A stretch of DNA of 59,672 nt, taken from the IMG/VR virus record IMGVR_UViG_3300024999_000014, positions 1 to 59,672 of that record; one strand, written 5' to 3'. Positions 1 to 59,672 of the stretch are shown one piece after another (position 1 is the stretch's first letter; each line of letters opens with the position of its first letter). This DNA comes from a virus. Both the position numbers and the translations under genes were made by a program. The notes under the pieces are model-generated. The model saw only the letters and a program-made list of their open reading frames with translations. It did not search any database and was not told where the DNA came from.

Positions 1-105
1 TGCTGCTGGTGTACCCGGCTTGCCTGGAATGTCCGGTGCTGCTGGTGTACCCGGCTTGCCTGGAATGTCCGGTGCTGCTGGTGTACCCGGCTTGCCTGGA
101 ATGTC
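1..105. repeat. 36-bp in-frame tandem repeat (2.9 copies) inside the tape measure gene
   Basis: Unit tgctgctggtgtacccggcttgcctggaatgtccgg at 1-36, 37-72 and 73-105 (last copy 33 nt). The same unit occurs at 59510-59672. Confidence 0.95.
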
Positions 106-367
106 GAAATGGTTACCGGGTACCGGATTTAGTGATACAGGGCGTACGCTGGCTGCTTCGGACGTTCGAAATATCGACAGCGCACGAACTACTAAAGAAC
201 CCAGCCGTAAAATATCCATAGGCAAACTTTTTGACAGCCTAACCGTACACGGCACTAAAGACATGGACGAAGAAAAACTAGCCAACGTCATAATAGACAA
301 GCTACATGATAAACTTACCGGAGCTGCGGACATCTTAGGCAGCGCAGATATGGGGGTATTACTATGA
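1..367 (+). CDS. tail tape measure protein, C-terminal end (continuation of 57873..59672 across the circular junction; partial in window)
   Basis: Frame is open from base 2 and translates to (GAAGVPGLPGMS)n, identical to the repeat at the window end. Stop TGA 365-367 overlaps the ATG of the next gene (ATGA). Confidence 0.8.
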   Translation, partial: AAGVPGLPGMSGAAGVPGLPGMSGAAGVPGLPGMSKWLPGTGFSDTGRTLAASDVRNIDSARTTKEPSRKISIGKLFDSLTVHGTKDMDEEKLANVIIDKLHDKLTGAADILGSADMGVLL

Positions 368-1035
368 TACGAGGGGTAAACGTCGATATTACCATACGAA
401 ACAGTGATACGGGCGCTTACCTACGTATTCCAGTAGTACCGGAAATCCTGGAGTACAAAGAAGGCGACGCCCTAGCGGATACCGTAAAAATTATTAACCT
501 GGGTAACGTAGATTATCCGAATGGTGTAGACCTGGATACGCTGGGCTGGAGTTCCTTTTTCCCAGCCCGTTACGATCCGTCTTACTGCGCTACCCGGTCA
601 TTACTTAAGCCTACGGCGTATAAGGATAAGCTGAAAGCCTGGAAGGATGCCGGAACGAAACTACAGCTAGTATGTCCGGCGGCTGGCATAAATAAACCCA
701 TGTACCTAAAAACGTTTACCTGGACACTTAAAGGCTTTGAAGGAGATATTTACTACCAGGTATCCTTCACAGAAATAAAGACCGTAGCTATTAAGAAGAT
801 AGCGACGGCAGCTATCGCGGTATCAAGTAAGCCGACCCCGGAACAAAGGCCGCCAGCCCCGGCGCCTGAACCAGCCCCTACTAAAACGTATACCGTAAAG
901 TCCGGCGATTGCTTAAGCCGCATAGCTAAGGCTAACGGGTACAGCGACTGGCACACTATCTACGACGCTAATGTTAGCGTTATAGGCAGTAACCCTAATC
1001 TGATATTCCCCGGCCAGGTGTATACGTTACCATGA
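364..1035 (+). CDS. LysM-domain tail protein (XkdP-like)
   Basis: C-terminal LysM motif YTVKSGDCLSRIAKANGY...NLIFPGQVYTLP after a Pro-rich linker. Sits directly after the tape measure as in PBSX. Start overlaps the upstream stop. Confidence 0.8.
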   Translation: MIRGVNVDITIRNSDTGAYLRIPVVPEILEYKEGDALADTVKIINLGNVDYPNGVDLDTLGWSSFFPARYDPSYCATRSLLKPTAYKDKLKAWKDAGTKLQLVCPAAGINKPMYLKTFTWTLKGFEGDIYYQVSFTEIKTVAIKKIATAAIAVSSKPTPEQRPPAPAPEPAPTKTYTVKSGDCLSRIAKANGYSDWHTIYDANVSVIGSNPNLIFPGQVYTLP

Positions 1036-2135
1036 CGCTAGACATACAGCTTAACAGTCAAAGCTTACGGGGCGTTTTATCGGGGCCGCCTAGCATATCA
1101 GACCAGCTTAACGGAGTATGCCGAAGTCTAGCGTTTACCGTAAAAAAAGTAGACGGCCTAGAGAATTATTTAGGGCAGCCTATCGAATTATGGTACGCTG
1201 GAAAACGCTGGTTTTTCGGCTTCATCTTCAAGAAAGGCATTACGGACGCTGGAGAATTCAGCTATACGGCGTACGACCCACTGTACTTTATGAAGAAGGC
1301 GCCCGGCGACTATTACATTAAGAACATGACGGCTACCCAGGGCTTTCTTTACCTGGCCGCGCAGGTAGGCATAGCTGTAGGGCCTATCGCCGGGACTAAC
1401 GTAGTATTCCCAGCCCTTTACTACCAAAACGCGGAAGCCGATAAGGTAGCTATTGATCTACTAGCCAGGACGTACCAGGCTAGCGGGGAAAAGTACTGGT
1501 ACCGTTTTGAACCAGGTACGGAGCATTTCGGCTTACAAGTATTCCCGCGAATTGTGCCTACGGAAATATGGGCCTTCCAGGTAGGCGTAAACCTTACGGC
1601 GGCTAATTATGAAGCCAGCATAGAGGAAACGGCGACCGTAGTACGTCTAGTAAACCGGGAAACCGGGAAGACCGTAACGAAAGTAAATACAGAAGCCATA
1701 AAAAGCTTCGGCAACTTGGTACATTTCGAAGAAGTAGACAAGGACGCCGCCGATACGATGGACGCGAAAGCCCAAACGCTGCTAGATAAGCTATCTGTTG
1801 TTAAGGCTACTATGAGCATAGAGGGTACTAATCCGTACCAAGCTATGCCCCAGCTTTACAGCGGCGACGTGATTTATGTCGAAGAAAGCGTTACGCAGCT
1901 TATCGGGGCCTATCATATCCTAAATGTTACGCAGACCTTTCTAAGTGACAACCTAGTAACCCTAGCCATGGATATACAGGAAGCGCCGGACATTCCAGTA
2001 ATTCAGTACGAGGACGCGACGACAGACCCGGCTACCAAAAGCGCTACGGCGAAAACAAAGGCCGGGACTGGGGTACAGGAAAACGCGCCGCATAGTGCCG
2101 CTGTAGACGAACTGATAACTAAGTACGGACTGTAA
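1032..2135 (+). CDS. tail/baseplate hub protein (XkdQ / late-control-D-like)
   Basis: 367-aa ORF, translationally coupled, in the Xkd-type order TMP-LysM-XkdQ. Confidence 0.55.
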   Translation: MTLDIQLNSQSLRGVLSGPPSISDQLNGVCRSLAFTVKKVDGLENYLGQPIELWYAGKRWFFGFIFKKGITDAGEFSYTAYDPLYFMKKAPGDYYIKNMTATQGFLYLAAQVGIAVGPIAGTNVVFPALYYQNAEADKVAIDLLARTYQASGEKYWYRFEPGTEHFGLQVFPRIVPTEIWAFQVGVNLTAANYEASIEETATVVRLVNRETGKTVTKVNTEAIKSFGNLVHFEEVDKDAADTMDAKAQTLLDKLSVVKATMSIEGTNPYQAMPQLYSGDVIYVEESVTQLIGAYHILNVTQTFLSDNLVTLAMDIQEAPDIPVIQYEDATTDPATKSATAKTKAGTGVQENAPHSAAVDELITKYGL

Positions 2136-2148
2136 GGAGGGCTGGAAA

Positions 2149-2691
2149 CTGGAAAAGACAGATAAAAGCGTAGACTTACTTAAGGTTATACGCGGCCCAG
2201 GTAACCAAACGGGGCTAAAGATTATCAAGGTTGAAACGACAGACCCAGCCCCCATTACGTTTACCTTTGAGGGAACGGCGCAGGCTATCGACTTAGGGAT
2301 ATTCGAAGTCCCGGTAGACTTCTACCCATTAAAAAAAGGCGACAGGCTACTAGCCTATCCGTTATTAGACAAGGAAGCTAGCCAGCGCTGGGGCGTACTG
2401 CAGAAAATAAATGGCGGTATTACCCTAGCGACTATGGCCGGGGCTACCAGCTTAAACGTAGCGGGTGTGGATAAGACTTACGGAGCTGACGACCTGCTAA
2501 TACCGCCGTACTTTGCCGTAGGCAGTGCTAGCAGCGTGTATAGTGACAGCTACACGGGTAAACAAAGCGACGCCTACCTACTAAGCGACGACATACGGCC
2601 CCTAAAGGCTGGGGATACCGTTAGCATAGCCCCGTATTGGGACGCTGCAGCAAGTAAGGTAAAGTACGCTATTCTGGAATTGTATAGTTAG
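2149..2691 (+). CDS. baseplate-associated protein (XkdR/DUF2577-like), probable CTG start
   Basis: Frame is open and protein-like from 2140. There is no ATG/GTG/TTG before 2434. SD taaggaggg (2133-2141) lies 7-8 nt before CTG 2149. Confidence 0.55.
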   Translation: MEKTDKSVDLLKVIRGPGNQTGLKIIKVETTDPAPITFTFEGTAQAIDLGIFEVPVDFYPLKKGDRLLAYPLLDKEASQRWGVLQKINGGITLATMAGATSLNVAGVDKTYGADDLLIPPYFAVGSASSVYSDSYTGKQSDAYLLSDDIRPLKAGDTVSIAPYWDAAASKVKYAILELYS

Positions 2692-2703
2692 GGGGTGGGA
2701 TAG

Positions 2704-3135
2704 ATGGCAACGGATAAGCGCAAAACGCCCGTTTTCGACTGGGCTAACGGCGAATTCTTAGCGGACTTTCAGGGCGGCGTAGTCCTAGCCACTGGAAGTA
2801 AAGCAGTAGAGCAGGTAATTATAAAAGCCCAGCAGACTAGACGGGGAATTTTCTTGATATATGCTGACGTCGAAAACCCGACCCTAAACCATAAGTACGG
2901 AAGCGACGTACACGATATAGCCGTACGGCAGGACATAAGCGACGAAGTAAGGATAAGTGAGATAAAAAGAGCCGTACGGGAAGCGCTTATATTCGACGCC
3001 TGGGTAGAAGACGTAACAGACATAGAAGTTTATAAAGAACGGGATACGGACGGCGTTCTAAAAGACTTCGTTAAGTACAACGTAAAGACCATATACGATA
3101 ATGTAAGCGTAGAGGGGGTGGCAGTAGATGGGTAG
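2704..3135 (+). CDS. baseplate protein (XkdS/DUF2634, gp25/W-like position)
   Basis: 143-aa ORF with SD gggggtggg, immediately upstream of baseplate J. Confidence 0.5.
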   Translation: MATDKRKTPVFDWANGEFLADFQGGVVLATGSKAVEQVIIKAQQTRRGIFLIYADVENPTLNHKYGSDVHDIAVRQDISDEVRISEIKRAVREALIFDAWVEDVTDIEVYKERDTDGVLKDFVKYNVKTIYDNVSVEGVAVDG

Positions 3136-4270
3136 CAGGCCTACGTTTGTACCAGTATTTGAGGAAACAGAAACCGTGATAAGAGAACGAATGTTAGCGC
3201 GGATATCTGACGAATGGAGAAAAGAACCGGGCGACTTTATTCACGACGCGGTAGCGCCTTCGCCCCTGGAAATAAAGCAGCTGCAAATTAACCAGGACTA
3301 TATACTAAAAAATGCCTTTTCCCAATACGCGGAAGATGAGTATATGGACTTAGCCCTGGCAGACGCTGGACTAACGAGGGAGCTAGCCACGGCTAACCAG
3401 CGCAGCCTTACAGTCGTTGGCGAACCGGGGGTAAGGATATCGAAAGACTATACACTGACTACGGTTGTGTTAGATACGGAAGGAAACCCCCTGGAGTACA
3501 AGACAGACGTAGAGGTAATATTCGGGGTAGATACTACAACCCTAGACCTACCCTTGACATGCCAAACGCTGGGTACAATTGGTAACATAGCGGCAGGCAG
3601 TCAGTTTATTCTTAGGCCGCCTATTCCAGGCATAAAGAGTATAACCGATACCGGAACTACGATAGCCGCCCGTGACCAGGAAACCGACCTGGAAGCTTGG
3701 GAACGCCTTGATTTTAAGCGCCAGAACCCGGACACTGGGGGTAATAAAAACGACTACGTACGCTGGGTACAGGACAACGTAAACGGAGTAGGTAAGGCGC
3801 TATGTATTCCCCGCTGGGATGGTAACGGTACAGTAAAGTTAATCATTGTAGACGACGCTTACGAACCAGCCAGCGAAGTCTTAGTAGGGCAGACGCAGGA
3901 CTATATAGACCCGCTAGCATACCAGGGGCTAGGCTACGGTAAAGCCCCCTGCGGCGCGTCTGTTACGGTAGAATCGGCTACGTCGAAACCCATAGATATT
4001 ATAGCTACTTTAAGCTATAGCGTAGGCGCTGACGCGGCGGTAGTTAAGGCGGCCTTCGAAACGGCGCTAACCGCGTACTTAAAAAGCATAGTTTTCGAGA
4101 CTGACCCGAATACTGGAAACCTCTACCCGGTGGCGTACAACAAAGTAGGGGCGCTGCTAAGTACTACCCCAGGCGTGGAAGACTACAGCGACCTTACCCT
4201 AAACACTGGGGGCGTAAACATACCGCTAGTACCCTATGAAGTGGCTATTTTGGGGACGGTGACGTTTTAA
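3128..4270 (+). CDS. baseplate J-like protein (XkdT-like)
   Basis: 380 aa, overlapping start. Size, position and N-terminal RERMLARISDEW-type sequence are typical of the Baseplate_J family. Confidence 0.7.
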   Translation: MGSRPTFVPVFEETETVIRERMLARISDEWRKEPGDFIHDAVAPSPLEIKQLQINQDYILKNAFSQYAEDEYMDLALADAGLTRELATANQRSLTVVGEPGVRISKDYTLTTVVLDTEGNPLEYKTDVEVIFGVDTTTLDLPLTCQTLGTIGNIAAGSQFILRPPIPGIKSITDTGTTIAARDQETDLEAWERLDFKRQNPDTGGNKNDYVRWVQDNVNGVGKALCIPRWDGNGTVKLIIVDDAYEPASEVLVGQTQDYIDPLAYQGLGYGKAPCGASVTVESATSKPIDIIATLSYSVGADAAVVKAAFETALTAYLKSIVFETDPNTGNLYPVAYNKVGALLSTTPGVEDYSDLTLNTGGVNIPLVPYEVAILGTVTF

Positions 4271-5257
4271 ATGACGAGTGTACGTACCGTAAGAATGATA
4301 GAAAGTTCCCCGGACTACTACGAGGAAAGCGCCGTATTTGAGGGGATACAGGACGCCGTAGCCCAGGATTACGACCTACAGGAAGTAAGCGACGCCGACC
4401 TGCAGAACCAGCTGTACGCTACGACTGCTACCTGGGGACTTAGGTACTGGGAAGGTGGTCTAGGCATACCCGTAAAGGAAAGCGATAGCTACGAAGAACG
4501 CCGGGGCCGCGTTATCGCTAAGCTTATCGGAGAAGGAAACTTTAGCGCTAAGCTGCTGCACTCCCTGGCACAGGGTTACGGACAGACCATACGGGTAGCT
4601 ATTAACCCAGCGGCGTTCCTGGTTACCGTAACTTTTATGCAGGGCATACCGCCATTTCTGGAAGCCTACCAGGACGCCGTAGAAAACTTAGTCCATGCCC
4701 ATTTAGGCGTAGAATACAAGTTTGAATACTACGTAAACTTCGGGGCTTCTATAACCTCAGACTACGCCAGGTATGTGTACGACATACCTTTTACGGCGGC
4801 TTTTTTAACAGGTACCTATCCAAGTATCGCCGTACTAGGCCAGCAGTACGCCAGCAGCTTACCTATTAGCAGCGAAGAGTTAACCGTATCCCAGGACTTA
4901 GACTACTGCGGTACCCAGCCCTTCGTAGCTGTAGACGGGTGGCAGTATACAAGTGCCTTAGAGATAAGCCCGGAAGTAATACCTGTAGTACAGGATATGC
5001 AGGTAGCTAGCGAATTATTCTACGGCGGTACGTATCCTTATGTAGTGACAGGGGGAATGCAGTATGTGAGCGCTAGTAATATGACTACCGAAGAATTAAC
5101 GGTAGCCCAGGACTTACCTTACAGCGGTACGCTGCCTTATGTAGCTGTAGACGGGCGGCAGGTGGATAGCGGTATAAGTGCAGGTACCGAAGAAACGGCG
5201 GTAGAACAAAGCCTAGTTTACTGCAACACGGTTTATAGTGGGGGTGTGACAATATGA
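4271..5257 (+). CDS. XkdU/DUF2313-like tail protein with C-terminal internal repeats
   Basis: N-terminal about 175 aa resembles YmfQ/XkdU. The C-terminus carries 4 repeats of about 33 aa, GT.P[YF]V[AV]V.G.QY.S (nt 4811-5245). Confidence 0.55.
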   Translation: MTSVRTVRMIESSPDYYEESAVFEGIQDAVAQDYDLQEVSDADLQNQLYATTATWGLRYWEGGLGIPVKESDSYEERRGRVIAKLIGEGNFSAKLLHSLAQGYGQTIRVAINPAAFLVTVTFMQGIPPFLEAYQDAVENLVHAHLGVEYKFEYYVNFGASITSDYARYVYDIPFTAAFLTGTYPSIAVLGQQYASSLPISSEELTVSQDLDYCGTQPFVAVDGWQYTSALEISPEVIPVVQDMQVASELFYGGTYPYVVTGGMQYVSASNMTTEELTVAQDLPYSGTLPYVAVDGRQVDSGISAGTEETAVEQSLVYCNTVYSGGVTI

Positions 5258-5547
5258 TAACCGCGAATGGCCTAACCAGTATGGCTACAGCTATTAAGAA
5301 TCTGATAGCCAAAGGTACCTACACGATAGGGGGCGTAACGAAAGACGTCGCCGTACTAAATACGGAAGTCGTCGGGAATAAGCTTACCGTAAGGCTTTAC
5401 CTGGACGACAGCGTAAACGGTACGATAACCAAATTCCAGCTGGTGGGATATGACGCTACGGTATTAGCCGATAGGCCGGATAACGTCATAAAGCCCGCGC
5501 TTAAAGGGCTTCTGGTGATATTCAATTTTACAATAAGTGAGGTGTAA
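5254..5547 (+). CDS. hypothetical tail-fibre module protein
   Basis: 97-aa ORF coupled by ATGA overlap. Confidence 0.5.
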   Translation: MITANGLTSMATAIKNLIAKGTYTIGGVTKDVAVLNTEVVGNKLTVRLYLDDSVNGTITKFQLVGYDATVLADRPDNVIKPALKGLLVIFNFTISEV

Positions 5548-5550
5548 ACT

Positions 5551-6039
5551 ATGGCAGACTACACGCCGTTATTATGGCAAGATCACATAGTAGATCAGTT
5601 CGATGTTATCGTACAACAAGGTACGCCCGTATCGGCGCTGAACCTTAACCGCATGGAAGACGGCATAGACTTTTCCCATGACTATATCGGCGGCATGCTG
5701 GTAGTAGCCCTACAAGCAATAGCGGCGCTGCAGAACGAAAACAAGGCCCTGTATAACCAGCGATTACTACAGGGGCAAGCGACTATTAGTAGCGCTGGCG
5801 GTACCTACTTCAATACGGCGTATCCTTACGTACTGGTAAGCTTACCAGCTACAGCCTACAGCCTACTTAATTCGCCGAACTACGAAGTAGTCCTGGAAGT
5901 ACTAAGCGCTGACGACTTAGGAAAAGTAGGGATGCTTACGGCGTTCGAAAAAGCCCAAAACGGGTTTAAAGTACAGTGTACGGGCAGCGCTACCAGCGTT
6001 ACTTTTATGTGGACTATCGTAAATCCGAACGTAAAATAA
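5551..6039 (+). CDS. short tail-fibre-like protein
   Basis: N-terminal W.D......GTPVSALNLNRMEDGI motif, common at fibre N-termini of Firmicute phages. SD gtgaggtg. Confidence 0.5.
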   Translation: MADYTPLLWQDHIVDQFDVIVQQGTPVSALNLNRMEDGIDFSHDYIGGMLVVALQAIAALQNENKALYNQRLLQGQATISSAGGTYFNTAYPYVLVSLPATAYSLLNSPNYEVVLEVLSADDLGKVGMLTAFEKAQNGFKVQCTGSATSVTFMWTIVNPNVK

Positions 6040-6054
6040 GGGGAGGGTAAAAGC

Positions 6055-6429
6055 ATGATTATTCAAAATGTAAACGGTGGGCCTAAAGCTGTGTGTAGCT
6101 TAAACGGGACTGTGCTTACCGTAGAAGTACCGGGCGTAGACAGCCTGACTATGGACTTACAGCCCAAACAGACCGACGTACTAACTAAGATTGACGTGTC
6201 ATTAGGCCGGGATTACACGAAGCTAGCCGAAGGCGTAGGAAGCTGGTACGTAGCCCATGTAACCCTACCGCCCGTAGAGCAGGAACTTCACGAAACCGAC
6301 CAGCTGGACGCTGATGGAACGCCCATCATGACGCTGGTAACTATGCCCCTAGACATGAACAACGTAGTAGTACACCTTTGGGGCCTACCAGAAACAGCCG
6401 CAGTAACTGACAACGGAGGTATCGAATAA
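6055..6429 (+). CDS. hypothetical protein (fibre module)
   Basis: 124-aa ORF with SD ggggaggg. Stop overlaps the start of the next gene. Confidence 0.5.
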   Translation: MIIQNVNGGPKAVCSLNGTVLTVEVPGVDSLTMDLQPKQTDVLTKIDVSLGRDYTKLAEGVGSWYVAHVTLPPVEQELHETDQLDADGTPIMTLVTMPLDMNNVVVHLWGLPETAAVTDNGGIE

Positions 6430-7487
6430 TGGCATTTGTATTTAGCATTAAAGACACTTACAGGCAGGCCGTAGAAGCTGCTACCGGAGGAAAGAACACG
6501 GTAATGTACGACGATAAGGGTAACCCTTCGATCATGGTAGCGATACCCAGGTTTAACATTTCAGACGTAATAACCGGGGGAGCGAACACGCCGCACCCTG
6601 CATTTATCGTAAACGGGGTAACGAAAGACGTTATCTACGTAAGTAAATATCAAAACATCGTAAGTGATAGCCGGGCGTACTCTATCCCTTCACAAAATCC
6701 CGCCGCGTCTTTGACCTTCGACAACGCCCTAACCTACAGCAAGAATAAGGGCGTCGGCTGGCACCTTATGACCAATGCGGAATGGGCAGCTATCGCCCTG
6801 TGGTGCAAGAAAAACGACTTCATGCCACGCGGTAACAATAACTACGGCGCCGACATCGGGGCAGCCTGGGAAAAAGGTAAGATGATGACCAATTCAGCGG
6901 GCCAGACCAACGCGGTAGCTACTGGAAGCGGTCCGAAGTCCTGGGCACACGACAATAGCAACGAAGGTATATTTGACCTTAATGGAAATGTGAACGAATG
7001 GGTAGGCGGCCTACGCTTACAAGCCGGGGAAATTCAAGTACTGCGCGACAATAACGCGGCTGACAACCTTAAGGACCAAAGCGCTATCTCTGCTGAGTGG
7101 AAAGCGCTGGCCGCGGCTGACGGGGCCTACGTTGAACCTGGAACTATTGATACCTTAAAATGGGACTTCGTAGCTGCTAAAATCCAGCTAGCCAAAGCGA
7201 TCACGGTACAGGCAGACGCTAGCCGTACTAACACGTTTGAAACTACTACGGCAGAAGCTACGGTAGTCGTACCTGAAATTATGAAGGCGCTTGCTTTGCA
7301 CCCTGTAGACAACGCGCACGGCGGCGACTCCCTCTATATGAACAACGGGGCAGGCTTAGAACGGCTGCCGTATCGTGGCGGCTACTGGAACTACACTACG
7401 AGCGCTGGCGTGTTCCACTTGAACTTGAACACCCCGCGCACGATTGTGAACACGATCCTTGGGTTCCGGTGCGCTTACGTTGGTTAA
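6429..7487 (+). CDS. DGR target protein: receptor-binding fibre protein with C-terminal FGE-sulfatase/C-type-lectin-fold variable domain
   Basis: GWHLMTNAEWAAIALW and C-terminal RGGYW....GFRCA signature. The last 37 codons before YVG-stop are the VR. Confidence 0.85.
   Translation: MAFVFSIKDTYRQAVEAATGGKNTVMYDDKGNPSIMVAIPRFNISDVITGGANTPHPAFIVNGVTKDVIYVSKYQNIVSDSRAYSIPSQNPAASLTFDNALTYSKNKGVGWHLMTNAEWAAIALWCKKNDFMPRGNNNYGADIGAAWEKGKMMTNSAGQTNAVATGSGPKSWAHDNSNEGIFDLNGNVNEWVGGLRLQAGEIQVLRDNNAADNLKDQSAISAEWKALAAADGAYVEPGTIDTLKWDFVAAKIQLAKAITVQADASRTNTFETTTAEATVVVPEIMKALALHPVDNAHGGDSLYMNNGAGLERLPYRGGYWNYTTSAGVFHLNLNTPRTIVNTILGFRCAYVG
7365..7475 (+). repeat. DGR variable repeat (VR)
   Basis: 111 nt collinear with TR 7940-8050. 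9 mismatches, all at TR adenines. In frame, begins on a codon boundary. Confidence 0.95.
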
Positions 7488-7571
7488 CTGTTATCTGATA
7501 AACTGAATATCTGCGGGGGTGAGCGATAGCGAACCCCTCCCCAAAAATTGCGGTAACGAAAGGCTACGGTA

Positions 7572-7913
7572 ATGGAAGAATTTAAGATACTACAGAAGAC
7601 CTACGACATGATAATCTACGGTAGCCTTTGCTTGAAACAATTTCCTAAGTCTGAAAAGTACGCGCTTGCTTCGGATATTAAGCGTTCTATGTATAGCTTG
7701 CTTCGACTTATCATATCGGCGAACAAGCACTACTACAAAAAGACTACAATACAGGAAATTGACGTAGAACTAGACACATTACGTACGTTTATCCGTTTAG
7801 CAGCCGACCAAAACACGCGTTATTTAGCTATGAACAAGTACGAGAACTGGGCCAAACTATTGAACGAGTTAGGCCGTATGGTGGGCGGCTGGATAAAAAG
7901 TATTAAGCAGTAA
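7572..7913 (+). CDS. avd: DGR accessory variability determinant (four-helix-bundle, 23S rRNA-IVS protein family)
   Basis: 113 aa with FPKSEKYALASDIKRS motif. Positioned between target gene and TR. Confidence 0.85.
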   Translation: MEEFKILQKTYDMIIYGSLCLKQFPKSEKYALASDIKRSMYSLLRLIISANKHYYKKTTIQEIDVELDTLRTFIRLAADQNTRYLAMNKYENWAKLLNELGRMVGGWIKSIKQ

Positions 7914-7939
7914 TCCATATGGGGTACAGTCCTTATTAA

Positions 7940-8050
7940 CTGCCGAATCGTGGCGGCAACTGGAACAACACTACGAACGCTGGCGTGTTCAACTTGAACT
8001 TGAACAACCCGCGCACGAATGTGAACACGAACATTGGGTTCCGGTGCGCT
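7940..8050 (+). repeat. DGR template repeat (TR)
   Basis: Non-coding copy of the VR with 29 adenines. Read in the VR frame it holds 12 AAC/AAT codons. Confidence 0.95.
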
Positions 8051-8207
8051 CTACCTCAAAATACCCGCCAGTAGTGGCTTCCTTACGGGGCAGCTTCCAG
8101 GCAACCGAGGTAAAGGGGAATGTATCCCTACCGAAAGGTAAAAAATAAAACTTACGGCGTATACAGTCTAGTAGGGAATTACCGAACGCTGTAAAGCGCC
8201 TATTTTA

Positions 8208-9302
8208 ATGACTGGAGAAATGATGAAACGTGTAACTGACTTATTCGCGCAAATCTACAGCTTTGACAACCTGTACGCAGCATACATAGCAGCTAGGAAG
8301 GGTAAGCGGTACCGTGGAGAAGTACTAAGGTTTACGGCGAACCTAGAAGAGAACCTTATACAGCTGCAGAACGAGCTTATTTACGAAACCTACCAGGTGG
8401 GGCGCTATCGGGAATTCTATGTTACGGAACCAAAACGGCGGCTAGTTATGGCCCTACCATTCCGGGACAGAGTTGTACAATGGGCGATCTACCGAGTACT
8501 AAATCCTATATTTGAAAAGACGTTTATCCATCACAGCTATGCCTGCCGGGTAGGGAAAGGTACCCATGCAGCGGCGGCCAAACTTTACAGCTGGCTCAGG
8601 ACAATAACGCGAAAGCCTGAGAAGTGGTACTACCTTAAGCTGGACGTAGCGAAGTACTTTTACCGAGTAGATCACGCCGTAATAATGCGGATTATCTCCC
8701 GGAAGATTAAAGACAAAGACCTGCTACGGCTGCTTAAAAAGATCATAAACAGTGAAAATACGAAGTTCGGACTACCTACCGGAGGTACCCTGGATACAGA
8801 TAAGCGAATATCTGATAAGGGCATGCCGATAGGTAACCTAACTTCGCAAATGTTCGCGAACATATACCTAAATGAGCTAGACCAGTACGTTAAGCACGTC
8901 TTACGGATAAAGCATTACATTAGGTACATGGACGACATCATTATTCTACACCCGTCTAAGCAGCATTTACATCAAGTAAAATTTGACATATCCCGGTACC
9001 TAAATGAACAACTACGCCTGGAGCTTAACAATAAGACTACGATTAGGCCCGTAAGCCTGGGTGTACACTTCGTAGGCCAACAGATATGGGGTACCCACAG
9101 AAAGATACGTAAGCCCGCGTCTTTAAAGATAAAACGACGACTGGCCCTTTTAGCCCGGCAGTACAACAGGGGAGAATTACCGCTGGCGAAGTTCAAAGCG
9201 TCCTTAGCGTCTTACCTGGGGATTATGAAACACGTAGACTGTTATCGTTTTAAGGCTAAGCTACTAAGTACCATAAAGCTTTGCCGAAACCATGAGGAAT
9301 AA
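8208..9302 (+). CDS. DGR reverse transcriptase
   Basis: IGNLTSQ (DGR-type motif 4) and IRYMDDIIIL (YxDD). 364 aa, directly downstream of TR. Confidence 0.9.
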   Translation: MTGEMMKRVTDLFAQIYSFDNLYAAYIAARKGKRYRGEVLRFTANLEENLIQLQNELIYETYQVGRYREFYVTEPKRRLVMALPFRDRVVQWAIYRVLNPIFEKTFIHHSYACRVGKGTHAAAAKLYSWLRTITRKPEKWYYLKLDVAKYFYRVDHAVIMRIISRKIKDKDLLRLLKKIINSENTKFGLPTGGTLDTDKRISDKGMPIGNLTSQMFANIYLNELDQYVKHVLRIKHYIRYMDDIIILHPSKQHLHQVKFDISRYLNEQLRLELNNKTTIRPVSLGVHFVGQQIWGTHRKIRKPASLKIKRRLALLARQYNRGELPLAKFKASLASYLGIMKHVDCYRFKAKLLSTIKLCRNHEE

Positions 9303-9336
9303 AGCCGCTAGCCTACCCCCGTAGCTAGCGGCTTTT
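9302..9336 (+). terminator. intrinsic terminator after RT
   Basis: aagccgctagc / gctagcggctt 11-bp stem followed by TTTT. Confidence 0.7.
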
Positions 9337-9390
9337 ACTATGAGCAACCCCGCGCCTAACGGGTAAGAAGTTACGAAAGGGGGCCGCGTA

Positions 9391-9795
9391 ATGGCAGACG
9401 CCGTAGAACCTAAGCTATGCGAGGAAAAGCACAAGAACATAGACAAGCAATTATCTGTAGGCGAAAAACGCATGAACAGCCATTCCGAAAGCGTACACGA
9501 CGTTAAGGAAGCTATAGTACGGCTTACGATTATCCAGGAAATGCAGACCAATACCCAGGCAGCACAGACTAGAACGCTGGAGGGTATCGACAAACGGGTA
9601 AGCGACCTGGAAGACGCCCGTGTAGCCCATTTAAGGGAGCAAGAACAGCTTAGGCAATCAGAAAAATTTTGGCAGACAGCCGTAGGGCAGAGAGCTATAA
9701 CCGTGGGCGTGGTTATTACAGCTATTGTAATCCTGACGGCCATAGGCCAGGACGTAGGCCCGGATATTAAAGCTTGGCTAACAGGTAGTAAGTAG
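9391..9795 (+). CDS. XhlA-like lysis-associated membrane protein
   Basis: N-terminal CEEKHKNIDKQL...coiled coil plus a C-terminal TM (ITVGVVITAIVILTAI). Precedes the holin as in PBSX xhlA-xhlB. Confidence 0.55.
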   Translation: MADAVEPKLCEEKHKNIDKQLSVGEKRMNSHSESVHDVKEAIVRLTIIQEMQTNTQAAQTRTLEGIDKRVSDLEDARVAHLREQEQLRQSEKFWQTAVGQRAITVGVVITAIVILTAIGQDVGPDIKAWLTGSK

Positions 9796-9811
9796 AAAGG
9801 GGAATACGCTA

Positions 9812-10153
9812 ATGTTAGACACTGTAGTAGTCATGGGCATGACCGTAACCGCCGTAGAAGTGGTTAAAAACTTTAACGCATACAAGAATCATAAAGGCAT
9901 GGGCAAAAAGATACTGCCGTTTATTATCCTGGCCGTAGGCTGCGGGCTGCAGGTGCTTAATAACGGATTTTTTGGTAGCGGCTGGACTGGTACGGCGGTG
10001 ACCGAAGCGGCCAAAAGCGGCATAGAAGCCAGCGTACTGTATGCGGGTATTTACGGCATGGGTAAAGCCGCTATGCAGACGCCAGACACGGACGTAGTAC
10101 CGGAACAAACGGAGCAGCCAGCCGCCGTACAAAGTAAGGAAACGCTGGGCTAG
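9812..10153 (+). CDS. holin (SPP1/XhlB-type)
   Basis: 113 aa with 2-3 TM segments (ILPFIILAVGCGL.., SVLYAGIYGMG) and a hydrophilic tail. Confidence 0.65.
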   Translation: MLDTVVVMGMTVTAVEVVKNFNAYKNHKGMGKKILPFIILAVGCGLQVLNNGFFGSGWTGTAVTEAAKSGIEASVLYAGIYGMGKAAMQTPDTDVVPEQTEQPAAVQSKETLG

Positions 10154-10181
10154 TAGGGCGTACCGCTAGCCCAGCGTTTTT
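10141..10181 (+). terminator. intrinsic terminator 1 after holin
   Basis: Perfect 13-bp stem aacgctgggctag / ctagcccagcgtt followed by TTTTT. Confidence 0.8.
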
Positions 10182-10195
10182 ACCCCACACAGTTA

Positions 10196-10224
10196 GCCAG
10201 GCCTTCGGGCCTGGCACTTTTTTA
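10196..10224 (+). terminator. intrinsic terminator 2
   Basis: gccaggcc-ttcg-ggcctggc hairpin followed by a T-run. Confidence 0.8.
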
Positions 10225-10232
10225 TTTACCCT

Positions 10233-10277
10233 AAGTAGTATAAATTTCTTGACTTCTATACTTCTACGGCGTAAACT
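10233..10277 (+). promoter_or_regulatory. early-type promoter with dyad (copy 1)
   Basis: aagtagtata-N6-TTGACT(10249-10254)-17 nt-TAAACT(10272-10277). tatacttct half-site lies downstream of -35. Confidence 0.65.
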
Positions 10278-10320
10278 ACTGCATAACATGAAGTAACTAA
10301 AAACAAGGAGGTAATAGGTC

Positions 10321-10692
10321 ATGGCAGAGAAAGTAACGCTGGAAATAGTGGCTGGTAACGCGCTGGTAAGCGGCAAGAAGGTAACCGTATCAAAGGGTAA
10401 GACGCCGGGGAAACTACTGTTTAACGTAACCCTTAAAGTCTGTAAGGAATTCTCCGTAGTAGGTATCGACTGGGAGGAAAAAGAAACCAGGAGCGCAGGA
10501 AAGGCCGCCGCCGGAGCTATCGCTGGGGGCTTCCTTACGGGTGGCTGGGGTTTACTAGCTGGCGCGGCATTAGGCGGGCGTAAACAGGACAATTCTACAG
10601 CTGTATTAGAGCTGGAGGAAGACGGAAGAAGTTATAGGCTTACGGTGCGTTGCAGCCCTGCGGAGCTTACGAAGTTAAACAGCTGGATATAA
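10321..10692 (+). CDS. glycine-zipper membrane protein (moron-like, own promoter)
   Basis: SD aaggagg. 123 aa with AAAGAIAGGFLTGGWGLLAGAALGG TM segment. Confidence 0.6.
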   Translation: MAEKVTLEIVAGNALVSGKKVTVSKGKTPGKLLFNVTLKVCKEFSVVGIDWEEKETRSAGKAAAGAIAGGFLTGGWGLLAGAALGGRKQDNSTAVLELEEDGRSYRLTVRCSPAELTKLNSWI

Positions 10693-10877
10693 TACTATGT
10701 ATTATATATTTATAAGTAATGAACTATAGATATATATAATAACTATATCTATATAATTTATTTAATAATATATAAGTGTTCTTTTTTCTTAGGGGGGTAG
10801 TTTTATTTTCCTGTCTTATCCGGGGCAGGGATTTAGAAAACTACCCCCTCTAAAATTTTTGGTTTTATATATTTTTA
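10690..10877. repeat. AT-rich tract plus long hairpin module A (inverted partner at 42388-42600)
   Basis: About 90 bp of nearly pure AT, then tcttttttcttaggggggtagtttt...aaaactaccccctctaaaattttt (13-bp perfect stem 10791-10804/10837-10849). Confidence 0.8.
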
Positions 10878-10905
10878 TTTGAGGTAGTATAAAAATAAAG
10901 AAGTC

Positions 10906-10934
10906 TTGATATAATACCTAGTACGGACTATAAT
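10906..10934 (+). promoter_or_regulatory. sigma70-type promoter
   Basis: TTGATA-17 nt-TATAAT. gtagtata motif upstream at 10884. Confidence 0.7.
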
Positions 10935-10962
10935 AGAGTTTAAAAAGATAGGAGGTACCACG

Positions 10963-11196
10963 ATGGCTAAGGGAAACAGGGTAAACGATGGCGAAGTACT
11001 GGAAGCTTATTCTACAAAGCTGGAACCAGGGACTAAGAAGAAGCTGGAAGCCCTGGCGAAAGTACAGCACTTAGGCGGCCAGCGGGAGCTTATTAACAAG
11101 ATGCTGGAAGTCTACGCGAAAGCTAACCCGGAAGAAATGGCTAAGGCTGGGCAGCTGCTGGAACTTTTAGGCGAAGCGCCGGAAAGAATTTACTAA
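10963..11196 (+). CDS. small ribbon-helix-helix-like regulator (candidate)
   Basis: 77 aa, SD taggagg. The beta-alpha-alpha pattern YSTKLEPGTKKKLEALAKVQHLGGQRELINKMLEVY is first after the early promoter. Confidence 0.45.
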   Translation: MAKGNRVNDGEVLEAYSTKLEPGTKKKLEALAKVQHLGGQRELINKMLEVYAKANPEEMAKAGQLLELLGEAPERIY

Positions 11197-11276
11197 GTAC
11201 TGGCATTATTTCGAAAAGTCGCGCATATGCTGTATAGCACAGCGCAGCAAGCAGTACAGCGAGATAGCCAAAGTAT

Positions 11277-11303
11277 GGCCCTTTAGACGGGGCCTATATT
11301 TTT
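11277..11303 (+). terminator. weak intrinsic terminator
   Basis: ggccc-tttagac-gggcc followed by tatattttt. Confidence 0.4.
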
Positions 11304-11309
11304 AACTAA

Positions 11310-11353
11310 AGTAGTAATTATATCTTGACTTCTGTACTACTACGGCGTAAAAT
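11310..11353 (+). promoter_or_regulatory. early-type promoter with dyad (copy 2)
   Basis: agtagta-N8-TTGACT(11325-11330)-17 nt-TAAAAT(11348-11353). tactact at 11335-11341. Confidence 0.65.
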
Positions 11354-11385
11354 ACGGGTATCAACTATTTGAAGGGGGCTTTAAA

Positions 11386-11589
11386 TTGATAATACCAGGC
11401 AACATTAAACCGGGGGAACTTGTAACGGAAGCCTATTCTAATCGGGTACAAAGAAAGCGGCTAGTCGAATGGAACTACCGGGACGTAACCGGAAAACTTC
11501 ACGCCGGGGTAGCTAAGACATACGAAGCAGCTGTAGAACAGGCCGCTAAGCACGGCTACGTAAAGGGGGGTAGCGAATGTACGCTGTAG
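11386..11589 (+). CDS. hypothetical protein
   Basis: 67 aa, TTG start after SD gaaggggg. Confidence 0.5.
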   Translation: MIIPGNIKPGELVTEAYSNRVQRKRLVEWNYRDVTGKLHAGVAKTYEAAVEQAAKHGYVKGGSECTL

Positions 11590-11702
11590 AAATACTATGC
11601 GACGCTGACGCCTGCCAGCTAGCCGTAACCATAAGGGAAGAGTGGACACTAGACCAATGTATCGCCGCCTACTCACTATTTGGGGGCGGCGCCCATGAAT
11701 GA
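11577..11702 (+). CDS. hypothetical small protein (41 aa)
   Basis: ATG overlaps the upstream stop region. Below the ORF-track size cutoff. Confidence 0.3.
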   Translation: MYAVEILCDADACQLAVTIREEWTLDQCIAAYSLFGGGAHE

Positions 11703-11964
11703 CCAGCCCGTACCGTTTGCCATGTCCTGGAGCGAAGTATTTCTATTACAGTCGCTGCTAGAAAGTCAGATAACCGAACTACGCAGGCTATGGAGTGACG
11801 CGCTGGGCTGGGACGACGAACTAGCGAAGTCTTTCGCCAAACGACAGCGTGAGCTATGGGAGAAATGGCACGACTTAAATAATCGGCTGTGCGAATCTGG
11901 ACAAAGCTTTTACCTACCCGGTAAGCAGCGAGAACTTAAAAGCCTTTTAGTAATAAAAAATTAA
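11695..11964 (+). CDS. hypothetical protein
   Basis: ATG 11695 preferred over TTG 11680. 89 aa. Confidence 0.5.
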   Translation: MNDQPVPFAMSWSEVFLLQSLLESQITELRRLWSDALGWDDELAKSFAKRQRELWEKWHDLNNRLCESGQSFYLPGKQRELKSLLVIKN

Positions 11965-11968
11965 GGAA

Positions 11969-12000
11969 CCCTGGCAGAAATGCCGGGGCCTTTTTCTTTT
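11969..12000 (+). terminator. intrinsic terminator
   Basis: ccctggca-gaaa-tgccgggg hairpin followed by cctttttctttt. Confidence 0.7.
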
Positions 12001-12071
12001 TGTCGCTAGGAATAGGACGGGCAGGCAAGGGAATACAATGTAACACCAAGAGAAAAAAGGAGGGCGCAACC

Positions 12072-13094
12072 ATGAAAAACGCAGCCGCCGACATAGGCTA
12101 CGGATGGACGAAGGCCATAGTAGAAGGCCAGGAAGAAGCCTTTAAACAGCCCAGCGTATTAGGAGAACCTAAGCAGCTATTCGAAGAATCCAGACGGGCT
12201 ACTGACATTATCTATAACGGTAAATACTTCGTAGGCGACCTAGCCCTACGCCATAGCGACGTACGGTACGCCGGGACGAAGGAAAGTAAGCCCGAAACCT
12301 GGACTACCAAAGTACTGCTTAAGGTAGCGCTGGGAATGACAGCCCCGGAAGAATCCGTAAACCTGGTAACCGGGCTACCTATCGACTTCTACCACAGCCA
12401 GCGCGGGGACTTCCGGGACATGATCGGTAAACTAGACCGGGTGCCTTACCAGCTGGAGGTAGGCCGCCGCGTGGTAGACTGTAGCCCGCAAATAGAGAAC
12501 GTAAAAATAGTACCCCAGCATTTAGGGGCCGCTATGGATTACCTGCTAGACAGCCGGGGCCAGGTAGTCGATAAAGGAGAAGCCCGGAAAAGTATCTTAG
12601 TCGTAGACCCTGGTTACTTTACCTTGGGTCTGCTGCCTATCGAAGGTATGGAAATCGGCAAGGAGCGCTGTAGCCCGCCGGGGCTAGGAGCAGACGCCGC
12701 CTATAAACTTATCCAGGATTACCTACGGGAGAAGACCGGGAACGCCCCGGCTAGGTATGACATGGACGCCATTTACGAAAAGGGCGACTACCGGGGCTAC
12801 GACATTAAGCCGCTTTTCTCCAAAGCATTTAAAGCCCTGGCCGGACAAATAGAGCTGGAAGTAGAAAGCCTAAATAAGCGCTACGACATGTACCTGCTGG
12901 TAGGCGGTACAGGGCTGCGTATTCGGGAATACTTAACGCTGCCTAATCTATTGATGTTACCAGACCCCCAGGCGGCGAATGTACGGGGCTACCTAAAGAT
13001 AGCGGCCCGGTTATGGGGTACCCACGACGACGGAATAGTACGGCTACCACACAGAAAGGCAGGGGCTAAGCTATGGGGCAGCGTAAGCGGCTAA
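12072..13094 (+). CDS. parM: ParM/StbA-family actin-like segregation ATPase
   Basis: SD aaggaggg + ATG 12072. AADIGYGWTKA (phosphate 1) and VVDPGYFTLG motifs. About 340 aa. Confidence 0.7.
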   Translation: MKNAAADIGYGWTKAIVEGQEEAFKQPSVLGEPKQLFEESRRATDIIYNGKYFVGDLALRHSDVRYAGTKESKPETWTTKVLLKVALGMTAPEESVNLVTGLPIDFYHSQRGDFRDMIGKLDRVPYQLEVGRRVVDCSPQIENVKIVPQHLGAAMDYLLDSRGQVVDKGEARKSILVVDPGYFTLGLLPIEGMEIGKERCSPPGLGADAAYKLIQDYLREKTGNAPARYDMDAIYEKGDYRGYDIKPLFSKAFKALAGQIELEVESLNKRYDMYLLVGGTGLRIREYLTLPNLLMLPDPQAANVRGYLKIAARLWGTHDDGIVRLPHRKAGAKLWGSVSG

Positions 13095-13372
13095 AGGTAA
13101 TGGCTGAACTTCGGAAGGGGAAGGACGACGATATTAAAGCCGCCCTGGAGGAATCCGACAAACTTAACGACCGTAGCGACGTCATAAGGGCGGCTTTAAG
13201 GTTTTATTTTAGCCTGGGGGGTACAGATATACTAAAAAGACCCCTAGAACACGACACGCGACAGGCTGGGGCGAGTACGGGCTTAATTTTAGAAGACGTT
13301 ACACTGGGCAGAACACAAAAAGGCGCCGAAGCAATCGACGCCGAACTGGATAACCTGCTGGGGGAATTCTAA
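13073..13372 (+). CDS. RHH-type DNA-binding protein, ParR-like adaptor candidate
   Basis: Overlaps the parM 3' end. RSDVIRAALRFYF ribbon-helix-helix signature. Confidence 0.45.
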   Translation: MGQRKRLKVMAELRKGKDDDIKAALEESDKLNDRSDVIRAALRFYFSLGGTDILKRPLEHDTRQAGASTGLILEDVTLGRTQKGAEAIDAELDNLLGEF

Positions 13373-13449
13373 AAATGAAATACGGCGGGGGCGCCGTACG
13401 CCATAAGCGCGATACCGACAGCGATTTTAATTAAAGCGGCTACTGGCAT
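13369..13449 (-). CDS. 26-aa hydrophobic peptide (type I toxin-like candidate)
   Basis: Minus-strand ATG preceded by aaaggaag SD. Encodes MPVAALIKIAVGIALMAYGAPAVFHF. Minus-strand TATAAT at 13477-13482. Convergent with, and overlapping, the ParR-like stop codon. Confidence 0.35.
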   Translation of the reverse strand: MPVAALIKIAVGIALMAYGAPAVFHF

Positions 13450-13473
13450 GTCGTACACTTCCTTTCGTTTAAC

Positions 13474-13503
13474 TTGATTATAGTATGTCACGACTTCTAT
13501 ATT
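13474..13503 (+). promoter_or_regulatory. promoter (TTGATT-18-TATATT) with early-type dyad remnant
   Basis: tatagtat...cgacttctatatttctatacta resembles the early promoter motif. Confidence 0.5.
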
Positions 13504-13524
13504 TCTATACTAGGGGGGATAAAA

Positions 13525-13614
13525 ATGTTTAGTTTTGACGTTTACATGGGCGTATTTTTTGTCCTAGTAACGCTAGGCATAGTTTGGAAAGGGGGGCGCC
13601 GTAATGCTGGTTAG
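13525..13614 (+). CDS. 29-aa membrane peptide
   Basis: Strong SD tagggggg. Encodes MFSFDVYMGVFFVLVTLGIVWKGGRRNAG. Confidence 0.35.
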   Translation: MFSFDVYMGVFFVLVTLGIVWKGGRRNAG

Positions 13615-14062
13615 GGTAAACGGTAGAATATGGAACCAGCCGGAAGTACTGGCCGTACTAGAAATAACAGAACCTACTACCCTGGATAAGGTAGCTGCGC
13701 ACGTTAAACGGAACTACCGGACGTACCTGGCAGCTGGCTACACTATCCTAATGGTAATACAGCCTAGTACGGCGCTGGCTGCGGGTAACATGAACGGCGG
13801 TATACGTCTTATACTGCTTATGCAAAAAGCGTCGTTTTGGGTAGGTATGGGCGTAACGATATGGGGAATCGTAGAAGCCCAGCTAGATTACCCAGGCTGG
13901 AAAGGCCGCGTACTTAAAGGCGTGCTGGGATACATCGGTATCCTGCTGGTGCCGCTGGTGTTCTTAGAGCTGCAGAACAGCCTACAGGTAGACGTATGGA
14001 ACCAGCTACAGGGAGCTACGACGCCGGATATGACGCCGAAGGCGCCGACCGTAACACAGTAA
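13604..14062 (+). CDS. secreted/membrane protein with TrbC/VirB2-like topology
   Basis: Signal-like segment ...ILMVIQPSTALAAG followed by two hydrophobic helices separated by a short polar loop (FWVGMGVTIWGIV / VLGYIGILLVPLVFL). Confidence 0.4.
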   Translation: MLVRVNGRIWNQPEVLAVLEITEPTTLDKVAAHVKRNYRTYLAAGYTILMVIQPSTALAAGNMNGGIRLILLMQKASFWVGMGVTIWGIVEAQLDYPGWKGRVLKGVLGYIGILLVPLVFLELQNSLQVDVWNQLQGATTPDMTPKAPTVTQ

Positions 14063-14074
14063 GGGGGTAGCGTT

Positions 14075-14794
14075 ATGGGCCTAAAGATAACCGCCGGATA
14101 CCAGGCCGTAGACAACGTACACAAAGTACCGCATAGCGGCGTAGATGTAGCCATACCGACCGGGACGCCTTTAGTAAGCGTAGGTACTGGGGTAGTCGAA
14201 AAGCTGGTAAACTACGGCGACCAGAATATAGGTAACGGGGTATTTGTTAGGCTTATAGACGGTACCCAGGTAGTCTACGGGCATTTATCTAAGGTATCGG
14301 TAGTAAAGGGGCAGCCCGTCATAAAAGGGACGGAAATAGGACTAAGCGGCGGGCAGCCTGGAACGCCAGGCGCCGGGCACAGTACCGGGCCACATTTACA
14401 CCTACAGGCGTACCAGGGCGGGCGGCTGATAGACCCTACGCGCTACCTGGAAAGCGCCGTACAGACTTCGCAGCCTACAGCTGGCGGGCCGGATTTACTG
14501 ACCGGGGCAGCTATCGGCGTGTTATTCGTGGTACTTATGCTAGTGGTAGGGGGTAAGAAGATGATTGTAACGCCTGTATCTATTATCGTTATGGTAGTCC
14601 TGGCTGTATTTTTCGGCCCGGCCATATGGACGAAGCTAGGCTTTCTTTTTGCTGGCGGGTACCTAGACGTCCCGCTAATGGTGGGTACCATAGTCTGTAT
14701 ATGGCTTTTACAATTCGGGGCTAAATGGCCTAAGAAGTATATCGTATGGGGCTGGCTACTATTTTGGGCATTAAGGGGGTTTATTTTCGTATGA
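14075..14794 (+). CDS. M23 metallopeptidase fused to a 4-TM membrane domain
   Basis: HSGVDV (HxxxD) and GPHLHLQ (HxH) motifs. Four C-terminal TM segments. Confidence 0.8.
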   Translation: MGLKITAGYQAVDNVHKVPHSGVDVAIPTGTPLVSVGTGVVEKLVNYGDQNIGNGVFVRLIDGTQVVYGHLSKVSVVKGQPVIKGTEIGLSGGQPGTPGAGHSTGPHLHLQAYQGGRLIDPTRYLESAVQTSQPTAGGPDLLTGAAIGVLFVVLMLVVGGKKMIVTPVSIIVMVVLAVFFGPAIWTKLGFLFAGGYLDVPLMVGTIVCIWLLQFGAKWPKKYIVWGWLLFWALRGFIFV

Positions 14795-17430
14795 TTATAA
14801 AAGTAAACGGTAGGGTACTATTTAGGCATACGTCGGACGACTTCGTAACCTTCGAGCTATCGCCAACGACCAGCGTAAAGAATAACCAGGCTTATGTCCT
14901 AGCGAAGGTTATAGCTGACTGGTACCGGAAGCCTTCGGAACTTCGCAGCTGGGGGAAAGGTGCTGCTCTTACCTTAGACAGCCAGCAGCGCGTAAACTTC
15001 CGGGTAGTCCTTAAGCCGAAGGAAATACGCTTTTACATGTTGGTACCCAGGGAACGGGTCGGGGAAATCTTAAGGAAAGCAGAAGCCGTTTACCACGAAA
15101 ACATAAGCATAAACGAAGTAGAGCAGCTACCAGGCCTAGACCCTAAGCTAACCGTATGTAGCGAACTAAGCTACCGTAAGCACGACATATTTAGCCTGGC
15201 GACTGATAAGGACAATAACTACCCGTTACCCAGCTTATTAACCGCCGTACGGACGTTAGAAGGTGACGACGTAGCCATATTCGATACGCTGCTGGAGCCT
15301 TACGACCGCTACGTATGGATAAAGGAAGCGAAGAAGGCCGTAACCCAGCTGGAAAAGGGGTACGTCCCGAACTCAAAAGTAAGCAACAAAGTACTGCAGC
15401 TGGTACACGAATTCTTTAACGGTCTGCGCTTCGGTCTGCTGGAGATAGGGGCGGTAACCAGGGAACAAAAGTTAAAGCTTAAGAAATGGCGCCGGGAAGA
15501 TACCCAGTACCTAGAAGCGGCCCTTATACTTAAGGACATGGCCCCAGCGTCGAAGAAGAAGCAGGCCGACGAAGTAGTAAGGGCCTGGATACGGGTAGCC
15601 GCCCAAAGTGAGAATAAGGACAGGGCGAAAAGCGCCGTACGGACAATGGCGAACGCCTGGAAGGACATAAGCCTGGACAACGACCTGGAGATAATCGAAA
15701 TACCGGATAAGTGGACGCCCAGGTATCTTACGGCCATAGAACAGCGGAAGCCTTTAAGTATTCGCATGCGGCCCGTGAAGCTGGGAACCGACGAAGCCGG
15801 GAAGTTTCTACAGCTACCAGGGCGGGCTATTATCGAGGAATTCCCGGAGATACAGGCCCGGAAGCTGCGGGAAGTACAGATAAGCCCGGAGCTAACCCAG
15901 GAAGCAGGCGTACGAATCGGCTGGGTAACCGAACGGGGAGCGCGTAAGCTAATCAGAATACCTACTAACGCCTTCGGGGATATTAAGCTAGCCGCCGTAT
16001 ACGACGCTTTATGTACGGCGTCCTTCGGGCAGGGAAAGCAGGGCAGCGGTAAAACGGACGGCTTCGGTACGACCTGGGCCTACGACATGGTACTGGCGGG
16101 CTTTACGGTAATAATTATGGATACCGCCGACGGCCAGGTACTGCGGAACTTCGTAAACTGTTTACCGGAAGACTACCCGGAAGAAAAGCTGCATTTATTG
16201 AACTACGATAATAAGGCCTGGCCCATACCGCTAGGCTGGGACGATGTTTACGGGCGGGAATTCGGGGCGGTAGGCGACGAAGAACTAGCCGCTATGGAAA
16301 TCCAGGAGCGCGTAACCATCAGGCTAATAAGCTTTATCGGTAACCTATCGGCGACCGGAGAATTTACCGACCGCATGAAGCAGTACGTCGTTAGTGCTAT
16401 GCGGGCAATAACCCGCCGTAAGGTATGGGACTTTTCAGACCTGGAACTAGCCCTAACCAGCCCGGCTTACCGGGTAGAATTACTAAGGATGCCGGAAGTA
16501 CAAAGCATGCCAGACGTCGTACGCGACCTTAACACGCTGCAGGTTAAGGCTGCCGACGGGAAGGAAGGCCAAATAATAGAATTTATTCTTAACCGTATTC
16601 GTGTACTTAGTGGTACCCAATTCTTAGCTAATGTATTCTTCCAGCCCCCTAAGCGCCAGGAAGACGGTAAGCCGCTGCTGGATATACGCCGTACAATGGA
16701 TAACCCGGAAGGCGGCTACGGACACGTAGTATGTATCCAGGCAAGCGGCGACGCCTGGCAGGGCCTGCAGCCTACTATACTGGGCTTTATGCTGGATAAG
16801 ATTAACTTTAACGCCTTTAGCCGAACGGATACCGAGCAGAAAGACCGTAAGCCCTGCATGGTATGGATAGACGAACCGCACAAGATCATAGGGGCCATAG
16901 AAGGCGACCTAAGCGGGACAGCTGTAGAATTTCGAAAGTACCGAGTAAAAAACCTATTTACTGGGCATAGTATCGAACAAATGGGAAAAGCCGCGAACGC
17001 TTTACTAGACGGCGGCGCCCAGGTAACGAGCTACAAGACGGAACGACTGGCCGAACTTAAGCGCTTCGCCCATGCCTTTAAGCCCTATGACGACGCCGAA
17101 GAACTATACGACGCGTTGCCGGAGAAATGGCGGGCGATAAACGCCGTACGGCTGCCCAGCGGGAAAACCTGCCCGGCGTTTATCGCGGACATGGTACCGC
17201 CGCCTACAGCTGTAAAAGACCGGGGCTACTGTTGGCAAGAAAGCGCAGAAAAGTATGGCAGGCCCTGGAAGGAAGTAAGGGACGTAATACAGGAGAAGCG
17301 CAGCCAGTACGCCAAACTTGACGCCGAATGGTTAGAGGACAGAGAAGAAGAGAAAGCAGCGGCTAAGCAAGCCGAGCGGGACGCGAAGAAAGTAGAACGA
17401 GAAACGAATAAGGGAAAGCGGGCGGGGTAA
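14791..17430 (+). CDS. large P-loop ATPase, VirB4/VirD4/HerA-FtsK superfamily (T4SS-like)
   Basis: ATGA-coupled start. Walker A GQGKQGSGKT, Walker B CMVWIDEPHK, then EFRKYRV..TGHSIEQ (RKY-type motif of this superfamily). Confidence 0.55.
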   Translation: MIIKVNGRVLFRHTSDDFVTFELSPTTSVKNNQAYVLAKVIADWYRKPSELRSWGKGAALTLDSQQRVNFRVVLKPKEIRFYMLVPRERVGEILRKAEAVYHENISINEVEQLPGLDPKLTVCSELSYRKHDIFSLATDKDNNYPLPSLLTAVRTLEGDDVAIFDTLLEPYDRYVWIKEAKKAVTQLEKGYVPNSKVSNKVLQLVHEFFNGLRFGLLEIGAVTREQKLKLKKWRREDTQYLEAALILKDMAPASKKKQADEVVRAWIRVAAQSENKDRAKSAVRTMANAWKDISLDNDLEIIEIPDKWTPRYLTAIEQRKPLSIRMRPVKLGTDEAGKFLQLPGRAIIEEFPEIQARKLREVQISPELTQEAGVRIGWVTERGARKLIRIPTNAFGDIKLAAVYDALCTASFGQGKQGSGKTDGFGTTWAYDMVLAGFTVIIMDTADGQVLRNFVNCLPEDYPEEKLHLLNYDNKAWPIPLGWDDVYGREFGAVGDEELAAMEIQERVTIRLISFIGNLSATGEFTDRMKQYVVSAMRAITRRKVWDFSDLELALTSPAYRVELLRMPEVQSMPDVVRDLNTLQVKAADGKEGQIIEFILNRIRVLSGTQFLANVFFQPPKRQEDGKPLLDIRRTMDNPEGGYGHVVCIQASGDAWQGLQPTILGFMLDKINFNAFSRTDTEQKDRKPCMVWIDEPHKIIGAIEGDLSGTAVEFRKYRVKNLFTGHSIEQMGKAANALLDGGAQVTSYKTERLAELKRFAHAFKPYDDAEELYDALPEKWRAINAVRLPSGKTCPAFIADMVPPPTAVKDRGYCWQESAEKYGRPWKEVRDVIQEKRSQYAKLDAEWLEDREEEKAAAKQAERDAKKVERETNKGKRAG

Positions 17431-17434
17431 AAAT

Positions 17435-17479
17435 AAGTAGTATGGAAGTATTGACTTCTATACTACTTTCCTGTATTGT
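17435..17479 (+). promoter_or_regulatory. early-type promoter with dyad (copy 3)
   Basis: aagtagtat(17435-17443)...TTGACT(17451-17456)...atactactt(17460-17468), a perfect 9-bp inverted repeat. -10 TATTGT. Confidence 0.6.
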
Positions 17480-17513
17480 TAAGGTAACAAATTTGAAGGG
17501 GGTACTTAAATTT

Positions 17514-17975
17514 ATGAAGAAATTAGCATTAACCTGCAAGGCCGAAGAAATTAAAGCGATACAGGACTTTTACGCTAGCCTACCGGAAGACAGCTACCTA
17601 GTAAGTATCTTAAAAGGAATACCGGACTACTGCGAAAGGCAGATAGAAAACGACTTCGGGTACGGACCACTAGAAGAACTAGAAGCTAGGTTTGCAGACA
17701 TTAACAAGCTGGAAAAGAAGTCTATAGCCTTAGCCGAGCAGCTAGCTACCGAGCAGAAGGACAGGGCTACCCACGAAGAACAGCGACGTCGCTTAATCGA
17801 GGAATGTAGGGAGCGGGACGAAGCCGTAGCACGCTTGCTTAAAGAGAAGGCAGACTACCAGCAGGCTAACATTTTAGCCCAGGAAGAATTAACAGCCAGC
17901 GCCCTAGAGGTAATGAGACTTAAGGCCCGACTATTCGACTTCATGGTGGCGGGCGAAGTAAAGGGGGCTATGTAG
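17514..17975 (+). CDS. coiled-coil protein
   Basis: ATG 17514 after SD gaaggggg. The ORF-track start at 17442 lies inside the promoter. Confidence 0.55.
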   Translation: MKKLALTCKAEEIKAIQDFYASLPEDSYLVSILKGIPDYCERQIENDFGYGPLEELEARFADINKLEKKSIALAEQLATEQKDRATHEEQRRRLIEECRERDEAVARLLKEKADYQQANILAQEELTASALEVMRLKARLFDFMVAGEVKGAM

Positions 17976-18322
17976 TGACATTCTGCGAAATGAACAAGTC
18001 GCCTAAAACTGGCTGTAACGAGTGTCCTAATAGGTGGGTATGCGACGATAGCCCGCTAAAGGTTAAAAAGGCCCCCAGCGCGGGGCCTTCTCAAAAAGAA
18101 GGCGGTAACGTGATGTATATAAAGATCATAAAGGGAGATTATGCCGGACGAACGGCTAAGGCATTAACTGGTGGTAAGTTTGACCTATTCGGTAAAAAAG
18201 TAGTAGGCGTAAGGGTAGACGCCGGACTGGCTGGGTTTTTAGTTTTACAAGATGGCGACTACGAAGAAACGACACCGCCAAGAGGTATAGACGGCAGATT
18301 TACGAAGGGGGTAGTTAAATGA
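17975..18322 (+). CDS. hypothetical protein (N-terminal CxxC..C cluster)
   Basis: 115 aa, GTG start overlapping the upstream stop. Confidence 0.5.
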   Translation: MTFCEMNKSPKTGCNECPNRWVCDDSPLKVKKAPSAGPSQKEGGNVMYIKIIKGDYAGRTAKALTGGKFDLFGKKVVGVRVDAGLAGFLVLQDGDYEETTPPRGIDGRFTKGVVK

Positions 18323-19095
18323 ATGATCCGTTTGAAAATGGTACCCCCAAGTACACAACGGCATCCAGTATTTACGATGCTTTATGCGAAGTTGTTCAGG
18401 GCGAGGAGATAGGCATATTGTCGGAAATGTTCGCCGATGTGAGTTATGAAGGTCAAGACTACTATTACACGGATAAGGGTAGCGCCCTCAAGGAAAAGTT
18501 TGAAGAATTGAGCGAATACGAAAACAAAATGTGGGTAATGGACTTGGCCGCGTGGCAGATTGGTGAAACAGAAATCCATGATCTGGTATATGAGGCATTG
18601 GTAAATTCTGATTTAGCGAAACGATTGAACTTTAAAAAGCTATTTACAGACAAGATGCTGGGCGGCGATAAGTCCGAATATGACGAGATCACAGAGGAAT
18701 ACATTGCCGAACTTAGCGAACTTAACCGTTTTGATCAATGGGAAATGATTCAGGCGTTTAACCGGGTGATGCAAGCACGGGGAAAAGCGATGTATGTAAC
18801 ACCATATCCAAGTTTTTGCCACGCTGTAATCGACAAAGTAAAAGGCTTAAAACTGCAAGAGGAAACTCGATTGATTGTCGAGTGCCGCGCGTTCCTCAAC
18901 AGCTATGACGATTTCATATTGGGACTACGTATGAACCAAGCCCTAAATGAGAGCCTAGAGAAACAATACAAGTCTAAGGTATTACAACTGCGATCAAGCT
19001 ACGAGGAAAAATTCAGGCAGCTTTTGCTAATTGCCGAAAGGCAAGGCGTTATTTTGACACCCAATGATACCTTGAAAATGCTGCCGGAAAATTGA
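18319..19095 (+). CDS. hypothetical protein on a compositional island
   Basis: 258 aa. Codon choice (GAT, TTT, ATT, GAA-rich; few GTA/CTA/ATA) differs visibly from flanking genes. Confidence 0.6.
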   Translation: MNDPFENGTPKYTTASSIYDALCEVVQGEEIGILSEMFADVSYEGQDYYYTDKGSALKEKFEELSEYENKMWVMDLAAWQIGETEIHDLVYEALVNSDLAKRLNFKKLFTDKMLGGDKSEYDEITEEYIAELSELNRFDQWEMIQAFNRVMQARGKAMYVTPYPSFCHAVIDKVKGLKLQEETRLIVECRAFLNSYDDFILGLRMNQALNESLEKQYKSKVLQLRSSYEEKFRQLLLIAERQGVILTPNDTLKMLPEN

Positions 19096-19106
19096 TAATT
19101 CGCAAC

Positions 19107-19140
19107 AAGCCGCCCAGGTAAAAACAGGGCGGCTTTTATT
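19107..19140 (+). terminator. intrinsic terminator
   Basis: aagccgccc / gggcggctt stem followed by ttttatt. Confidence 0.75.
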
Positions 19141-19197
19141 ATTTTAAAGGCGCAGGAATATTTTTCTTCAATTATGAGTATAATGTAAATTTGGGGC

Positions 19198-19225
19198 TTG
19201 ACTAATGGAACATAAGGACTATAAT
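19198..19225 (+). promoter_or_regulatory. sigma70-type promoter with GGAACATAAG direct repeats
   Basis: TTGACT-16 nt-TATAAT. Repeats ggaacataag at 19207-19216 and 19236-19245; agaacatag at 19226-19234. Confidence 0.65.
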
Positions 19226-19378
19226 AGAACATAGTGGAACATAAGACACGCTAAGAAAGGGGGCGAACGTATGAGAATGGGCATATGGAAGGCTAAGGAC
19301 CTACGGATATTCTGCCAGGAAAACAGTTTAGCGACCGTCGTAGATAATTACCAGACACTAACAAAGGGGGCTTAAGGT

Positions 19379-20827
19379 ATGGCTATCGGTATAACCGCCG
19401 TACGTATTCGGGGCTTCCGTAGTCATGTCGATACTTACGTAAAACTTACACCTATCGGCCTAAATGTTATTACCGGGAAAAACGACAGCGGTAAGACGGC
19501 CTTACTACAGGCCATACGCTGGGTAGCCCTGGGGGAGCCGGAAGGCGAAGAGTTCCTTTTCACAAAGAGGGACGAAGCCGGGGAAATAATCGACCAGGCC
19601 GAAGAAGCTTACGTAATGCTGGAACTTTCGACCGGGGTAACCGTGGAGAAGACCCGGCGCCGGAAGGGAAAGACGAAGTACAAACTATCGACTATACCGG
19701 AGCCATTCGAACAGGCCGCCGTACCCGACGAAGTAAAGGCAGCGCTGGGAATACGTACTAAGTACTTCGGGGATTATCAGACAGACTTAAATTTCGCGTA
19801 CCAACTAGCCGCACCTTTCCTAGTCAGTGAAACGCCCAGCGCGGGGGCTAAGGTACTGGGTACCCTAGCTGGAACGGAAGCTGTAGACCTGGCGATAAAA
19901 GGAACAAGTAAAGACCAGTACGCCGCCCGGACAGCCAGGCAGCAAGCCGACAAGGACGCCCAGCAACGGGAAAAAGACCTGCAGCAGTATGTAGACCTAG
20001 AACAGCTTAAGGAAGCTTACGGGGCCTGCGAATACCTACTAAGCGAAGCGGAAACCGCCACGCTAAGAGGGGAAAAGCTAAGTACCCTATACATTAAGCT
20101 TTACGAACTACAGGGCGCCGTATCAGACGCCGAAAAGGAACTAGACCGCTTAGCCGACGTACCCGAACTAGCTAAAGACATGGAGGACATAGGAAAGGCC
20201 CAGCAGCGATACGAACGCCTGCTAGACCTTTACGAAAGGAAGGGAAGATTAGACCAAAGTATAGGCCAGTGGGTAGACCAGCTAGAGAAATACGCCGCCC
20301 TACCGCTGACCATTGCGTATCTAGAAGACGCTGAGGGGAACCAGGTAAAACTAGATACCTTAGCTAGGTTATCCTTCTTAGGTACGGAATATACCCAGGA
20401 CGTAGAACAGGCAGCCGAAATACTGGAAAAGACGATAGACCTAGATATACGGGTAGACGACTTACGTACTATCGAAGCGCTGACCGATAAAGCAGACAAG
20501 TTATGGAATATCGAAAATCTGTACAAAATACGGCGGCTGCGCGTAGATCAGATAGCGGCCAGCCAGAAACTACTTACCCACGTACCAGAAGCGGCACTAC
20601 AGCTGCAGGAAGCTATTAAGCTGCAGGACAAGCTTACCAGGCTGTACGAAGTATCCAGCAGGCATACCCTAAAGGCTACGACCTTAAAACGGGCCACGGC
20701 TTCCGAGATTACAGCCAGCGGCGACGCAGAACGCTACCAGAAAGAGCTAGCCGCCGCCTGGGACGCTGCCGGGGGTAGCTGCCCACTATGCGACCAGCCC
20801 GTAGGTAAAGGGGGCTGTAGTCATTGA
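19379..20827 (+). CDS. Rad50/SbcC-like ATPase, N-terminal half (Walker A + coiled coil + zinc hook)
   Basis: GFRSH...ITGKNDSGKTALLQAIRW, a long coiled coil, and CPLC hook (20780-20791) about 12 aa from the C-terminus. Confidence 0.7.
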   Translation: MAIGITAVRIRGFRSHVDTYVKLTPIGLNVITGKNDSGKTALLQAIRWVALGEPEGEEFLFTKRDEAGEIIDQAEEAYVMLELSTGVTVEKTRRRKGKTKYKLSTIPEPFEQAAVPDEVKAALGIRTKYFGDYQTDLNFAYQLAAPFLVSETPSAGAKVLGTLAGTEAVDLAIKGTSKDQYAARTARQQADKDAQQREKDLQQYVDLEQLKEAYGACEYLLSEAETATLRGEKLSTLYIKLYELQGAVSDAEKELDRLADVPELAKDMEDIGKAQQRYERLLDLYERKGRLDQSIGQWVDQLEKYAALPLTIAYLEDAEGNQVKLDTLARLSFLGTEYTQDVEQAAEILEKTIDLDIRVDDLRTIEALTDKADKLWNIENLYKIRRLRVDQIAASQKLLTHVPEAALQLQEAIKLQDKLTRLYEVSSRHTLKATTLKRATASEITASGDAERYQKELAAAWDAAGGSCPLCDQPVGKGGCSH

Positions 20828-21345
20828 AAAACAAGTTTACTGAGTATACCCGTAAGACGGGGGTAGAAATACCGTTTAAGGGCCAGGTACTTACGCTGCT
20901 GGTAGATAGCCAGGACTTAAAGGCGCTGGACTTAGCCGCCGATAAATGGGGAATTTACACCGACCGCCAGGGCTGCTACTTCGCCCGAAGCGATAAAGCC
21001 AGCAGCCAGCATATGGCGCACAAACTACTATTCGATATTCCAAAAGGCTGTAAGCTTGAATGGATTAACGGGAACACCTTAGACCTTCGGCGGGCTAATC
21101 TGAACATGATACAGCCAGACGGTACCCGTGTACCGATGTTAATACCGGAACCGGAAGAAGAACAGCCGCTAGAATACACGCGTACCAGCGACGTAAAGGG
21201 CGTCTACTTCCATAAGGCTAGCCAGAAATGGCATAGTACGGCCTGGCATTGTGGTAAGCGTTATAGCATGGGGTATAAGCCGGACACGCCCGAAGGTAAA
21301 GCGGCAGCCGAAGCCGCCGTAGAAGAATTCCGGGCTAATCACTAA
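20824..21345 (+). CDS. degenerate HNH (HNH_3-like) plus AP2 DNA-binding domain protein
   Basis: HKLLFDIPKGCKLEWINGNTLDLRRANL (catalytic DH replaced by EW). AP2-like VKGVYFHKASQKWHSTAWHCGKRYSMGY. Confidence 0.55.
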   Translation: MKNKFTEYTRKTGVEIPFKGQVLTLLVDSQDLKALDLAADKWGIYTDRQGCYFARSDKASSQHMAHKLLFDIPKGCKLEWINGNTLDLRRANLNMIQPDGTRVPMLIPEPEEEQPLEYTRTSDVKGVYFHKASQKWHSTAWHCGKRYSMGYKPDTPEGKAAAEAAVEEFRANH

Positions 21346-21370
21346 TTAAAAACGAAAGGGGTTTAACGAA

Positions 21371-21604
21371 TTGGACGCAAAGCAACGTATTGAACTGGGG
21401 AGAATGAACCTTAAGAAAGCGGAGCAGGCCCAAACGGTAGCCGCAACGCAGAAGGAAGCCGCAGAAAAGCAGCTGGCCGAAGTAGTAACCGATATGGAGA
21501 AGGAAGGCGTAACACCTGAAACTATCCAGCAGGAAATAGCGCAGACCGAAGCAGCACGCGACATGGCCCTGGACAAGTTCGAACAGCTGCTACCGAAAGT
21601 ATAA
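21371..21604 (+). CDS. coiled-coil protein
   Basis: 77 aa, TTG start after SD aaagggg. Confidence 0.5.
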   Translation: MDAKQRIELGRMNLKKAEQAQTVAATQKEAAEKQLAEVVTDMEKEGVTPETIQQEIAQTEAARDMALDKFEQLLPKV

Positions 21605-21617
21605 GGGGGCGCTACCT

Positions 21618-22409
21618 ATGGGATTATCCGACTTAATGAGGGGCCGCCAGTTAGGTAAGACGGCCACGACACAGGCCAAGGTAACCGCAAAGGCTACAGG
21701 CGGTACCGTAACCATGGTAGCAGAACTGGTACACGTAGTAGGCGGTACGTATCGCTTAGACAAGGCCCGCGCAGACGCTAAGCAAATAGGCGAACGCCTG
21801 GCGGTAATGGTGGGAAAGCGCGACCTTCTACAGCAGCAGCTAGACGACGCCGTACTAAGGCGCCTGGAAGCGCAGCATAACCTAAGTGTTTACGACAAAG
21901 TACTGGTACTGCTGCAGAAGACCAGCGAGTACGCCAGGGAGCAGGTAAAAAGCCGAATTGAAGAACTGGTAACTACAGCCCTTAACGTCGTCTACGCCCG
22001 CCCTTATCGTTTCTGGATGGTATTAGACATAGCGGCAGGTAAGCCAGTAGCCGAATACTGGGTAGACATTGAAGGGGTACACGTACAACTTAAGCCGCCG
22101 GACTACGGAAAAGGCGGGGGAGTTATCGACGTCGTAACGGTAGCCCTACGGCTGGGAATATTTGAGCTGGAGCAGGAGCAGGGGCCGCTATTCTTTGACG
22201 AAGTAGGTAAGCATATCGACAAATGGGCAGCGCCAGGACTAGCCTACTTCCTACACGAATACGGGCAGAAATTTGAACGGCAAATAGTCCTTATTACGCA
22301 CAGTAGCCAGCTGGCGGCGTCTAGCGACCTGGCAGTAAAGCTGTACCAGGAGAAGGGCCGCAGCTACACGACTAGCAAAATAGAGGACGACGAAGGGGGC
22401 GCCGAATAG
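21618..22409 (+). CDS. Rad50/SbcC-like ATPase, C-terminal half (signature, Walker B, H-loop)
   Basis: Coiled coil, then GKGGGVIDVV (signature-like), PLFFDEVG (Walker B), LITHS (H-loop). Confidence 0.65.
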   Translation: MGLSDLMRGRQLGKTATTQAKVTAKATGGTVTMVAELVHVVGGTYRLDKARADAKQIGERLAVMVGKRDLLQQQLDDAVLRRLEAQHNLSVYDKVLVLLQKTSEYAREQVKSRIEELVTTALNVVYARPYRFWMVLDIAAGKPVAEYWVDIEGVHVQLKPPDYGKGGGVIDVVTVALRLGIFELEQEQGPLFFDEVGKHIDKWAAPGLAYFLHEYGQKFERQIVLITHSSQLAASSDLAVKLYQEKGRSYTTSKIEDDEGGAE

Positions 22410-22699
22410 TGCAGCACGTTTATTACACCGCCGAAGACATTAGCGATACAGACAGCTGGGGGCAATCCAACATAGTAGACGGCGGCCTGGGAGTTTGTAA
22501 AGTTTGTGGGGGAATGGAAGGCAGCCTTACGACGGATTGCCCAGGGGAGCGGATACCCTACGAGAAAGACCAGGAAGTATACGCCGGGAAAACAGACTAC
22601 CGGGAAGGCCGGGGCTGGGTACCAGAACTTAATCCGACTAATCAGACCTGGAAAAAAGCTATGGAAATACGGGAAGCACTAAAGGGGGGTAGGCTGTGA
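22409..22699 (+). CDS. hypothetical Cys-cluster protein
   Basis: 96 aa with CKVCGG...DCPG. Confidence 0.45.
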   Translation: MQHVYYTAEDISDTDSWGQSNIVDGGLGVCKVCGGMEGSLTTDCPGERIPYEKDQEVYAGKTDYREGRGWVPELNPTNQTWKKAMEIREALKGGRL

Positions 22700-23691
22700 A
22701 GTTTATCTATACAGGCGACTGGCACCTACGCGGCACGAACCCCAGGAACCGAGTAGGAAGCTACGTAGACGCGGCGAAGGAGAAACTACGGGAAGTATTC
22801 GGTATAGCTGAACAGGTAGGCGCCGTAGCTATCGTATGCGGCGGGGATATATTCGACAGCCACCAAGTAGCCGACAGCGTTAAGGACATGTACGCCGACC
22901 TACTAAGCGAAAGCCCGGTACCCATTTATACTACAGCTGGGAACCATGACCTAAGCGGCTACAACCTGGACACGTACAAGAACGGCAGCCTAAGCATACT
23001 GGAACGAATGGTACCGGGCTTACACGTTAAACTAAGGCCCGACGACGCCGAAATAATCATACCGAACGACGGAGCGCCGCCTATCTATCTTACGTTTACG
23101 CCGTACAGTGGCAAGGTAGACCGCGAAGGCTACGGGTACAGCCCGGAGAACTTGAAAAGCCTGGAAGGGTACCCGGAACCGTTTAGGCTGCATACGTCAC
23201 ACGCTATGGCGCTAGACCATATACCGCCTTTCGACCGCTTTACATTGCTTACGGATATTCAGACGGAAGCGGATCTACTACTAACGGGACATTGCCATAC
23301 TGGATACGGAGTATTTAACAGGGCCGATGGTAAGGTATTCTGTAATCCAGGTAGCTTACTACGAAGCAGCGCCAGTATGTCAGAGTTAGAAAGGCCGATA
23401 CAGGTAGCCGTAATCGACGTAAGGGCTAAGAACGACTTCGACATAACCCTGGTACGGCTAAAGTGCGCTAAAGTAGGTACCGAAGTATTAGACCGTACCG
23501 GAATCGAAGCCGACGCCGCCCGAAGCTACGCTATGGATACCTTCGCAGCCCTAATTAAAACGAACACGGGGGCTAAGGTACTGCTGGATATAACGGCCAT
23601 AGTCGAAACCATAGCCGCCCAGGAGGAAATAGACCAGGAAGTAGTAGACGTAGCGCTTAAGAAGATAGCCGAAGCGCGGGCGGTAGCGTGA
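22696..23691 (+). CDS. sbcD: Mre11/SbcD-like metallophosphoesterase nuclease
   Basis: GDWHLRG, GGDIFD, GNHD, GHCH motifs. Confidence 0.85.
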   Translation: MKFIYTGDWHLRGTNPRNRVGSYVDAAKEKLREVFGIAEQVGAVAIVCGGDIFDSHQVADSVKDMYADLLSESPVPIYTTAGNHDLSGYNLDTYKNGSLSILERMVPGLHVKLRPDDAEIIIPNDGAPPIYLTFTPYSGKVDREGYGYSPENLKSLEGYPEPFRLHTSHAMALDHIPPFDRFTLLTDIQTEADLLLTGHCHTGYGVFNRADGKVFCNPGSLLRSSASMSELERPIQVAVIDVRAKNDFDITLVRLKCAKVGTEVLDRTGIEADAARSYAMDTFAALIKTNTGAKVLLDITAIVETIAAQEEIDQEVVDVALKKIAEARAVA

Positions 23692-23960
23692 TGGCCGTTA
23701 TAGTGGGTAGACCGCCGTGGAGGAATAGCGCCAAAGTAAAGATACGGGTATGGACTTGTAAGCAATGCGGCCACGAAGAAGCCATACGCCAGGGCTGGAA
23801 CCTGGAAGAACTTAAGTATACGCAGCTGGGGCCATTAACTAGCCGGGTAACCTGCCCAGCATGCGGGGCCTACACGCTGCAGCGGGCGTACGACGATACG
23901 TTTAAGGCTGGCAATTTTCTAATGGTAGTACCTAAAAATTCGATTAAGGGGAAGGGGTAA
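23688..23960 (+). CDS. zinc-ribbon protein
   Basis: CKQCGH...CPACG. Confidence 0.5.
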   Translation: MMAVIVGRPPWRNSAKVKIRVWTCKQCGHEEAIRQGWNLEELKYTQLGPLTSRVTCPACGAYTLQRAYDDTFKAGNFLMVVPKNSIKGKG

Positions 23961-23965
23961 ACGAA

Positions 23966-24691
23966 TTGAGTAAACTAGATATTTTGTTAGGCCAGGTAAA
24001 TACGGAGCTTGAAACCGCGAAGGAGTTAAACCCTCAAATGGCTATGGGCATGAATGTAATTAAGGGCATGATATTAAAGCTACAGGCAGCGGGAGCAGAA
24101 AACGCCGTAGTAACCATAACGGTAGACGACGCCGTACCGGATATGCTGCATACCTTCTTAGGGGATTTTAGGACGATGCTTAAGGCGTACCAGGAGAGCA
24201 AAACGCCAGTACCAGACCGCCAGATACCAGCCGAATTTAGCCGCATTATATCCCCGGAACGCCTAGATGAAGTTATGGTAGACCTGCAGGTATCCATTAA
24301 CGAACTGATAACGAAAGGAGAAGCTAAGGAAACAGCCTACGGGCCTAAGCCCGACCTGCTTAGGCAAAAGGCCCAGCTGGAAACGTCCGTTAAACTTACC
24401 GAAGCGGAAGCCCTTAGTAAGATACAGGGGGTAGGAAAAGACCAGTTTGTAGTCGTAGGCGGGGAAAAGATGTACCTTACGAATGACCAAACACGCGACG
24501 CATACCGCCGTATGGCTAGTAAGTCAGAACGGGAAGCCCTGGCACTCATTAACGGGGAGTTAGGCGCCCAGGACGTCGTCGTATTCAGAGCTACCGACGG
24601 CTGGTACACGGCTAAGGAAGCCGCCGACAAGGTACAGGCTAAAGCGAACCTGCAGGCCGCCCTTCTTAACTTCCTAGCCGGGGGTAGGTAA
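23966..24691 (+). CDS. hypothetical protein
   Basis: 241 aa, TTG start after SD ggggaagggg. Confidence 0.5.
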   Translation: MSKLDILLGQVNTELETAKELNPQMAMGMNVIKGMILKLQAAGAENAVVTITVDDAVPDMLHTFLGDFRTMLKAYQESKTPVPDRQIPAEFSRIISPERLDEVMVDLQVSINELITKGEAKETAYGPKPDLLRQKAQLETSVKLTEAEALSKIQGVGKDQFVVVGGEKMYLTNDQTRDAYRRMASKSEREALALINGELGAQDVVVFRATDGWYTAKEAADKVQAKANLQAALLNFLAGGR

Positions 24692-24694
24692 GGT

Positions 24695-25084
24695 ATGCGA
24701 GAAGTAAAACTACCGGAGAATAAAAAAGTGGACTACGAAATAGCGGAAGTACTAGGACTTAAGATTAAGGACGGGCCTTACAAAGGCCTATATAAATCTT
24801 TAGACGGCGTAAACCCTACGTTATTTACTAGCCCCCCGCGCTTTTCCGGTAACGCCGACCTGCTGGAAATAGCCGCCGTAAAGCTGCTGGGAAAACTGGT
24901 ACCTAAAGAGGGCCTACGCGCAGACATGGCCGTACTAGAAACCTGCGAACTGGTAACGGAAGTAAGGAAGCGACCAGGCGTACAAAGTATCGACATACTA
25001 CCCCACGCGTTTTACTCAGTTTACGCGGATAACAAGGGTAACAACCGATACGGCCCCGCCATAATCCTTATTGTGGAGGACTAG
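24695..25084 (+). CDS. hypothetical protein
   Basis: 129 aa with SD. Confidence 0.5.
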   Translation: MREVKLPENKKVDYEIAEVLGLKIKDGPYKGLYKSLDGVNPTLFTSPPRFSGNADLLEIAAVKLLGKLVPKEGLRADMAVLETCELVTEVRKRPGVQSIDILPHAFYSVYADNKGNNRYGPAIILIVED

Positions 25085-25089
25085 CGCCT

Positions 25090-25641
25090 ATGGATAAAGT
25101 AACAGCCCAGGGGCTAGCCCAGCGTAACCTGCAGAAAGAACGGCAGCAGCGCGGTACGGACTTTCAGGAAGAAATACGCCGTAGCTGGCGGCAGGTACCT
25201 AACTGCTGGCGTATGACAATCGAAAGCGGAAAGGGCCAGGGACAAAGCAGCGGAACCAGACCAGCCGACGCGATAACCATACTAAACGACGTAAACGTAC
25301 TAACAGAACTTAAACGGACTAACGGGGAAGCCTTCGAACTAGGGTTTTTACGGCCTAACCAGCTGGAAGGCCTTATAGACTTCGACGCTGTAATAGCGCG
25401 AAACTTCGGCCTAGTATTCATAAGCTTCCTTAACGACGACCGGGGAATAGACGCAGCTTTCAGCATACGGCTAATTGACGCTATTAAGTTTATGAAGAGG
25501 GCAGGCCGCCAACACATAAAGCTAGACGAATTACGGCGGGGCGCCGTGGCCTGCCTACAGTTGCCTACAGCGTGGTTAGGAAGTAACAGGCTGTACGACT
25601 TACAGGAGGTGAACGACTATTATTCAAGTTATCGTAAGTAA
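25090..25641 (+). CDS. RecU-like PD-(D/E)xK Holliday-junction resolvase (candidate)
   Basis: PADAITIL...VLTELKRT (D...ExK). Size and order of elements resemble RecU. Confidence 0.5.
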   Translation: MDKVTAQGLAQRNLQKERQQRGTDFQEEIRRSWRQVPNCWRMTIESGKGQGQSSGTRPADAITILNDVNVLTELKRTNGEAFELGFLRPNQLEGLIDFDAVIARNFGLVFISFLNDDRGIDAAFSIRLIDAIKFMKRAGRQHIKLDELRRGAVACLQLPTAWLGSNRLYDLQEVNDYYSSYRK

Positions 25642-27316
25642 TAACATACGGATACGGGGGGCGACTACCCCACTACGGGCAGCAATAACGGCGGCGCTTA
25701 CGATTGATAACCCACAGGCTGTAGAAAAGATTAAGAAGCGCCAGCCGTTATGGGGCATAGAACGAAAGCTAACCCTATACGTGCAGGAAGGCCCGGACAT
25801 TATCGTACCCAGGGGATTTATTAACGATCTGCGGGAAATCCTAAGTAAGCAGGGCCTAGACCCGGATAAGGTAACCGCGTACCGCCAGGCTACCCCTAAC
25901 CAGGTAAACTTCGGTAGCTGGAACGATAAGTACAAGCTACGCGACTACCAGATACCAGCAGTAGCGGCTATGATAACAAGCGGCGCCGGGGGCGTCATAG
26001 TAGCCCCAGCCGGGAGCGGGAAGACCGTAATAGGCCTTAAGGCGGTACAGGACTTAGGAACGCCTACCTTATGGCTAACACATACCCAGGACTTAGCCTA
26101 CCAGACAGCGAAGAAGGCCCAGGAGCTACTAAGCGACGTAGGAAAAGTCGGACTAATCGGCGACGGGAAGGTAGAGTACGGCAGCGGTAAGCTTACCGTG
26201 GCCCTGGTACAGGCCCTGGCAGCTAATCCTAAAATCGTAGAGGGGCTTAAGGACTTTATCGGCCTGGTAGTCATTGACGAAGCCCACCATTTCCCGGCCC
26301 CGGCCTTTATCGACATAGCCGGACAATTTCCCGCCACTAAAATGCTAGGACTAACGGCCACGCCAGAACGTAAGGACTTCCTAGATGTTTATATGTACCG
26401 GGGAATAGGGCCTAAGCTGTATACGATAGGTCGCGAAGGGCTGTACGACGCCGGGGCGCTAATTAAGCCCGAAGTACGATTTATTTACACGGACTACCGC
26501 TACGAGCAGGGCAGCGACCGGAACAAGGAAATAGACAACGTAGACGCAGGCGGCGAGGACTTAGACTATCGGGCTTTACTGGACGCCCTTACCACAGACG
26601 AAAAGCGGGCCAGGATGATAGCCGAAAACATACTGGAGCATACCCCGCAGAATTACAGCATTGTACTAACGGAATCCGTACGTTACTGCTACGTGCTTCG
26701 GGACATGGTAGAAAAGCTAGCTAAGGAACGCTGGGGCGGCGTAACCCCACGAATGGCCGTAATCCATGGGCCACTACAGCGGTACAAATGGCTAACCGCG
26801 AAGGGAGAAAAAGACGCCATAGCCCAGGTAGTAAACGGGTACGCCTTAGACAGTAAATTCGACGGCAACGCTAACCGCTGGAAGGTTAAAGTAGACAACT
26901 ACACCGCCGAAGAATTTAAGGCCTGGCAAATAGGCAGCCGGGAGCGGCAGGAGCTTATGGGGTTATGCGGGGAGAAGAAAATAGACATACTATTCGCTAC
27001 CCAGCTAGCCCGTGAAGGCCTGGACATGCCGCACCTATCCATAGGCCATAGCACAATGCCAAAACGGGGCGACGCAGCCGGAAGTAGTAACGGAGCAAGT
27101 ACCGAGCAGGAAATAGGCCGGGTAATGCGGAAAGACCCTAGTAATCCGAATAAGAAGGCTATATGGTTCGACTACGTGGACTACTTTGTAGGCGTCTTTA
27201 AAAGCCAGTACCAAAGCAGGCGAAGCGTGTATAAGCGTTTAGGCATTGCATTACCGAATAAGCCTAAGACGGAAATACAGCAGCTAGACGACTGGCTTGG
27301 TAACCTGCCGTACTAA
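25619..27316 (+). CDS. SF2 DEAD/DEAH-box helicase (probable non-canonical ATT start)
   Basis: APAGSGKT, DEAHH, QEIGRVMR. The frame is open and protein-like from 25613; SD caggaggtg lies 8 nt before ATT 25619. First canonical start is GTG 25781. Confidence 0.75.
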   Translation: MIQVIVSNNIRIRGATTPLRAAITAALTIDNPQAVEKIKKRQPLWGIERKLTLYVQEGPDIIVPRGFINDLREILSKQGLDPDKVTAYRQATPNQVNFGSWNDKYKLRDYQIPAVAAMITSGAGGVIVAPAGSGKTVIGLKAVQDLGTPTLWLTHTQDLAYQTAKKAQELLSDVGKVGLIGDGKVEYGSGKLTVALVQALAANPKIVEGLKDFIGLVVIDEAHHFPAPAFIDIAGQFPATKMLGLTATPERKDFLDVYMYRGIGPKLYTIGREGLYDAGALIKPEVRFIYTDYRYEQGSDRNKEIDNVDAGGEDLDYRALLDALTTDEKRARMIAENILEHTPQNYSIVLTESVRYCYVLRDMVEKLAKERWGGVTPRMAVIHGPLQRYKWLTAKGEKDAIAQVVNGYALDSKFDGNANRWKVKVDNYTAEEFKAWQIGSRERQELMGLCGEKKIDILFATQLAREGLDMPHLSIGHSTMPKRGDAAGSSNGASTEQEIGRVMRKDPSNPNKKAIWFDYVDYFVGVFKSQYQSRRSVYKRLGIALPNKPKTEIQQLDDWLGNLPY

Positions 27317-27336
27317 GAAAGGGGACTTAAGAAAAA

Positions 27337-27993
27337 GTGAAAATTATTGAACCAGAAGTACACCTAGAAAGCCAAGACTGGGGGCCGCTGCTGCAGCGTA
27401 TTGAATTAAAAGGCCGGGTATGCTACAAGAGCGAAGAACGCATAAACGCGCTTTCTGCCGACGCGTTTATAGCTACACTGTTTAACAGGGGGCATATGTC
27501 CGTATTGGAACATTCCCTAATATGCGTAAAGTTTGTAGTAGACCGGGGAGTAAGCCACGAAATAGTTAGGCATAGGCTAGCCGCTTACAGCCAGGAATCT
27601 ACCCGCTACTGTAACTATGGAAACAGCGACGACGGCATAACCGTAATTAGCCCCTTCTTTTTTTCCAGTACCGCCCGTTTCGAATTGTGGCTAAAGGCTA
27701 TGCAGGCAGCCGAAAGCGCCTACCTTGACTTACTAAACGTCGGAGCTTCGGCCCAGGAAGCCCGTAGCGTGTTACCAAACAGCCTAAAGACTGAAATATG
27801 GATGTCCGCAAATATTAGGGAATGGCTGCATTTTTGCCTACTACGGGCTGCTAAAACAGCGCACCCACAAATGCGGCAGGTAGCCATACCGTTACTGCTG
27901 GAATTACAGCGGGTACTACCGCCCGTATTCGGTAAAGTTCCTTATGATAGGGAATTCAGTACCGAAGACTACGCCGTAGTATACCCCATTTAA
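27337..27993 (+). CDS. thyX: FAD-dependent thymidylate synthase
   Basis: ThyX motif RHRLAAYSQESTRY. Confidence 0.9.
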   Translation: MKIIEPEVHLESQDWGPLLQRIELKGRVCYKSEERINALSADAFIATLFNRGHMSVLEHSLICVKFVVDRGVSHEIVRHRLAAYSQESTRYCNYGNSDDGITVISPFFFSSTARFELWLKAMQAAESAYLDLLNVGASAQEARSVLPNSLKTEIWMSANIREWLHFCLLRAAKTAHPQMRQVAIPLLLELQRVLPPVFGKVPYDREFSTEDYAVVYPI

Positions 27994-28021
27994 AAACCTA
28001 TGAAAGGGGGCAGCCATTACA

Positions 28022-28243
28022 ATGTCAGAAAACCAAAGGGTAGCACTACTGGAAAAACAGCTGGAGAAGTACGACGCTACAGCGCTAGGCCCGGAGCAAG
28101 TAGCCGAAGTGCTAGGCTGTACCCGGCGGTACGTGGATAAGCTCATAGCCGAAGGTAAGCTGGAAGCCTTCGCGTTAGACCCCAGCAAGCAGCGTAAAGA
28201 ATGGCGGGTAACGAAGGCGGCCCTTATCGCCTTCATGCAATAA
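28022..28243 (+). CDS. excisionase-family/MerR-like HTH DNA-binding protein
   Basis: LGPEQVAEVLGCTRRYVDKLIAEGKL. Confidence 0.6.
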   Translation: MSENQRVALLEKQLEKYDATALGPEQVAEVLGCTRRYVDKLIAEGKLEAFALDPSKQRKEWRVTKAALIAFMQ

Positions 28244-28267
28244 ATTAACGAAAGCGGAGGAATACAC

Positions 28268-28990
28268 ATGAGTAACGAGAACGAAAACGCCGTAGTAGCC
28301 ACGACCCAGGGAGCTGTAGCCGAAGTACCCAAGAACTACATTACTACCATTTTGGAAGCTATGAAGGCAGACTTCGAAGCCGTAAACGTGGGCGTAGAGG
28401 TAGACTTTGTACGAATGGGAGAATGGCTATTCATTGACAAGAAAGGTAACTTCATTGACCGAGCGGAGAAAGAGGAAAAAGGAAAGGGCGTTAGCTTCGG
28501 GGATACCTTAGACGTCGTAATAGGCCAGGGAGAAAAGCGCTGGAGCTTATGGGGCGCGGAGAAATCCCCGGAAGACGGCCAGCTAATCGTAGCCGAAAAA
28601 GAACTGAATATAGCCCAGGCTGCCTTAACTTCATGGCTGGAGACAAACCCCCAGGCAGCGGAACGCTACAGCTTAGACAGCTTAGAACTTCGCTATATGG
28701 CTATGGTAGTACCCGTCGATAGTCTACGAGAAGAAAACGACTTCCCAGCTGTATATATCATGGGATACGCCCCTACAGCTACGTACGCCTTCGGTAAGTA
28801 CACTATAGACGTGTACAAAGGGAAGTATAAGGGTATCGGCATACCAGCCCGTACAGGCGTCGCTAAGGTAGTCAGCCACCTAACGACAAGCGAGAAACAG
28901 GGCGCTGGAAATACGTCGTATATCGGAATTGACTTTGACGCCGTAGGCCTATTTAAGCCGGAGGAATACGGAATAAACGCAGAAGCGTAA
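28268..28990 (+). CDS. hypothetical replication-module protein
   Basis: 240 aa with SD gcggagg. No motif recognised. Confidence 0.5.
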   Translation: MSNENENAVVATTQGAVAEVPKNYITTILEAMKADFEAVNVGVEVDFVRMGEWLFIDKKGNFIDRAEKEEKGKGVSFGDTLDVVIGQGEKRWSLWGAEKSPEDGQLIVAEKELNIAQAALTSWLETNPQAAERYSLDSLELRYMAMVVPVDSLREENDFPAVYIMGYAPTATYAFGKYTIDVYKGKYKGIGIPARTGVAKVVSHLTTSEKQGAGNTSYIGIDFDAVGLFKPEEYGINAEA

Positions 28991-29018
28991 GCCGTAGCTT
29001 TTAGGGGGGGGCTATCAA

Positions 29019-32000
29019 TTGACTAAGGCCAAAGAAACGACGATAGCCGACTACAAGTACGTAGACGCGTATCATTGTGATGAGAATGGCAAGTCTAGCC
29101 CCTGGCAGCGTATCGAAGTCGAGGGAGTACAGAGATACCAGCAGCAGGAAGCCTACAATTTTAACTGCTTCGCTACCGTGCAACGTTACACGAATAAGGC
29201 CAGAGTAAAGGGGGAAGGCTACATTGCCCCCCTTTACTTCGACCTTGACAATGCGGAAAACCCAGGCATAAGCCAGACCGACGCCGTAAAGCTAGTGCAG
29301 TTTTTCACCGAAGAACTAGACGCCAAACAGTCGGACATATGGGTATACTTTAGCGGTAGTAAGGGCTTTCATGTACTGATAAATAGCCAGGCGTTGGGGA
29401 TACAGCCACAGAATGACCTGCATAAGATTTTTAAACACATTGCCGGGTACCTAGTCCACCGCCTAGAACTTACTTCTTTAGACCTGGTAGTATACACTTC
29501 TTCGCGCATGCTACGGCTACCGAACAGCGTACACCATAAGACCAGGCTATTTAAGATAGAGCTAAGCGTCGAAGAATTACAGACTTTAACCCTGGCTGAA
29601 ATCAAAGAACTAGCTAAAATGCCGCGCCGGGACTTACCATTTACCGGGGAGCAGCGGCGGGACGAATTGGAACCAAGGAAGCAGGCAGCCCACTTCTACG
29701 CAGACAAGGCCCTGGAGTACCAGCAGGCAGCCGCTACCACGAATACCCGGTACGATAAAGAATCTTACATTTTTAAGAAAGGACAGCCGCCCGCCTGCGT
29801 ATCAGACATACTTACCGGGGGCTGGAAAAAAGACGGCGACCGGAACCAGGCTACCGTACAGCTAGCCTGCTACTTCAAAGACGCGGGCCACACGAAGGAA
29901 GAAGCCCTTAAGACGTTGGAAGACTGGGTTATACGGCATACAAGCGCCGAAGGTACCTACCACAAAGACCAGCGTATAGCGAATACCAGGAGCGCTACGG
30001 ACGCCGTATACAGTAAGGAAAATACGTACCGCTTCGGCTGCGCGTTTATCCGTAGCCTGCATGGGGAAAAGAAGCCGGGAAGTAAAGACTACGAGCGGGT
30101 AGCCTGTACTGGCGACTTATGCCCGGCGATTAAGCGGTATCAGGATGAAGCGGAAGCCGTAACCCTTCACTTAGCCCAAACTGGCGACGCCGAACTAACC
30201 GGAAAGCTGGTATTGACACGGGTAATGGTAGCGGGTAAGAAGTCCACGCCCTACATTGTACCGAAGAAGATAGAATACCATTGCTGGGGCCGTAGTAACT
30301 GCAAAAAATACCATTGTCCACTATACTCTATTCCGAACGGTACGGCGTATAGAACCCTGGGTGTACAAGATCGGGAGCTTATTCAAATGGCGGGTAACGG
30401 TGACGACAACATAAAAGGCATACTAAGGGAACTAAGCGCCGTACCAGCCTGCCAGAAGTACGATACCGACGTAGTGGAAACGACCAACGTAGAAGAACTG
30501 TTAGTAATACCAATGGCCGACGAAGGCCTGCCTGGAGTAGAAGCGCCGACCGAAGGACATTACGTACTACGGCGAGTTTACACGGTAGGGAATACGTCGA
30601 TAGCTGAAAACAAGTACTACGAACTAACTGGGTACGTATTCCCGCACCCGAAGAACCAAGAAAGCACGATCATTATACGGGACGGTAAGCCGCTGCAGGA
30701 TGTCGTAGAAAGCTTCGTACTTACGGGAGAGATTAAAGACCAGCTGGGAGCCTTCCAGCCTGCCGACTACACGCCGCAGGCTATCGAAGAAAAGCTGGCG
30801 GCCATATGTGCAGACCTTACCTACAACGTAACCCGGATAGTCGAGCGCGACGAAATCCTTTTAGGCGTACTGCTGACTATGCACAGTATCTTAAGGTTTA
30901 AAGTACCCTGGGACAGTGACTATATACGGGGATGGCTGGAACTTAAGATACTGGGCGACACGGCGACCGGGAAAAGCGCCTTAGTAGAAAAGATACTACG
31001 CTTTTCTAGCCTGGGTACCAGGGTAAACGCCGAATCTACCAGCAGGACAGGCCTAACGTACAAGATGGAGCAAAGCGGAACCGGGGGCGCCTGGTATATC
31101 GTATGGGGCGCCTGGCCTAGAGCAGACCGGGAACTAATCTGGATTGACGAAGACACGGGCATAGTGAAGGACGAATACGGAGAAATGACGCTGGCCCGGA
31201 GCGACGGACGGCTGGAGGTTAAGCGGGCAGTAACCGCAGAAACCCCCTGCCGCGTTAGGGCGATTATGTCCGGGAACGTGCCGAAAGGTAAACAGCTGGG
31301 GGAGTACGGCCAGGGCGTAGAAGCGCTTAAGGACATTTTTAACAATGAGGATATACGGCGCTTCGACTTCGCGGCTTTCATGCGACTATCTGACGTAGAC
31401 GCAGCCCTTTATAACCAGCAGCTAGCGACGTACCCCAGCATGATAAGTAGCGAAATGCTTAAGAATAACGTCCTTTTCAGCTGGAGCAGAACGCCGGACG
31501 CCGTTATATTTTCAGACGGCACCTTGGAAAAGATACTGGCCGTAGCCATAGACCTAAGTAAGATTTACGGAAACGCTACGGACATACCCCTAGTATCATC
31601 TTCCGACCAGCGGAACAAGTTAGCCAGGCTATCGGTAGCCTTGGCAGCCCTAACCCATAGCGTGGACGAATCCGGGGAACGCGTCGTAGTATGGCCTGGG
31701 CATGTCGAATTTATAGGCGAATATCTTAAAAGCCTGTATAACGCCCCAGGCTGCGGGCTGAACTACTACGCTAAGCTAGCCATACGTGAAGAGGAAATGA
31801 ACCCGGAGCGCTACAAGAAGATCACGGACGACCTGCGAAAGCTGGATACCCTCAAAGGGGACATAAAATTCTATGAGTTTATCCGGCTATTCGCGACGCA
31901 GAAGTACCTACGCCTGGGCGACGTAGAAGCCATGCTAAGCATAGACAAAGAGGAAACGAAAGGTATCGTAAATACCCTGGTTAAAATGCGCATGCTGCAA

Positions 32001-32099
32001 ATGACCAGCGGCGGGTACCGAAAGACCGCTAGGTTTAACGCTTACGTAGCTAAATGCTTCGAACTGGGCCTATTCGATACACTCACAGACGATTATTAA
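29019..32099 (+). CDS. AEP primase-polymerase fused to MCM-like AAA+ helicase
   Basis: N-terminal YFDLDN, SGSKGFHVLI, RLPNSVHHKT (AEP motifs). C-terminal LGDTATGKS (MCM-type Walker A), LIWIDED (Walker B), IRRFDF (Arg finger region). Confidence 0.8.
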   Translation: MTKAKETTIADYKYVDAYHCDENGKSSPWQRIEVEGVQRYQQQEAYNFNCFATVQRYTNKARVKGEGYIAPLYFDLDNAENPGISQTDAVKLVQFFTEELDAKQSDIWVYFSGSKGFHVLINSQALGIQPQNDLHKIFKHIAGYLVHRLELTSLDLVVYTSSRMLRLPNSVHHKTRLFKIELSVEELQTLTLAEIKELAKMPRRDLPFTGEQRRDELEPRKQAAHFYADKALEYQQAAATTNTRYDKESYIFKKGQPPACVSDILTGGWKKDGDRNQATVQLACYFKDAGHTKEEALKTLEDWVIRHTSAEGTYHKDQRIANTRSATDAVYSKENTYRFGCAFIRSLHGEKKPGSKDYERVACTGDLCPAIKRYQDEAEAVTLHLAQTGDAELTGKLVLTRVMVAGKKSTPYIVPKKIEYHCWGRSNCKKYHCPLYSIPNGTAYRTLGVQDRELIQMAGNGDDNIKGILRELSAVPACQKYDTDVVETTNVEELLVIPMADEGLPGVEAPTEGHYVLRRVYTVGNTSIAENKYYELTGYVFPHPKNQESTIIIRDGKPLQDVVESFVLTGEIKDQLGAFQPADYTPQAIEEKLAAICADLTYNVTRIVERDEILLGVLLTMHSILRFKVPWDSDYIRGWLELKILGDTATGKSALVEKILRFSSLGTRVNAESTSRTGLTYKMEQSGTGGAWYIVWGAWPRADRELIWIDEDTGIVKDEYGEMTLARSDGRLEVKRAVTAETPCRVRAIMSGNVPKGKQLGEYGQGVEALKDIFNNEDIRRFDFAAFMRLSDVDAALYNQQLATYPSMISSEMLKNNVLFSWSRTPDAVIFSDGTLEKILAVAIDLSKIYGNATDIPLVSSSDQRNKLARLSVALAALTHSVDESGERVVVWPGHVEFIGEYLKSLYNAPGCGLNYYAKLAIREEEMNPERYKKITDDLRKLDTLKGDIKFYEFIRLFATQKYLRLGDVEAMLSIDKEETKGIVNTLVKMRMLQMTSGGYRKTARFNAYVAKCFELGLFDTLTDDY

Positions 32100-32111
32100 G
32101 GGGGTAAAATT

Positions 32112-33287
32112 GTGTCAAGTGTTATAGATATGTTCTGCGGAGGGGGGGGGCTAGGTTTAGGCTTCCAGCAGGCGGGTTATGAAATACCGCTAGCCTTCGA
32201 CTTTGATAAGTACGCGGTAGAAACCTACCGGGCTAATGTAGGCGACCACGTTAAACAGCTGGATATTACGAAGCTTACAGCTGGGGAACTACCGTACGCT
32301 GACGTATGGACTTTCGGCTTCCCGTGCCAAGACCTAAGCGTAGCTGGTAAGCAGGCCGGGCTATTCGAAGGCAAGCGTAGCGGCCTATTCTTTGAGGTAA
32401 TGCGGCTGCTGGATGAATCCGCAGAGAAGCCCAAAGTACTGTTAGCGGAAAATGTAAAAGGCTTAAAGTCTTATTTACCAGTCCTAGAATCAGAGTTTAA
32501 AGCGCGGGGTTACCGAATGTACGTACACATGTTTAACTCTAAATACTGGGACGTACCACAGAACAGAGAACGATACTATGTTGTAGGCGTACGGGAAGAT
32601 ACAGCGGGTGAATTTGTGTATCCGGTAGAACAGCACGAATTCATACCTAAGCTGACTAGGGACTTAGAAAAAGTCGTAGACGAAAAGTACTACTATTCCG
32701 AGGAAAAAACTAGAAACATTATTGAAATTGCGCTAAAGAAAACGGGGGGCGAAGACCCGCAGAACGTATTTACGGATAAAGACGGGGTAGCCTACGCGTG
32801 TAACGCGCGCTATTTCAAGGGGTGCAGCTACACTGACGTAGTAAAAAGTCGTAATACGCAGGTAGTAGAACCTAGGATAATAGACGATACTTACGGTTAT
32901 GAAGAAGGGGCACGAGTTTATCAAGATGTAAGCCCTACACTACGTAGCAGTAGACAAGGGCTTAAGGTATTAGAAGAACCTAAGATAACAGTAGTAGGAC
33001 TTTTATACCAGCAAGGGCATGAAGCACGGGCACGAGTACATGACCCCGAAGGCCTAAGTCCCACGGTAGACACGTGCTGCGGGGGTGGGCACCAGGTAAA
33101 AATACTAGACGGCTACCGGGTACGTAGACTAACCCCTACCGAATACGGAAGACTACAGGGCTTTCCCATGGATACCTGGAAACAGGTAGTAAGTAATACC
33201 CAAGCCTATAAGCAATTCGGAAACGCCGTAACAGTAACATTAGGCCGTGCTATGGCTAAGGCAATCAAGGAATTCTTAGGGGGGTAA
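32112..33287 (+). CDS. DNA (cytosine-5)-methyltransferase
   Basis: DMFCGGGG (I), GFPCQDLS (IV), LAENVKG (VI), QFGNAV (X). Confidence 0.9.
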   Translation: MSSVIDMFCGGGGLGLGFQQAGYEIPLAFDFDKYAVETYRANVGDHVKQLDITKLTAGELPYADVWTFGFPCQDLSVAGKQAGLFEGKRSGLFFEVMRLLDESAEKPKVLLAENVKGLKSYLPVLESEFKARGYRMYVHMFNSKYWDVPQNRERYYVVGVREDTAGEFVYPVEQHEFIPKLTRDLEKVVDEKYYYSEEKTRNIIEIALKKTGGEDPQNVFTDKDGVAYACNARYFKGCSYTDVVKSRNTQVVEPRIIDDTYGYEEGARVYQDVSPTLRSSRQGLKVLEEPKITVVGLLYQQGHEARARVHDPEGLSPTVDTCCGGGHQVKILDGYRVRRLTPTEYGRLQGFPMDTWKQVVSNTQAYKQFGNAVTVTLGRAMAKAIKEFLGG

Positions 33288-33290
33288 AAT

Positions 33291-35744
33291 ATGAAACTAG
33301 GTAGTTTATTCGGAGCAACTAAGACGCTGGCTAAGGCCCCTAAACCAGCGCCCGCTTCCGAACCTACAAACGTAGTATCTTCACAAATCAAACAGCTTAT
33401 ACACAAGCCAGGGGAATTTAATATTAAATGGCCGAAGGTAGCGCCCCAGCAGGTAAAGGACTACCAGGCCATAACAACCCTAAACGAGCTGGAAGCCTAC
33501 TGTAAACGCTGCCAGGAAACAGGCCTAGCGGGGTACGACATTGAAACCGCGGCCAGCGAAAATACCAGGACAGAGTACGCCGCATTAAGCCCGGAAGAAC
33601 AGGAAGCTAAGCGGGAAGCGTACCTTAAGACGCCGCTAGACCCGTGGAAAGGCGAAGTATGTACGTTTAGCTTGGCAGCAGCCCCACACGAAGCGCGGGC
33701 CGTCTTCCTAAGCCACAAGAAGGGCGCCCGCTTATTCGAACCCCAGCGCAGCCGTAGCGAAGCCCGTAGGTTAGCCCTGGACATTGTAGACCGCCTAATA
33801 TTCCGTAACCGCATGGTAATTAAGATAGCCTGGAATCTAAGCTTTGAAACAAAGTACGCGGCTAAGTATGCTAAGTACATTCTAACCCCAGTATCAGACC
33901 CCCAGGTAAGCAGCGTACGCTGTATGCAGATAGTTCTACCGCAAAAGATAGCCGACCCTAAACGCCCGGTAAGCGGTAAAGGTTTAAAGCCCCAAACTAT
34001 GGCGATATTCGGTGTACAAATGGGAAGCTTTAAGGGCCTACTGGCTAAGTACGGCGTAGAATTCTTTGACGAAATTAGCTGCGACGAACAGGAAGCCCTG
34101 GTATATAGCTGCGAAGACAGCGACTACGCCCTGCAGCAGCACCTGTACTGGATAGAGGTAGCCAAACAGATACCGAAGTACGAAGAGTGGCTTACTGTGT
34201 ACGAAATGCCCTTTGCCCGTGTTATCGGCCTTATGGAGTACTGGGGCATGGGCTGGGACGAAAACCTAGCCCGCGTAAAAGGCGAAGAAGCCGTAACCAT
34301 GCAGGAGCAGGCCGCCGAACGTATTAGGAAAATAGCTATGGATACGTTCGGTATCGAAGTCAATACGGGGAAATCCGGGAAGACGAACGAAATAAAAAGT
34401 CTGGTATTCGACTACTTTAAGCTGGTACCCGCGAAGTGGAGCAAGAAGGTAAAAGGCGCTGTATCAATGGACGAAGAAGCCATTATAGATATGCGCTTTA
34501 TGCTAGAAAACAAGCTGGAAGACCTTAAGGAAGAAAAGTACCTAGCTGTAGAATTGCCGGAAGATTGGGAAAGCCGCGACCCGGATACCGACCCACGATT
34601 AAGCAAAGACGAGCGCCAGGCGATACGTATACGGCGTAGGGAACCGCACCCGCATAAGGACGCGGCCTTACAGCTGCTGGACGAATTACAGAATATCCAG
34701 CGCTACAGTACACTGCTATCAAGCCACATTAGGGGCCGGGAAAAGTACCTTAATTCGGAAAGCGGAAGAATACACGCGAACTATACGCCCTGGACGGAAA
34801 CCGCCCGGCTGAATTCGAACAGTCCTAACGGTCAGAACGTACCCCGTATGGATAACGACGACTTTGGTATACGTAATTTCTATGTACCTGGTGTAGGTAA
34901 AATCCTGTACTTTATCGACTTTAGTGGCTTCGAGCTTCGCCTAATGGCGTGGCGTAGCGGCGACGAAGTTATGATAGAGATATTCAAAACAGGGGGCGAC
35001 ATACACCGCCGTACTGCTTCCGTCGGAACGGGTAAGCCGGAAGCCGAAATAACGAAGAAGGAGCGCCAGGACGCTAAGCCAGCTAACTTCGGCATAGCCT
35101 ACGGCGGTACAGAACATGCGCTGCAGAAGACCTTTAAAACGGAATACCTAATCCGTAAGACCTTAGACGAATGTTTAAAGCTGGTAAACGCCGTTAAGGG
35201 CGCCTATAAACGTATCCCTGAATTCCAGCGCGGTATAGCATTAGACGCCAGGGAAAAGGGCTGGGTACAGACTATTTACGGGTATATCCGGCTGCTGCCT
35301 AACATTAACAGCCCGAACAGCTTCGAACGCGGGAAGGATGAACGACGGGCCGCTAATACGCCTATTCAGGGTGGGGCTGCCGACGTTATGAAAAAATGCC
35401 AGAACCAAGTTTACGAGGAAATAGGGCGCGGTACGGCCCTTAACTACGACGCGGAAGCCTTGGGCCTTACAGCTGGGGAACTGGCCGCCCACCGTGGCGA
35501 AGACGTGCCGATACTATCCCATGGACACACGGACATGATAGCCCAAATTCACGACGAAATTATTTTCGAAATGGACGACGACACGGACGTAGTAGCATTA
35601 GCTGGCGCCTGGGTTAAAGCTATGATGGAGCAGCCGCCTTTGCCGAACTTTCCGTTACCGATTGAAGCGGAAGACAGTGTAGGGTACAAGTGGGGAGCGA
35701 AGCAAAGCGTAAAATCCTGGCTAGCCGAAAAGCTTACGGCGTAA
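33291..35744 (+). CDS. family A DNA polymerase with 3'-5' exonuclease domain
   Basis: YDIETA (ExoI), DFSGFELRLMA (motif A), RQDAKPANFGIAYG (motif B), QIHDEIIFE (motif C). Confidence 0.9.
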   Translation: MKLGSLFGATKTLAKAPKPAPASEPTNVVSSQIKQLIHKPGEFNIKWPKVAPQQVKDYQAITTLNELEAYCKRCQETGLAGYDIETAASENTRTEYAALSPEEQEAKREAYLKTPLDPWKGEVCTFSLAAAPHEARAVFLSHKKGARLFEPQRSRSEARRLALDIVDRLIFRNRMVIKIAWNLSFETKYAAKYAKYILTPVSDPQVSSVRCMQIVLPQKIADPKRPVSGKGLKPQTMAIFGVQMGSFKGLLAKYGVEFFDEISCDEQEALVYSCEDSDYALQQHLYWIEVAKQIPKYEEWLTVYEMPFARVIGLMEYWGMGWDENLARVKGEEAVTMQEQAAERIRKIAMDTFGIEVNTGKSGKTNEIKSLVFDYFKLVPAKWSKKVKGAVSMDEEAIIDMRFMLENKLEDLKEEKYLAVELPEDWESRDPDTDPRLSKDERQAIRIRRREPHPHKDAALQLLDELQNIQRYSTLLSSHIRGREKYLNSESGRIHANYTPWTETARLNSNSPNGQNVPRMDNDDFGIRNFYVPGVGKILYFIDFSGFELRLMAWRSGDEVMIEIFKTGGDIHRRTASVGTGKPEAEITKKERQDAKPANFGIAYGGTEHALQKTFKTEYLIRKTLDECLKLVNAVKGAYKRIPEFQRGIALDAREKGWVQTIYGYIRLLPNINSPNSFERGKDERRAANTPIQGGAADVMKKCQNQVYEEIGRGTALNYDAEALGLTAGELAAHRGEDVPILSHGHTDMIAQIHDEIIFEMDDDTDVVALAGAWVKAMMEQPPLPNFPLPIEAEDSVGYKWGAKQSVKSWLAEKLTA

Positions 35745-35747
35745 AAA

Positions 35748-35810
35748 CATAGTAGTATAGAAATAAGGATATGTAAAAGTCTTGAATTCTATACTACTAT
35801 GCTATATACT
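35748..35810 (+). promoter_or_regulatory. early-type promoter with 12-bp dyad (copy 4)
   Basis: catagtagtata(35748-35759)...TTGAAT(35782-35787)...tatactactatg(35790-35801). -10 TATACT 35805-35810, 17-nt spacer. Confidence 0.65.
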
Positions 35811-35841
35811 ACGAAATAAGAACTGGGAAGGGGTGAAAAAT

Positions 35842-36120
35842 TTGATAAACGAGGTAGACCCTAAAATTTTAGCCTTAAACATGGCGCTAAACGGGGAAAG
35901 CCGGATTAAGTTCTACTTGCTGGAAGAAATGGCCGAACTTCAAAAGGAGATCATAAAAGACTTACGGGATAAGGGTAGTCAAGTAAACATACTAGGAGAA
36001 ATGGCCGACGTTTATTACACGCTGTCACTAGCTAAACGCTACTACGGTATCACTGACCAGGAAATAAACGCAGTAATAGCCACAAAAGAAGCCCGCGCTA
36101 TGGCAGAAATGACTAGCTAA
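35842..36120 (+). CDS. MazG-like nucleotide pyrophosphohydrolase (candidate)
   Basis: LLEEMAELQKEI...GEMADVYY acidic pairs. TTG 35842 after SD ggaagggg. The ORF-track start at 35782 is the -35 box. Confidence 0.45.
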   Translation: MINEVDPKILALNMALNGESRIKFYLLEEMAELQKEIIKDLRDKGSQVNILGEMADVYYTLSLAKRYYGITDQEINAVIATKEARAMAEMTS

Positions 36121-36134
36121 GCGAAAGGGGGAAA

Positions 36135-36611
36135 ATGATGGGGAAACAGTACCTTAACCGAGAAGAGAAAAACCAAGCTTTGACCTTGGCGGCGTTTATC
36201 GGGTACCTAGATGAAAAAGCGGAGGAATGGGCGAAACGTAGTAGGGACAAGCTGGCTATAAAGTACCTACGCATGGCGAAAAGCTTCGCAGGTAAAGCCC
36301 TAGACTACCTTTTCGACGGATTAGACCCTACGGAGCGCGGGAGGGTAGTCGTCGAACTTCGTAAAATGGATATAGTTTGTAAGTACAAGGACGAAGCCAT
36401 ACGGGACTATAAGCGCACGCTGGAACTGGACAGTGTAACCCCGGTAAAGACGGATGACTTAATGGAGATATGCAGCCAGGCGCTGGGCATATGCAGTATA
36501 TGCAAGGACACAGACCCGGACAGCTGTAGGCTTCAAAAACTCTTTATAACCTACGATATTCCTGTATACGATGAAGACCCGCTACCGGGCCGTTGCCCGT
36601 ACAAAGTTTAA
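36135..36611 (+). CDS. hypothetical protein (C-terminal Cys cluster)
   Basis: 158 aa with SD aaaggggg. Confidence 0.5.
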   Translation: MMGKQYLNREEKNQALTLAAFIGYLDEKAEEWAKRSRDKLAIKYLRMAKSFAGKALDYLFDGLDPTERGRVVVELRKMDIVCKYKDEAIRDYKRTLELDSVTPVKTDDLMEICSQALGICSICKDTDPDSCRLQKLFITYDIPVYDEDPLPGRCPYKV

Positions 36612-36625
36612 AGGAGGGCGATAGC

Positions 36626-36742
36626 ATGGAAGACGAAGAACAAGATCAAATAGGCGCCTTCCGGGGCTGCGTGATATGGTTTTTCCCAGCACTTGCCGTA
36701 TGGGGCCTGCTGCTATGGATTATTAAGGAGCTGGTAACGTGA
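36626..36742 (+). CDS. 38-aa membrane peptide
   Basis: SD aaggaggg. Encodes MEDEEQDQIGAFRGCVIWFFPALAVWGLLLWIIKELVT. Confidence 0.45.
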   Translation: MEDEEQDQIGAFRGCVIWFFPALAVWGLLLWIIKELVT

Positions 36743-37371
36743 CAGACATGGTAAAACGCTTAAAACTACGTAGGGCTTATGGACGTATACAGGAAATACT
36801 AGACCAGGAAGGCGTATACTTTAAAACATTCGACGCGGTACCGGGTACTTATCTTACCGTCAATGGCGGCGGGCCTAGTATCAGTATGAAAGAATTAAGT
36901 CTACTACAGCCATACGACCGCACTAGGCCGCCCATGGACTGGGACGCGTTTCTAGCCGAAGCTGTAGACATACTGGTAGCTAAGAACAGGGACTTTAAAA
37001 GCGCCTTCGTTAAAATCCTGTTAAACGTGGACTTTGACCCGGTTACGATATGGAAATGGGAGGTCAAGAAGAAGCTAGACCGTATTCGTACCTGGGCAGA
37101 AACGGGCAGCCTGGCAGTAAAAGGGGAGGGCGTGAAAGACTCAGTACTAGACCTTTTCGGCTATACCGTGCTGTACTTTATTTACAAGGAGTACCACCAG
37201 CTGAACTTAGACCCGCTGCCACAGCTACACGAACGGACTTTCTACAGCATGGCCGCCCGTTACAGCGCTAGGGAATGGCTACTGTATCTAACGAACGTAG
37301 GCCTAATAGACCGATCAGAATACGAGCTAGTTTCCATTATCTTTAAGTACATGGGGGTATCGAGTGAGTAG
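36739..37371 (+). CDS. hypothetical protein (DUF1599-like C-terminal half)
   Basis: KNRDFKSAF...KLDRI...DSVLDLFGY pattern. Confidence 0.45.
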   Translation: MTDMVKRLKLRRAYGRIQEILDQEGVYFKTFDAVPGTYLTVNGGGPSISMKELSLLQPYDRTRPPMDWDAFLAEAVDILVAKNRDFKSAFVKILLNVDFDPVTIWKWEVKKKLDRIRTWAETGSLAVKGEGVKDSVLDLFGYTVLYFIYKEYHQLNLDPLPQLHERTFYSMAARYSAREWLLYLTNVGLIDRSEYELVSIIFKYMGVSSE

Positions 37372-38152
37372 AAAAACGCTAGCAGGCCCGGCTTTAATTA
37401 TACTAGCCGTTACCCTGCTAGCCATAGGGGGGCCTTCGTATGTCGCGTGGACAAGTACGAAAGGGCTACCTTCGCAGACAGAAGGACAGACAACTAGAGC
37501 GGGAGAAGGGGGCCAAACGCAAGCAGAAAAAGCGGGAGGTAGTGACAATGGGGAAAGCTACGGAAGGGTACAAAGCGGCCCGGTTAAGTCACTTGCAGGA
37601 GCTGCAGAACGAACTAGCGGCAAAGACGGAGGACTTACGGGTAGCCGAATTTTCACTAGAGCGCTACAAGAAGGCCTGGCACGCGGAAAAAGAAGTAAGC
37701 CTATCGTTAACGACCTGGAAGGACAGCTTAACGGAGCAAGTAGCCAGCCTGCAGAAGTACGTACGGCGTCTACGGATAGCCATAGGAGCGTTAGCCGGGG
37801 CGCTGATACTGACCGCCGTAGCCTGGGTAGCTTTCTAATTACGGCGTATACGGCGGGTAAAGAATCGACCGGAAAAAGCCCCGGCGACGAAGCTTACGGC
37901 GTAACCGCTACGGGAACTACGGCGGTAGAAGGCCGCACGATAAGCGCCGACTGGAACGTACTACCGCCTGGTACTAAGGTAGCCATAGAAGGTCTGCCGG
38001 GTTACTACGTCGTAGAGGACAGGAGCGAAAAACGGGAAAAAGGCGGTAAGATCATAGGTAAACATATCGACTTATTTATACCAGACCTACAGGCGGCCTT
38101 AGAGTGGGGCCGCCAATACCGGAACGTAACCGTATTAGAATGGGGGCAGTAA
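37364..38152 (+). CDS. membrane-anchored 3D-domain cell-wall hydrolase-like protein
   Basis: N-terminal TM (LAGPALIILAVTLLAIGG), a low-complexity linker, and a C-terminal 3D domain (FLITAYTAG...GTTAVEGRTISADWNVLPPGTKV...VVEDRS...IDLFIP). Confidence 0.65.
   Translation: MSRKTLAGPALIILAVTLLAIGGPSYVAWTSTKGLPSQTEGQTTRAGEGGQTQAEKAGGSDNGESYGRVQSGPVKSLAGAAERTSGKDGGLTGSRIFTRALQEGLARGKRSKPIVNDLEGQLNGASSQPAEVRTASTDSHRSVSRGADTDRRSLGSFLITAYTAGKESTGKSPGDEAYGVTATGTTAVEGRTISADWNVLPPGTKVAIEGLPGYYVVEDRSEKREKGGKIIGKHIDLFIPDLQAALEWGRQYRNVTVLEWGQ
37548..37838 (+). CDS. embedded +1-frame ORF: coiled-coil tail-anchored membrane protein (candidate overprinted gene)
   Basis: SD gcgggagg 8 nt before ATG 37548. 96 aa, heptad-rich, with C-terminal TM IAIGALAGALILTAVAWVAF. 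Lies inside the linker of 37364..38152. Confidence 0.45.
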   Translation: MGKATEGYKAARLSHLQELQNELAAKTEDLRVAEFSLERYKKAWHAEKEVSLSLTTWKDSLTEQVASLQKYVRRLRIAIGALAGALILTAVAWVAF

Positions 38153-38153
38153 A

Positions 38154-38525
38154 TTGAAACCGATATTAACGGACACGTCTAACCTGGTACTAAAGGGGCC
38201 AAAGGGAAGCGACGTAATGGACTTACCCGTAACACTGATAACCTACGGCGACGGACAGAAAGGAGTAGAAAGCTGCTGGCAGCTAAGCCCCGAAGAACTG
38301 GAGGAAGTAAAGCGCACAGGTAACATTTACTTTATCTGTATGGCGCCTACGCACCCGCCCATATGCTTAAGCCCCTACAGCTCATTAACGGGGAAGGCCG
38401 ACGGACAGTATGATACGGGAGTAAACCCAGTAACCTTATGCGGGAAGAACCCAGGCCCGGAGTGTAAAACGTGTACAGTATACGCGTGCCCTAACTACAA
38501 CTGGTACAAGGAGGGGACAACATGA
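38154..38525 (+). CDS. hypothetical protein
   Basis: 123 aa, TTG start. Confidence 0.5.
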   Translation: MKPILTDTSNLVLKGPKGSDVMDLPVTLITYGDGQKGVESCWQLSPEELEEVKRTGNIYFICMAPTHPPICLSPYSSLTGKADGQYDTGVNPVTLCGKNPGPECKTCTVYACPNYNWYKEGTT

Positions 38526-38743
38526 ACCAAAGACAACGAAACAAGCGCAAGAAAGCCGCCGCACTAAACGCCCCGGCTAAGCCCAGCCTACAGGAAGCCT
38601 GGGACGTAGTAGCCGAAGCCTGCGCTACTACGGGCGGTATTACGTTCTTTGTTAATCCGGATTGGGATACCGACAGTACCCGCTTAGCGCTGTATGACAT
38701 GGGGAAATTTAAGTTAATAAGTAAGCCAGTAAGGGAGGTTTAG
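38522..38743 (+). CDS. hypothetical protein
   Basis: 73 aa, ATGA coupling. Confidence 0.5.
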   Translation: MNQRQRNKRKKAAALNAPAKPSLQEAWDVVAEACATTGGITFFVNPDWDTDSTRLALYDMGKFKLISKPVREV

Positions 38744-38747
38744 CGTA

Positions 38748-38897
38748 TTGGAGAAGCCAGAAAACCTTAGCGAACAGGACGTAGACCGCCTGGCTAACCT
38801 ATTCCTAGAATCGAGATTACATGAGGACTACGGCGTAACCTTCGAAGCGTACCTAACCGCCGTAGCGCCAGTTATAGCCCACGTAAGGGGGCGGTAA
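38748..38897 (+). CDS. hypothetical small protein (49 aa)
   Basis: TTG after SD agggagg. Fills the gap in the ORF track. Confidence 0.4.
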   Translation: MEKPENLSEQDVDRLANLFLESRLHEDYGVTFEAYLTAVAPVIAHVRGR

Positions 38898-38898
38898 A

Positions 38899-39069
38899 TT
38901 GGACGCAGAACAGCATAACGCCTATGTTCGTAGCTTCCGACGTAGGGGTAAGGTAACCGTGCAGGAAGACGACGCCCAGGACTTTAAAGACTGGCTGGAT
39001 AACCTTAAGGTAGCCTATTACACGACGGAAAAGGAAGGCGTCGTAATATTCACGAAGGAAGGGAAGTAA
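38899..39069 (+). CDS. hypothetical small protein (56 aa)
   Basis: TTG after SD aaggggg. Confidence 0.4.
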   Translation: MDAEQHNAYVRSFRRRGKVTVQEDDAQDFKDWLDNLKVAYYTTEKEGVVIFTKEGK

Positions 39070-39074
39070 GGCCC

Positions 39075-39734
39075 ATGGACATTAAAGTAGAGGTACAAAC
39101 CGAATACGAACGCTTTATTATTACCATACCGAACGTACCCGAAAACCTAACGCCTGGGCAGCTAGCCGGGCAAACTGTAGAGAATGTTCTAACCGCCGTA
39201 GCAGACGGTAAGACCGTATTCCAGGGGGCCGACGCACGCGAAGGGCAGCTTATTTTCATTAACGGCGGCCCTACAGCTGTAAAGCATGTCGTCCTATTGG
39301 GAGCGGTACCCCAGGCCCCAGCTGTAGAGGACGCATCCCCGGAAGGCTGGGAAGAAGGCCCACATTCGTTTGTTATGACTTCGAACTTCGCCAGTCAAAC
39401 CGTAGTAATAAAGGGCCTGGCGTACAACTACCTGAATCCTACCAACCAAGGGTCGCCGCAGGAATGCGTATATGTGCCTATATCGGTAAACGACAGGCCA
39501 GCCCTTGACGCCCTGGGACTAGAAAACTTACGTAACCTTATGTTCAATTACCTAAAGGACAGAACGGAGCCGCACGTCATACTAATACCGCCGGGCGTCA
39601 TAACCTGGGAGCAGGCCGTCGAATATGCCGCCGACTGGGTTACCGAGGAATTGCATAATACGCCGTACGTAGCCAAAGAAAAGACCGCGAAAGCCTGGTA
39701 CGGGCATAGCCGTAGCGGTATAGCGGAGGAATAG
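39075..39734 (+). CDS. hypothetical protein
   Basis: 219 aa with SD gaaggaaggg. Confidence 0.55.
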   Translation: MDIKVEVQTEYERFIITIPNVPENLTPGQLAGQTVENVLTAVADGKTVFQGADAREGQLIFINGGPTAVKHVVLLGAVPQAPAVEDASPEGWEEGPHSFVMTSNFASQTVVIKGLAYNYLNPTNQGSPQECVYVPISVNDRPALDALGLENLRNLMFNYLKDRTEPHVILIPPGVITWEQAVEYAADWVTEELHNTPYVAKEKTAKAWYGHSRSGIAEE

Positions 39735-39737
39735 CCT

Positions 39738-39878
39738 ATGTGCTATACGGCTGGGGAATGTAAATACGAGGTAGGGGGCGCCTATTGCGGCGTTCCTAAT
39801 CCAGGCATTAAACCGGACGACGCCGTATGTATGCGGGAAAGTGTAAAACATGCCCGGAGATTAGAAAAGATGGGGTAA
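39738..39878 (+). CDS. Cys-rich small protein (46 aa) abutting the IS
   Basis: Encodes MCYTAGECKYEVGGAYCGVP.... Its TAA stop (39876-39878) is immediately followed by the IS left inverted repeat. Confidence 0.4.
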   Translation: MCYTAGECKYEVGGAYCGVPNPGIKPDDAVCMRESVKHARRLEKMG

Positions 39879-39897
39879 TCGGAAAAGTGTGTTGAAA

Positions 39898-41196
39898 TCA
39901 GTCAGCTTTGTGTAAACGAGAAACTCTTCCCTTGGATTGAACATAGAACTCAGGAATCATTCCAATGGGTAGTTCGATTAGACTCAAACTCTTATCAATT
40001 CCCTTTGGTGGCTTAACAGACTGAGTAATTTTCTTCTTCTTACCGAACAACATTTTAACTCTCAACACCTCGAAAGAATATCCTCTACCCATACGATTTG
40101 TAGTTCTGATTAGGTTATTAAATGACTCTGTATAAGCGTTCGTAAGGGGCATGTCAAAGTAGTTGGTTATCTCTTCTTGCCAGTTCTCAAAGGTCTTAGC
40201 TAATGGATTGAATGAGTGTGCAATATCCTCTGTGATTAACGATTTCCATTGCTGAAACTGTTCAATAGCAATCTTCTTATCACCTGACTCAAAGATAGTA
40301 TAGAACAGTTCTTTAAGGCAGTAAGCGTTGTACAGGGAAGGGTAGTGGTCAACCCAAGAGTCTAATATCTCATTCTCTCTTGCAGAAAGGGTGTGCTTAC
40401 GCCTTAGAAGGATAAAACGGTCATGTAGCAAGGTTGTCCTAGTCCTGCCTGTCAGATTGGCTCTTGTCTCCTTTCTGATGGTATCCAGAGCGTAATTAGC
40501 AAGCCTGACGATGTGGAACTTATCAACTATAACCTTGGCATGAGGTAACAGTTCGTTACAGACAATCTTATAGGGTCGCCACATATCCATTGTGACGTAC
40601 TCTACATGTCTTCTCTTAGGGAGTTTTAAGAACCAAGCGTAGACTTCTGCCTTAGTTCTTCCAGGTAACATGTCAATCAAAGAATTGTTCACGATGTTCG
40701 TAATAACGCATCTAGGGGCTTTGATTATATGGATTTCATCAATACCTATCCAGTTAGGGATAACTGGCTTATAAGCCTTATTTAGCCCTCCTGCGTAGGC
40801 GTGGAAGATGTTACGGATAGTCTTCTCATGAAGTCCAATATCCTCTGCAAGACTAGTGAAAGTTTTAAGCAATGACTGTTGCTGAATGTACGTTACAAGG
40901 CGTTTGGTTGCCATATGACTATCATCCATATCAGGAAGTTCTTCACGAAAGGTAGAACCGCAATCACGACAGATATACCTTTGACGGTCAACAAAGACAC
41001 AGACACGCTTACCCCTTATAGGGATGTCCATATAGGATTGAGTCTTTTTACCGTACTTAGAGAGGTTGTGTTGCCTTACGCTACCGCATTTCTGGCAACA
41101 GATAGGTGCATCCTTCATTTCAGCCTGAATACGAAAGACGGTATCAAGTTCATTAGATTCGGTAGTGTTTAAACTCTTTAATCCTAGAATGTCCAT
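39898..41196 (-). CDS. ISL3-family DDE transposase
   Basis: N-terminal zinc finger CQKCGS...CRDCGS, GIDEIHI, VTMDMWRPY, VDKFHIVR, TNAYTESFNNLIR...GRGY. Confidence 0.9.
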   Translation of the reverse strand: MDILGLKSLNTTESNELDTVFRIQAEMKDAPICCQKCGSVRQHNLSKYGKKTQSYMDIPIRGKRVCVFVDRQRYICRDCGSTFREELPDMDDSHMATKRLVTYIQQQSLLKTFTSLAEDIGLHEKTIRNIFHAYAGGLNKAYKPVIPNWIGIDEIHIIKAPRCVITNIVNNSLIDMLPGRTKAEVYAWFLKLPKRRHVEYVTMDMWRPYKIVCNELLPHAKVIVDKFHIVRLANYALDTIRKETRANLTGRTRTTLLHDRFILLRRKHTLSARENEILDSWVDHYPSLYNAYCLKELFYTIFESGDKKIAIEQFQQWKSLITEDIAHSFNPLAKTFENWQEEITNYFDMPLTNAYTESFNNLIRTTNRMGRGYSFEVLRVKMLFGKKKKITQSVKPPKGIDKSLSLIELPIGMIPEFYVQSKGRVSRLHKAD

Positions 41197-41339
41197 AAAT
41201 CAAATCCTTTCTGGGAGGTGTTGCATGACCTATTCTGAGTAATCGTGACTATCTGAATGAGAATCGAAGAATATGAACAATAATTGAAGATTTTGAATAC
41301 GAATGTGTTTATTTGGTTGAAAACGGAGAGAGGTGTTAA

Positions 41340-41543
41340 ATGAATGGATATTTATTACCCATGTGTTTACCAATATGTCCAACTAGTGCTTCACATGGGG
41401 AGATGATTCTAAGACAACAACTAGGTCAGACTTACGAACAAAAATTCTGTGGTACATGGTATGACTGTCCAAAATGTAGTTCATCCGTCCTGTTTCAATC
41501 TAAAGAACTTCAGGAGTTCTTAAAATCTCAAAAAGGAGGATAA
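41340..41543 (+). CDS. IS passenger ORF 1, Cys-rich (zinc-ribbon-like)
   Basis: 67 aa, C..C...C..C spacing, SD ggagagagg. Confidence 0.45.
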   Translation: MNGYLLPMCLPICPTSASHGEMILRQQLGQTYEQKFCGTWYDCPKCSSSVLFQSKELQEFLKSQKGG

Positions 41544-41549
41544 GCAAAA

Positions 41550-41912
41550 GTGTATAGTCATCCAAGTTTAACCTGTCTATATGGCACTAAAATCGGTTCT
41601 AAAGCCGTTTATGAGGATGCTCAGATAGTTGCTAGGGCATTGAGAGACTGTATACCTCAAAACATACCCTTACCGTTCTCTAGTATCCTAAAAACCACTT
41701 CTTCAAAGGGTAAAAAGAAATCGATAAAAGCTGTCTTGGAAATGTTTGATGGTAAGCATGACACTATCAAAGTCTCAACATGGGGGTATTTAAATTCGTG
41801 GTCGCTTCAATGGATTCTCACAAAGGATAGTGGCAGTAGCTTTAATTGGGACGGAAACAAGTGGATAAGGATAGACGAATCGTTTTGGAGGGATGAAGAT
41901 ATTGACTTATAA
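41550..41912 (+). CDS. IS passenger ORF 2
   Basis: 120 aa, GTG start after SD aaaggagg. Confidence 0.45.
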   Translation: MYSHPSLTCLYGTKIGSKAVYEDAQIVARALRDCIPQNIPLPFSSILKTTSSKGKKKSIKAVLEMFDGKHDTIKVSTWGYLNSWSLQWILTKDSGSSFNWDGNKWIRIDESFWRDEDIDL

Positions 41913-42141
41913 ACCAACTCCAGGTTTCTTCGACCTAACCGAAAAACCTAAAGACATGACCACTAAGACACATAAAAAAATACAACAACACCAAATGATG
42001 TTGATTGCGGAATCAGAGAAATATAAAGACCCAGAAGTAAGAAAAAACAATTGGACAACCTTTGAAAAACTAAGGGAATACATGGCTCAGCTTCAATCAA
42101 TCATACTTACTCATTATCCTCATGAAATGCTCTTCAAGTAA
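41893..42141 (+). CDS. IS passenger ORF 3
   Basis: 82 aa, overlaps ORF 2. Confidence 0.4.
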   Translation: MKILTYKPTPGFFDLTEKPKDMTTKTHKKIQQHQMMLIAESEKYKDPEVRKNNWTTFEKLREYMAQLQSIILTHYPHEMLFK

Positions 42142-42166
42142 TCTCCATTCTACCATGAAAACCAAC

Positions 42167-42186
42167 ATTTCAACACAGTTATCCGA
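42167..42186. repeat. second, internal IRR-like copy
   Basis: atttcaacacagttatccga matches the terminal IRR at 16/20 positions. Confidence 0.6.
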
Positions 42187-42387
42187 TTTATTAAGGAGGA
42201 CAAAATGTGTGCAACAAATATATTTCAACACTATTTTCCGAATACCCTTAAGTAAATCGAAAGACGTAAAACTTCGTTAGGCGGCGTAAGACGTAGCTAG
42301 AGGGAGGGCAAACACTAGGGAACTACAGGTGGCTAAAACGGTTAAATACGGCCGAATATGACGTAATACGGGGAAGTGGTCACGATG

Positions 42388-42600
42388 TAAAAAATATATA
42401 AATCGTAAAAATTTTGGAGGGGGTATAAAAGTAAAAATCTTTCCCAGCTAGTAGGGAAAAGGAAAGTAACCCCCCTAAGAAAAAAGATACTCTATATATT
42501 ATATATAAATATTATATTATTAATTATATTTAGTTATTATTATAGTTATATATGTATACAGTAATAGTATTTATACTATTAGGGTTAATTTTTAAAATTG
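42388..42600. repeat. hairpin plus AT-rich tract module B (inverted partner of 10690-10877)
   Basis: The reverse complement reads tcttttttcttaggggggtt...ataccccctccaaaattttt, preceded by about 110 bp of nearly pure AT. Confidence 0.8.
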
Positions 42601-42614
42601 CGGGGTGGTAAAAA

Positions 42615-42992
42615 CTGGTAGACGTACGCGGAACCGTACCAAAGGCAGCTATAAGGGAATGGCTGGAGAACTGGGAATCCGTGAAGGCTGGCGACAGGTT
42701 GCCCGACGCGCTGCCCGCGAACAGTGGGGCTAAGGCGTTCGACGGCATGACTGGCGGTAAGATAAATAAAATCATGCTGGATGATGCTATAGGAAAGCTG
42801 CCTAGGGATTTGCGGCGGGTAGTCTTCTTCCGGTGGACAGGCCCGAAGGTGAAACTTCGTAAGGCGTTGGGAATCCTGGGGTACGGGAAGTCGGAGTATT
42901 ACAGGCGCTGTGATATTGCCGTAGACAATATTTATAGGCGCGTGAACGGGTTGGCGCTTAACTATTCGGAGCTGTACGATAGTATTCATTGA
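42615..42992 (+). CDS. late-gene regulator candidate with sigma-70 region-4-like HTH (RinA/ArpU-like position)
   Basis: LPRDLRRVVFFRW...KALGILGYGKSEYYRRCDIAVDNIY. First gene of the late block. CTG 42615 lies 6 nt after SD ggggtgg; the alternative start is GTG 42681. Confidence 0.5.
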   Translation: MVDVRGTVPKAAIREWLENWESVKAGDRLPDALPANSGAKAFDGMTGGKINKIMLDDAIGKLPRDLRRVVFFRWTGPKVKLRKALGILGYGKSEYYRRCDIAVDNIYRRVNGLALNYSELYDSIH

Positions 42993-43018
42993 CATGTTTA
43001 GGGAACTTATGGTAAAAT
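42989..43018 (+). promoter_or_regulatory. strong sigma70-type promoter with extended -10
   Basis: TTGACA(42989-42994)-18 nt-TGgTAAAAT(43010-43018). Confidence 0.7.
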
Positions 43019-43062
43019 CACGGTAGACTAAGTTTTTGTGTACAAAAACGGAAAAAATTTCC

Positions 43063-43097
43063 GGGGCGGGCCTTTTACCAGGCTTCGCCCCTTTTTA
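43063..43097 (+). terminator. intrinsic terminator in the late-operon leader
   Basis: ggggcg...cgcccc stem with inner gcct/aggc pairs, followed by TTTTT. Lies about 45-75 nt downstream of the predicted TSS. Confidence 0.7.
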
Positions 43098-43157
43098 TGC
43101 GAAACAAAGATTATGAGGAAGGCATGAAGTATAGATTTACAGAAAGGGGGAAAGCTA

Positions 43158-43916
43158 ATGGCAGTAAGTTCTAAAGATATTCGGCCCACGCTGCCGGAAG
43201 ACTATAACCCTTACGATATGGAACTTAAAAAGTTATTTAATCCGAAAGCTGACGCCATGAACTTTATACGCGTGGGCCGTAAGAATCCTGGCTTAGTTTG
43301 TGGGGCCAAAGGGCGACAGAGTGGTAAACCCTGCGTACACCCGGCGGGCTTCGGTACGGAACACGTAGGCTGGGGACGCTGCAAATATCACGGCGGCAGT
43401 AGTACCGGGCCTAAGACGCCGGAAGGTAAGGCGAAGGTTAGCCAGAACACTAGGCTACACGGCCTTTACGCTAACGTTCTAAGCCCCGCCGAACGGGAGA
43501 TATTCGAAAGCCTTAACAGCGGCGAACGAAAAGTAGCCGACTTAGAGCTGGAAATAGCCATACTTAAGGCTAAGATACTAAATTACCTGGCTGGCTGGCG
43601 AACTAAGTACGAAGAAGTCCTGACCGCTAAAGGAGAAGCCGAAGCGGAAAAGGCTACTAAGGTTTACTTTAACTTCGGGGAATATGGCGCCCGCAGCTAT
43701 TACCATGCCGGGACTATTGAGGATAACGCCCTAGACCGGGCGCTTAACACACTGGCCCGCATGGTAGAGAAGCACGACAGACTTAACGGGGGCGGCGGTA
43801 CTGATATTATCGACAAGATTAACCAGGAGCTACGGGCCGCGTCGTTTGGTAAGGTATCCGTAGCCTGGGGTACTAGACAAGCACAAGCCAGGAAGGAAGG
43901 CGGTAACGATGGTTAG
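43158..43916 (+). CDS. HGGxSTG-motif protein, small terminase candidate
   Basis: CKYHGGSSTGPKTPEGKAKVSQNTRLHGLYA followed by a coiled coil. Lies directly upstream of the large terminase. Confidence 0.5.
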   Translation: MAVSSKDIRPTLPEDYNPYDMELKKLFNPKADAMNFIRVGRKNPGLVCGAKGRQSGKPCVHPAGFGTEHVGWGRCKYHGGSSTGPKTPEGKAKVSQNTRLHGLYANVLSPAEREIFESLNSGERKVADLELEIAILKAKILNYLAGWRTKYEEVLTAKGEAEAEKATKVYFNFGEYGARSYYHAGTIEDNALDRALNTLARMVEKHDRLNGGGGTDIIDKINQELRAASFGKVSVAWGTRQAQARKEGGNDG

Positions 43917-44082
43917 ACCAGAAGATAACTGCCGGGGCTGCGCGTGTGCTGGCTGCCAGAAGTCGAGTAAATACGGCGTATTGTGTACCTGTAGACGCTG
44001 CGAAACGTGTAACCTGGTACGCCTGGCTTACTGTCAAGAATCTTTAAGCGTACCGGAGGGGGAAGCGTTCGTATGGCGGTAG
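43909..44082 (+). CDS. Cys-rich 57-aa protein overlapping both terminase genes
   Basis: Eleven Cys (CRGCACAGC...CTCRRCETC). Overlaps 43158..43916 by 8 nt and 44073..45761 by 10 nt. Confidence 0.35.
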   Translation: MVRPEDNCRGCACAGCQKSSKYGVLCTCRRCETCNLVRLAYCQESLSVPEGEAFVWR

Positions 44083-45761
44083 ACGGAACCAGCGCCCTTA
44101 AATACGAATTCGACTACCTGGAGGATACAGACCCGGTAAGCGGGGCGCCTATCATTACAGCGGTACCAAAGACAGTAAGGGCCGCGCAGCAGGGCGTACC
44201 GTACAACGTAATAGACGACTTCGAAGCGCTATTTAAGCCGGAAAACATACGGGAAGCCTGGCGTTTAATGCGGCGTAATGACCCCTTCGACTATCAAATA
44301 GAGGTAGCAGACGCCGTACTTTACAGCTGCTTAAATAAGCTGGGCTGGTATTTCGTAATTATGATTTCGCGGCAGGCTGGTAAGAATGAGATAAGCGCCT
44401 TTATCCAGCAGTACCTTTTACTTTATGGCTGGTATTTCGGGGTACCTGTATCGGGCCTTAAATTCGCCCCAGTGCATAAGCCGCAGGTACAAGCCAGTAT
44501 GGATAGGCTAGAAGGGGCAGACACGCCGGATAGTGGTGGCCTGGCTGGTAGCGTGCTTACTAAAGGTCTATTCAAGAAGTCGGACGGCTATAAGTACCAT
44601 ATGGGAACGCCCCGTGATACGAATAAATGGGCGTTCTTGTCGATTAACCCGACGGCTAACGTAGCCAGCCAGACGGCCTTTACCCTGCTGGAGGGTGACG
44701 AAGCCCAGGACATTGATACGGACAAATGGGAACGGGACGCGCAGCCTATGACGGCTTTCGCGAATGCTACTACCGCCTTTTACGGCGTAGCCTGGACGAA
44801 GGAAAGCCATATTTACCAGGCCCTACAGCAGGCGTACGAAATGGAAGGGCGCCTGGGCAAGGAACTAGGCTACAGGCCTAAGCTAGTCTTTAAGATTGAC
44901 GCCTACCGGGTAATTGCTTCCGGGAACGATAACTACCGGAAGGCCTTCGAAATGCAGGTAGCGCGGCTGGGTATAAACCATATCGCTATCCAGACCCAGT
45001 ACCTGCTTAACTTCGTAGACAGTAAGGGCCGTTTCTTCGATGCGGAGCAAATAGCCCGAATTTATGCTAACACCTTCCGGGCCAGGTTAGGGCCGGAGCT
45101 GAATAAGATTTACGTGTTTTCTGTAGACGTAGCCGGGCAGGAAGAACACCCTACCACGGTGGACGACGTAGACATAGGGGTACATAAGCGCGACGCTACT
45201 AACCTGGGCATAGCGGAACTACTGCTAGACGGGACGGTAGTACCCGTTTGTCTGTACCAGTGGGTAGGGAAAGCGCATAGCCAGCAGCGCGAACAGATAC
45301 TAGCAATTATTAAACACTGGGGCTGTATCGGCGGCGTATCCGACGCTACGGGCATAGGCGAACCGCTGGCCTACTACCTAATTGAAAAGCTGCCGAACCT
45401 GGAAATAGAAGCCTACAAGTTTAAAGCCCAGGGCGACGAAAATAAGAGTAAGCTGGGCTACCTGGCTTACAACTACGTAGCCGCTGATAAGTTTAAAGTA
45501 CCACGGCGACCGGAAGGCGACCCGCAGCAGGCCGAACTATGGGAGGAAATGCGCTGGCAGCTGGAAAACCTGCTACGGATAGCTAAACGGCAGCAAAGTA
45601 TTAACTGGTACGTACCCGGTACGGCTAAACCGCGTAAAGTGGGGCACGTACCGCATGACGACCTAGCTACGGTAGCCTTCCTGCTAATCCGGGCGGCCTA
45701 CTTTATCAAGAACCCAGGCGCCAGGAGAGCTAGCGCCTTCGACCGAAGCAGCGTAATGTAA
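44073..45761 (+). CDS. terminase large subunit
   Basis: 562 aa. MISRQAGKNE (Walker A-like), LLEGDEAQD (Walker B). Lies upstream of the portal. Confidence 0.8.
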   Translation: MAVDGTSALKYEFDYLEDTDPVSGAPIITAVPKTVRAAQQGVPYNVIDDFEALFKPENIREAWRLMRRNDPFDYQIEVADAVLYSCLNKLGWYFVIMISRQAGKNEISAFIQQYLLLYGWYFGVPVSGLKFAPVHKPQVQASMDRLEGADTPDSGGLAGSVLTKGLFKKSDGYKYHMGTPRDTNKWAFLSINPTANVASQTAFTLLEGDEAQDIDTDKWERDAQPMTAFANATTAFYGVAWTKESHIYQALQQAYEMEGRLGKELGYRPKLVFKIDAYRVIASGNDNYRKAFEMQVARLGINHIAIQTQYLLNFVDSKGRFFDAEQIARIYANTFRARLGPELNKIYVFSVDVAGQEEHPTTVDDVDIGVHKRDATNLGIAELLLDGTVVPVCLYQWVGKAHSQQREQILAIIKHWGCIGGVSDATGIGEPLAYYLIEKLPNLEIEAYKFKAQGDENKSKLGYLAYNYVAADKFKVPRRPEGDPQQAELWEEMRWQLENLLRIAKRQQSINWYVPGTAKPRKVGHVPHDDLATVAFLLIRAAYFIKNPGARRASAFDRSSVM

Positions 45762-45807
45762 GCTTACCCAGGCGTTTAGAAATTTATACGAAAGGGGGCC
45801 GGATAAA

Positions 45808-47370
45808 TTGGCCGTAACGAATATCGTACCGGAATCACTAGCGCAGGCCGTAGGCCCGGTAAACGCCGCTACCTGGGGCGCTACTAATGGCAAGTGGCTA
45901 AAAGACATACTGGATAAACACGGAAGCTGGCTGGAAGAAGCCAAGGTAGTAGCCTTCCAGCAGGCTTACGACGGGTATCTGGAGAGTATCGACTTGCGGG
46001 ATAAGGCTAGGGGCGACGATACAAATCATAAGTTACAGGTAAACTACGCGCAGCTAGTCATAGATACCGTCGTAGACTACTTAACGGGTAAGCCGATCAT
46101 ATGGACGGTAGAAGACCAGGAAAAGCTAGCCGATAAAGCGGTACTAGACGCGTACCGTAAAGACATCCTTAAGCTGCTTAGGGGAGAAGAAGCCCAGCGT
46201 ATACTGTCAGAACAGCTTAGGCAGGGTAGTATAGGCGGTTACAGCCCGGTAATATCCTGGGTGGATGAAAAGGGGAAGATTGACTACGACGAATTCCCCA
46301 TACAGGAAGTTATACCAGTCTACGACGACAGGAAGCGTCTACAGCTGGTATTACGAAAGTACATGATTGACGTAGTAAACAGTGGCGGGGAACTGGAGCA
46401 GCGCGAACGGGTAGAGGTTTACGACGAACGATACGTAACCTTTTATCTGGCCGACGAATCCGGGGAAAACTACGAGCTAGACGAAAGCGAAGTATCTACA
46501 GGTAACCCGATAGAGCATAGGGCGGGGCGTATTCCGGTAGCTATCTTTACGAATGGCACGGCAGCGACCTACGAAACACGGCTTAAGCTTAACGGAACTA
46601 GCGACCTGGGTAACGGTATCTTATCCCTGCTGGAGAACTACGCCGCCGTAATGTCTGATAAAGCGAATACGGTAGATTACCTGCTAGATCAGTTTTTATT
46701 GCTTTCTGGCGTCGATACAGACGAAGGCGAAGTAATAAAAATGAGGAAAGCGCGGGCCATAGTGCTAAAGGCTAAGGAATCTACTGCCGAATTCATAGCA
46801 CAGACCCAGGACGACGCCAGCGTAGAACATCATTTAGACCGGGTACGGGATACAATTCACGACATGGGCCAAATCCCAAAGCTGGGGGATTTAAGCGGCG
46901 CTACAGCTACCGAAATTAAGGTAAAATATTCGGCGCTAGATATTCGGGCCGGGAAAAAGGAACTGTATTTTACTAACGCTATCCGGCAACATATCGCCGT
47001 ACTAACGGACATGCTTAACGCTAAGCGGCTAATGGAAGCCGGGGTAGAAGACACGTACGCCGTACTAACCGGGGAAGTAGTGCCGCCGAAATCAGTAGTG
47101 CTTTATAATCCCGAATGGGTAGCGTACACGATTAACCGGAATCTACCGCAGAACTACCTGGAAATAGCCCAAATAGTAAGCCAGCTAGCCGGAAAAGTAC
47201 CGGACGTTTACCTTTACGAATTACTATGGTTTATTGACGACCCGGTAACAGCGTTGGCCGAAATGAAGAAGCAGAACGCGGATATGGCGGTAGCTAATGC
47301 GGCGGCTGCTGCAGCTTCCTTGGGATTTGGTGGGGAATTCGGCAATACAGGCGCTGGAAGCGGCGCATAA
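45808..47370 (+). CDS. portal protein (SPP1 gp6-like)
   Basis: 520 aa. VVDYLTGKPI motif and position. Confidence 0.8.
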   Translation: MAVTNIVPESLAQAVGPVNAATWGATNGKWLKDILDKHGSWLEEAKVVAFQQAYDGYLESIDLRDKARGDDTNHKLQVNYAQLVIDTVVDYLTGKPIIWTVEDQEKLADKAVLDAYRKDILKLLRGEEAQRILSEQLRQGSIGGYSPVISWVDEKGKIDYDEFPIQEVIPVYDDRKRLQLVLRKYMIDVVNSGGELEQRERVEVYDERYVTFYLADESGENYELDESEVSTGNPIEHRAGRIPVAIFTNGTAATYETRLKLNGTSDLGNGILSLLENYAAVMSDKANTVDYLLDQFLLLSGVDTDEGEVIKMRKARAIVLKAKESTAEFIAQTQDDASVEHHLDRVRDTIHDMGQIPKLGDLSGATATEIKVKYSALDIRAGKKELYFTNAIRQHIAVLTDMLNAKRLMEAGVEDTYAVLTGEVVPPKSVVLYNPEWVAYTINRNLPQNYLEIAQIVSQLAGKVPDVYLYELLWFIDDPVTALAEMKKQNADMAVANAAAAAASLGFGGEFGNTGAGSGA

Positions 47371-47382
47371 GGGGGCTAGTTT

Positions 47383-49416
47383 ATGGCTAAGTTTACGCCG
47401 GGATCTGACCCGGAGCTAGACGCAGCAGTAGCCGCCCGCATGCAGAAAGACCTGGAAGGATATACGGAGCGTTACCGGGCAATACTGGACGCCAGGCACG
47501 TAAAATACGCTAAGGAGCTGGCCCCGGTATGGCAGCGGGCCGAAAAGCGACTGGCCGCCCAAATAAAAGACCTCTTTAGGCTGTATTCCGACGGACAGGG
47601 CAAGCTAAGCGAAGACAAACTTAAGACCATGCAGTACGGAATAAGCCGTCTGGAGCAATTAAAAGGCGAAATATCCCGCGTACTGGGCGGTATTGTAGAC
47701 CCGTTAAACACTAAGCTAGGTAATAACCTGGCGTACCAGTACACGAACAGCTACTACTACCAGGCCTTCGCCTTAGAGCAGGCCCTAGAAATACAGACTA
47801 TCGTACCTTTGGTTACAGAAAACCAGGTACTGGGCGTCTTAGCAAATCCCTGGCTACCGGACGGCGCCACCTACAGCGAACGGATACGAAGCAGTACGAC
47901 GTACTTAGCTTCGAAAATGTACCAAGCAGTAGGTAAGGCAGCTGTAGAAGGCTGGGGCTGGAACCAAACGGCCCGAACGATACAGGCTACGGCCCAGGAA
48001 GGGTACTACAATTCGGTAAGGCTGGCCCGTACCGAATTAAACAGGGCAGCAGCCCAGGGCGCTAATAACCTTTACATGCAGAACGCCGATGTACTAGATG
48101 GTAAACGCTGGAACGCTACGCTAGACAGTCGCACAGCCGCCAAAGATGCGAAGAACGACGGCAAGATATACCCGCTAGATTACGATACGCCGGAAAACCC
48201 GGCCAGGGCTGGCGAACGTATCCCGAATCACCCTAATTGTCGCTGCAGCTGGACGCCGTATGTTAACTACCTGGGCGTAAGTACCAGGGAGCGCATAGCA
48301 CGGGGCGCCGGAGATAGTACGGAGAAGTTCGGAGAACGGATTTACACGAAAGCCCGTACTTATGAGGAATACGCGAAGGAACGCGGCCTACCGGACTTAA
48401 ACGAGCGACTAGCTAACGAAAACCCTAAGAGATACCTAAGACCGGGCGAAGACCTTAGTGCGTTCGGGGCTGCGGTAGGTGTGTTACCCGGAGTACTGGC
48501 AGCGCGGGCAGCCGCCATAGCCAAATTATACGAACCAGCTATAGAAAAAACCTGGGTAGACAATTTTAAAGAGAGCATACCGATAGGCGGGCCTAGTACG
48601 GAAGCCGAAGTACGAGCGTTAGGCGCCCAGGTACGGGAGCAATTAGAAAAAGAAGCAGCGGAAAAGCTACTAGCCCTGGAAAAAGAAATAGCCGAGCTGG
48701 GAAAACGCCGTGAAGAACTGGCAGACGAAATGTTCGAGCTGGTGAAAGACGATAAGCCATACGAGCATATAAGCAAACTACGGAACGCCGTAGACGAAAA
48801 ATATATAGCCGCCCTTAACGCTAGAGATAACGGAGATAGTAGGCGGGAATTAGTACGTAACGTGCTTAAGCAGCTACGACCGATAGGTACTAACGGCGGT
48901 AAGATTGTGCAACCTTGGGTGAAAGGAAGCCGTAAAGAAGTAAAAGCAATCCTAGAAGAAGTACGGGAGTATTTACCCACGGCCTGGCTGGAGAAATCCG
49001 GCACCAGTGAAATACTAACTAAGAACAGTAAACGCGGGTACTACTTGGGGGCGTGGGGTAAGGATACAGCCATAATAAGCCTAAGCGGGCAGGGTGCCAG
49101 TAGCCTACGTAGGGTAGCCTTCCACGAATTTGGTCATAGGTTCGAGGACGTAGTACCGGGTATCTTTAAGCTAGAACGGGAATTCTACCGACGACGTACA
49201 GCTGGGGAGTCCTTACAATGGCTGGGGCCTGGGTACAAGACTTCGGAAACTTCGCGCTTTGACGAATTTCTTAGTAAGTACATGGGCAAAGAGTACCGCG
49301 ACGACTACCACGAACTACTAAGTATGGGCTTAGAAAGCCTTTATACTGGCAGCTACGACCTGGCAAAAGACCAGGACTTTTACGACTTTATACTAGGGCT
49401 GGTGAGTGCGATATGA
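47383..49416 (+). CDS. MuF/SPP1-gp7-family head morphogenesis protein with about 390-aa C-terminal extension carrying HExxH
   Basis: NHPNCRCSW (MuF hallmark) near aa 285. Coiled coil at aa 400-470. HEFGH at 49123-49137. Confidence 0.75.
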   Translation: MAKFTPGSDPELDAAVAARMQKDLEGYTERYRAILDARHVKYAKELAPVWQRAEKRLAAQIKDLFRLYSDGQGKLSEDKLKTMQYGISRLEQLKGEISRVLGGIVDPLNTKLGNNLAYQYTNSYYYQAFALEQALEIQTIVPLVTENQVLGVLANPWLPDGATYSERIRSSTTYLASKMYQAVGKAAVEGWGWNQTARTIQATAQEGYYNSVRLARTELNRAAAQGANNLYMQNADVLDGKRWNATLDSRTAAKDAKNDGKIYPLDYDTPENPARAGERIPNHPNCRCSWTPYVNYLGVSTRERIARGAGDSTEKFGERIYTKARTYEEYAKERGLPDLNERLANENPKRYLRPGEDLSAFGAAVGVLPGVLAARAAAIAKLYEPAIEKTWVDNFKESIPIGGPSTEAEVRALGAQVREQLEKEAAEKLLALEKEIAELGKRREELADEMFELVKDDKPYEHISKLRNAVDEKYIAALNARDNGDSRRELVRNVLKQLRPIGTNGGKIVQPWVKGSRKEVKAILEEVREYLPTAWLEKSGTSEILTKNSKRGYYLGAWGKDTAIISLSGQGASSLRRVAFHEFGHRFEDVVPGIFKLEREFYRRRTAGESLQWLGPGYKTSETSRFDEFLSKYMGKEYRDDYHELLSMGLESLYTGSYDLAKDQDFYDFILGLVSAI

Positions 49417-49709
49417 TGTACAGCGTAACCGGAAAGATAGGAAAATATACGGTAAGCGTGACCTACAGTAAACTTCCGCTGCTTAAGCATAAGCTTACGG
49501 GTAACCCAGTAGCCGTAGAACTTATCGAAAGCGAAGCCCGCGTACTAAAAGGACAGCCTGTAGGCCCTATCGGTACGTACTTCGATAAGGATTACCTAGA
49601 AGAACCCCTGGCGGCCCTCTTCGTAATGCTGGAGGTATTCGACGAAGTGCTAGAAATATCTGGCGACATACCCGAAGCAGACGACGTACCAGACGGGGCG
49701 ATATGCTAA
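49413..49709 (+). CDS. small acidic protein coupled to the MuF-family gene (immunity-like position)
   Basis: 98 aa, ATGA overlap. Confidence 0.5.
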   Translation: MMYSVTGKIGKYTVSVTYSKLPLLKHKLTGNPVAVELIESEARVLKGQPVGPIGTYFDKDYLEEPLAALFVMLEVFDEVLEISGDIPEADDVPDGAIC

Positions 49710-49725
49710 AGAAAGGGGAAACGAC

Positions 49726-50592
49726 ATGTTACCTATAGCGTGTTTAGACGCGGGCCACGGAGGGCGTGACCCTGGAGCCTGCGGAAATGGCCTACAGGAA
49801 AAAACCATTACCTTAGATGTAGTATTAAGAATCGAATCCTTGATACTACAGCGCGGGGGTATTACGCCAGTTTTAACGCGGCGTACAGACATAGACCTAT
49901 TGCCGGGGCGTAACTTCGTACCTACCGAAGACATCAGAGCTAGAGGCGCCATTTCTAACGCGGCTAAAGCTAATTTATTAGTATCTGTACATGTAAATTC
50001 GTCGGACGTAAACCTATCGGCTAATTGGTTAAGCGCTCACATATGGGCGAAAGGCGGTAATGCTGAAAAGGCGGCTAGTAAGATACTACCGAAGTTGGAA
50101 GCTGTGTCTGGCTGGCCTAGTCATGGCATAGAAACCGCTAAGTTTATGATTTTACGGGGCGCGGGTGGCGTTCCAGGTTGGCCCAGCGTAACCGATGCCC
50201 CAGCCGTGTTATTCGAAAATGGGTTTATAAGTAATCAGGCTAATGCCGCCCTTTTGGGGAGTCCCACGTTTAGGCAAGCATTGGCCGAAGCATATGCTAA
50301 CGGTATCTATGAACATTTGGGGGTAGCGTACAAAAAGGAGGCAGAATTTATGCCCGAAGTAGTGGTAGTTTATTTCACACCCGCTGACTATTCTGAAGCG
50401 TTGATAGTGGCTAATGAATACGGGGGCTGCGCTATGTTTTGCCGGAATGGTGGAACCGGGGTACATGCTGACGCTAAGAAATCTAAAAAGATTATCAATA
50501 TTGGCGGGCCAGAATTAAAGTTACCTGGTGAAGTATGGCTTTCTGGTGACCGAGCTAAGGACACGCTTAAGAAAGTGGCCGCTATTCTTTAG
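49726..50592 (+). CDS. N-acetylmuramoyl-L-alanine amidase (Amidase_3) with C-terminal CWB2-like domain
   Basis: LDAGHGGRDPGA, LLVSVHVNS. C-terminal VVVYFTPADYSEALIVAN...IINIGGP resembles cell-wall-binding repeat 2. Confidence 0.8.
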   Translation: MLPIACLDAGHGGRDPGACGNGLQEKTITLDVVLRIESLILQRGGITPVLTRRTDIDLLPGRNFVPTEDIRARGAISNAAKANLLVSVHVNSSDVNLSANWLSAHIWAKGGNAEKAASKILPKLEAVSGWPSHGIETAKFMILRGAGGVPGWPSVTDAPAVLFENGFISNQANAALLGSPTFRQALAEAYANGIYEHLGVAYKKEAEFMPEVVVVYFTPADYSEALIVANEYGGCAMFCRNGGTGVHADAKKSKKIINIGGPELKLPGEVWLSGDRAKDTLKKVAAIL

Positions 50593-50648
50593 TTAAGTAA
50601 CCCCAGGAAGGAACGGGGGCCGGACTGGGTACTTATAAACGAGCGTTT

Positions 50649-50674
50649 AAGGGCTATCGTAGAAGCCCTTTTTA
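50649..50674 (+). terminator. intrinsic terminator
   Basis: aagggct / agccctt stem followed by TTTT. Confidence 0.6.
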
Positions 50675-50743
50675 CGTTTAGCGGGTAACGTAAACCCGTA
50701 ATTATGTTTTCCGGTATCAAACAACCGGGAAAGGGGTTAGGAC

Positions 50744-51481
50744 ATGACCATAAAGCAACTACAAGCACAGTACAAGGCTGGAAAACTCACGAAGGAAGCC
50801 TACCTAGCGGCGTTACAGGAACTACTGGATAGTAAAACGATTACCCAGGAAGACTTAGACGGGGCTAAGGACTTCGACCCGACAAAGGACGGCGCCGCAA
50901 TCTACACACAGGAAGACGTAGACGGTATGGTAACACGTAAGGCCCTGGGATTAGTTCGTAAAGCCCTTAAAGACGCTGGGGTAACCGTAGACGTCGATAA
51001 TAAGGGGCTGCTGCCAAAGGTAGCGGAACTAGCAAAGGCTGGAACCGACCAGAAGCCGCCTACAGCTACCGAACAGGAGATAATCGAACTGCGTAAAACA
51101 GCCGCGAAGTACGAAGCAGTAGCTGGAGATACCAAACGCCTAACGCTGGAAAACGCGGTACTTCGTGTAGCGGGCAAGTTTAACCCGCATAACCCAGCCC
51201 AGGTAGTACGAGCGCTTAAGGAAGACTACGGCGCCCAGGTAGAATACGACGACCTAACCGGGGAACTTATACCGGGCAGCGTCGAAAAAGCCATAGGGCG
51301 GCTAGTCAAAGCGGAACCTAACCTGTTTCAAGACCCAGCAGGTGCCGGGGCAGGCGCTGCTGGCGGTGGCTTTGGAGGTAAACCGCCTGGTGGTGGTACT
51401 CCTCCAGCTGGTGGAACTACCGATCTGGAGAAGAAGAAAGCCGAAGCCCTAGCACTTATGGGGTATGCCCCTAAAAAGTAA
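50744..51481 (+). CDS. scaffolding protein
   Basis: 245 aa, helical, Gly/Pro-rich tail, upstream of the capsid genes. Confidence 0.55.
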   Translation: MTIKQLQAQYKAGKLTKEAYLAALQELLDSKTITQEDLDGAKDFDPTKDGAAIYTQEDVDGMVTRKALGLVRKALKDAGVTVDVDNKGLLPKVAELAKAGTDQKPPTATEQEIIELRKTAAKYEAVAGDTKRLTLENAVLRVAGKFNPHNPAQVVRALKEDYGAQVEYDDLTGELIPGSVEKAIGRLVKAEPNLFQDPAGAGAGAAGGGFGGKPPGGGTPPAGGTTDLEKKKAEALALMGYAPKK

Positions 51482-51505
51482 AATTAAAACGGGAGGTAAC
51501 AAAAA

Positions 51506-52282
51506 ATGTCTTTTTATAACAACGACGTAACACTTCGAACGACTAGCGTAACCGGAGCGCGGGAGATTAAGGCCAGCGCACACTACGCCTACATTACAGG
51601 CGGCGCTACCTTAGACGGCAGTAAGTTTGCTGTAAGTGAGCTTATACTAGAAGGCCAATGCCTGGTAAAAGACGACGTAACCGGAAAATACGAGAAGTAT
51701 GCAGACGGGGCAGCTGCCCCTGCTGTGATTATCGGAGCCGTAAACGTAACCCCAGCCGACTTAAACGGAATTAACGCCGGAACTTCCGTAAAATTCACGG
51801 TAAACGGCATGGACTATGTTATAGCTAATACCCCGCTAGCCGCACTTATGGCCGCAGGCGGTACCGCTGCAATTATAGCCGCTGTAAAAGCTGCCGCTAA
51901 CATTCATGGCGGGATCTTGGACGACGTAGCCAGTGTAGCGTTAAGCGCGAATAAGCTACGCGTTGCTACCGAAGACATGGGCAGCGGCCAAACTATTACC
52001 TTTACGGGTACCTGGGGCGTAGTCGGCGATCAGGCGACCGTAGAAGGTGCGTTAGGCGTAGCCAGTGGCGTTACGGACAGCGGTAACGGAGCTTTTCCAG
52101 TTGGGAAATCTAACCCGGTAGTTTTGGACGAATCCATTAAGTTTGTACCCGACGACGCGGGGGCTAACCCTGACGTAACATTCGGTCAGGGCATGGTACA
52201 CGGCGCCGTATATTCCGGTATGTGTATCGGACTTACCGCCGCGTTTAAGGCGGCCTTCGCTGGCAGCGTACGCTTTATCTAA
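51506..52282 (+). CDS. head decoration / capsid-associated protein
   Basis: 258 aa, between scaffold and major capsid. Confidence 0.4.
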   Translation: MSFYNNDVTLRTTSVTGAREIKASAHYAYITGGATLDGSKFAVSELILEGQCLVKDDVTGKYEKYADGAAAPAVIIGAVNVTPADLNGINAGTSVKFTVNGMDYVIANTPLAALMAAGGTAAIIAAVKAAANIHGGILDDVASVALSANKLRVATEDMGSGQTITFTGTWGVVGDQATVEGALGVASGVTDSGNGAFPVGKSNPVVLDESIKFVPDDAGANPDVTFGQGMVHGAVYSGMCIGLTAAFKAAFAGSVRFI

Positions 52283-52309
52283 AATTAAATAACAGGAGGT
52301 ATAAAAGAC

Positions 52310-53320
52310 ATGGCCGGACTTGCGCAATACAGCCAATTCTTCGACAACCCGCTTTTAACTGAGACAATCAAGGAAATTCCAGTACCCGCTACGTATATTG
52401 GCGGCGACTACCTACCAGCCGAAGACTCTTACGAAATGGAGTGGCACGAAACCGTAATTACGCGACAAGCTGACATGGCTAATATCGTAGACAATGGGGC
52501 AGAACTTCCGCTAACTGACCGCGACCCCATGAGTACGGTATCCGGTAAGATTGTCGATATTGGACAGTCCTATATCGTAGACAAAAAGGAGCTAGGTGCC
52601 CTTCTTGATAAGGGTAACGCCCAGCGTCGCCTTATCGCAGAAAAGCAGCTGCTTGGTAAGACCGCTACGGTAAAGACTAACATTGACGCCCGTATCGAGT
52701 GGATGCGCTGGCAGGCACTTGGCGAAGGTGCCCTTACTTACGCTAAAGACGGGATTATGTTAGGCGTAGACTTTGGCGTACCAGCTGGTAATAAGAAAAC
52801 CGCAGCTGTCAAATGGGACGACGCTAACCCTACTATTCTGCTGGATTTGGAAGCATGGAACCAGGCCTACGTAGACCTTAACGGCATGGCACCAGACGAC
52901 TTCGTAGCTAGTATTGCGGTTATTCGGGCCATTATGAACGACGCCGGAGTAAGAAAGGGCATTACGGGCTTATCAGACAAGCTGGTAACCCTGGAAGAAC
53001 TTAACGCCTTCCTTACGGGCCGTCAAATGGCTAGGGTACGCGCTTTCGATACCGTGGTAACCTACCGCGACGTAAACAATAACGGTACCCGTGTATCCCA
53101 GCGCTTACTTAGTGACAAGAAAGGCGTATTTCTTAAGCGGGGCCGGGAAATCGGTATCCAGGTACTAGGCCCGACCATTGAAAACGAAATGAACCCTGGA
53201 TTATTCGCCCGGAGCTTTACCCAGGAACGGCCTAAGCGGGAAATCGTAGAAGTAGTAGCTTCCAGCTTCCCGAAAATTAACGATCCTAAACTTATTATGC
53301 CCTGTACAGTAATGCTTTAA
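52310..53320 (+). CDS. major capsid protein (lambda gpE-like family)
   Basis: 336 aa. The N-terminus ...FFDNPLLTETIKEIPVPATYIGGDYLP is typical of the capsid-E family. Followed by a hairpin. Confidence 0.7.
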   Translation: MAGLAQYSQFFDNPLLTETIKEIPVPATYIGGDYLPAEDSYEMEWHETVITRQADMANIVDNGAELPLTDRDPMSTVSGKIVDIGQSYIVDKKELGALLDKGNAQRRLIAEKQLLGKTATVKTNIDARIEWMRWQALGEGALTYAKDGIMLGVDFGVPAGNKKTAAVKWDDANPTILLDLEAWNQAYVDLNGMAPDDFVASIAVIRAIMNDAGVRKGITGLSDKLVTLEELNAFLTGRQMARVRAFDTVVTYRDVNNNGTRVSQRLLSDKKGVFLKRGREIGIQVLGPTIENEMNPGLFARSFTQERPKREIVEVVASSFPKINDPKLIMPCTVML

Positions 53321-53342
53321 TCCTAAGTTTTAAAAATTACGG

Positions 53343-53366
53343 GGGCTGCTAACGGCAGCCCTTAGT
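53343..53366 (+). terminator. hairpin after the capsid gene (attenuator/terminator)
   Basis: gggctgc-taacg-gcagccc with a weak T-run. Confidence 0.4.
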
Positions 53367-53389
53367 TAATTACGTGGGGGTATCAACGA

Positions 53390-53767
53390 ATGATGTTTGT
53401 AATTCTAAAAGGTTCAGTAACCTACCAGGGACGAAATGCAGTAGCTGGGGAAGGCATAGTACTACCGGAACGTAGCGCTAAGTCTTTAGTAGCTGCAGGA
53501 CTGGCCGAATTTACTAGCGAACAGCCACAAAAAGACGCCGTAAATGAGTTAAAAAGCGAAGGCGGTAGTAATTTACCTGACGAAGGCCAAAAAGGGCAGG
53601 AAGAGGACGTAGCGCTTTTGGCTAAGGCCATAGAAGACCAGTACAAACGTGACGAATTAGCCGAAGCTGCTAAACTTATCGGCGTAGAATTTAAGTACGA
53701 TGCAAAGAAGGCCGAAATTATTACGGCGGCAATCGAACAGGGTAAGGCAGCCGCCCTGTTAAAGTAA
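53390..53767 (+). CDS. hypothetical head protein with Rho_N/SAP-like C-terminus
   Basis: KRDELAEAAKLIGVEFKYDAKKAEIITA. Confidence 0.45.
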   Translation: MMFVILKGSVTYQGRNAVAGEGIVLPERSAKSLVAAGLAEFTSEQPQKDAVNELKSEGGSNLPDEGQKGQEEDVALLAKAIEDQYKRDELAEAAKLIGVEFKYDAKKAEIITAAIEQGKAAALLK

Positions 53768-53779
53768 GGGGGCTAGCTT

Positions 53780-54154
53780 ATGTATCTTACAGCGGTGGAA
53801 TTGACCAGTACGTACTACCCGAAAGCTGCGGTTATGGAAACTACGGACATAAACACGTACCTTATGCGGGCTAATAGCTTCGCCCAGGGTATCGTAGGCG
53901 GCCCGCTACCGGAAGCTTACATAGACGACGGCCTTAAAACGGCGGTAGCTATGGCTTTCGAAATAATGGCCCAGGGGGAAAGTGCTAAAGTAGACGCGGT
54001 AACCGGGAACATTACCGAAGCAGCGCCCGCCGGATATTACCAGGTAAAGCGACCCGACCCACTGGATACGGTTAAGACAATGCTTATACCGTACACAATG
54101 CAGTACGACCGTTTGCTTAAGCCGGATAATAACAGGGGCGTACGCTTCTTATGA
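53780..54154 (+). CDS. head-tail connector (gp6-like)
   Basis: 124 aa; call is based on position. Confidence 0.5.
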   Translation: MYLTAVELTSTYYPKAAVMETTDINTYLMRANSFAQGIVGGPLPEAYIDDGLKTAVAMAFEIMAQGESAKVDAVTGNITEAAPAGYYQVKRPDPLDTVKTMLIPYTMQYDRLLKPDNNRGVRFL

Positions 54155-54651
54155 GCAGTACAACTATTAGGTTAGACGCTAACTTTAGACGCTGGGAAAC
54201 CTGGCTTAAGAACCTGGAGAAAGGCGACGTAGACCGAATGAAAGACCGGATACTACGTACTGGAGGGCTTAGGGAACTTGAATACCTGCATGATTTAACC
54301 CCCAGGCGTTCCGGGCGCTTACAAAATAGCATGTCCATGGGCGGTCAAAATAATGTATTCAATGTTACGGTAGGCGCTAAGGTATCTAAGGCCCTGGTAG
54401 GAACGAACGTACCGTATGCGGAATGGGTAAACAATGGATTTACGCAGAAAGCTGGGCAATTTGTGCCGGGCGAATGGCGTAGCGGGACATTCCACTACCA
54501 GCCAGGCTTCGACGGCGGCATGGTACTAACGGGTAAAACTGTCGAGGGCGCCCACATGTTCGAAAAGTCCCTGGAATACCTGGAAGACGATATGCCAAGG
54601 ATTATAAACTACGAACTACGGCGCTTATGGCGTGAATTGGAGGGTATTTGA
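54151..54651 (+). CDS. HK97 gp10-family head-tail joining protein
   Basis: LTPRRSGRLQNS motif. Confidence 0.6.
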   Translation: MSSTTIRLDANFRRWETWLKNLEKGDVDRMKDRILRTGGLRELEYLHDLTPRRSGRLQNSMSMGGQNNVFNVTVGAKVSKALVGTNVPYAEWVNNGFTQKAGQFVPGEWRSGTFHYQPGFDGGMVLTGKTVEGAHMFEKSLEYLEDDMPRIINYELRRLWRELEGI

Positions 54652-55142
54652 TGGCGTATGAAAAAGAGCTGGAAGCATTGCAGCGCTGGGTAAAGTCAGT
54701 AGCCGGGCTTAATTCCGTACGTCTATCGGATGCCCAGCCAAAGGTAGCGCGGCCAGTTATCCTATGGGAAACGCCCAGCCGAAGCAAGAACCGAAATCTA
54801 AGCCGTTACCAGTATGTAAATAGGGTTACTCAGTACGGAAGGCTATACGTTAATAGCTTAGACCAGCTTTTAACCTACCAGGAAGCCTTACTAGGCGACT
54901 TGGAAGAAAAGGTAGGTGTATTGCCTGTCTACGCGGCTGACGGTACAGTAGCGGCTAACTTAAAAGCCGTAGAGCTTGACTTTACGGATAACCAAGGTCA
55001 AGCTATTTCCAGTTTAGACGTGCCCTTTAGCATTAAGTACGAAGTAACGTACGGCAGGGTAAGGCCAGCAGAACCGCCGCCAGCTACGACGGTGACTACG
55101 AAAATAACAGCCTTAGCTACTAGCCAAAGTACGACAATTTAA
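54648..55142 (+). CDS. tail completion/terminator-like protein
   Basis: 164 aa, upstream of the sheath gene. Confidence 0.4.
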   Translation: MMAYEKELEALQRWVKSVAGLNSVRLSDAQPKVARPVILWETPSRSKNRNLSRYQYVNRVTQYGRLYVNSLDQLLTYQEALLGDLEEKVGVLPVYAADGTVAANLKAVELDFTDNQGQAISSLDVPFSIKYEVTYGRVRPAEPPPATTVTTKITALATSQSTTI

Positions 55143-55159
55143 CAAGGGGGTAAATCTCC

Positions 55160-55363
55160 ATGGCAGAGAAAAAGGAAAAAGAAATTATTCCGGTATTCGA
55201 GCCGCAAGCCCTAAAAAACGCAGGGCCTGCGGTATTCGGCGTAATGCCGGAGGTAATGGCCGGGGCACTTTATGGCGTTACTGATAGCCTGACTATCGAC
55301 CAGGCTAAGGAAAAGCTCAAAGCGTTCCAGGCTAAACCAGTAAATAACGAAGGAGGTATCTAA
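55160..55363 (+). CDS. hypothetical protein
   Basis: 67 aa with SD aaggggg. Confidence 0.45.
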   Translation: MAEKKEKEIIPVFEPQALKNAGPAVFGVMPEVMAGALYGVTDSLTIDQAKEKLKAFQAKPVNNEGGI

Positions 55364-55365
55364 GC

Positions 55366-56757
55366 ATGGCTGGTACGTATATCGAAGGCAGCAGTAAGCC
55401 ATTAAGCGGCGTATACACGCTTATCTTAGCGGCGGTATCAAGTGTATCCATGGGAACCAGGGGAACGATAGCCTACCCGTTTACGTCAGACTGGGGGCCT
55501 GTTAACGTCTTAACACCCATAGCACAAGGCGGGGAATTTAGAGACTTGTACAATGCTGACAAAACAGCGCTTACGGCGGCTAAGATTTATAAGCACGCGT
55601 ACAAAGGTTCGCCACAAAAACTACTGGCCTACCGAATGGCTACAGGGCAGGTAAAAGGCACATGTAGTCTGGGAGTAGATTCTCTGCAGCTGGAAACCTT
55701 GTATCCTTCGGCCAGGGCCTTTAGTGCCGTAGTTAAGGACGACGCGGTAACCGGTGGGAAAACTATTGACATTGTAGAAGGTGGCGTAAAACTGGTTAGT
55801 GTAACCGCAGCCACAAACGCGGATTTAGCCGCTAAGCTTAACGTAAGCGACTACGTAAGGGTAACCAGTGCAGGAGCTACCTTACCAGTTAATAGCGCGG
55901 GCGTAGCCTTCGCAGGCGGTAATAACGGTTCCGTGGTTACAGTAACCCAGTACAGCGCGTTCTTAGACGAGCTGGAAGCAGACGGAACGGCTAATAGCTT
56001 TTCACTAGACGGCGTAAGCGAAGACGCTATTATAACCGTCGTTACTGACTGGCTACGGCGGGTAAGAACAGAAGGCCTGTATATAACCTTCGTAAACGGC
56101 GGCCCGGCTGCCTGGGATACGGACGGCGGCGCTGCCGCTAATGCTAAGTCTGTATCCTTTAATCATAGGGGAATAGTTAACGTAGGGAACGGCTGCGACG
56201 GCTATACTGCCGCTGAAATGGCTATCTTTATAGCTGCCCGTGTAGCGTCTATCGCCCTTAATCGTACGGTAACCGACGAAACGGTACCATATACCGCCTT
56301 AAACAAAAAGCTTAAGCCAGGACAGCGTATTACAGCTAAAGAAAAAGGCACGCTGGTATTTGTGGCGGCTGGCGATTTCGTGGAAATCGACGAAGGCGTA
56401 AATACTCTTACGGCGCCGCCTGCTGATGAAAGCGCGGAATTCGGAAAAATTCGCATAAATAACGCGCTGGATGCTATCAGTAAAGACCTGGAAGCCTTCG
56501 GAAATACGTACAAGAAGTCAAAAAGTAATACCCAGGAGGCTAGGGAAACTTACGCGGCCACTGTCGAAAACAGCTACCTGCGTCCTTTGGCCGCTATGGA
56601 AGTTATCCAAGACGGCTTTTTCTACCGACCAGACCCGGAATACCACGGGAAGACCGCCGTATTTAGCCCTAAGATTGACGAAGCGTTTTTCTACGCTGAC
56701 ATTACCCCGGTAGATTCGATGGAACGTATCTACCAGAAAATTAACGTAAACTTCTAA
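55366..56757 (+). CDS. tail sheath protein (XkdK-like)
   Basis: 463 aa, directly followed by the tube gene. Confidence 0.8.
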   Translation: MAGTYIEGSSKPLSGVYTLILAAVSSVSMGTRGTIAYPFTSDWGPVNVLTPIAQGGEFRDLYNADKTALTAAKIYKHAYKGSPQKLLAYRMATGQVKGTCSLGVDSLQLETLYPSARAFSAVVKDDAVTGGKTIDIVEGGVKLVSVTAATNADLAAKLNVSDYVRVTSAGATLPVNSAGVAFAGGNNGSVVTVTQYSAFLDELEADGTANSFSLDGVSEDAIITVVTDWLRRVRTEGLYITFVNGGPAAWDTDGGAAANAKSVSFNHRGIVNVGNGCDGYTAAEMAIFIAARVASIALNRTVTDETVPYTALNKKLKPGQRITAKEKGTLVFVAAGDFVEIDEGVNTLTAPPADESAEFGKIRINNALDAISKDLEAFGNTYKKSKSNTQEARETYAATVENSYLRPLAAMEVIQDGFFYRPDPEYHGKTAVFSPKIDEAFFYADITPVDSMERIYQKINVNF

Positions 56758-56781
56758 AGTAAAAAGGGGGTATAGGAACTA

Positions 56782-57207
56782 ATGGCAAACTTCGAAGCTA
56801 ACGAAGCTATTAACGGGCTGTACGGATTTGTTTACGATGAGAACGGCCAGCAAATGCAAAGTACCCAGGAGTTCGAAGCTAGCGTAGAGCTAGCCAAGGA
56901 AGAGATTAAGCAAGCTGGAAAATTCATGTCCGGGCATAAAGTAATGGGGGGCAGCGGTAAAGGCAGCGTTAAGATGCTTAAAATTGATACCAGGCTACAG
57001 AAGAAAATAGCGGAAAGCCCGACCGCTAAGTACAACTACGTAGGGAAACTGGCAGACCCCACGGCTAAGGGAGAAGAAGGGGTATTGTTAATCGGCGTAA
57101 GCTTTGACACAATACCGCTGATGGGCTTCACGTTAGGCGAACTGGTAGAGGTAGACCTAGACTACACGTTTGACGACTACCGATACCTTGATACTATCGA
57201 CGCGTAA
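56782..57207 (+). CDS. tail tube protein (XkdM-like)
   Basis: 141 aa; call is based on position. Confidence 0.75.
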   Translation: MANFEANEAINGLYGFVYDENGQQMQSTQEFEASVELAKEEIKQAGKFMSGHKVMGGSGKGSVKMLKIDTRLQKKIAESPTAKYNYVGKLADPTAKGEEGVLLIGVSFDTIPLMGFTLGELVEVDLDYTFDDYRYLDTIDA

Positions 57208-57261
57208 CTAGAAAGGGCTGGCCGTAGGGCTGGCCCTAATTTTATGTAGGGGGTAAAAACG

Positions 57262-57723
57262 ATGTCCAAATTTATTACGCTGGAAGATGTACTGGGAAAA
57301 GACGCCGCCGAACTTACCGAACTGAAAAAAAGTGAATTTACTTCGGCTACATTAGGCTTAATACCGTTTACAGCTTTAGAGCATGCGGAATATAAGCAGG
57401 CTAAAAAGGATTGCGTTAAATTTGTACCGGATGGAACCGGAGGTATGCAGCCCGAAGTAGACGACGATAAGCTTATGCTTAGGGTTATCCAGGCCGCCGT
57501 AAATAAAGACGACCGTAGTACTTTTACATTCCAGGATAAACGATTACTGGAAAAGCTGAAATTAACGACGGGCGATCAGGCTACAGCTGCACTGCTAAAT
57601 CCTGGGGAAATTGTGAACTTCGCAGTAGCTGTACAGAACTTAAGCGGCTTTGGTAAACAAGCGCAGAAAGCGAATGAAGCCGCCGTAAAAAACTCCTTAA
57701 GTCTAGCGCCGAAGCCCGACTAA
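57262..57723 (+). CDS. tail assembly chaperone (G-like, XkdN-like)
   Basis: 153 aa, between tube and tape measure. Confidence 0.75.
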   Translation: MSKFITLEDVLGKDAAELTELKKSEFTSATLGLIPFTALEHAEYKQAKKDCVKFVPDGTGGMQPEVDDDKLMLRVIQAAVNKDDRSTFTFQDKRLLEKLKLTTGDQATAALLNPGEIVNFAVAVQNLSGFGKQAQKANEAAVKNSLSLAPKPD

Positions 57724-57857
57724 TAGCCTACATATGGCGCGAAAAACGGATTTTACCCGGCGTCATATACAACCTACCAGCGCTAGAACGTGAATTTGTT
57801 TACCAGGCTACCCTAGAAGAAATAAAAGCGAATAAAAAGGCTGCTAAACAGCGGTAA
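57262..57857 (+). CDS. tail assembly chaperone G-T fusion via programmed -1 frameshift
   Basis: The -1 frame is open from the slippery site to TAA 57855-57857 (...KKLLKSSAEARLIAYIWREKRILPG...KQR). Confidence 0.65.
57687..57693 (+). other. slippery heptamer A_AAA_AAC
   Basis: X_XXY_YYZ in the zero frame (gtA AAA AAC), 10 codons before the G stop. Confidence 0.65.
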
Positions 57858-57872
57858 GAAAGGGGGTAACGC

Positions 57873-59672
57873 ATGTCTAACCTTTTCACTATGGGCGCTC
57901 AAATAATTCTAAATGACGCATTTACGCCGCGTATTAATACTGCGGAAAGGGCTTCCCGTAGTTTTCGGGAAAGTTTGTTTAGTCTTAAAGGCGCCCTAAC
58001 CGCAGTAGCTGGTAGTATGGCAATAAAGGCAAGCTTCGACTGGCTGGTAAAGGGTAACGCTGATATGGAAACGTACCAGAATACCCTAGCTATAGTCATG
58101 GGCAGCCAGGAAAAGGCGGTAGAAACGCTGGCCTGGGCTAATAAGTTCGCCGCGTCAACGCCATTTGAAATACCGCAAATTGTTGAAGCCACTACACGTA
58201 TGAGCGCTTACGGACTTAATGCACAAAAGACATTAGGCATTGTAGGCGACATGGCTAGCGTAATGGGTAAAGACCTTATGCAGGCTGTAGAAGCCGTAGC
58301 CGACGCGCAGACCGGAGAAGTAGAACGGCTTAAAGAATTCGGTATCACGAAAGGCATGATACAGCAACAAGCTAAAATGCTGGGTTCTAACCCCATAAAT
58401 AACCAGGGACAAATAACCGACCAGAAAGCATTTAACGCAGCCCTGTTTAGCTTAATGGAAAAGCGGTATAAGGGCGGTATGGACTTACAAAGTAAAACGT
58501 TTAAAGGCATGATGTCGAACGTACAGGACTTCGTAAGTAGCGCCGGAAGGACTTTAGGAAAGCCAATATTCGACGCGCTAAAGTCTGGCTTAAGCAGCAG
58601 CCTGGACTGGATGAATAAGCTGCAGGGAAGCGGGGCTATTGACGCAGCCGCTAACGAAGTGGCGTACTTCGGTAAGCTTGTAGGCGGGGTATTTTCTTCA
58701 TCGTTTCAAGTAGCTAAGGATAATGTAGATATGATAAGCGGTAAGCTTATAGTATTTTACAATACCCATAAGCCGCAGATAGATGCCGTAGGACAACTAA
58801 TTCAAAAGGTATTTACGGATTTATGGACTACTTCCTCAGAAGTACTGGATTGGCTACGAACTAATGCACTACCAGGTGTAATAGATTCCCTTACCACTGT
58901 AGGTGGCTGGGTGCTAAATATCGCTAGTTTCTTTAACGATAACTGGAGTACCATCAAGCCACTAATCGAAGGTATAGCTATTGCCTGGGGAATTTTCATA
59001 GGGTACCAGAAAGCCGTAGCATTAGCTACCCGTATATCTACAGCAGCACAATGGGCATGGAACGCGGCTATGAGTGCAAATCCAGCGGGCCTAATCGTTA
59101 CAGCCATCGGGCTACTAATCGGTGCGGGTATCTTGCTATACCAAAATTGGGATACGGTAAAACAAGGTGCCGCTGACTTGTGGGTATCAATTAAAAATTA
59201 TTTTGCTTCTGGTGTAAATTTCGCTATAGACAAATTAAATTGGCTTATCAGTAAAATACAGTTAGTACCAGGCTTCGGGGATACCCCGCTAATAGCCAGA
59301 ATGGAACTAGACACGTCAAGCAATACCAGCGCCGACGGTATGAAAGCGGCCCGAAGTATGGACTTAGGTATTGATGGTAGCAATAAAAACGGCCTAAGCT
59401 ACGTACCATACGACGGGTATATATCCGAACTCCATAAAGGCGAAATGGTGCTAACAGCCAAAGAAGCTGACCGTATGCGGCAAGGCATTACAGCTGGTAC
59501 CGGGGCGCTTGCTGCTGGTGTACCCGGCTTGCCTGGAATGTCCGGTGCTGCTGGTGTACCCGGCTTGCCTGGAATGTCCGGTGCTGCTGGTGTACCCGGC
59601 TTGCCTGGAATGTCCGGTGCTGCTGGTGTACCCGGCTTGCCTGGAATGTCCGGTGCTGCTGGTGTACCCGGC
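57873..59672 (+). CDS. tail tape measure protein, N-terminal 600 aa (runs off window end, continues at 1..367)
   Basis: SD aagggggt + ATG. No stop to the window end. The TP901-type TMP core (...TLAWANKFAASTPFE...GDMASVMG...) ends in the (GAAGVPGLPGMS)n repeat. Confidence 0.85.
   Translation, partial: MSNLFTMGAQIILNDAFTPRINTAERASRSFRESLFSLKGALTAVAGSMAIKASFDWLVKGNADMETYQNTLAIVMGSQEKAVETLAWANKFAASTPFEIPQIVEATTRMSAYGLNAQKTLGIVGDMASVMGKDLMQAVEAVADAQTGEVERLKEFGITKGMIQQQAKMLGSNPINNQGQITDQKAFNAALFSLMEKRYKGGMDLQSKTFKGMMSNVQDFVSSAGRTLGKPIFDALKSGLSSSLDWMNKLQGSGAIDAAANEVAYFGKLVGGVFSSSFQVAKDNVDMISGKLIVFYNTHKPQIDAVGQLIQKVFTDLWTTSSEVLDWLRTNALPGVIDSLTTVGGWVLNIASFFNDNWSTIKPLIEGIAIAWGIFIGYQKAVALATRISTAAQWAWNAAMSANPAGLIVTAIGLLIGAGILLYQNWDTVKQGAADLWVSIKNYFASGVNFAIDKLNWLISKIQLVPGFGDTPLIARMELDTSSNTSADGMKAARSMDLGIDGSNKNGLSYVPYDGYISELHKGEMVLTAKEADRMRQGITAGTGALAAGVPGLPGMSGAAGVPGLPGMSGAAGVPGLPGMSGAAGVPGLPGMSGAAGVPG
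59510..59672. repeat. 36-bp in-frame tandem repeat (4.5 copies) at window end
   Basis: Units at 59510, 59546, 59582, 59618 and 59654 (19 nt), identical to the unit at 1-105. Confidence 0.95.

Follow-up and report, generated by a model that had tools for sequence, protein, structure and literature searches.

A complete BPP-1-type diversity-generating retroelement closing the tail module of a contractile-tailed phage

The window analysed here, a stretch of viral DNA of 59,672 nucleotides, contains a diversity-generating retroelement (DGR), whose parts are collected in Table 1. In the direction of transcription, genes for a baseplate J protein and a gp48-like protein are followed by three small ORFs and then by the genes for the variable protein (the target), Avd, and the reverse transcriptase (RT), a gene order also found in the cultured Faecalibacterium phage FP_Lagaffe. 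In the tail module, Pfam recognizes an XkdN-like chaperone (Phage_TAC_5), a DUF2001 tube protein, LysM, YQBQ, Sheath_initiator, Baseplate_J, and Phage_Mu_Gp48, while Phage_sheath_1C scores 23.9 bits, just under its cutoff of 26.9 bits. For a PBSX/Mu-like contractile tail, the expected order is sheath, XkdM-type tube, XkdN-type chaperone, LysM (XkdP-like), YqbQ/XkdQ, sheath initiator, baseplate J (XkdT), and gp48/XkdU-like protein, and the module in the window conforms to it; the likeness to such a tail is one of module similarity only. The matches to the chaperone, the tube, YqbQ, the sheath, Baseplate_J, and Mu Gp48 fit the original prediction of a PBSX-like myovirus.

Table 1. Coordinates of the DGR features, counted from the first nucleotide of the window
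Feature	Position	Strand	Description
Target gene	6429..7487	+	352-aa DGR variable protein; C-type-lectin fold, FGE subtype, single-domain
Variable repeat (VR)	7365..7475	+	111 nt, target codons 313-349 of 352; mismatches to TR all at TR adenines; second allele in contig L012
GC-rich adenine-free 3' block	7461..7475	+	GGGTTCCGGTGCGCT, identical in VR and TR
Tandem array	7484..7513	+	Four 7-8-nt units, TTAACTG, TTATCTG, ATAAACTG, AATATCTG; VR side only
Hairpin/cruciform element	7516..7537	+	Arms 7516-7524 and 7529-7537; loop GATA 7525-7528 (fits GRNA)
avd, accessory variability determinant	7572..7913	+	113 aa; Pfam bAvd 1.3e-34; NCBIfam DivGenRetAVD
5' strand of long-range RNA duplex	7921..7934	+	GGGGUACAGUCCUU; predicted to pair with spacer 8115-8128; ends 6 nt before TR
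Template repeat (TR)	7940..8050	+	111 nt, non-coding; 29 A; 12 AAY (AAC/AAT) codons in the VR frame
TR-RT spacer RNA (Sp)	8049..8201	+	Structured; Rfam RT-14-like
Sp template:primer pairing	8052-8057 with 8107-8112	+	UACCUC with GAGGUA
Sp covarying stem-loop	~8074-8097	+	UACG loop
Sp stop-duplex strand	8115-8128	+	
Sp ACC-GAAA-GGU stem-loop	8130-8139	+	
Sp A-run	8140-8150	+	
Sp 3' hairpin	8156-8200	+	z = -2.4
DGR RT	8220..9302	+	360 aa from ATG 8220, 359 aa from 8223; longest ORF from 8208
Terminator-like hairpin	9301..9335	+	AAAGCCGCUAGC...GCUAGCGGCUUU, then U-run; directly after the RT stop codon

The VR and the TR were re-aligned and proved to be collinear and gapless, with a constant offset of 575 nt. 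They differ at nine positions (VR 7371, 7383, 7392, 7402, 7416, 7432, 7444, 7456, and 7458), and the TR base is an adenine in all nine cases (A>T five times, A>C three times, and A>G once), whereas none of the 82 non-A positions differs. The differences are hence confined to the adenines of a non-coding template, as is characteristic of DGRs, and the hypergeometric probability that all nine would fall on the 29 TR adenines by chance is 2.0e-6. Every number previously given for this pair, that is, the repeat lengths, the nine positions, the A-only pattern, the 29 adenines, and the 12 AAC/AAT codons, was reproduced, and no mismatch at a non-A position emerged. The edges of the homology are sharp (7364/7365 and 7475/7476), with complete divergence past 7475/8050. 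In translation, the VR corresponds to target residues 313-349 (LPYRGGYWNYTTSAGVFHLNLNTPRTIVNTILGFRCA), after which the protein ends with YVG and the stop codon. Scanning both strands of the 59.7-kb window gave no second VR matching the TR.

The gene between the target and the TR, which had been proposed to be of the Avd type, is indeed an avd, as it matches the NCBIfam equivalog DivGenRetAVD with 125.7 bits (8e-37; cutoff 80) in addition to Pfam bAvd; a phmmer search against PDB chains returned no match for this Avd, which is too divergent. The RT displays both the PIGNLTSQ and the YMDD motif, corresponding to the DGR patterns [LIV]GxxxSQ and YxDD, is free of maturase and endonuclease domains, and matches Pfam RVT_1 (1.7e-23). 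Its best solved relative is bRT of BPP-1 (PDB 8ub7; 4.4e-54, 187 bits, residues 6-332), whereas group II intron and retron-type RTs in the PDB reach at most 94 bits, about 100 bits under bRT, and the NCBIfam models for group II, retron, and DRT enzymes score far under their cutoffs. The catalytic and fidelity-linked residues of bRT (R74, I181-Q187, and YMDD) are conserved in the alignment, and an A-biased TR/VR pair is present at 115 of the 160 loci that encode relatives of the RT. The enzyme thus falls within the DGR clade, as had been proposed from its IGNLTSQ and YMDD motifs. Its start codon is most likely ATG 8220 or 8223, located behind GGAG 8213-8216, and less likely ATG 8208; gene callers in other assemblies give the 359-aa form. 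The hairpin that follows the gene (fold energy -22.6 kcal/mol, z = -5.6) likely constitutes the 3' end of the DGR transcript. A consensus terminator scan did not call this hairpin, and no promoter was identified.

The spacer RNA aligns to the whole 144-position model of Rfam RT-14 (RF02921) with the same helices, and its score of 43.2 bits (E 9e-5) does not reach the gathering threshold of 48.1 bits. Five relatives, both close and distant (L093, L029, L099, L003, and L095), lie above that threshold with 53-79 bits, including 54.2 bits for L003, which belongs to a sister lineage. The window copy is best described as a divergent homologue of RT-14 rather than as a formally scored member. It differs from the model in its predicted long-range pairing to a segment upstream of the TR, which the model lacks. 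This duplex (7921-7934:8115-8128) has an RNAduplex energy of -23.2 kcal/mol, which is reached by 2 of 200 shuffles, and its register is kept in about 20 divergent relatives, in which the helix sequences are wholly different yet complementary. The cryo-EM structure from BPP-1 contains a template:primer duplex as well as an avd:Sp duplex termed 'cPRT Stop' (bioRxiv 10.1101/2023.10.23.563531); both are mirrored in the RNA elements of the window, the long-range duplex being the analogue of the latter. Within the spacer, RNAalifold finds compensatory changes in seven of the nine pairs of the covarying stem-loop; the first stem-loop of the window RNA is energetically weak. The template:primer duplex, the stop duplex, and the protein-binding stems expected of a DGR RNA can all be placed by homology and covariation.

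The VR side also bears the elements associated with target-site recognition. The GC-rich block shared by the two repeats is conserved across all lineages, with a G/C change at position 105 being mirrored in both repeats. Its counterpart in BPP-1 is the initial, GC-rich portion of the IMH, and by analogy with that phage (PMC3240598, PMC5758913) it would presumably provide the 3' homology for cDNA integration. Downstream of it, the hairpin at 7516-7537 matches the description of the BPP-1 target-recognition element, a GC hairpin with a GRNA loop (PMC3240598). It has Watson-Crick geometry in seven of nine pairs, complemented by a tandem A.G/G.A mismatch (fold z = -2.3), and distant relatives have homologous hairpins in the same place, with covarying stems and GATA, GGTA, or GACA loops. 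The hairpin starts 40 nt past the end of the VR homology, a spacing a little larger than the 4-34 bp described for DGRs of phages (PMC3240598). Judged from the sequence, the locus has both a GC-rich IMH distinct from the corresponding TR side and, further downstream, a GC-rich inverted repeat with a 4-nt GRNA loop. The tandem array is situated between the end of the VR homology and the hairpin, and the pattern in the BPP-1 IMH is similar.

The target protein matches Pfam FGE-sulfatase (4e-8) and PHROG 2889 (1e-131), and aligns with TaqVP (PDB 5VF4; 1.8e-70) over residues 3-251 (5-265 in TaqVP), in agreement with the FGE-sulfatase/C-type-lectin (CLec) character first attributed to it. TaqVP is a monomeric DGR variable protein having a single-domain FGE-type CLec fold and a C-terminal VR (PMC6328139). 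The VR of the window is likewise located at the 3' end of an ORF with the variation-tolerant CLec/FGE scaffold, and the TR provides the AAY codons. Several cultured phages, among them FP_Lagaffe, Bise, Saumur, BalMu-1, and VHML, encode full-length homologues with 33-47% identity. With respect to function, the proposed location at the tip of the tail fibre, and with it programmable tropism, would follow from gene position and analogy, and homology with BPP-1 suggests that the target is the receptor-binding protein of the phage. Alternatively, the DGR could be genuine and active but have as its target a 352-aa protein that is soluble or otherwise not part of a fibre. This protein might be an accessory adhesin or a decoration protein, or might act on the host surface or on a host defence, and its diversification would then not reprogram adsorption tropism. 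We consider this unlikely. Although the target is a single lectin-fold domain, alignable from residue 3 onwards with the monomeric TaqVP, and has neither a fibre domain nor the beta-prism or trimerisation domains of Mtd, its gene lies directly 3' of the baseplate J and gp48-like genes, where contractile-tail phages encode their fibres. Similarly, PHROG 2889 carries the label 'unknown function', but there is a secondary match to a PHROG 'tail protein' family (2e-13), and the homologues come mainly from phage genomes. The three small upstream ORFs are devoid of recognizable fibre homology; however, the arrangement in FP_Lagaffe is alike, and there the variable protein is annotated as Mtd-like.

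Evidence for activity in nature comes from comparisons between contigs. An independent metagenome contig of 3,655 bp from a different sequencing run (L012) is 100% identical to window positions 5276-8930 except for 16 positions, all of which lie within the VR and 15 of which are at TR-A sites, while the TR is identical; the lone non-A difference is T>C at window position 7447. Because this 16-position allele occurs with zero other differences in 3.6 kb, the diversification event must be very recent. In a sister lineage, two contigs (L179 and L182) overlap by 998 nt and have 14 differences, namely 13 in the VR, all at TR-A sites, and one at TR position 1. Rather than being invariant in population data, the VR thus varies, at positions templated by TR adenines, between contigs that are otherwise clonal, while the TR is constant between the window and L012. 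Over five VR/TR pairs of the phage group, 58 substitutions are at A and one is at non-A, and at all nine TR sites that differ among four lineages, the corresponding VR has the cognate base, demonstrating a flow of information from TR to VR and concerted evolution of the two within the group. The A and non-A substitutions number 15 and 0 in L179, and 12 and 1 in L182. The DGR is real, complete, and evidently active.

The target protein is identical in 18 of the 19 contigs of the window lineage whose target gene was compared, which may mean that diversification is rare or that the samples are related to one another. This shared VR allele would also be compatible with a cassette that has recently been silenced, such that the VR/TR pattern and the alleles record past retrohoming, and the same is true of pattern scans of two large collections, from which no further VR alleles were obtained. 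We regard such a relic as very improbable, since the ORFs for RT, Avd, and target remain intact and the catalytic motifs are present, the TR has retained its 12 AAY codons, and the L012 allele has arisen on an unchanged background. The two mismatches in the target-site hairpin and the spacer RNA score under the Rfam threshold might be taken as signs of decay, but these mismatches and the spacer sequence are common to sister lineages with isogenic VR variation. Finally, the repeats are short and differ at only nine sites within the window, so that chance, or a duplicated segment that diverged in the ordinary way without any retroelement, is a bare possibility. This explanation is vanishingly improbable in view of the P value from the window alone, the VRs that follow their own TR at non-A sites, and the flanking Avd and DGR-clade RT, and it is effectively refuted by the isogenic VR alleles, the 58:1 A bias, and the L179/L182 comparison.

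We are therefore highly confident that the locus is a complete, functional DGR of the Bordetella phage BPP-1 type, with the order target-avd-TR-spacer-RT, situated where the baseplate/tail module of a contractile-tailed phage of ~59.6 kb ends. It adds one more example to a well-known system and does not represent a new kind. Like the prototype of BPP-1 (mtd-avd-TR-brt), it keeps this order of the elements and carries the VR in the 3'-terminal part of a target with the CLec/FGE fold. The nearest solved relative of its RT is bRT, with IGxLTSQ and YMDD conserved, and in both systems a GRNA-loop GC hairpin comes after the GC-rich VR/TR end. The spacer RNA has analogues of the template:primer duplex, of the 'stop' duplex between upstream segment and spacer, of a short stem-loop capped by a tetraloop, and of the A-run (10.1101/2023.10.23.563531). 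On the other hand, the window RT is clearly divergent, being alignable over ~330 residues, and the target is a 352-aa single-domain protein, whereas Mtd has three domains and is trimeric. In the stop duplex, the upstream strand is part of avd in BPP-1 but of the avd-TR intergenic spacer here. The TR/VR homology of the window ends at the GC block with no recognizable IMH* similarity past it, 40 nt separate the end of the homology from the hairpin, and the phage has a contractile tail, unlike the short-tailed BPP-1.

The nearest cultured phage at the DNA level is FP_Lagaffe (NC_047911, gp26-gp28; annotated DGR), with 72% identity over 16% of the cassette. It shares the LysM tail protein, baseplate J, the I/gp48-like protein, the three small ORFs, a variable protein of ~360 aa (47% identity), Avd, and RT, but represents another genus-level phage with patchy nucleotide similarity, a human-gut host environment, a longer RT ORF (437 aa as annotated), and a genome that is otherwise unrelated at the DNA level. 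Among solved structures, the nearest homologue of the target is TaqVP from a Thermus aquaticus prophage, and the VR segment aligns to the TaqVP C-terminus; TaqVP is, however, a 385-aa protein of a thermophile prophage, and the similarity in the VR region is weak (second stretch, E 0.32). Vibrio VHML, Pseudomonas Bise, Clostridium Saumur, and Bacillus BalMu-1 resemble the window phage in their full-length target homologues (33-47% identity), several of which are in contractile-tailed, Mu-like or P2-like phages, but they have other hosts and other genome backbones; VHML is among the classic phages with a DGR (PMC3240598).

Homology with BPP-1 suggests the following model for the priming site, the stop site, and the route of integration. 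A complex of RT and Avd would bind an RNA that spans the avd 3' flank, the TR, and the spacer. The spacer would fold back such that GAGGUA 8107-8112 pairs with UACCUC 8052-8057 just 3' of the TR, allowing the adenosine at ~8112 to prime cDNA synthesis with C8051, one nucleotide beyond the end of the TR/VR homology, as the first templated base. The RT would then copy the TR faithfully except at its 29 adenines, where any nucleotide may be inserted, until synthesis halts at the 7921-7934:8115-8128 duplex, a few nucleotides 5' of the TR. The adenine-mutagenised cDNA would ultimately replace the VR (7365-7475), with the target site being set by the GC block (7461-7475), the VR-only sequence at 7476-7513, and the GRNA hairpin. 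As a result, up to 12 Asn (AAY) codons and five other A-containing codons on the ligand-binding face of the lectin-fold protein could be recoded, corresponding to a capacity of ~1e14 or more possible proteins, and a stop codon cannot arise.

The IMH marks the VR as the recipient and the TR as the donor. Periodic units are present downstream of the VR in 40% of 80 non-redundant relatives, compared to 3% downstream of the TR, 4% upstream of the VR, and 1% in shuffles. In the BPP-1 IMH itself, TGA occurs three times, with spacings of 8 and 7 nt, and each of the three is changed in IMH*. In the window, the array at 7484-7513 may represent the sequence-specific portion of the IMH. That this part consists in general of three to four tandem 7-8-nt units in a fixed register just 5' of the GRNA hairpin is a speculative proposal to which we give less than even weight, and we found no description of a tandem-array IMH in the DGR literature searched. 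The periodicity of the array suggests that the factor recognizing it is oligomeric, such as the pentameric Avd within the RT-Avd-cDNA complex or a host protein. If this reading of the array is true, it would offer a concrete handle on the unsolved step of retrohoming, namely target recognition and cDNA integration.

The cassette is a complete, recently active diversity-generating retroelement (DGR) of the type found in the Bordetella phage BPP-1, and the overall interpretation originally put forward, a complete element acting by adenine-specific retrohoming, is supported by its repeats, its proteins, and isogenic alleles of the variable region (VR). A scripted re-alignment of the template repeat (TR) with the VR was free of gaps over 111 nt and returned nine differences, reproducing every mismatch position in the original prediction as well as the restriction to adenine. 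The TR base is A at 9/9 of these sites (A>T at five, A>C at three, and A>G at one), none of the 82 non-A positions is changed, and the probability of nine random differences all falling on the 29 TR adenines is 2e-6. Read in the VR frame, the TR holds 12 AAY codons, and the VR codes for residues 313–349 of the target protein. Similarity ends sharply at either border, the two repeats sharing an A-free, GC-rich 15-mer after which they diverge completely. A search of both strands of the window, tolerant of changes at adenines, revealed no further VR for this TR. In the related loci L003 and L004, a 75-aa ORF has been called over the TR, but its overlap with a non-coding template speaks against a real gene, and it was dismissed.

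Coordinates of the DGR, of neighboring and other phage genes, and of comparable features in related loci
Feature	Sequence	Position	Details
Terminal tandem repeat	window	1-105 and 59510-59672	36-nt unit, perfect
Small ORF 1	window	5254-5547	97 aa, PHROG 7177
Small ORF 2	window	5551-6039	162 aa, PHROG 9010
Small ORF 3	window	6055-6429	124 aa, PHROG 8734
Target ORF	window	6429-7487	352 aa
VR	window	7365-7475	3' end of target gene
Shared 15-mer	window	7461-7475	A-free, GC-rich
Periodic array	window	7484-7513	CTG-type
VR-side hairpin	window	7516-7537	GATA loop
avd	window	7572-7913
Long-range duplex, 5' strand	window	7921-7934	GGGGUACAGUCCUU
TR	window	7940-8050
TR–RT spacer	window	8049-8201
Putative first templated base	window	8051	C
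UACCUC	window	8052-8057
GAGGUA	window	8107-8112
Long-range duplex, 3' strand	window	8115-8128	putative stop
Tetraloop stem-loop	window	8130-8139	ACC-GAAA-GGU
A-run	window	8140-8150
GGAG	window	8213-8216
Terminator-like hairpin	window	9301-9335	3' of RT
ParM/ALP protein	window	12000-13094	actin-like
Primase-MCM fusion	window	29019-32099	1026 aa
DNA polymerase	window	33291-35744	family A
ISL3-family transposase	window	39898-41196 (-)	DDE_Tnp_ISL3, 3e-66
Low-GC island	window	40001-42000	39.6% GC
Three small ORFs	L173 (FP_Lagaffe)	4548-5677
IMH	L175 (BPP-1)	3436-3460 (-)
Type II hammerhead	L029	9437-9502 (+)
Type II hammerhead	L143	10620-10683 (-)

The Avd protein is found in identical form on 19–23 contigs of public assemblies and the target protein on 18, and P0002, from the 90% cluster of the target, is identical over residues 1–314, its differences being confined to the VR-encoded segment. 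The contig carrying P0002, L012 (3,655 bp; sediment metagenome, separate run), is 100% identical to window positions 5276–8930 except at 16 positions, 16/16 of which lie inside the VR, 15 at TR-adenine sites and one a T>C, with the TR unchanged. L179 and L182, taken from two assemblies and overlapping by 998 nt, differ at 14 positions, 13 of them in the VR, all at TR-A sites, and one at TR position 1. Apart from these two single sites, isogenic genomes in independent metagenome assemblies thus differ only at A-templated VR positions, which demonstrates activity in nature. The T>C change (Val>Ala; L012 position 2172, window 7447, a TR-T site) is the sole non-adenine allele difference. Possible sources are a low rate of non-A misincorporation during reverse transcription by the reverse transcriptase (RT), ordinary mutation, and an artefact of taking a consensus over mixed VRs.

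Sister lineages were retrieved via Avd variants. Their VR/TR differences at A sites number 15 in L003, 13 in L006, 11 in L007, 15 in L179, and 12 in L182, with a single non-A difference in L182 and none in the other four. A separate tally over five VR/TR pairs of the phage group gave 58 A-substitutions and 1 non-A. At 9/9 TR sites that vary among four lineages, the cognate VR carries the matching base, which shows repeated transfer from TR to VR. A degenerate VR pattern, scanned for more alleles, matched once in metagenome_contigs, at the allele already known from L007, and not at all in viral_contigs.

Profile and homology searches bore out each of the named components, an FGE-sulfatase target, Avd, and a DGR-clade RT. 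The target matches Pfam FGE-sulfatase (4e-8) and the large phage family PHROG 2889 (1e-131), and many cultured phages carry full-length homologues. Its closest solved homologue (1.8e-70) is 5VF4, or TaqVP, a monomeric variable protein with a single-domain CLec/FGE fold that belongs to the DGR of a prophage in Thermus aquaticus (PMC6328139); judged by sequence, this match already fixes the fold of the target. The avd product scores 125.7 bits against the NCBIfam equivalog DivGenRetAVD (cutoff 80) and 1e-34 against Pfam bAvd, but phmmer found no match among PDB chains at E ≤ 0.01, despite the deposited BPP-1 Avd structures, indicating that Avd sequences are highly divergent compared with the RT; its identification depended on the profile libraries. 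The latter matches the BPP-1 bRT chain 8ub7 over residues 6–332 (4e-54), about 100 bits above all RTs of group II intron or retron type, and retains PIGNLTSQ, YMDD, and an arginine aligned with bRT R74. When 160 loci with related RTs, drawn from genomes and IMG/VR, were each scanned, A-biased repeats were found beside the RT in 115, most of the remainder being short contigs. In other assemblies the RT gene has been called from 8223 (359 aa), and the GGAG motif favors a predicted start at 8220 or 8223 over 8208. Folding points to a strong terminator-like hairpin 3' of the RT (z = -5.6); in scans of 6000–9500, sigma-70 promoter-like sites were no more frequent than expected by chance, and the scan criteria yielded no intrinsic terminator.

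RNA elements were assigned by comparison with the RT-Avd-RNA structure of BPP-1 (bioRxiv 10.1101/2023.10.23.563531). We infer the priming site, the stop site, and the integration mechanism of this DGR, the priming and stop assignments resting on homology to BPP-1. The TR–RT spacer aligns with the full Rfam RT-14 model at 43.2 bits (E 9e-5), a match below the gathering score of 48.1 and obtained only under an E-value threshold; at gathering thresholds, Rfam had no match in the whole window. Homologous spacers in L003, L093, L029, L099, and L095 score 53–79 bits, and RNAalifold on 17 spacers gave a stem-loop of 9 bp, 7 of which show compensatory changes. UACCUC is complementary to GAGGUA, and C8051, one nucleotide past the end of TR/VR homology, would be the first templated base. 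A segment lying 6 nt 5' of the TR is complementary to 8115–8128, and the resulting duplex would be the counterpart of the 'cPRT Stop' duplex of BPP-1, where the stop duplex is likewise followed by a short tetraloop stem-loop and an A-run. About 20 divergent relatives share this long-range duplex and its register, with unrelated yet complementary helix sequences, and its observed energy is matched by few shuffles. Two related loci, L029, a Selenomonas ruminantium prophage region, and L143, an IMG/VR contig, each have a type II hammerhead ribozyme that exceeds the Rfam gathering score a few kb away from the DGR; an equivalent is absent from the window.

Forty nucleotides downstream of the VR lies a hairpin with 7/9 Watson-Crick pairs (z = -2.3), which agrees with the GRNA hairpin/cruciform needed for BPP-1 homing (PMC3240598). 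Folded whole, the VR–avd spacer is no better than shuffles, and what makes the hairpin convincing is solely the comparison with distant relatives, where GC stems that covary, capped by GATA, GGTA, or GACA loops, occupy the same place. Many short contigs of the phage group, including those of k=141 assemblies, break at or beside the VR, hairpin, or TR: L002 ends inside the TR, L180 and L181 start in the VR 3' end, L183 and L184 in the hairpin loop, and L177 and L178 just past the hairpin. With k=141, assembly graphs should not be tangled by an imperfect repeat of 111 nt, and the breaks would fit either microdiversity of the VR within the samples or breakage at the hairpin.

Four tandem 7–8-nt units fill the stretch from the end of homology towards the hairpin, and they are confined to the VR side. 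Among 80 non-redundant loci, all relatives of one RT, periodic units occur 3' of the VR in 40%, against 3% downstream of the TR, 4% upstream of the VR, and 1% in shuffles. Arrays elsewhere comprise 3–4 tandem 7–8-nt units, of the same CTG-type in loci L014-L017, L029, L093-L122, and L143, and of an AATC-type in L054-L089 and L147-L170. In DGRs with two VRs, the entire downstream block is duplicated together with the VR. The VR-side sequence of BPP-1, IMH, contains three TGA spaced 8 and 7 nt apart, 3/3 of which are altered in its TR-side equivalent, IMH*. No description of a periodic VR-side array was found in the DGR literature searched; as a hypothesis only, it may be a sequence-specific IMH determinant.

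The tandem repeat at both ends and an exact terminal overlap of 91 nt indicate a circularly assembled complete genome. The repeat encodes a collagen-like Gly-X-Y motif (AAGVPGLPGMSG) in a gene at the tape-measure position, and since other assemblies of the same phage, at 59,744 and 59,780 bp, differ by +2 and +3 units, its copy number is uncertain or variable. The structural genes encode an SPP1-type portal, Mu F-like protein, and capsid E; a sheath, DUF2001 tube, and XkdN-like chaperone; and a LysM protein, YqbQ, sheath initiator, baseplate J, and Mu gp48-like protein. They fit the 'PBSX-like' contractile tail originally described. Three small conserved ORFs always separate the gp48-like gene from the variable protein gene, in exactly the same arrangement in FP_Lagaffe, a Faecalibacterium phage with an annotated DGR. 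They match only PHROG families of 'unknown function' and nothing significant in the PDB, and are candidates for an adaptor or fibre carrying the lectin-fold protein. The target would be located at the tail-fibre tip, and its variation would then bear on tropism.

Positions 12000–35744 hold a phage-encoded replication and maintenance set, which includes, besides the genes in the table, an SbcC-like ATPase and phosphoesterase, a DEAD/ResIII helicase, and a C5 cytosine methyltransferase; a prophage state resembling a plasmid is hinted at by the ParM-like gene. A complete ISL3-family transposase gene on the opposite strand, in a low-GC island (genome ~50% GC), has the look of an IS inserted into the phage genome; the window is about 1.2–1.5 kb longer than its sister genomes. 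A tRNA/tmRNA scan found none. Scanning genome_contigs with the RT identified no host, the best matches being Bacillota: Caloranaerobacter (62%, on a 1.5-kb contig), Selenomonas ruminantium (53%), and Christensenellales (48%).

Tens of thousands of DGRs have been catalogued, and this one has little conceptual novelty as a DGR, its cultured relative FP_Lagaffe carrying the same cassette at the same site. It is valuable as an unusually clean example from nature, with a complete genome in which every known cis and trans element can be placed to the nucleotide. The phage group suits the study of tropism switching in environmental (sediment/groundwater-type) contractile-tailed phages, and is useful for asking how far the BPP-1 RNA mechanism, with its template:primer duplex and cPRT Stop, generalises. 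The VR-side array could matter more: if it is the true IMH determinant, the old problem of how DGR cDNA finds and replaces the VR would become directly testable.

Follow-up and report, generated by a model that had tools for sequence, protein, structure and literature searches.

We identified a tightly coupled four-gene operon of a tailed phage at positions 13526-17430 of the window, by which we mean the whole 59,672-nucleotide stretch analysed (IMG/VR record IMGVR_UViG_3300024999_000014). Its products are, in order, a 29-aa transmembrane (TM) peptide, the 152-aa protein P1, the M23-membrane fusion P2 and an 879-aa P-loop ATPase. The phage infects spore-forming bacteria, and the operon sits in its early region. 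The best explanation, to which we give a probability of about 45%, is that the operon is early and accessory and that its products would assemble at the cytoplasmic membrane into a small ATP-driven complex, whose origin would lie in the inner-membrane core of T4SS/conjugation systems.

Gene layout and membrane proteins of the operon

The initial annotation had described a trio of genes behind its own promoter. All three ORFs lie at the places claimed (13604-14062, 152 aa; 14075-14794, 239 aa; 14746-17430, 894 aa), but a fourth had been overlooked, namely the first operon gene (13526..13614, + strand, as are all features below), which encodes the 29-aa single-TM peptide MFSFDVYMGVFFVLVTLGIVWKGGRRNAG. 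This gene has a strong ribosome-binding site, AGGGGGGA, 5 nt upstream, overlaps the P1 gene start by 11 nt and is conserved at the protein level in vB_BboS-125 (where it is unannotated), L010 and L009. Translational coupling was borne out by a 12-nt spacer with a GGGGG ribosome-binding site ahead of the M23 gene and by an ATGA overlap between the M23 stop and the ATPase start. Because of this overlap and an AAGGGGG ribosome-binding site, and because residues 1-15 of the long form model at pLDDT <50, ATG 14791 (879 aa), rather than 14746 (894 aa), is the most likely start of the ATPase. The promoter did not hold up: the candidate at 13474..13503 (TTGATT-18-TATATT) is a weak sigma-70-like site matching 9 of 12 consensus positions, and such sites are not above shuffled controls in the region (10 vs 8.9 +/- 2.9).

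P1 (13604..14062) is a VirB2/TrbC-like membrane protein. Its long leader, with a basic n-region and a hydrophobic segment, ends in ALAA; helix 1 follows and is connected to helix 2 by the basic loop PGWKGR. The AxAA site is conserved in alignments A2 and A3, with two long helices joined by the PGWKGR loop, and the AF2 model (pLDDT 72) has helices at 38-52, 64-94 and 99-138; the alignments and model thus agree with the signal-like segment and two-helix hairpin of TrbC/VirB2-like topology originally proposed. The leader with its AxA site and the hairpin speak for a pilin-like protein, but a fold search and a profile search against PDB pilins both returned no matches for P1. Among distant P1-like proteins, the best Pfam match was TrbC or T4SS_pilin in 6 of 10, every one below cut-off. 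One such T4SS pilin-family match, for pCLJ, reached 1.5e-5 and 25.6 bits against a cut-off of 27.9, and neither P1 nor any P1-like protein attained a curated Pfam cut-off for pilin families. A custom HMM placed a P1-like gene upstream of the ATPase on the same strand in ~18 of 20 lineages, and it found loci outside its training set (TP-84, 4e-23; vB_BpsM-61, 4e-19; PBC1, 3e-14).

P2 (14075..14794, 239 aa) joins an M23 metallo-endopeptidase domain (aa 19-121; Pfam Peptidase_M23, PF01551, E 1.5e-20, 73.6 bits vs a 28.7-bit cut-off) to a C-terminal membrane module of ~4 TM helices, as had been described. All 8 M23-fused homologs keep HxxxD, the GH histidine and HxH, so that the active site is intact and the domain looks catalytically competent. 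The membrane module is conserved as YWxNPV...TM...GAxWPKK...TM; most relatives have two TM helices, and the window has two extra. The gene at the P2 position in L012, L013 and L016 encodes 104-112 aa and matches the C-terminal module only (E 8e-12 to 2.5e-6). Since the ATPase and P1 are constant but M23 is fused in only ~3 of 20 lineages, the peptidase cannot be the main cargo, and the wall-opening part envisaged for it survives as an optional fusion rather than a defining part of the cassette. The M23 domain, in whose sequence no signal peptide was found, is expected from the positive-inside rule to lie on the outer side of the membrane. The second membrane protein gave no VirB3, TcpE or PrgI signal.

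The ATPase, its family and its neighbours

The soluble ATPase (14791..17430, 879 aa) was assigned to the VirB4/VirD4/HerA clade by a full-length match to phrog_5156 (2e-116), AF2 modelling, Foldseek and motifs. Walker A (16027-16056; G435/K436), Walker B (16861-16884; D709/E710) and the EFRKYR motif (16927-16944; EFRKYR...H..Q) are present as claimed and invariant in 37 close homologs. Across 60 members at ~20% identity, the G-K, D-E, RK lysine and H vary little or not at all, a degree of conservation that suggests an active enzyme and that we list in support of the best explanation. The N-terminal domain of ~400 aa, previously described as of unknown type, had no family match.

When the ATPase model (pLDDT 82) was compared with the PDB, the best match was full-length TrwK/VirB4 of the R388 T4SS (9.6e-11, ~980 columns), and full-length VirB4 chains matched at E 1e-10 to 1e-6 over ~950-1000 aligned columns, in line with the class originally assigned. 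Matches confined to the ATPase domain lay at ~1e-5 (TrwB, 5.7e-6; HerA, 6e-6; Cag-beta; DndH-C) and included, at 4.7e-4, a chain of 457 residues from that R388 entry. An all-helical insert in the ATPase domain matches TrwB and Cag-beta (TM-score ~0.5 on target). A broad family profile reached DptH/DndH-C (5.5e-6), HerA (1.5e-4), DotL (0.004) and TrwB (0.012), and the ATPase profile reached E 0.24 at best against VirB4 sequences. The window ATPase reached no Pfam, NCBIfam (T4SS models included) or PADLOC family; distant members have sub-threshold or threshold matches to TrwB_AAD_bind and T4SS-DNA_transf, and a Clostridium phage member clears the Pfam cut-off for TrwB_AAD_bind. Comparison showed the protein to be neither a terminase nor a packaging ATPase, as the initial annotation had held. 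A known defence ATPase was likewise rejected, with no match to any PADLOC model.

The ATPase family, PHROG 5156/DUF8128, is compact (757 clusters at 50% identity). The cassette occurs in ~150 phage records and 52 plasmids, and all hosts are endospore-forming Bacillota. Typing of the 52 ATPase-carrying plasmids gave 44 non-mobilizable, the rest at most mobilizable and none conjugative. Strictly virulent carriers include SPO1 (gp27.4) and SPP1 (gp31.1-31.2-32); occurrence in strictly lytic relatives had been named as an argument against a T4SS-like role if the genes were a known replisome or lysis component, and they are found there but not as such a component. The invariant core is the pilin-like P1 plus the ATPase; frequent options are M23, an upstream partition gene of actin- or tubulin-like type and a downstream MOB_C-type (Replic_Relax) protein.

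Upstream in the window lies an actin-like (ParM/ALP) partition ATPase gene (12000..13094; ALP_N, 6.5e-21; phrog_691, annotated 'partition protein', 6e-43). Linkage of the ATPase to an ALP or tubulin-family gene over ~6 kb or less was seen in roughly 9 of 20 lineages, the tubulin-family gene standing in for ALP in L028, and about half of the lineages, such as SPP1, GBK2, TP-84 and PBC1, have no nearby partition gene. A gene for a ParR-like 99-aa protein (13073..13372) overlaps the end of the ParM-like gene and has homologs in vB_BboS-125 (gp18), L011 and L013. By analogy with Thrax gp12 (PMC9703825) and SPP1 gp31, its product is a putative ribbon-helix-helix (RHH) adaptor. The ParM half of the adjacent ParMR-like pair noted earlier is well matched, while the ParR half rests on position and size, with no Pfam match. 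Replic_Relax, which has been equated with MOB_C (PMC5357655), is encoded directly downstream of the ATPase in SPO1, CP-51, Thrax2, L026 and L041, and the ATPase of phage G is paired with a second, 'VirB-like' ATPase. The cassettes of the window and vB_BboS-125 are downstream of an endolysin-holin cassette and a ParM-like gene. The window genome is circularly closed with no recognised integrase, and close relatives sit integrated in chromosomes. No VirB6-, VirB8- or VirB10-like protein, TM-anchored coupling protein or relaxase was found among the window genes.

Comparison with known systems

The closest known cassettes are SPP1 gp31.1-gp31.2-gp32, GBK2 gp30-32, SPO1 gp29.1 plus gp27.7-27.4 and Tsamsa/Thrax gp13-17. 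The SPP1/SPO1-type cassettes are true homologs, with ATPases aligning nearly full-length (22-24% identity, E 1e-27 to 1e-44), a P1-like partner by HMM and the same gene order and early-region position. They differ in that the window's second membrane protein carries a fused M23 peptidase and two additional TM helices, in that SPP1 lacks the ParM/ParR pair found directly upstream in the window, and in that the SPO1-like and Tsamsa-like versions have a Replic_Relax gene and the window has none. The SPP1 genes, which are non-essential, early-expressed and located in early operon PE5 together with lysis genes, have already been proposed as a translocon on the basis of HHpred (Godinho et al. 2018, PMC6316719), and so the translocation idea is not undescribed. 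The same genes have elsewhere been interpreted as a plasmid-derived replication/segregation block (PMC9703825; PMC9658697). We found no experiment in the literature on any member of the ATPase family.

VirB2-VirB3-VirB4 (with VirB1), as in R388 TrwL-TrwM-TrwK, likewise has genes in the order small two-helix leader protein, small membrane protein and large soluble two-domain ATPase, with an associated wall hydrolase; TrwK/VirB4 provides the best structural matches, and both ATPases have Walker A, Walker B and RK...Q motifs. However, the window reaches no curated VirB4, VirB3 or VirB2 model and lacks VirB6, VirB8, VirB9, VirB10, VirB11 and VirD4; its hydrolase is an M23 endopeptidase fused at the VirB3 position rather than a lytic transglycosylase, and the window-type cassette has phages as its host elements. 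Minimised Gram-positive conjugation systems (ICEBs1 ConC/ConD/ConE with CwlT, pCW3 TcpD/TcpE/TcpF with TcpG, pCF10 PrgI/PrgJ with PrgK) also have, in Bacillota, two small membrane proteins encoded immediately before a VirB4-type ATPase and a dedicated peptidoglycan hydrolase needed for the thick wall. They differ in requiring VirB6-like and VirB8-like proteins together with an FtsK-like coupling protein and a relaxase, and in having ATPases that match Pfam AAA_10, which the window ATPase does not.

The TrwA (RHH)/TrwB (VirD4)/relaxase unit resembles the window in its small RHH-type protein upstream (putative in the window) and, in TrwB as in Cag-beta, the all-helical insert, and it resembles SPO1, CP-51, Thrax and L026 in their MOB_C-type protein downstream. 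The window has no relaxase, and its ATPase has a soluble ~400-aa N-terminal domain instead of the N-terminal TM anchor of TrwB. The archaeal Ced system, which is chromosomal and imports DNA between cells, comprises 3-4 genes for small two-helix pilin-related proteins (CedA/A1/A2) and one VirB4/HerA-class ATPase (CedB) that suffice for DNA transport, so such minimal sets can work across an envelope. It has no wall hydrolase, and the likeness is one of set composition. HerA-type defence ATPases (DndH/DptH, Sir2-HerA, DUF4297-HerA, TdpAB) share the ATPase-domain fold and motifs, whereas the window has no PADLOC match or effector partner, a different N-terminal domain and membrane-protein partners for its ATPase.

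A possible membrane complex and its alternatives

Whereas gene anatomy, fold class, family distribution and linkage come directly from the data above, we infer complex formation, topology, cargo and transport direction as follows. P1, the 29-aa peptide and the two-to-four-helix module would insert in the membrane with short basic loops toward the cytoplasm, on which the ATPase, with its VirB4-like two-domain architecture, would oligomerise. The M23 domain, if it faces outward as predicted, could cut peptidoglycan cross-links locally, so that the complex could bridge the thick wall. As cargo or client, the most likely candidate is the phage's (or plasmid's) own DNA, which the neighbouring ParM/ParR-type filament system may bring to the membrane and which, in larger phages, the MOB_C-type nuclease encoded just downstream may process.

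We counted in favour of a translocon the VirB4 fold, the family-profile matches, the P1 partner in ~18 of 20 lineages, gene order and coupling, the intact M23 domain, the linkage to DNA-handling genes (with the second ATPase of phage G) and the independent HHpred-based proposal for SPP1 (PMC6316719). Counted against it were the missing T4SS channel proteins, coupling protein and relaxase, the failure of the window ATPase to match any T4SS model of Pfam or NCBIfam, the sub-threshold pilin, the signal-less M23 domain, the lack of a VirB3/TcpE/PrgI signal, the non-essential SPP1 genes and the typing of 0/52 carrier plasmids as conjugative.

The linkage to ALP/tubulin partition genes and Replic_Relax, the presence on 52 plasmids (44 non-mobilizable), the circularly closed genome without a recognised integrase and the published replication/segregation readings (PMC9703825; PMC9658697) would also fit a plasmid-type maintenance module that tethers or segregates DNA at the membrane with ParM/TubZ and an RHH adaptor, without export, its T4SS resemblance reflecting shared ancestry only. 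We consider this unlikely, given that about half of the lineages (SPP1, GBK2, TP-84 and PBC1 among them) lack a nearby partition gene, the strictly virulent phages SPO1 and SPP1 have retained the cassette, close relatives are integrated in chromosomes, and neither an M23 domain that cuts the wall nor a hairpin protein bearing a signal fits easily with a purely cytoplasmic tether. Somewhat more doubtful is a role in superinfection exclusion or inter-element competition, in which an early membrane complex would block or expel competitors' DNA or remove receptors by wall remodelling. The early, non-essential and membrane-located SPP1 cassette (PMC6316719), the patchy, accessory occurrence among related phages and the structural proximity of HerA/DndH-type defence ATPases are consistent with it; yet no PADLOC defence model was matched, no neighbouring gene encodes an effector (nuclease, Sir2 or DUF4297 protein), the usually small exclusion proteins contrast with this conserved multi-gene machine of ~1300 aa, and the partition and MOB_C linkage is left unaccounted for.

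That a signal-less M23 domain must work outside the membrane raises the idea of a dedicated secretion/lysis accessory, in which the ATPase and P1 would export or activate M23, or further phage proteins, so that the wall is weakened ahead of lysis or for progeny release. The PE5 location of the SPP1 homologs with lysis genes (PMC6316719) and the endolysin-holin cassette upstream in the window and vB_BboS-125 fit this idea, but the phage already has a normal endolysin-holin pair and M23 is fused in ~3 of 20 lineages, and we regard it as improbable. Least probable is a conjugation apparatus passing a plasmid prophage between cells, the lead option of the initial annotation. Although a T4SS-class ATPase, a pilin-like protein and a wall hydrolase occur together, larger relatives have a MOB_C-type protein and the circular genome has ParM/ParR, the window lacks a relaxase, a membrane-anchored coupling protein and VirB6/VirB8-type channel proteins, so prophage conjugation is not supported. 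Carrier plasmids are non-mobilizable or merely mobilizable, and close relatives are chromosomally integrated prophages. The cassette persists in SPO1 and SPP1, both strictly virulent, and in SPP1 is early and dispensable (PMC6316719), making such transfer an unlikely raison d'etre.

Taken together, the initial observations were confirmed (ORFs, M23 site, ATPase motifs, P1 alignments and AF2 model, ParM-like neighbour), and of their interpretation the ATPase clade, P1 topology and M23 competence stood, while prophage transfer, M23 as a defining part and novelty did not. The cassette is widespread and was previously noticed in the model phages SPP1 and SPO1, and the window carries an additional member of this family. 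Since the cassette is dispensable for SPP1 plaque formation, its benefit must lie outside standard laboratory growth conditions.

Organization of the cassette and its genomic setting

The T4SS-like cassette described in the initial annotation was confirmed with refinements to a gene start, the gene number, and the promoter. All three ORFs claimed for it are present in the DNA, and their counterparts occur in the same order in Bacillus phage vB_BboS-125 (genus Elmenteitavirus), with which the window is colinear at ~75% DNA identity across the region. P1, a 152-aa VirB2/TrbC-like protein (13604-14062), P2, which joins an M23 domain to a membrane module (14075-14794), and the P-loop ATPase are encoded by ORFs syntenic with vB_BboS-125 gp19, gp20 (lytM), and gp21, respectively. 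The ATPase ORF is real, but its most likely start is ATG 14791, giving an 879-aa protein (14791-17430) rather than the longer ORF, because this codon is preceded by a ribosome-binding site (AAGGGGG) and overlaps the stop codon of the M23 gene as ATGA, and because residues 1-15 of the long form are unstructured in the AF2 model. Upstream, a 29-aa single-TM ORF on the plus strand (13526-13614) is preceded by a strong ribosome-binding site and shares 11 nt with the P1 gene; protein-level conservation of the encoded peptide extends to vB_BboS-125, whose annotation omits it, and to two loci from relatives (L010 and L009). Since the refined ATPase start and this additional ORF, with its ribosome-binding site and overlap, tie the genes together, the cassette (13526-17430) is best described as a four-gene, translationally coupled operon. 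The promoter of its own that had been assigned at 13474-13503 matches at only 9 of 12 positions, which is not above chance, and is a weak candidate.

The upstream neighbours of the cassette are a ParM-like gene (12000..13094), whose product has a Pfam ALP_N match, and a ParR-like adaptor gene (13073..13372) assigned by position only; no clear array of centromere-like repeats was found beside this pair. An exact 12-nt repeat, GGGGGCGCCGTA, is present at 13387-13398, as the 3' arm of a hairpin just past the ParR-like stop codon, and again at 13592-13603, directly before the P1 ATG and overlapping the P1 ribosome-binding site; judging from these positions, the two copies could allow alternative pairing. 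Further upstream of the early region, 10680-10934 is AT-rich and dense in inverted and direct repeats, and a promoter-like site matching at 11 of 12 positions follows the AT-rich repeat stretch at 10906-10934. The stretch may be an operator, origin, or centromere region. The position of the cassette between lysis and replication genes would place it among the early genes.

The window holds a complete phage genome of ~59.5 kb whose first ~100 bases are repeated at 59510 (59510-59672), making the contig self-closing and the genome either circular or circularly permuted. No integrase was recognized in the parts of the window scanned or in the annotation of the syntenic vB_BboS-125, and close relatives of this phage are integrated chromosomal prophages. 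Elsewhere in the genome, a complete ISL3-family transposase gene on the minus strand (39898-41196, within 40001-42000; DDE_Tnp_ISL3 match at 3.3e-66, with HTH and zinc-ribbon domains) occupies the one part of the window with a low GC content (0.396 versus ~0.50) and resembles an IS insertion within the phage DNA. An SbcC-like ATPase gene is apparently split into an N-terminal AAA_23/SMC_N piece (19379-20827) and a C-terminal SMC_N piece (21618-22409) with a 173-aa ORF (20824-21345) between them; the equivalent gene of vB_BboS-125 is annotated as encoding an AP2-domain protein.

Relationship of the cassette proteins to T4SS components

The ATPase matched phrog_5156, a family of unknown function, with aa 27-852 aligned to profile positions 22-809 of 824 (E 2.1e-116), and no Pfam, NCBIfam, or PADLOC family. 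A tblastn search with the protein reached SPO1 gp27.4, CP-51, GBK2, and SPP1 gene 32, and some of its homologs are labelled DUF8128 (PF26449). Key residues are invariant in its Walker A (GQGKQGSGKT), Walker B (WIDEPHK), and EFRKYR...HSIEQ motifs; the Walker A G-K, the Walker B D-E, and the RK lysine and the histidine are invariant or nearly so at ~20% identity. Since the motifs are kept at this level of divergence, the family consists of active ATPases under selection.

When the AF2 model of the ATPase (pLDDT 82) was compared with the PDB using Foldseek, the top 10 matches were all R388 TrwK/VirB4 chains (E 9.6e-11 to 6.4e-7), with alignments of 920-1005 columns spanning both proteins. TrwB, Cag-beta, HerA, and DndH-C matched the ATPase domain only, at ~1e-5 (for TrwB, 5.7e-6 with a TM-score on target of 0.52), and a 457-residue chain of the same R388 entry matched at 4.7e-4. 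The gain in E-value over chains containing the C-terminal domain alone suggests that the N-terminal domain adds to the VirB4 match; homology of this domain to that of VirB4 is suggestive rather than proven, the global TM-score being low (0.22-0.31). The predicted structure has a VirB4-like two-domain fold, namely an N-terminal domain followed by a RecA-like C-terminal domain with a helical insert.

Sequence comparisons were less specific to VirB4. Only a broad 60-member family profile reached HerA, DndH, and T4CP sequences in the PDB (DptH/DndH-C 5.5e-6, HerA 1.5e-4, DotL 0.004, TrwB 0.012), with the VirB4 sequence 4ag5 reached only at E 0.24; single-sequence and close-family profile searches against the same sequences returned nothing. 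The RecA proteins at the top of the 60-member profile search were an artefact of six concatenated P-loops. VirB4 models (Pfam AAA_10 and CagE_TrbE_VirB; NCBIfam) matched neither the window ATPase, in both databases, nor 10 distant members of the family. Distant members of the family touched coupling-protein Pfam models only, with the phiCp-D ATPase scoring 22.4 bits against TrwB_AAD_bind (cut-off 20.5) and two others (P0280 and P0178) falling below threshold. The window ATPase had no Pfam match to the coupling-protein models T4SS-DNA_transf or TrwB_AAD_bind, and it contains no hydrophobic segment corresponding to the N-terminal TM anchor of VirD4/TrwB. An exhaustive profile search recovered 757 clusters at 50% identity, nearly all 730-950 aa in length and matching over both domains. 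The PHROG 5156 ATPases form a compact group of their own, separate from canonical VirB4 and VirD4.

Other identities for the ATPase were considered and rejected. In agreement with the initial annotation, it is not part of the packaging machinery: terminase/packaging ATPases (FtsK/SpoIIIE, A32-like) gave no Pfam match and viral-library folds only around E 1 (0.8-2.5), and synteny with vB_BboS-125 gp65 shows that the phage itself encodes a terminase. The viral fold library instead returned other Bacillus-phage members of the family (phage JL at 3.5e-48, phage G gp156) and a HerA-like protein. Known defence systems (Dnd/Dpt, Sir2-HerA, DUF4297-HerA) gave no PADLOC match among 8 proteins except a spurious Cas12c at 0.0055, and the neighbours of the cassette are membrane proteins and ParM/ParR, with no adjacent defence effector. 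No replication initiator or helicase family or fold was matched, and a primase-MCM, a polymerase, and a UvsW-type helicase are assigned to the phage by synteny.

P1 matched no family in Pfam, NCBIfam, or PHROG, with no match specifically to Pfam TrbC (PF04956) or T4SS_pilin (PF18895). In its alignment the N-terminus varies and is followed by basic residues, a hydrophobic segment, the conserved AxAA, and two long helices linked by PGWKGR, and the AF2 model (pLDDT 72) agrees, with helices at 38-52, 64-94, and 99-138. This predicted layout is the VirB2/TrbC topology, including an unusually long leader with a candidate cleavage (AxA) site. Proteins of this layout are encoded ahead of the ATPase in SPP1 (gp31.1), GBK2, SPO1 (gp29.1), CP-51 (gp97), Thrax2, phiCp-D, plasmid pCLJ, and an Alicyclobacillus plasmid, and a custom P1 HMM matches the window protein at 1e-33. 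TrbC or T4SS_pilin was the best Pfam match for 6 of 10 distant P1-like proteins, none of them above the cut-off: the pCLJ protein came closest (TrbC 1.5e-5, 25.6 bits against a 27.9-bit cut-off), followed by CP-51 (T4SS_pilin, 1.2e-3) and by GBK2, SPO1, L025 (a metagenomic contig), and SPP1 at 0.02-0.1. Foldseek of the P1 model against the PDB gave nothing under E 0.7 (coronavirus M proteins and K2P channels lay above), and a profile of diverse P1-like proteins found no pilin among PDB sequences. The T4SS-like classification is supported at the level of fold and architecture, but curated sequence tests for VirB4, VirD4, and VirB2 membership fail.

An N-terminal M-h-h-K-V-N-G motif is common to the window P1 (MLVRVNGRIW; 13604-13633) and ATPase (MIIKVNGRVLF; 14791-14823), and it is also seen in the second membrane proteins of SPP1 (MDIKINGQKI; L003, from 2334) and of the relative L023 (MIVKVNGTVI; from 7660). 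It was discarded as a feature of the P1 and ATPase families, being sporadic and missing from most other members.

P2 matched Pfam Peptidase_M23 (PF01551) at E 1.5e-20, with 73.6 bits against a 28.7-bit cut-off, and its HSGVD (HxxxD), GH, and HLH (HxH) motifs are conserved in 8/8 fused homologs. Because the catalytic and zinc residues are conserved, the enzyme looks active, unlike degenerate LytM regulators; the closest NCBIfam models are DD-endopeptidases (ShyA, MepM), at scores far under their cut-offs. The C-terminus of P2 is a conserved membrane module (YWxNPV...TM...GAxWPKK...TM), to which the window protein adds two extra TM helices. In three prophage relatives (L012, L013, and L016) the P2 gene encodes only 104-112 aa, corresponding to the membrane module alone, and SPP1 gp31.2 and GBK2 gp31 are of the same size. 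Since the gene of these relatives is the module alone, M23 is an optional N-terminal fusion; the peptidase assignment was borne out by its Pfam match and intact residues, but the domain is confined to 3/20 lineages. By the positive-inside rule, both basic loops of P2 would lie in the cytoplasm and its M23 domain on the outer side of the membrane, a placement that no signal peptide accounts for. The VirB3 position is held by a membrane protein of ~105 aa. Among 10 P2-like proteins, none matched VirB3, TcpE, or PrgI in Pfam, and the membrane domain of P2, used on its own in a word-indexed search, returned no homologs.

Distribution and composition of the cassette

The ATPase was detected by tblastn in 109 to 146 (roughly 150) phage records, including those of the strictly virulent phages SPO1 (gp27.4) and SPP1 (gene 32) as well as CP-51, Tsamsa/Thrax, phage G, TP-84, GBK2, and D6E, and 52 plasmids carry it, 0 of which are typed conjugative. 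Barring one marginal Microcystis match, the hosts are all endospore-forming Bacillota (Bacillus, Geobacillus, Lysinibacillus, Brevibacillus, Paenibacillus, Alicyclobacillus, Thermoactinomycetaceae, Clostridium, and Terrisporobacter). The tblastn search of phage records gave no match in phages of Staphylococcus, Listeria, Streptococcus, Lactococcus, or Enterococcus, and SPO1-like phages exist for several of these genera. When genome and viral contig collections were scanned for the locus by pattern, only close relatives were recovered.

Context frequencies were obtained using local HMMs over ~20 distinct lineages. A P1-like gene lies upstream on the same strand in ~18/20 lineages, including loci outside the HMM seeds; an ALP/ParM gene within 6 kb, or a tubulin-family gene instead (L028), in ~9/20; a Replic_Relax gene directly downstream, or nearby in phage G, in ~6/20; and the fused M23 in 3/20. 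The core of the cassette is therefore a pilin-like protein, small TM proteins, and the ATPase, while M23, an actin- or tubulin-like partition gene, and a MOB_C-type protein are options.

Parts of a complete T4SS are missing. The window contains no further polytopic membrane protein, and the annotation of the syntenic vB_BboS-125 lists no VirB6-, VirB8-, or VirB10-type channel protein and no coupling protein. As for a relaxase, a custom HMM found no Replic_Relax-like ORF in the window at E <= 10. Replic_Relax proteins accompany the cassette versions of SPO1, CP-51, Thrax2, and two further loci (L026 and L041); they represent the MOB_C relaxase class in CONJscan terms (PMC5357655) and have a PD-(D/E)XK nuclease fold (PMC3424549).

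Several individual loci vary this composition. In L028, the contig of a distant family member, a tubulin-family gene (PF00091; 1074-2102) stands ahead of the genes for the membrane proteins and the ATPase, in the place that the actin-like ParM gene takes in other contexts; the cytomotive partner has been replaced by a non-orthologous one. Phage G (L051 120-944 and 4255-8397) encodes two adjacent ATPases of the same fold class, gp155 (annotated VirB-like) and the family member gp156. Close by, on the opposite strand, is a gene homologous to SPO1 gp27.3 (Replic_Relax), and the locus may represent a fuller, two-ATPase version of the system. The 100-kb Alicyclobacillus dauci plasmid NZ_CP104066.1 (L020) has ATPase matches at four separate places, at one of which, as in the window, small ORFs and an M23 peptidase gene accompany the ATPase gene. 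Two unrelated loci, in phage vB_BpsM-61 (L049 4996-5139) and in a metagenomic contig (L025 1-45), have Spo0E-like sporulation-regulator genes no more than a few kb from the ATPase gene, which may bear on the restriction to spore-forming hosts.

Possible functions of the cassette

The idea of a T4SS-like translocon is not new, having been published for SPP1. SPP1 genes 31.2 and 32 are non-essential and are both transcribed from the early promoter PE5, the C-terminus of gp32 resembles TrwB, VirB4, and FtsK by HHpred, and gp32 was proposed to form a transmembrane translocon with gp31.1 and/or gp31.2 whose role "remains to be established" (Godinho et al. 2018, PMC6316719). In Tyrovirus, ParM, an RHH protein, a "T4SS protein", and a replication-relaxation protein were described as a block from a conjugative plasmid (PMC9703825), and TrbC/VirB2, Replic_Relax, FtsK/SpoIIIE-family, and RHH proteins of a B. 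pumilus phage were annotated as remnants of a plasmid lifestyle (PMC9658697). Our literature search found no functional study of the cassette family. The window cassette shows, as local variations, the M23 fusion with its extra TM helices and the conserved 29-aa peptide.

We favour the reading, at a probability of roughly 0.45, that the cassette encodes a minimal membrane complex drawn from the T4SS inner-membrane core that handles the element's own DNA. This complex, made early and accessory, would consist of the pilin-like protein, the small TM proteins, and the VirB4-architecture ATPase, with a wall endopeptidase added in the lineage of the window. Because the cassette is linked to partition motors, RHH proteins, and MOB_C nucleases, the complex probably acts on the element's own DNA at or across the membrane, with a topology, cargo, and direction that we infer. 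The same partners could be pictured around a plasmid-type tether or segregation aid that exports nothing, which we consider unlikely. That the complex serves as a superinfection-exclusion device, a role also raised initially, seems rather more doubtful, and an accessory of secretion or lysis would be quite improbable; the wall endopeptidase is absent from the module-only relatives. Least credible is true conjugation of the prophage, which had also been suggested: the channel, coupling-protein, and relaxase genes are missing, and virulent phages also conserve the cassette.

The restriction of hosts to spore-formers suggests a further, speculative reading, to which we assign a low probability, namely virion-independent delivery of DNA across a septum in elements of endospore-formers. 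The genome of the phage or plasmid would be pushed to the pole by a ParM or TubZ filament, and a machine made up of the VirB4-class ATPase, its membrane partners, and the wall hydrolase would then pass it across a septum. The recipient could be the forespore during sporulation, making the system a phage counterpart of SpoIIIE that ensures entrapment in the spore, or else a neighbouring cell in a chain. If true, septum delivery would explain why the ~150 phage and 52 plasmid carriers are all in spore-forming Bacillota, why the cassette is absent from many Staphylococcus, Listeria, Streptococcus, and Lactococcus phages, why virulent phages retain it, and why it is dispensable in exponential laboratory cultures.

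Whichever function applies, a T4SS-class ATPase with pilin-like partners lies in the early genes of SPP1 and SPO1, which are among the best-studied Gram-positive phages, and of >100 others. Our analysis separates the core of this cassette from its optional parts and shows that it is shared with non-conjugative plasmids and limited to endospore-forming hosts; its role is directly testable in B. subtilis with existing genetics and model phages. Should the complex move DNA, it would amount to a minimal translocon with some four proteins, bearing on the evolution of conjugation machines and on the virion-free spread of phages or their persistence in spores. If it does not, it would represent a new membrane-anchored maintenance or exclusion device.
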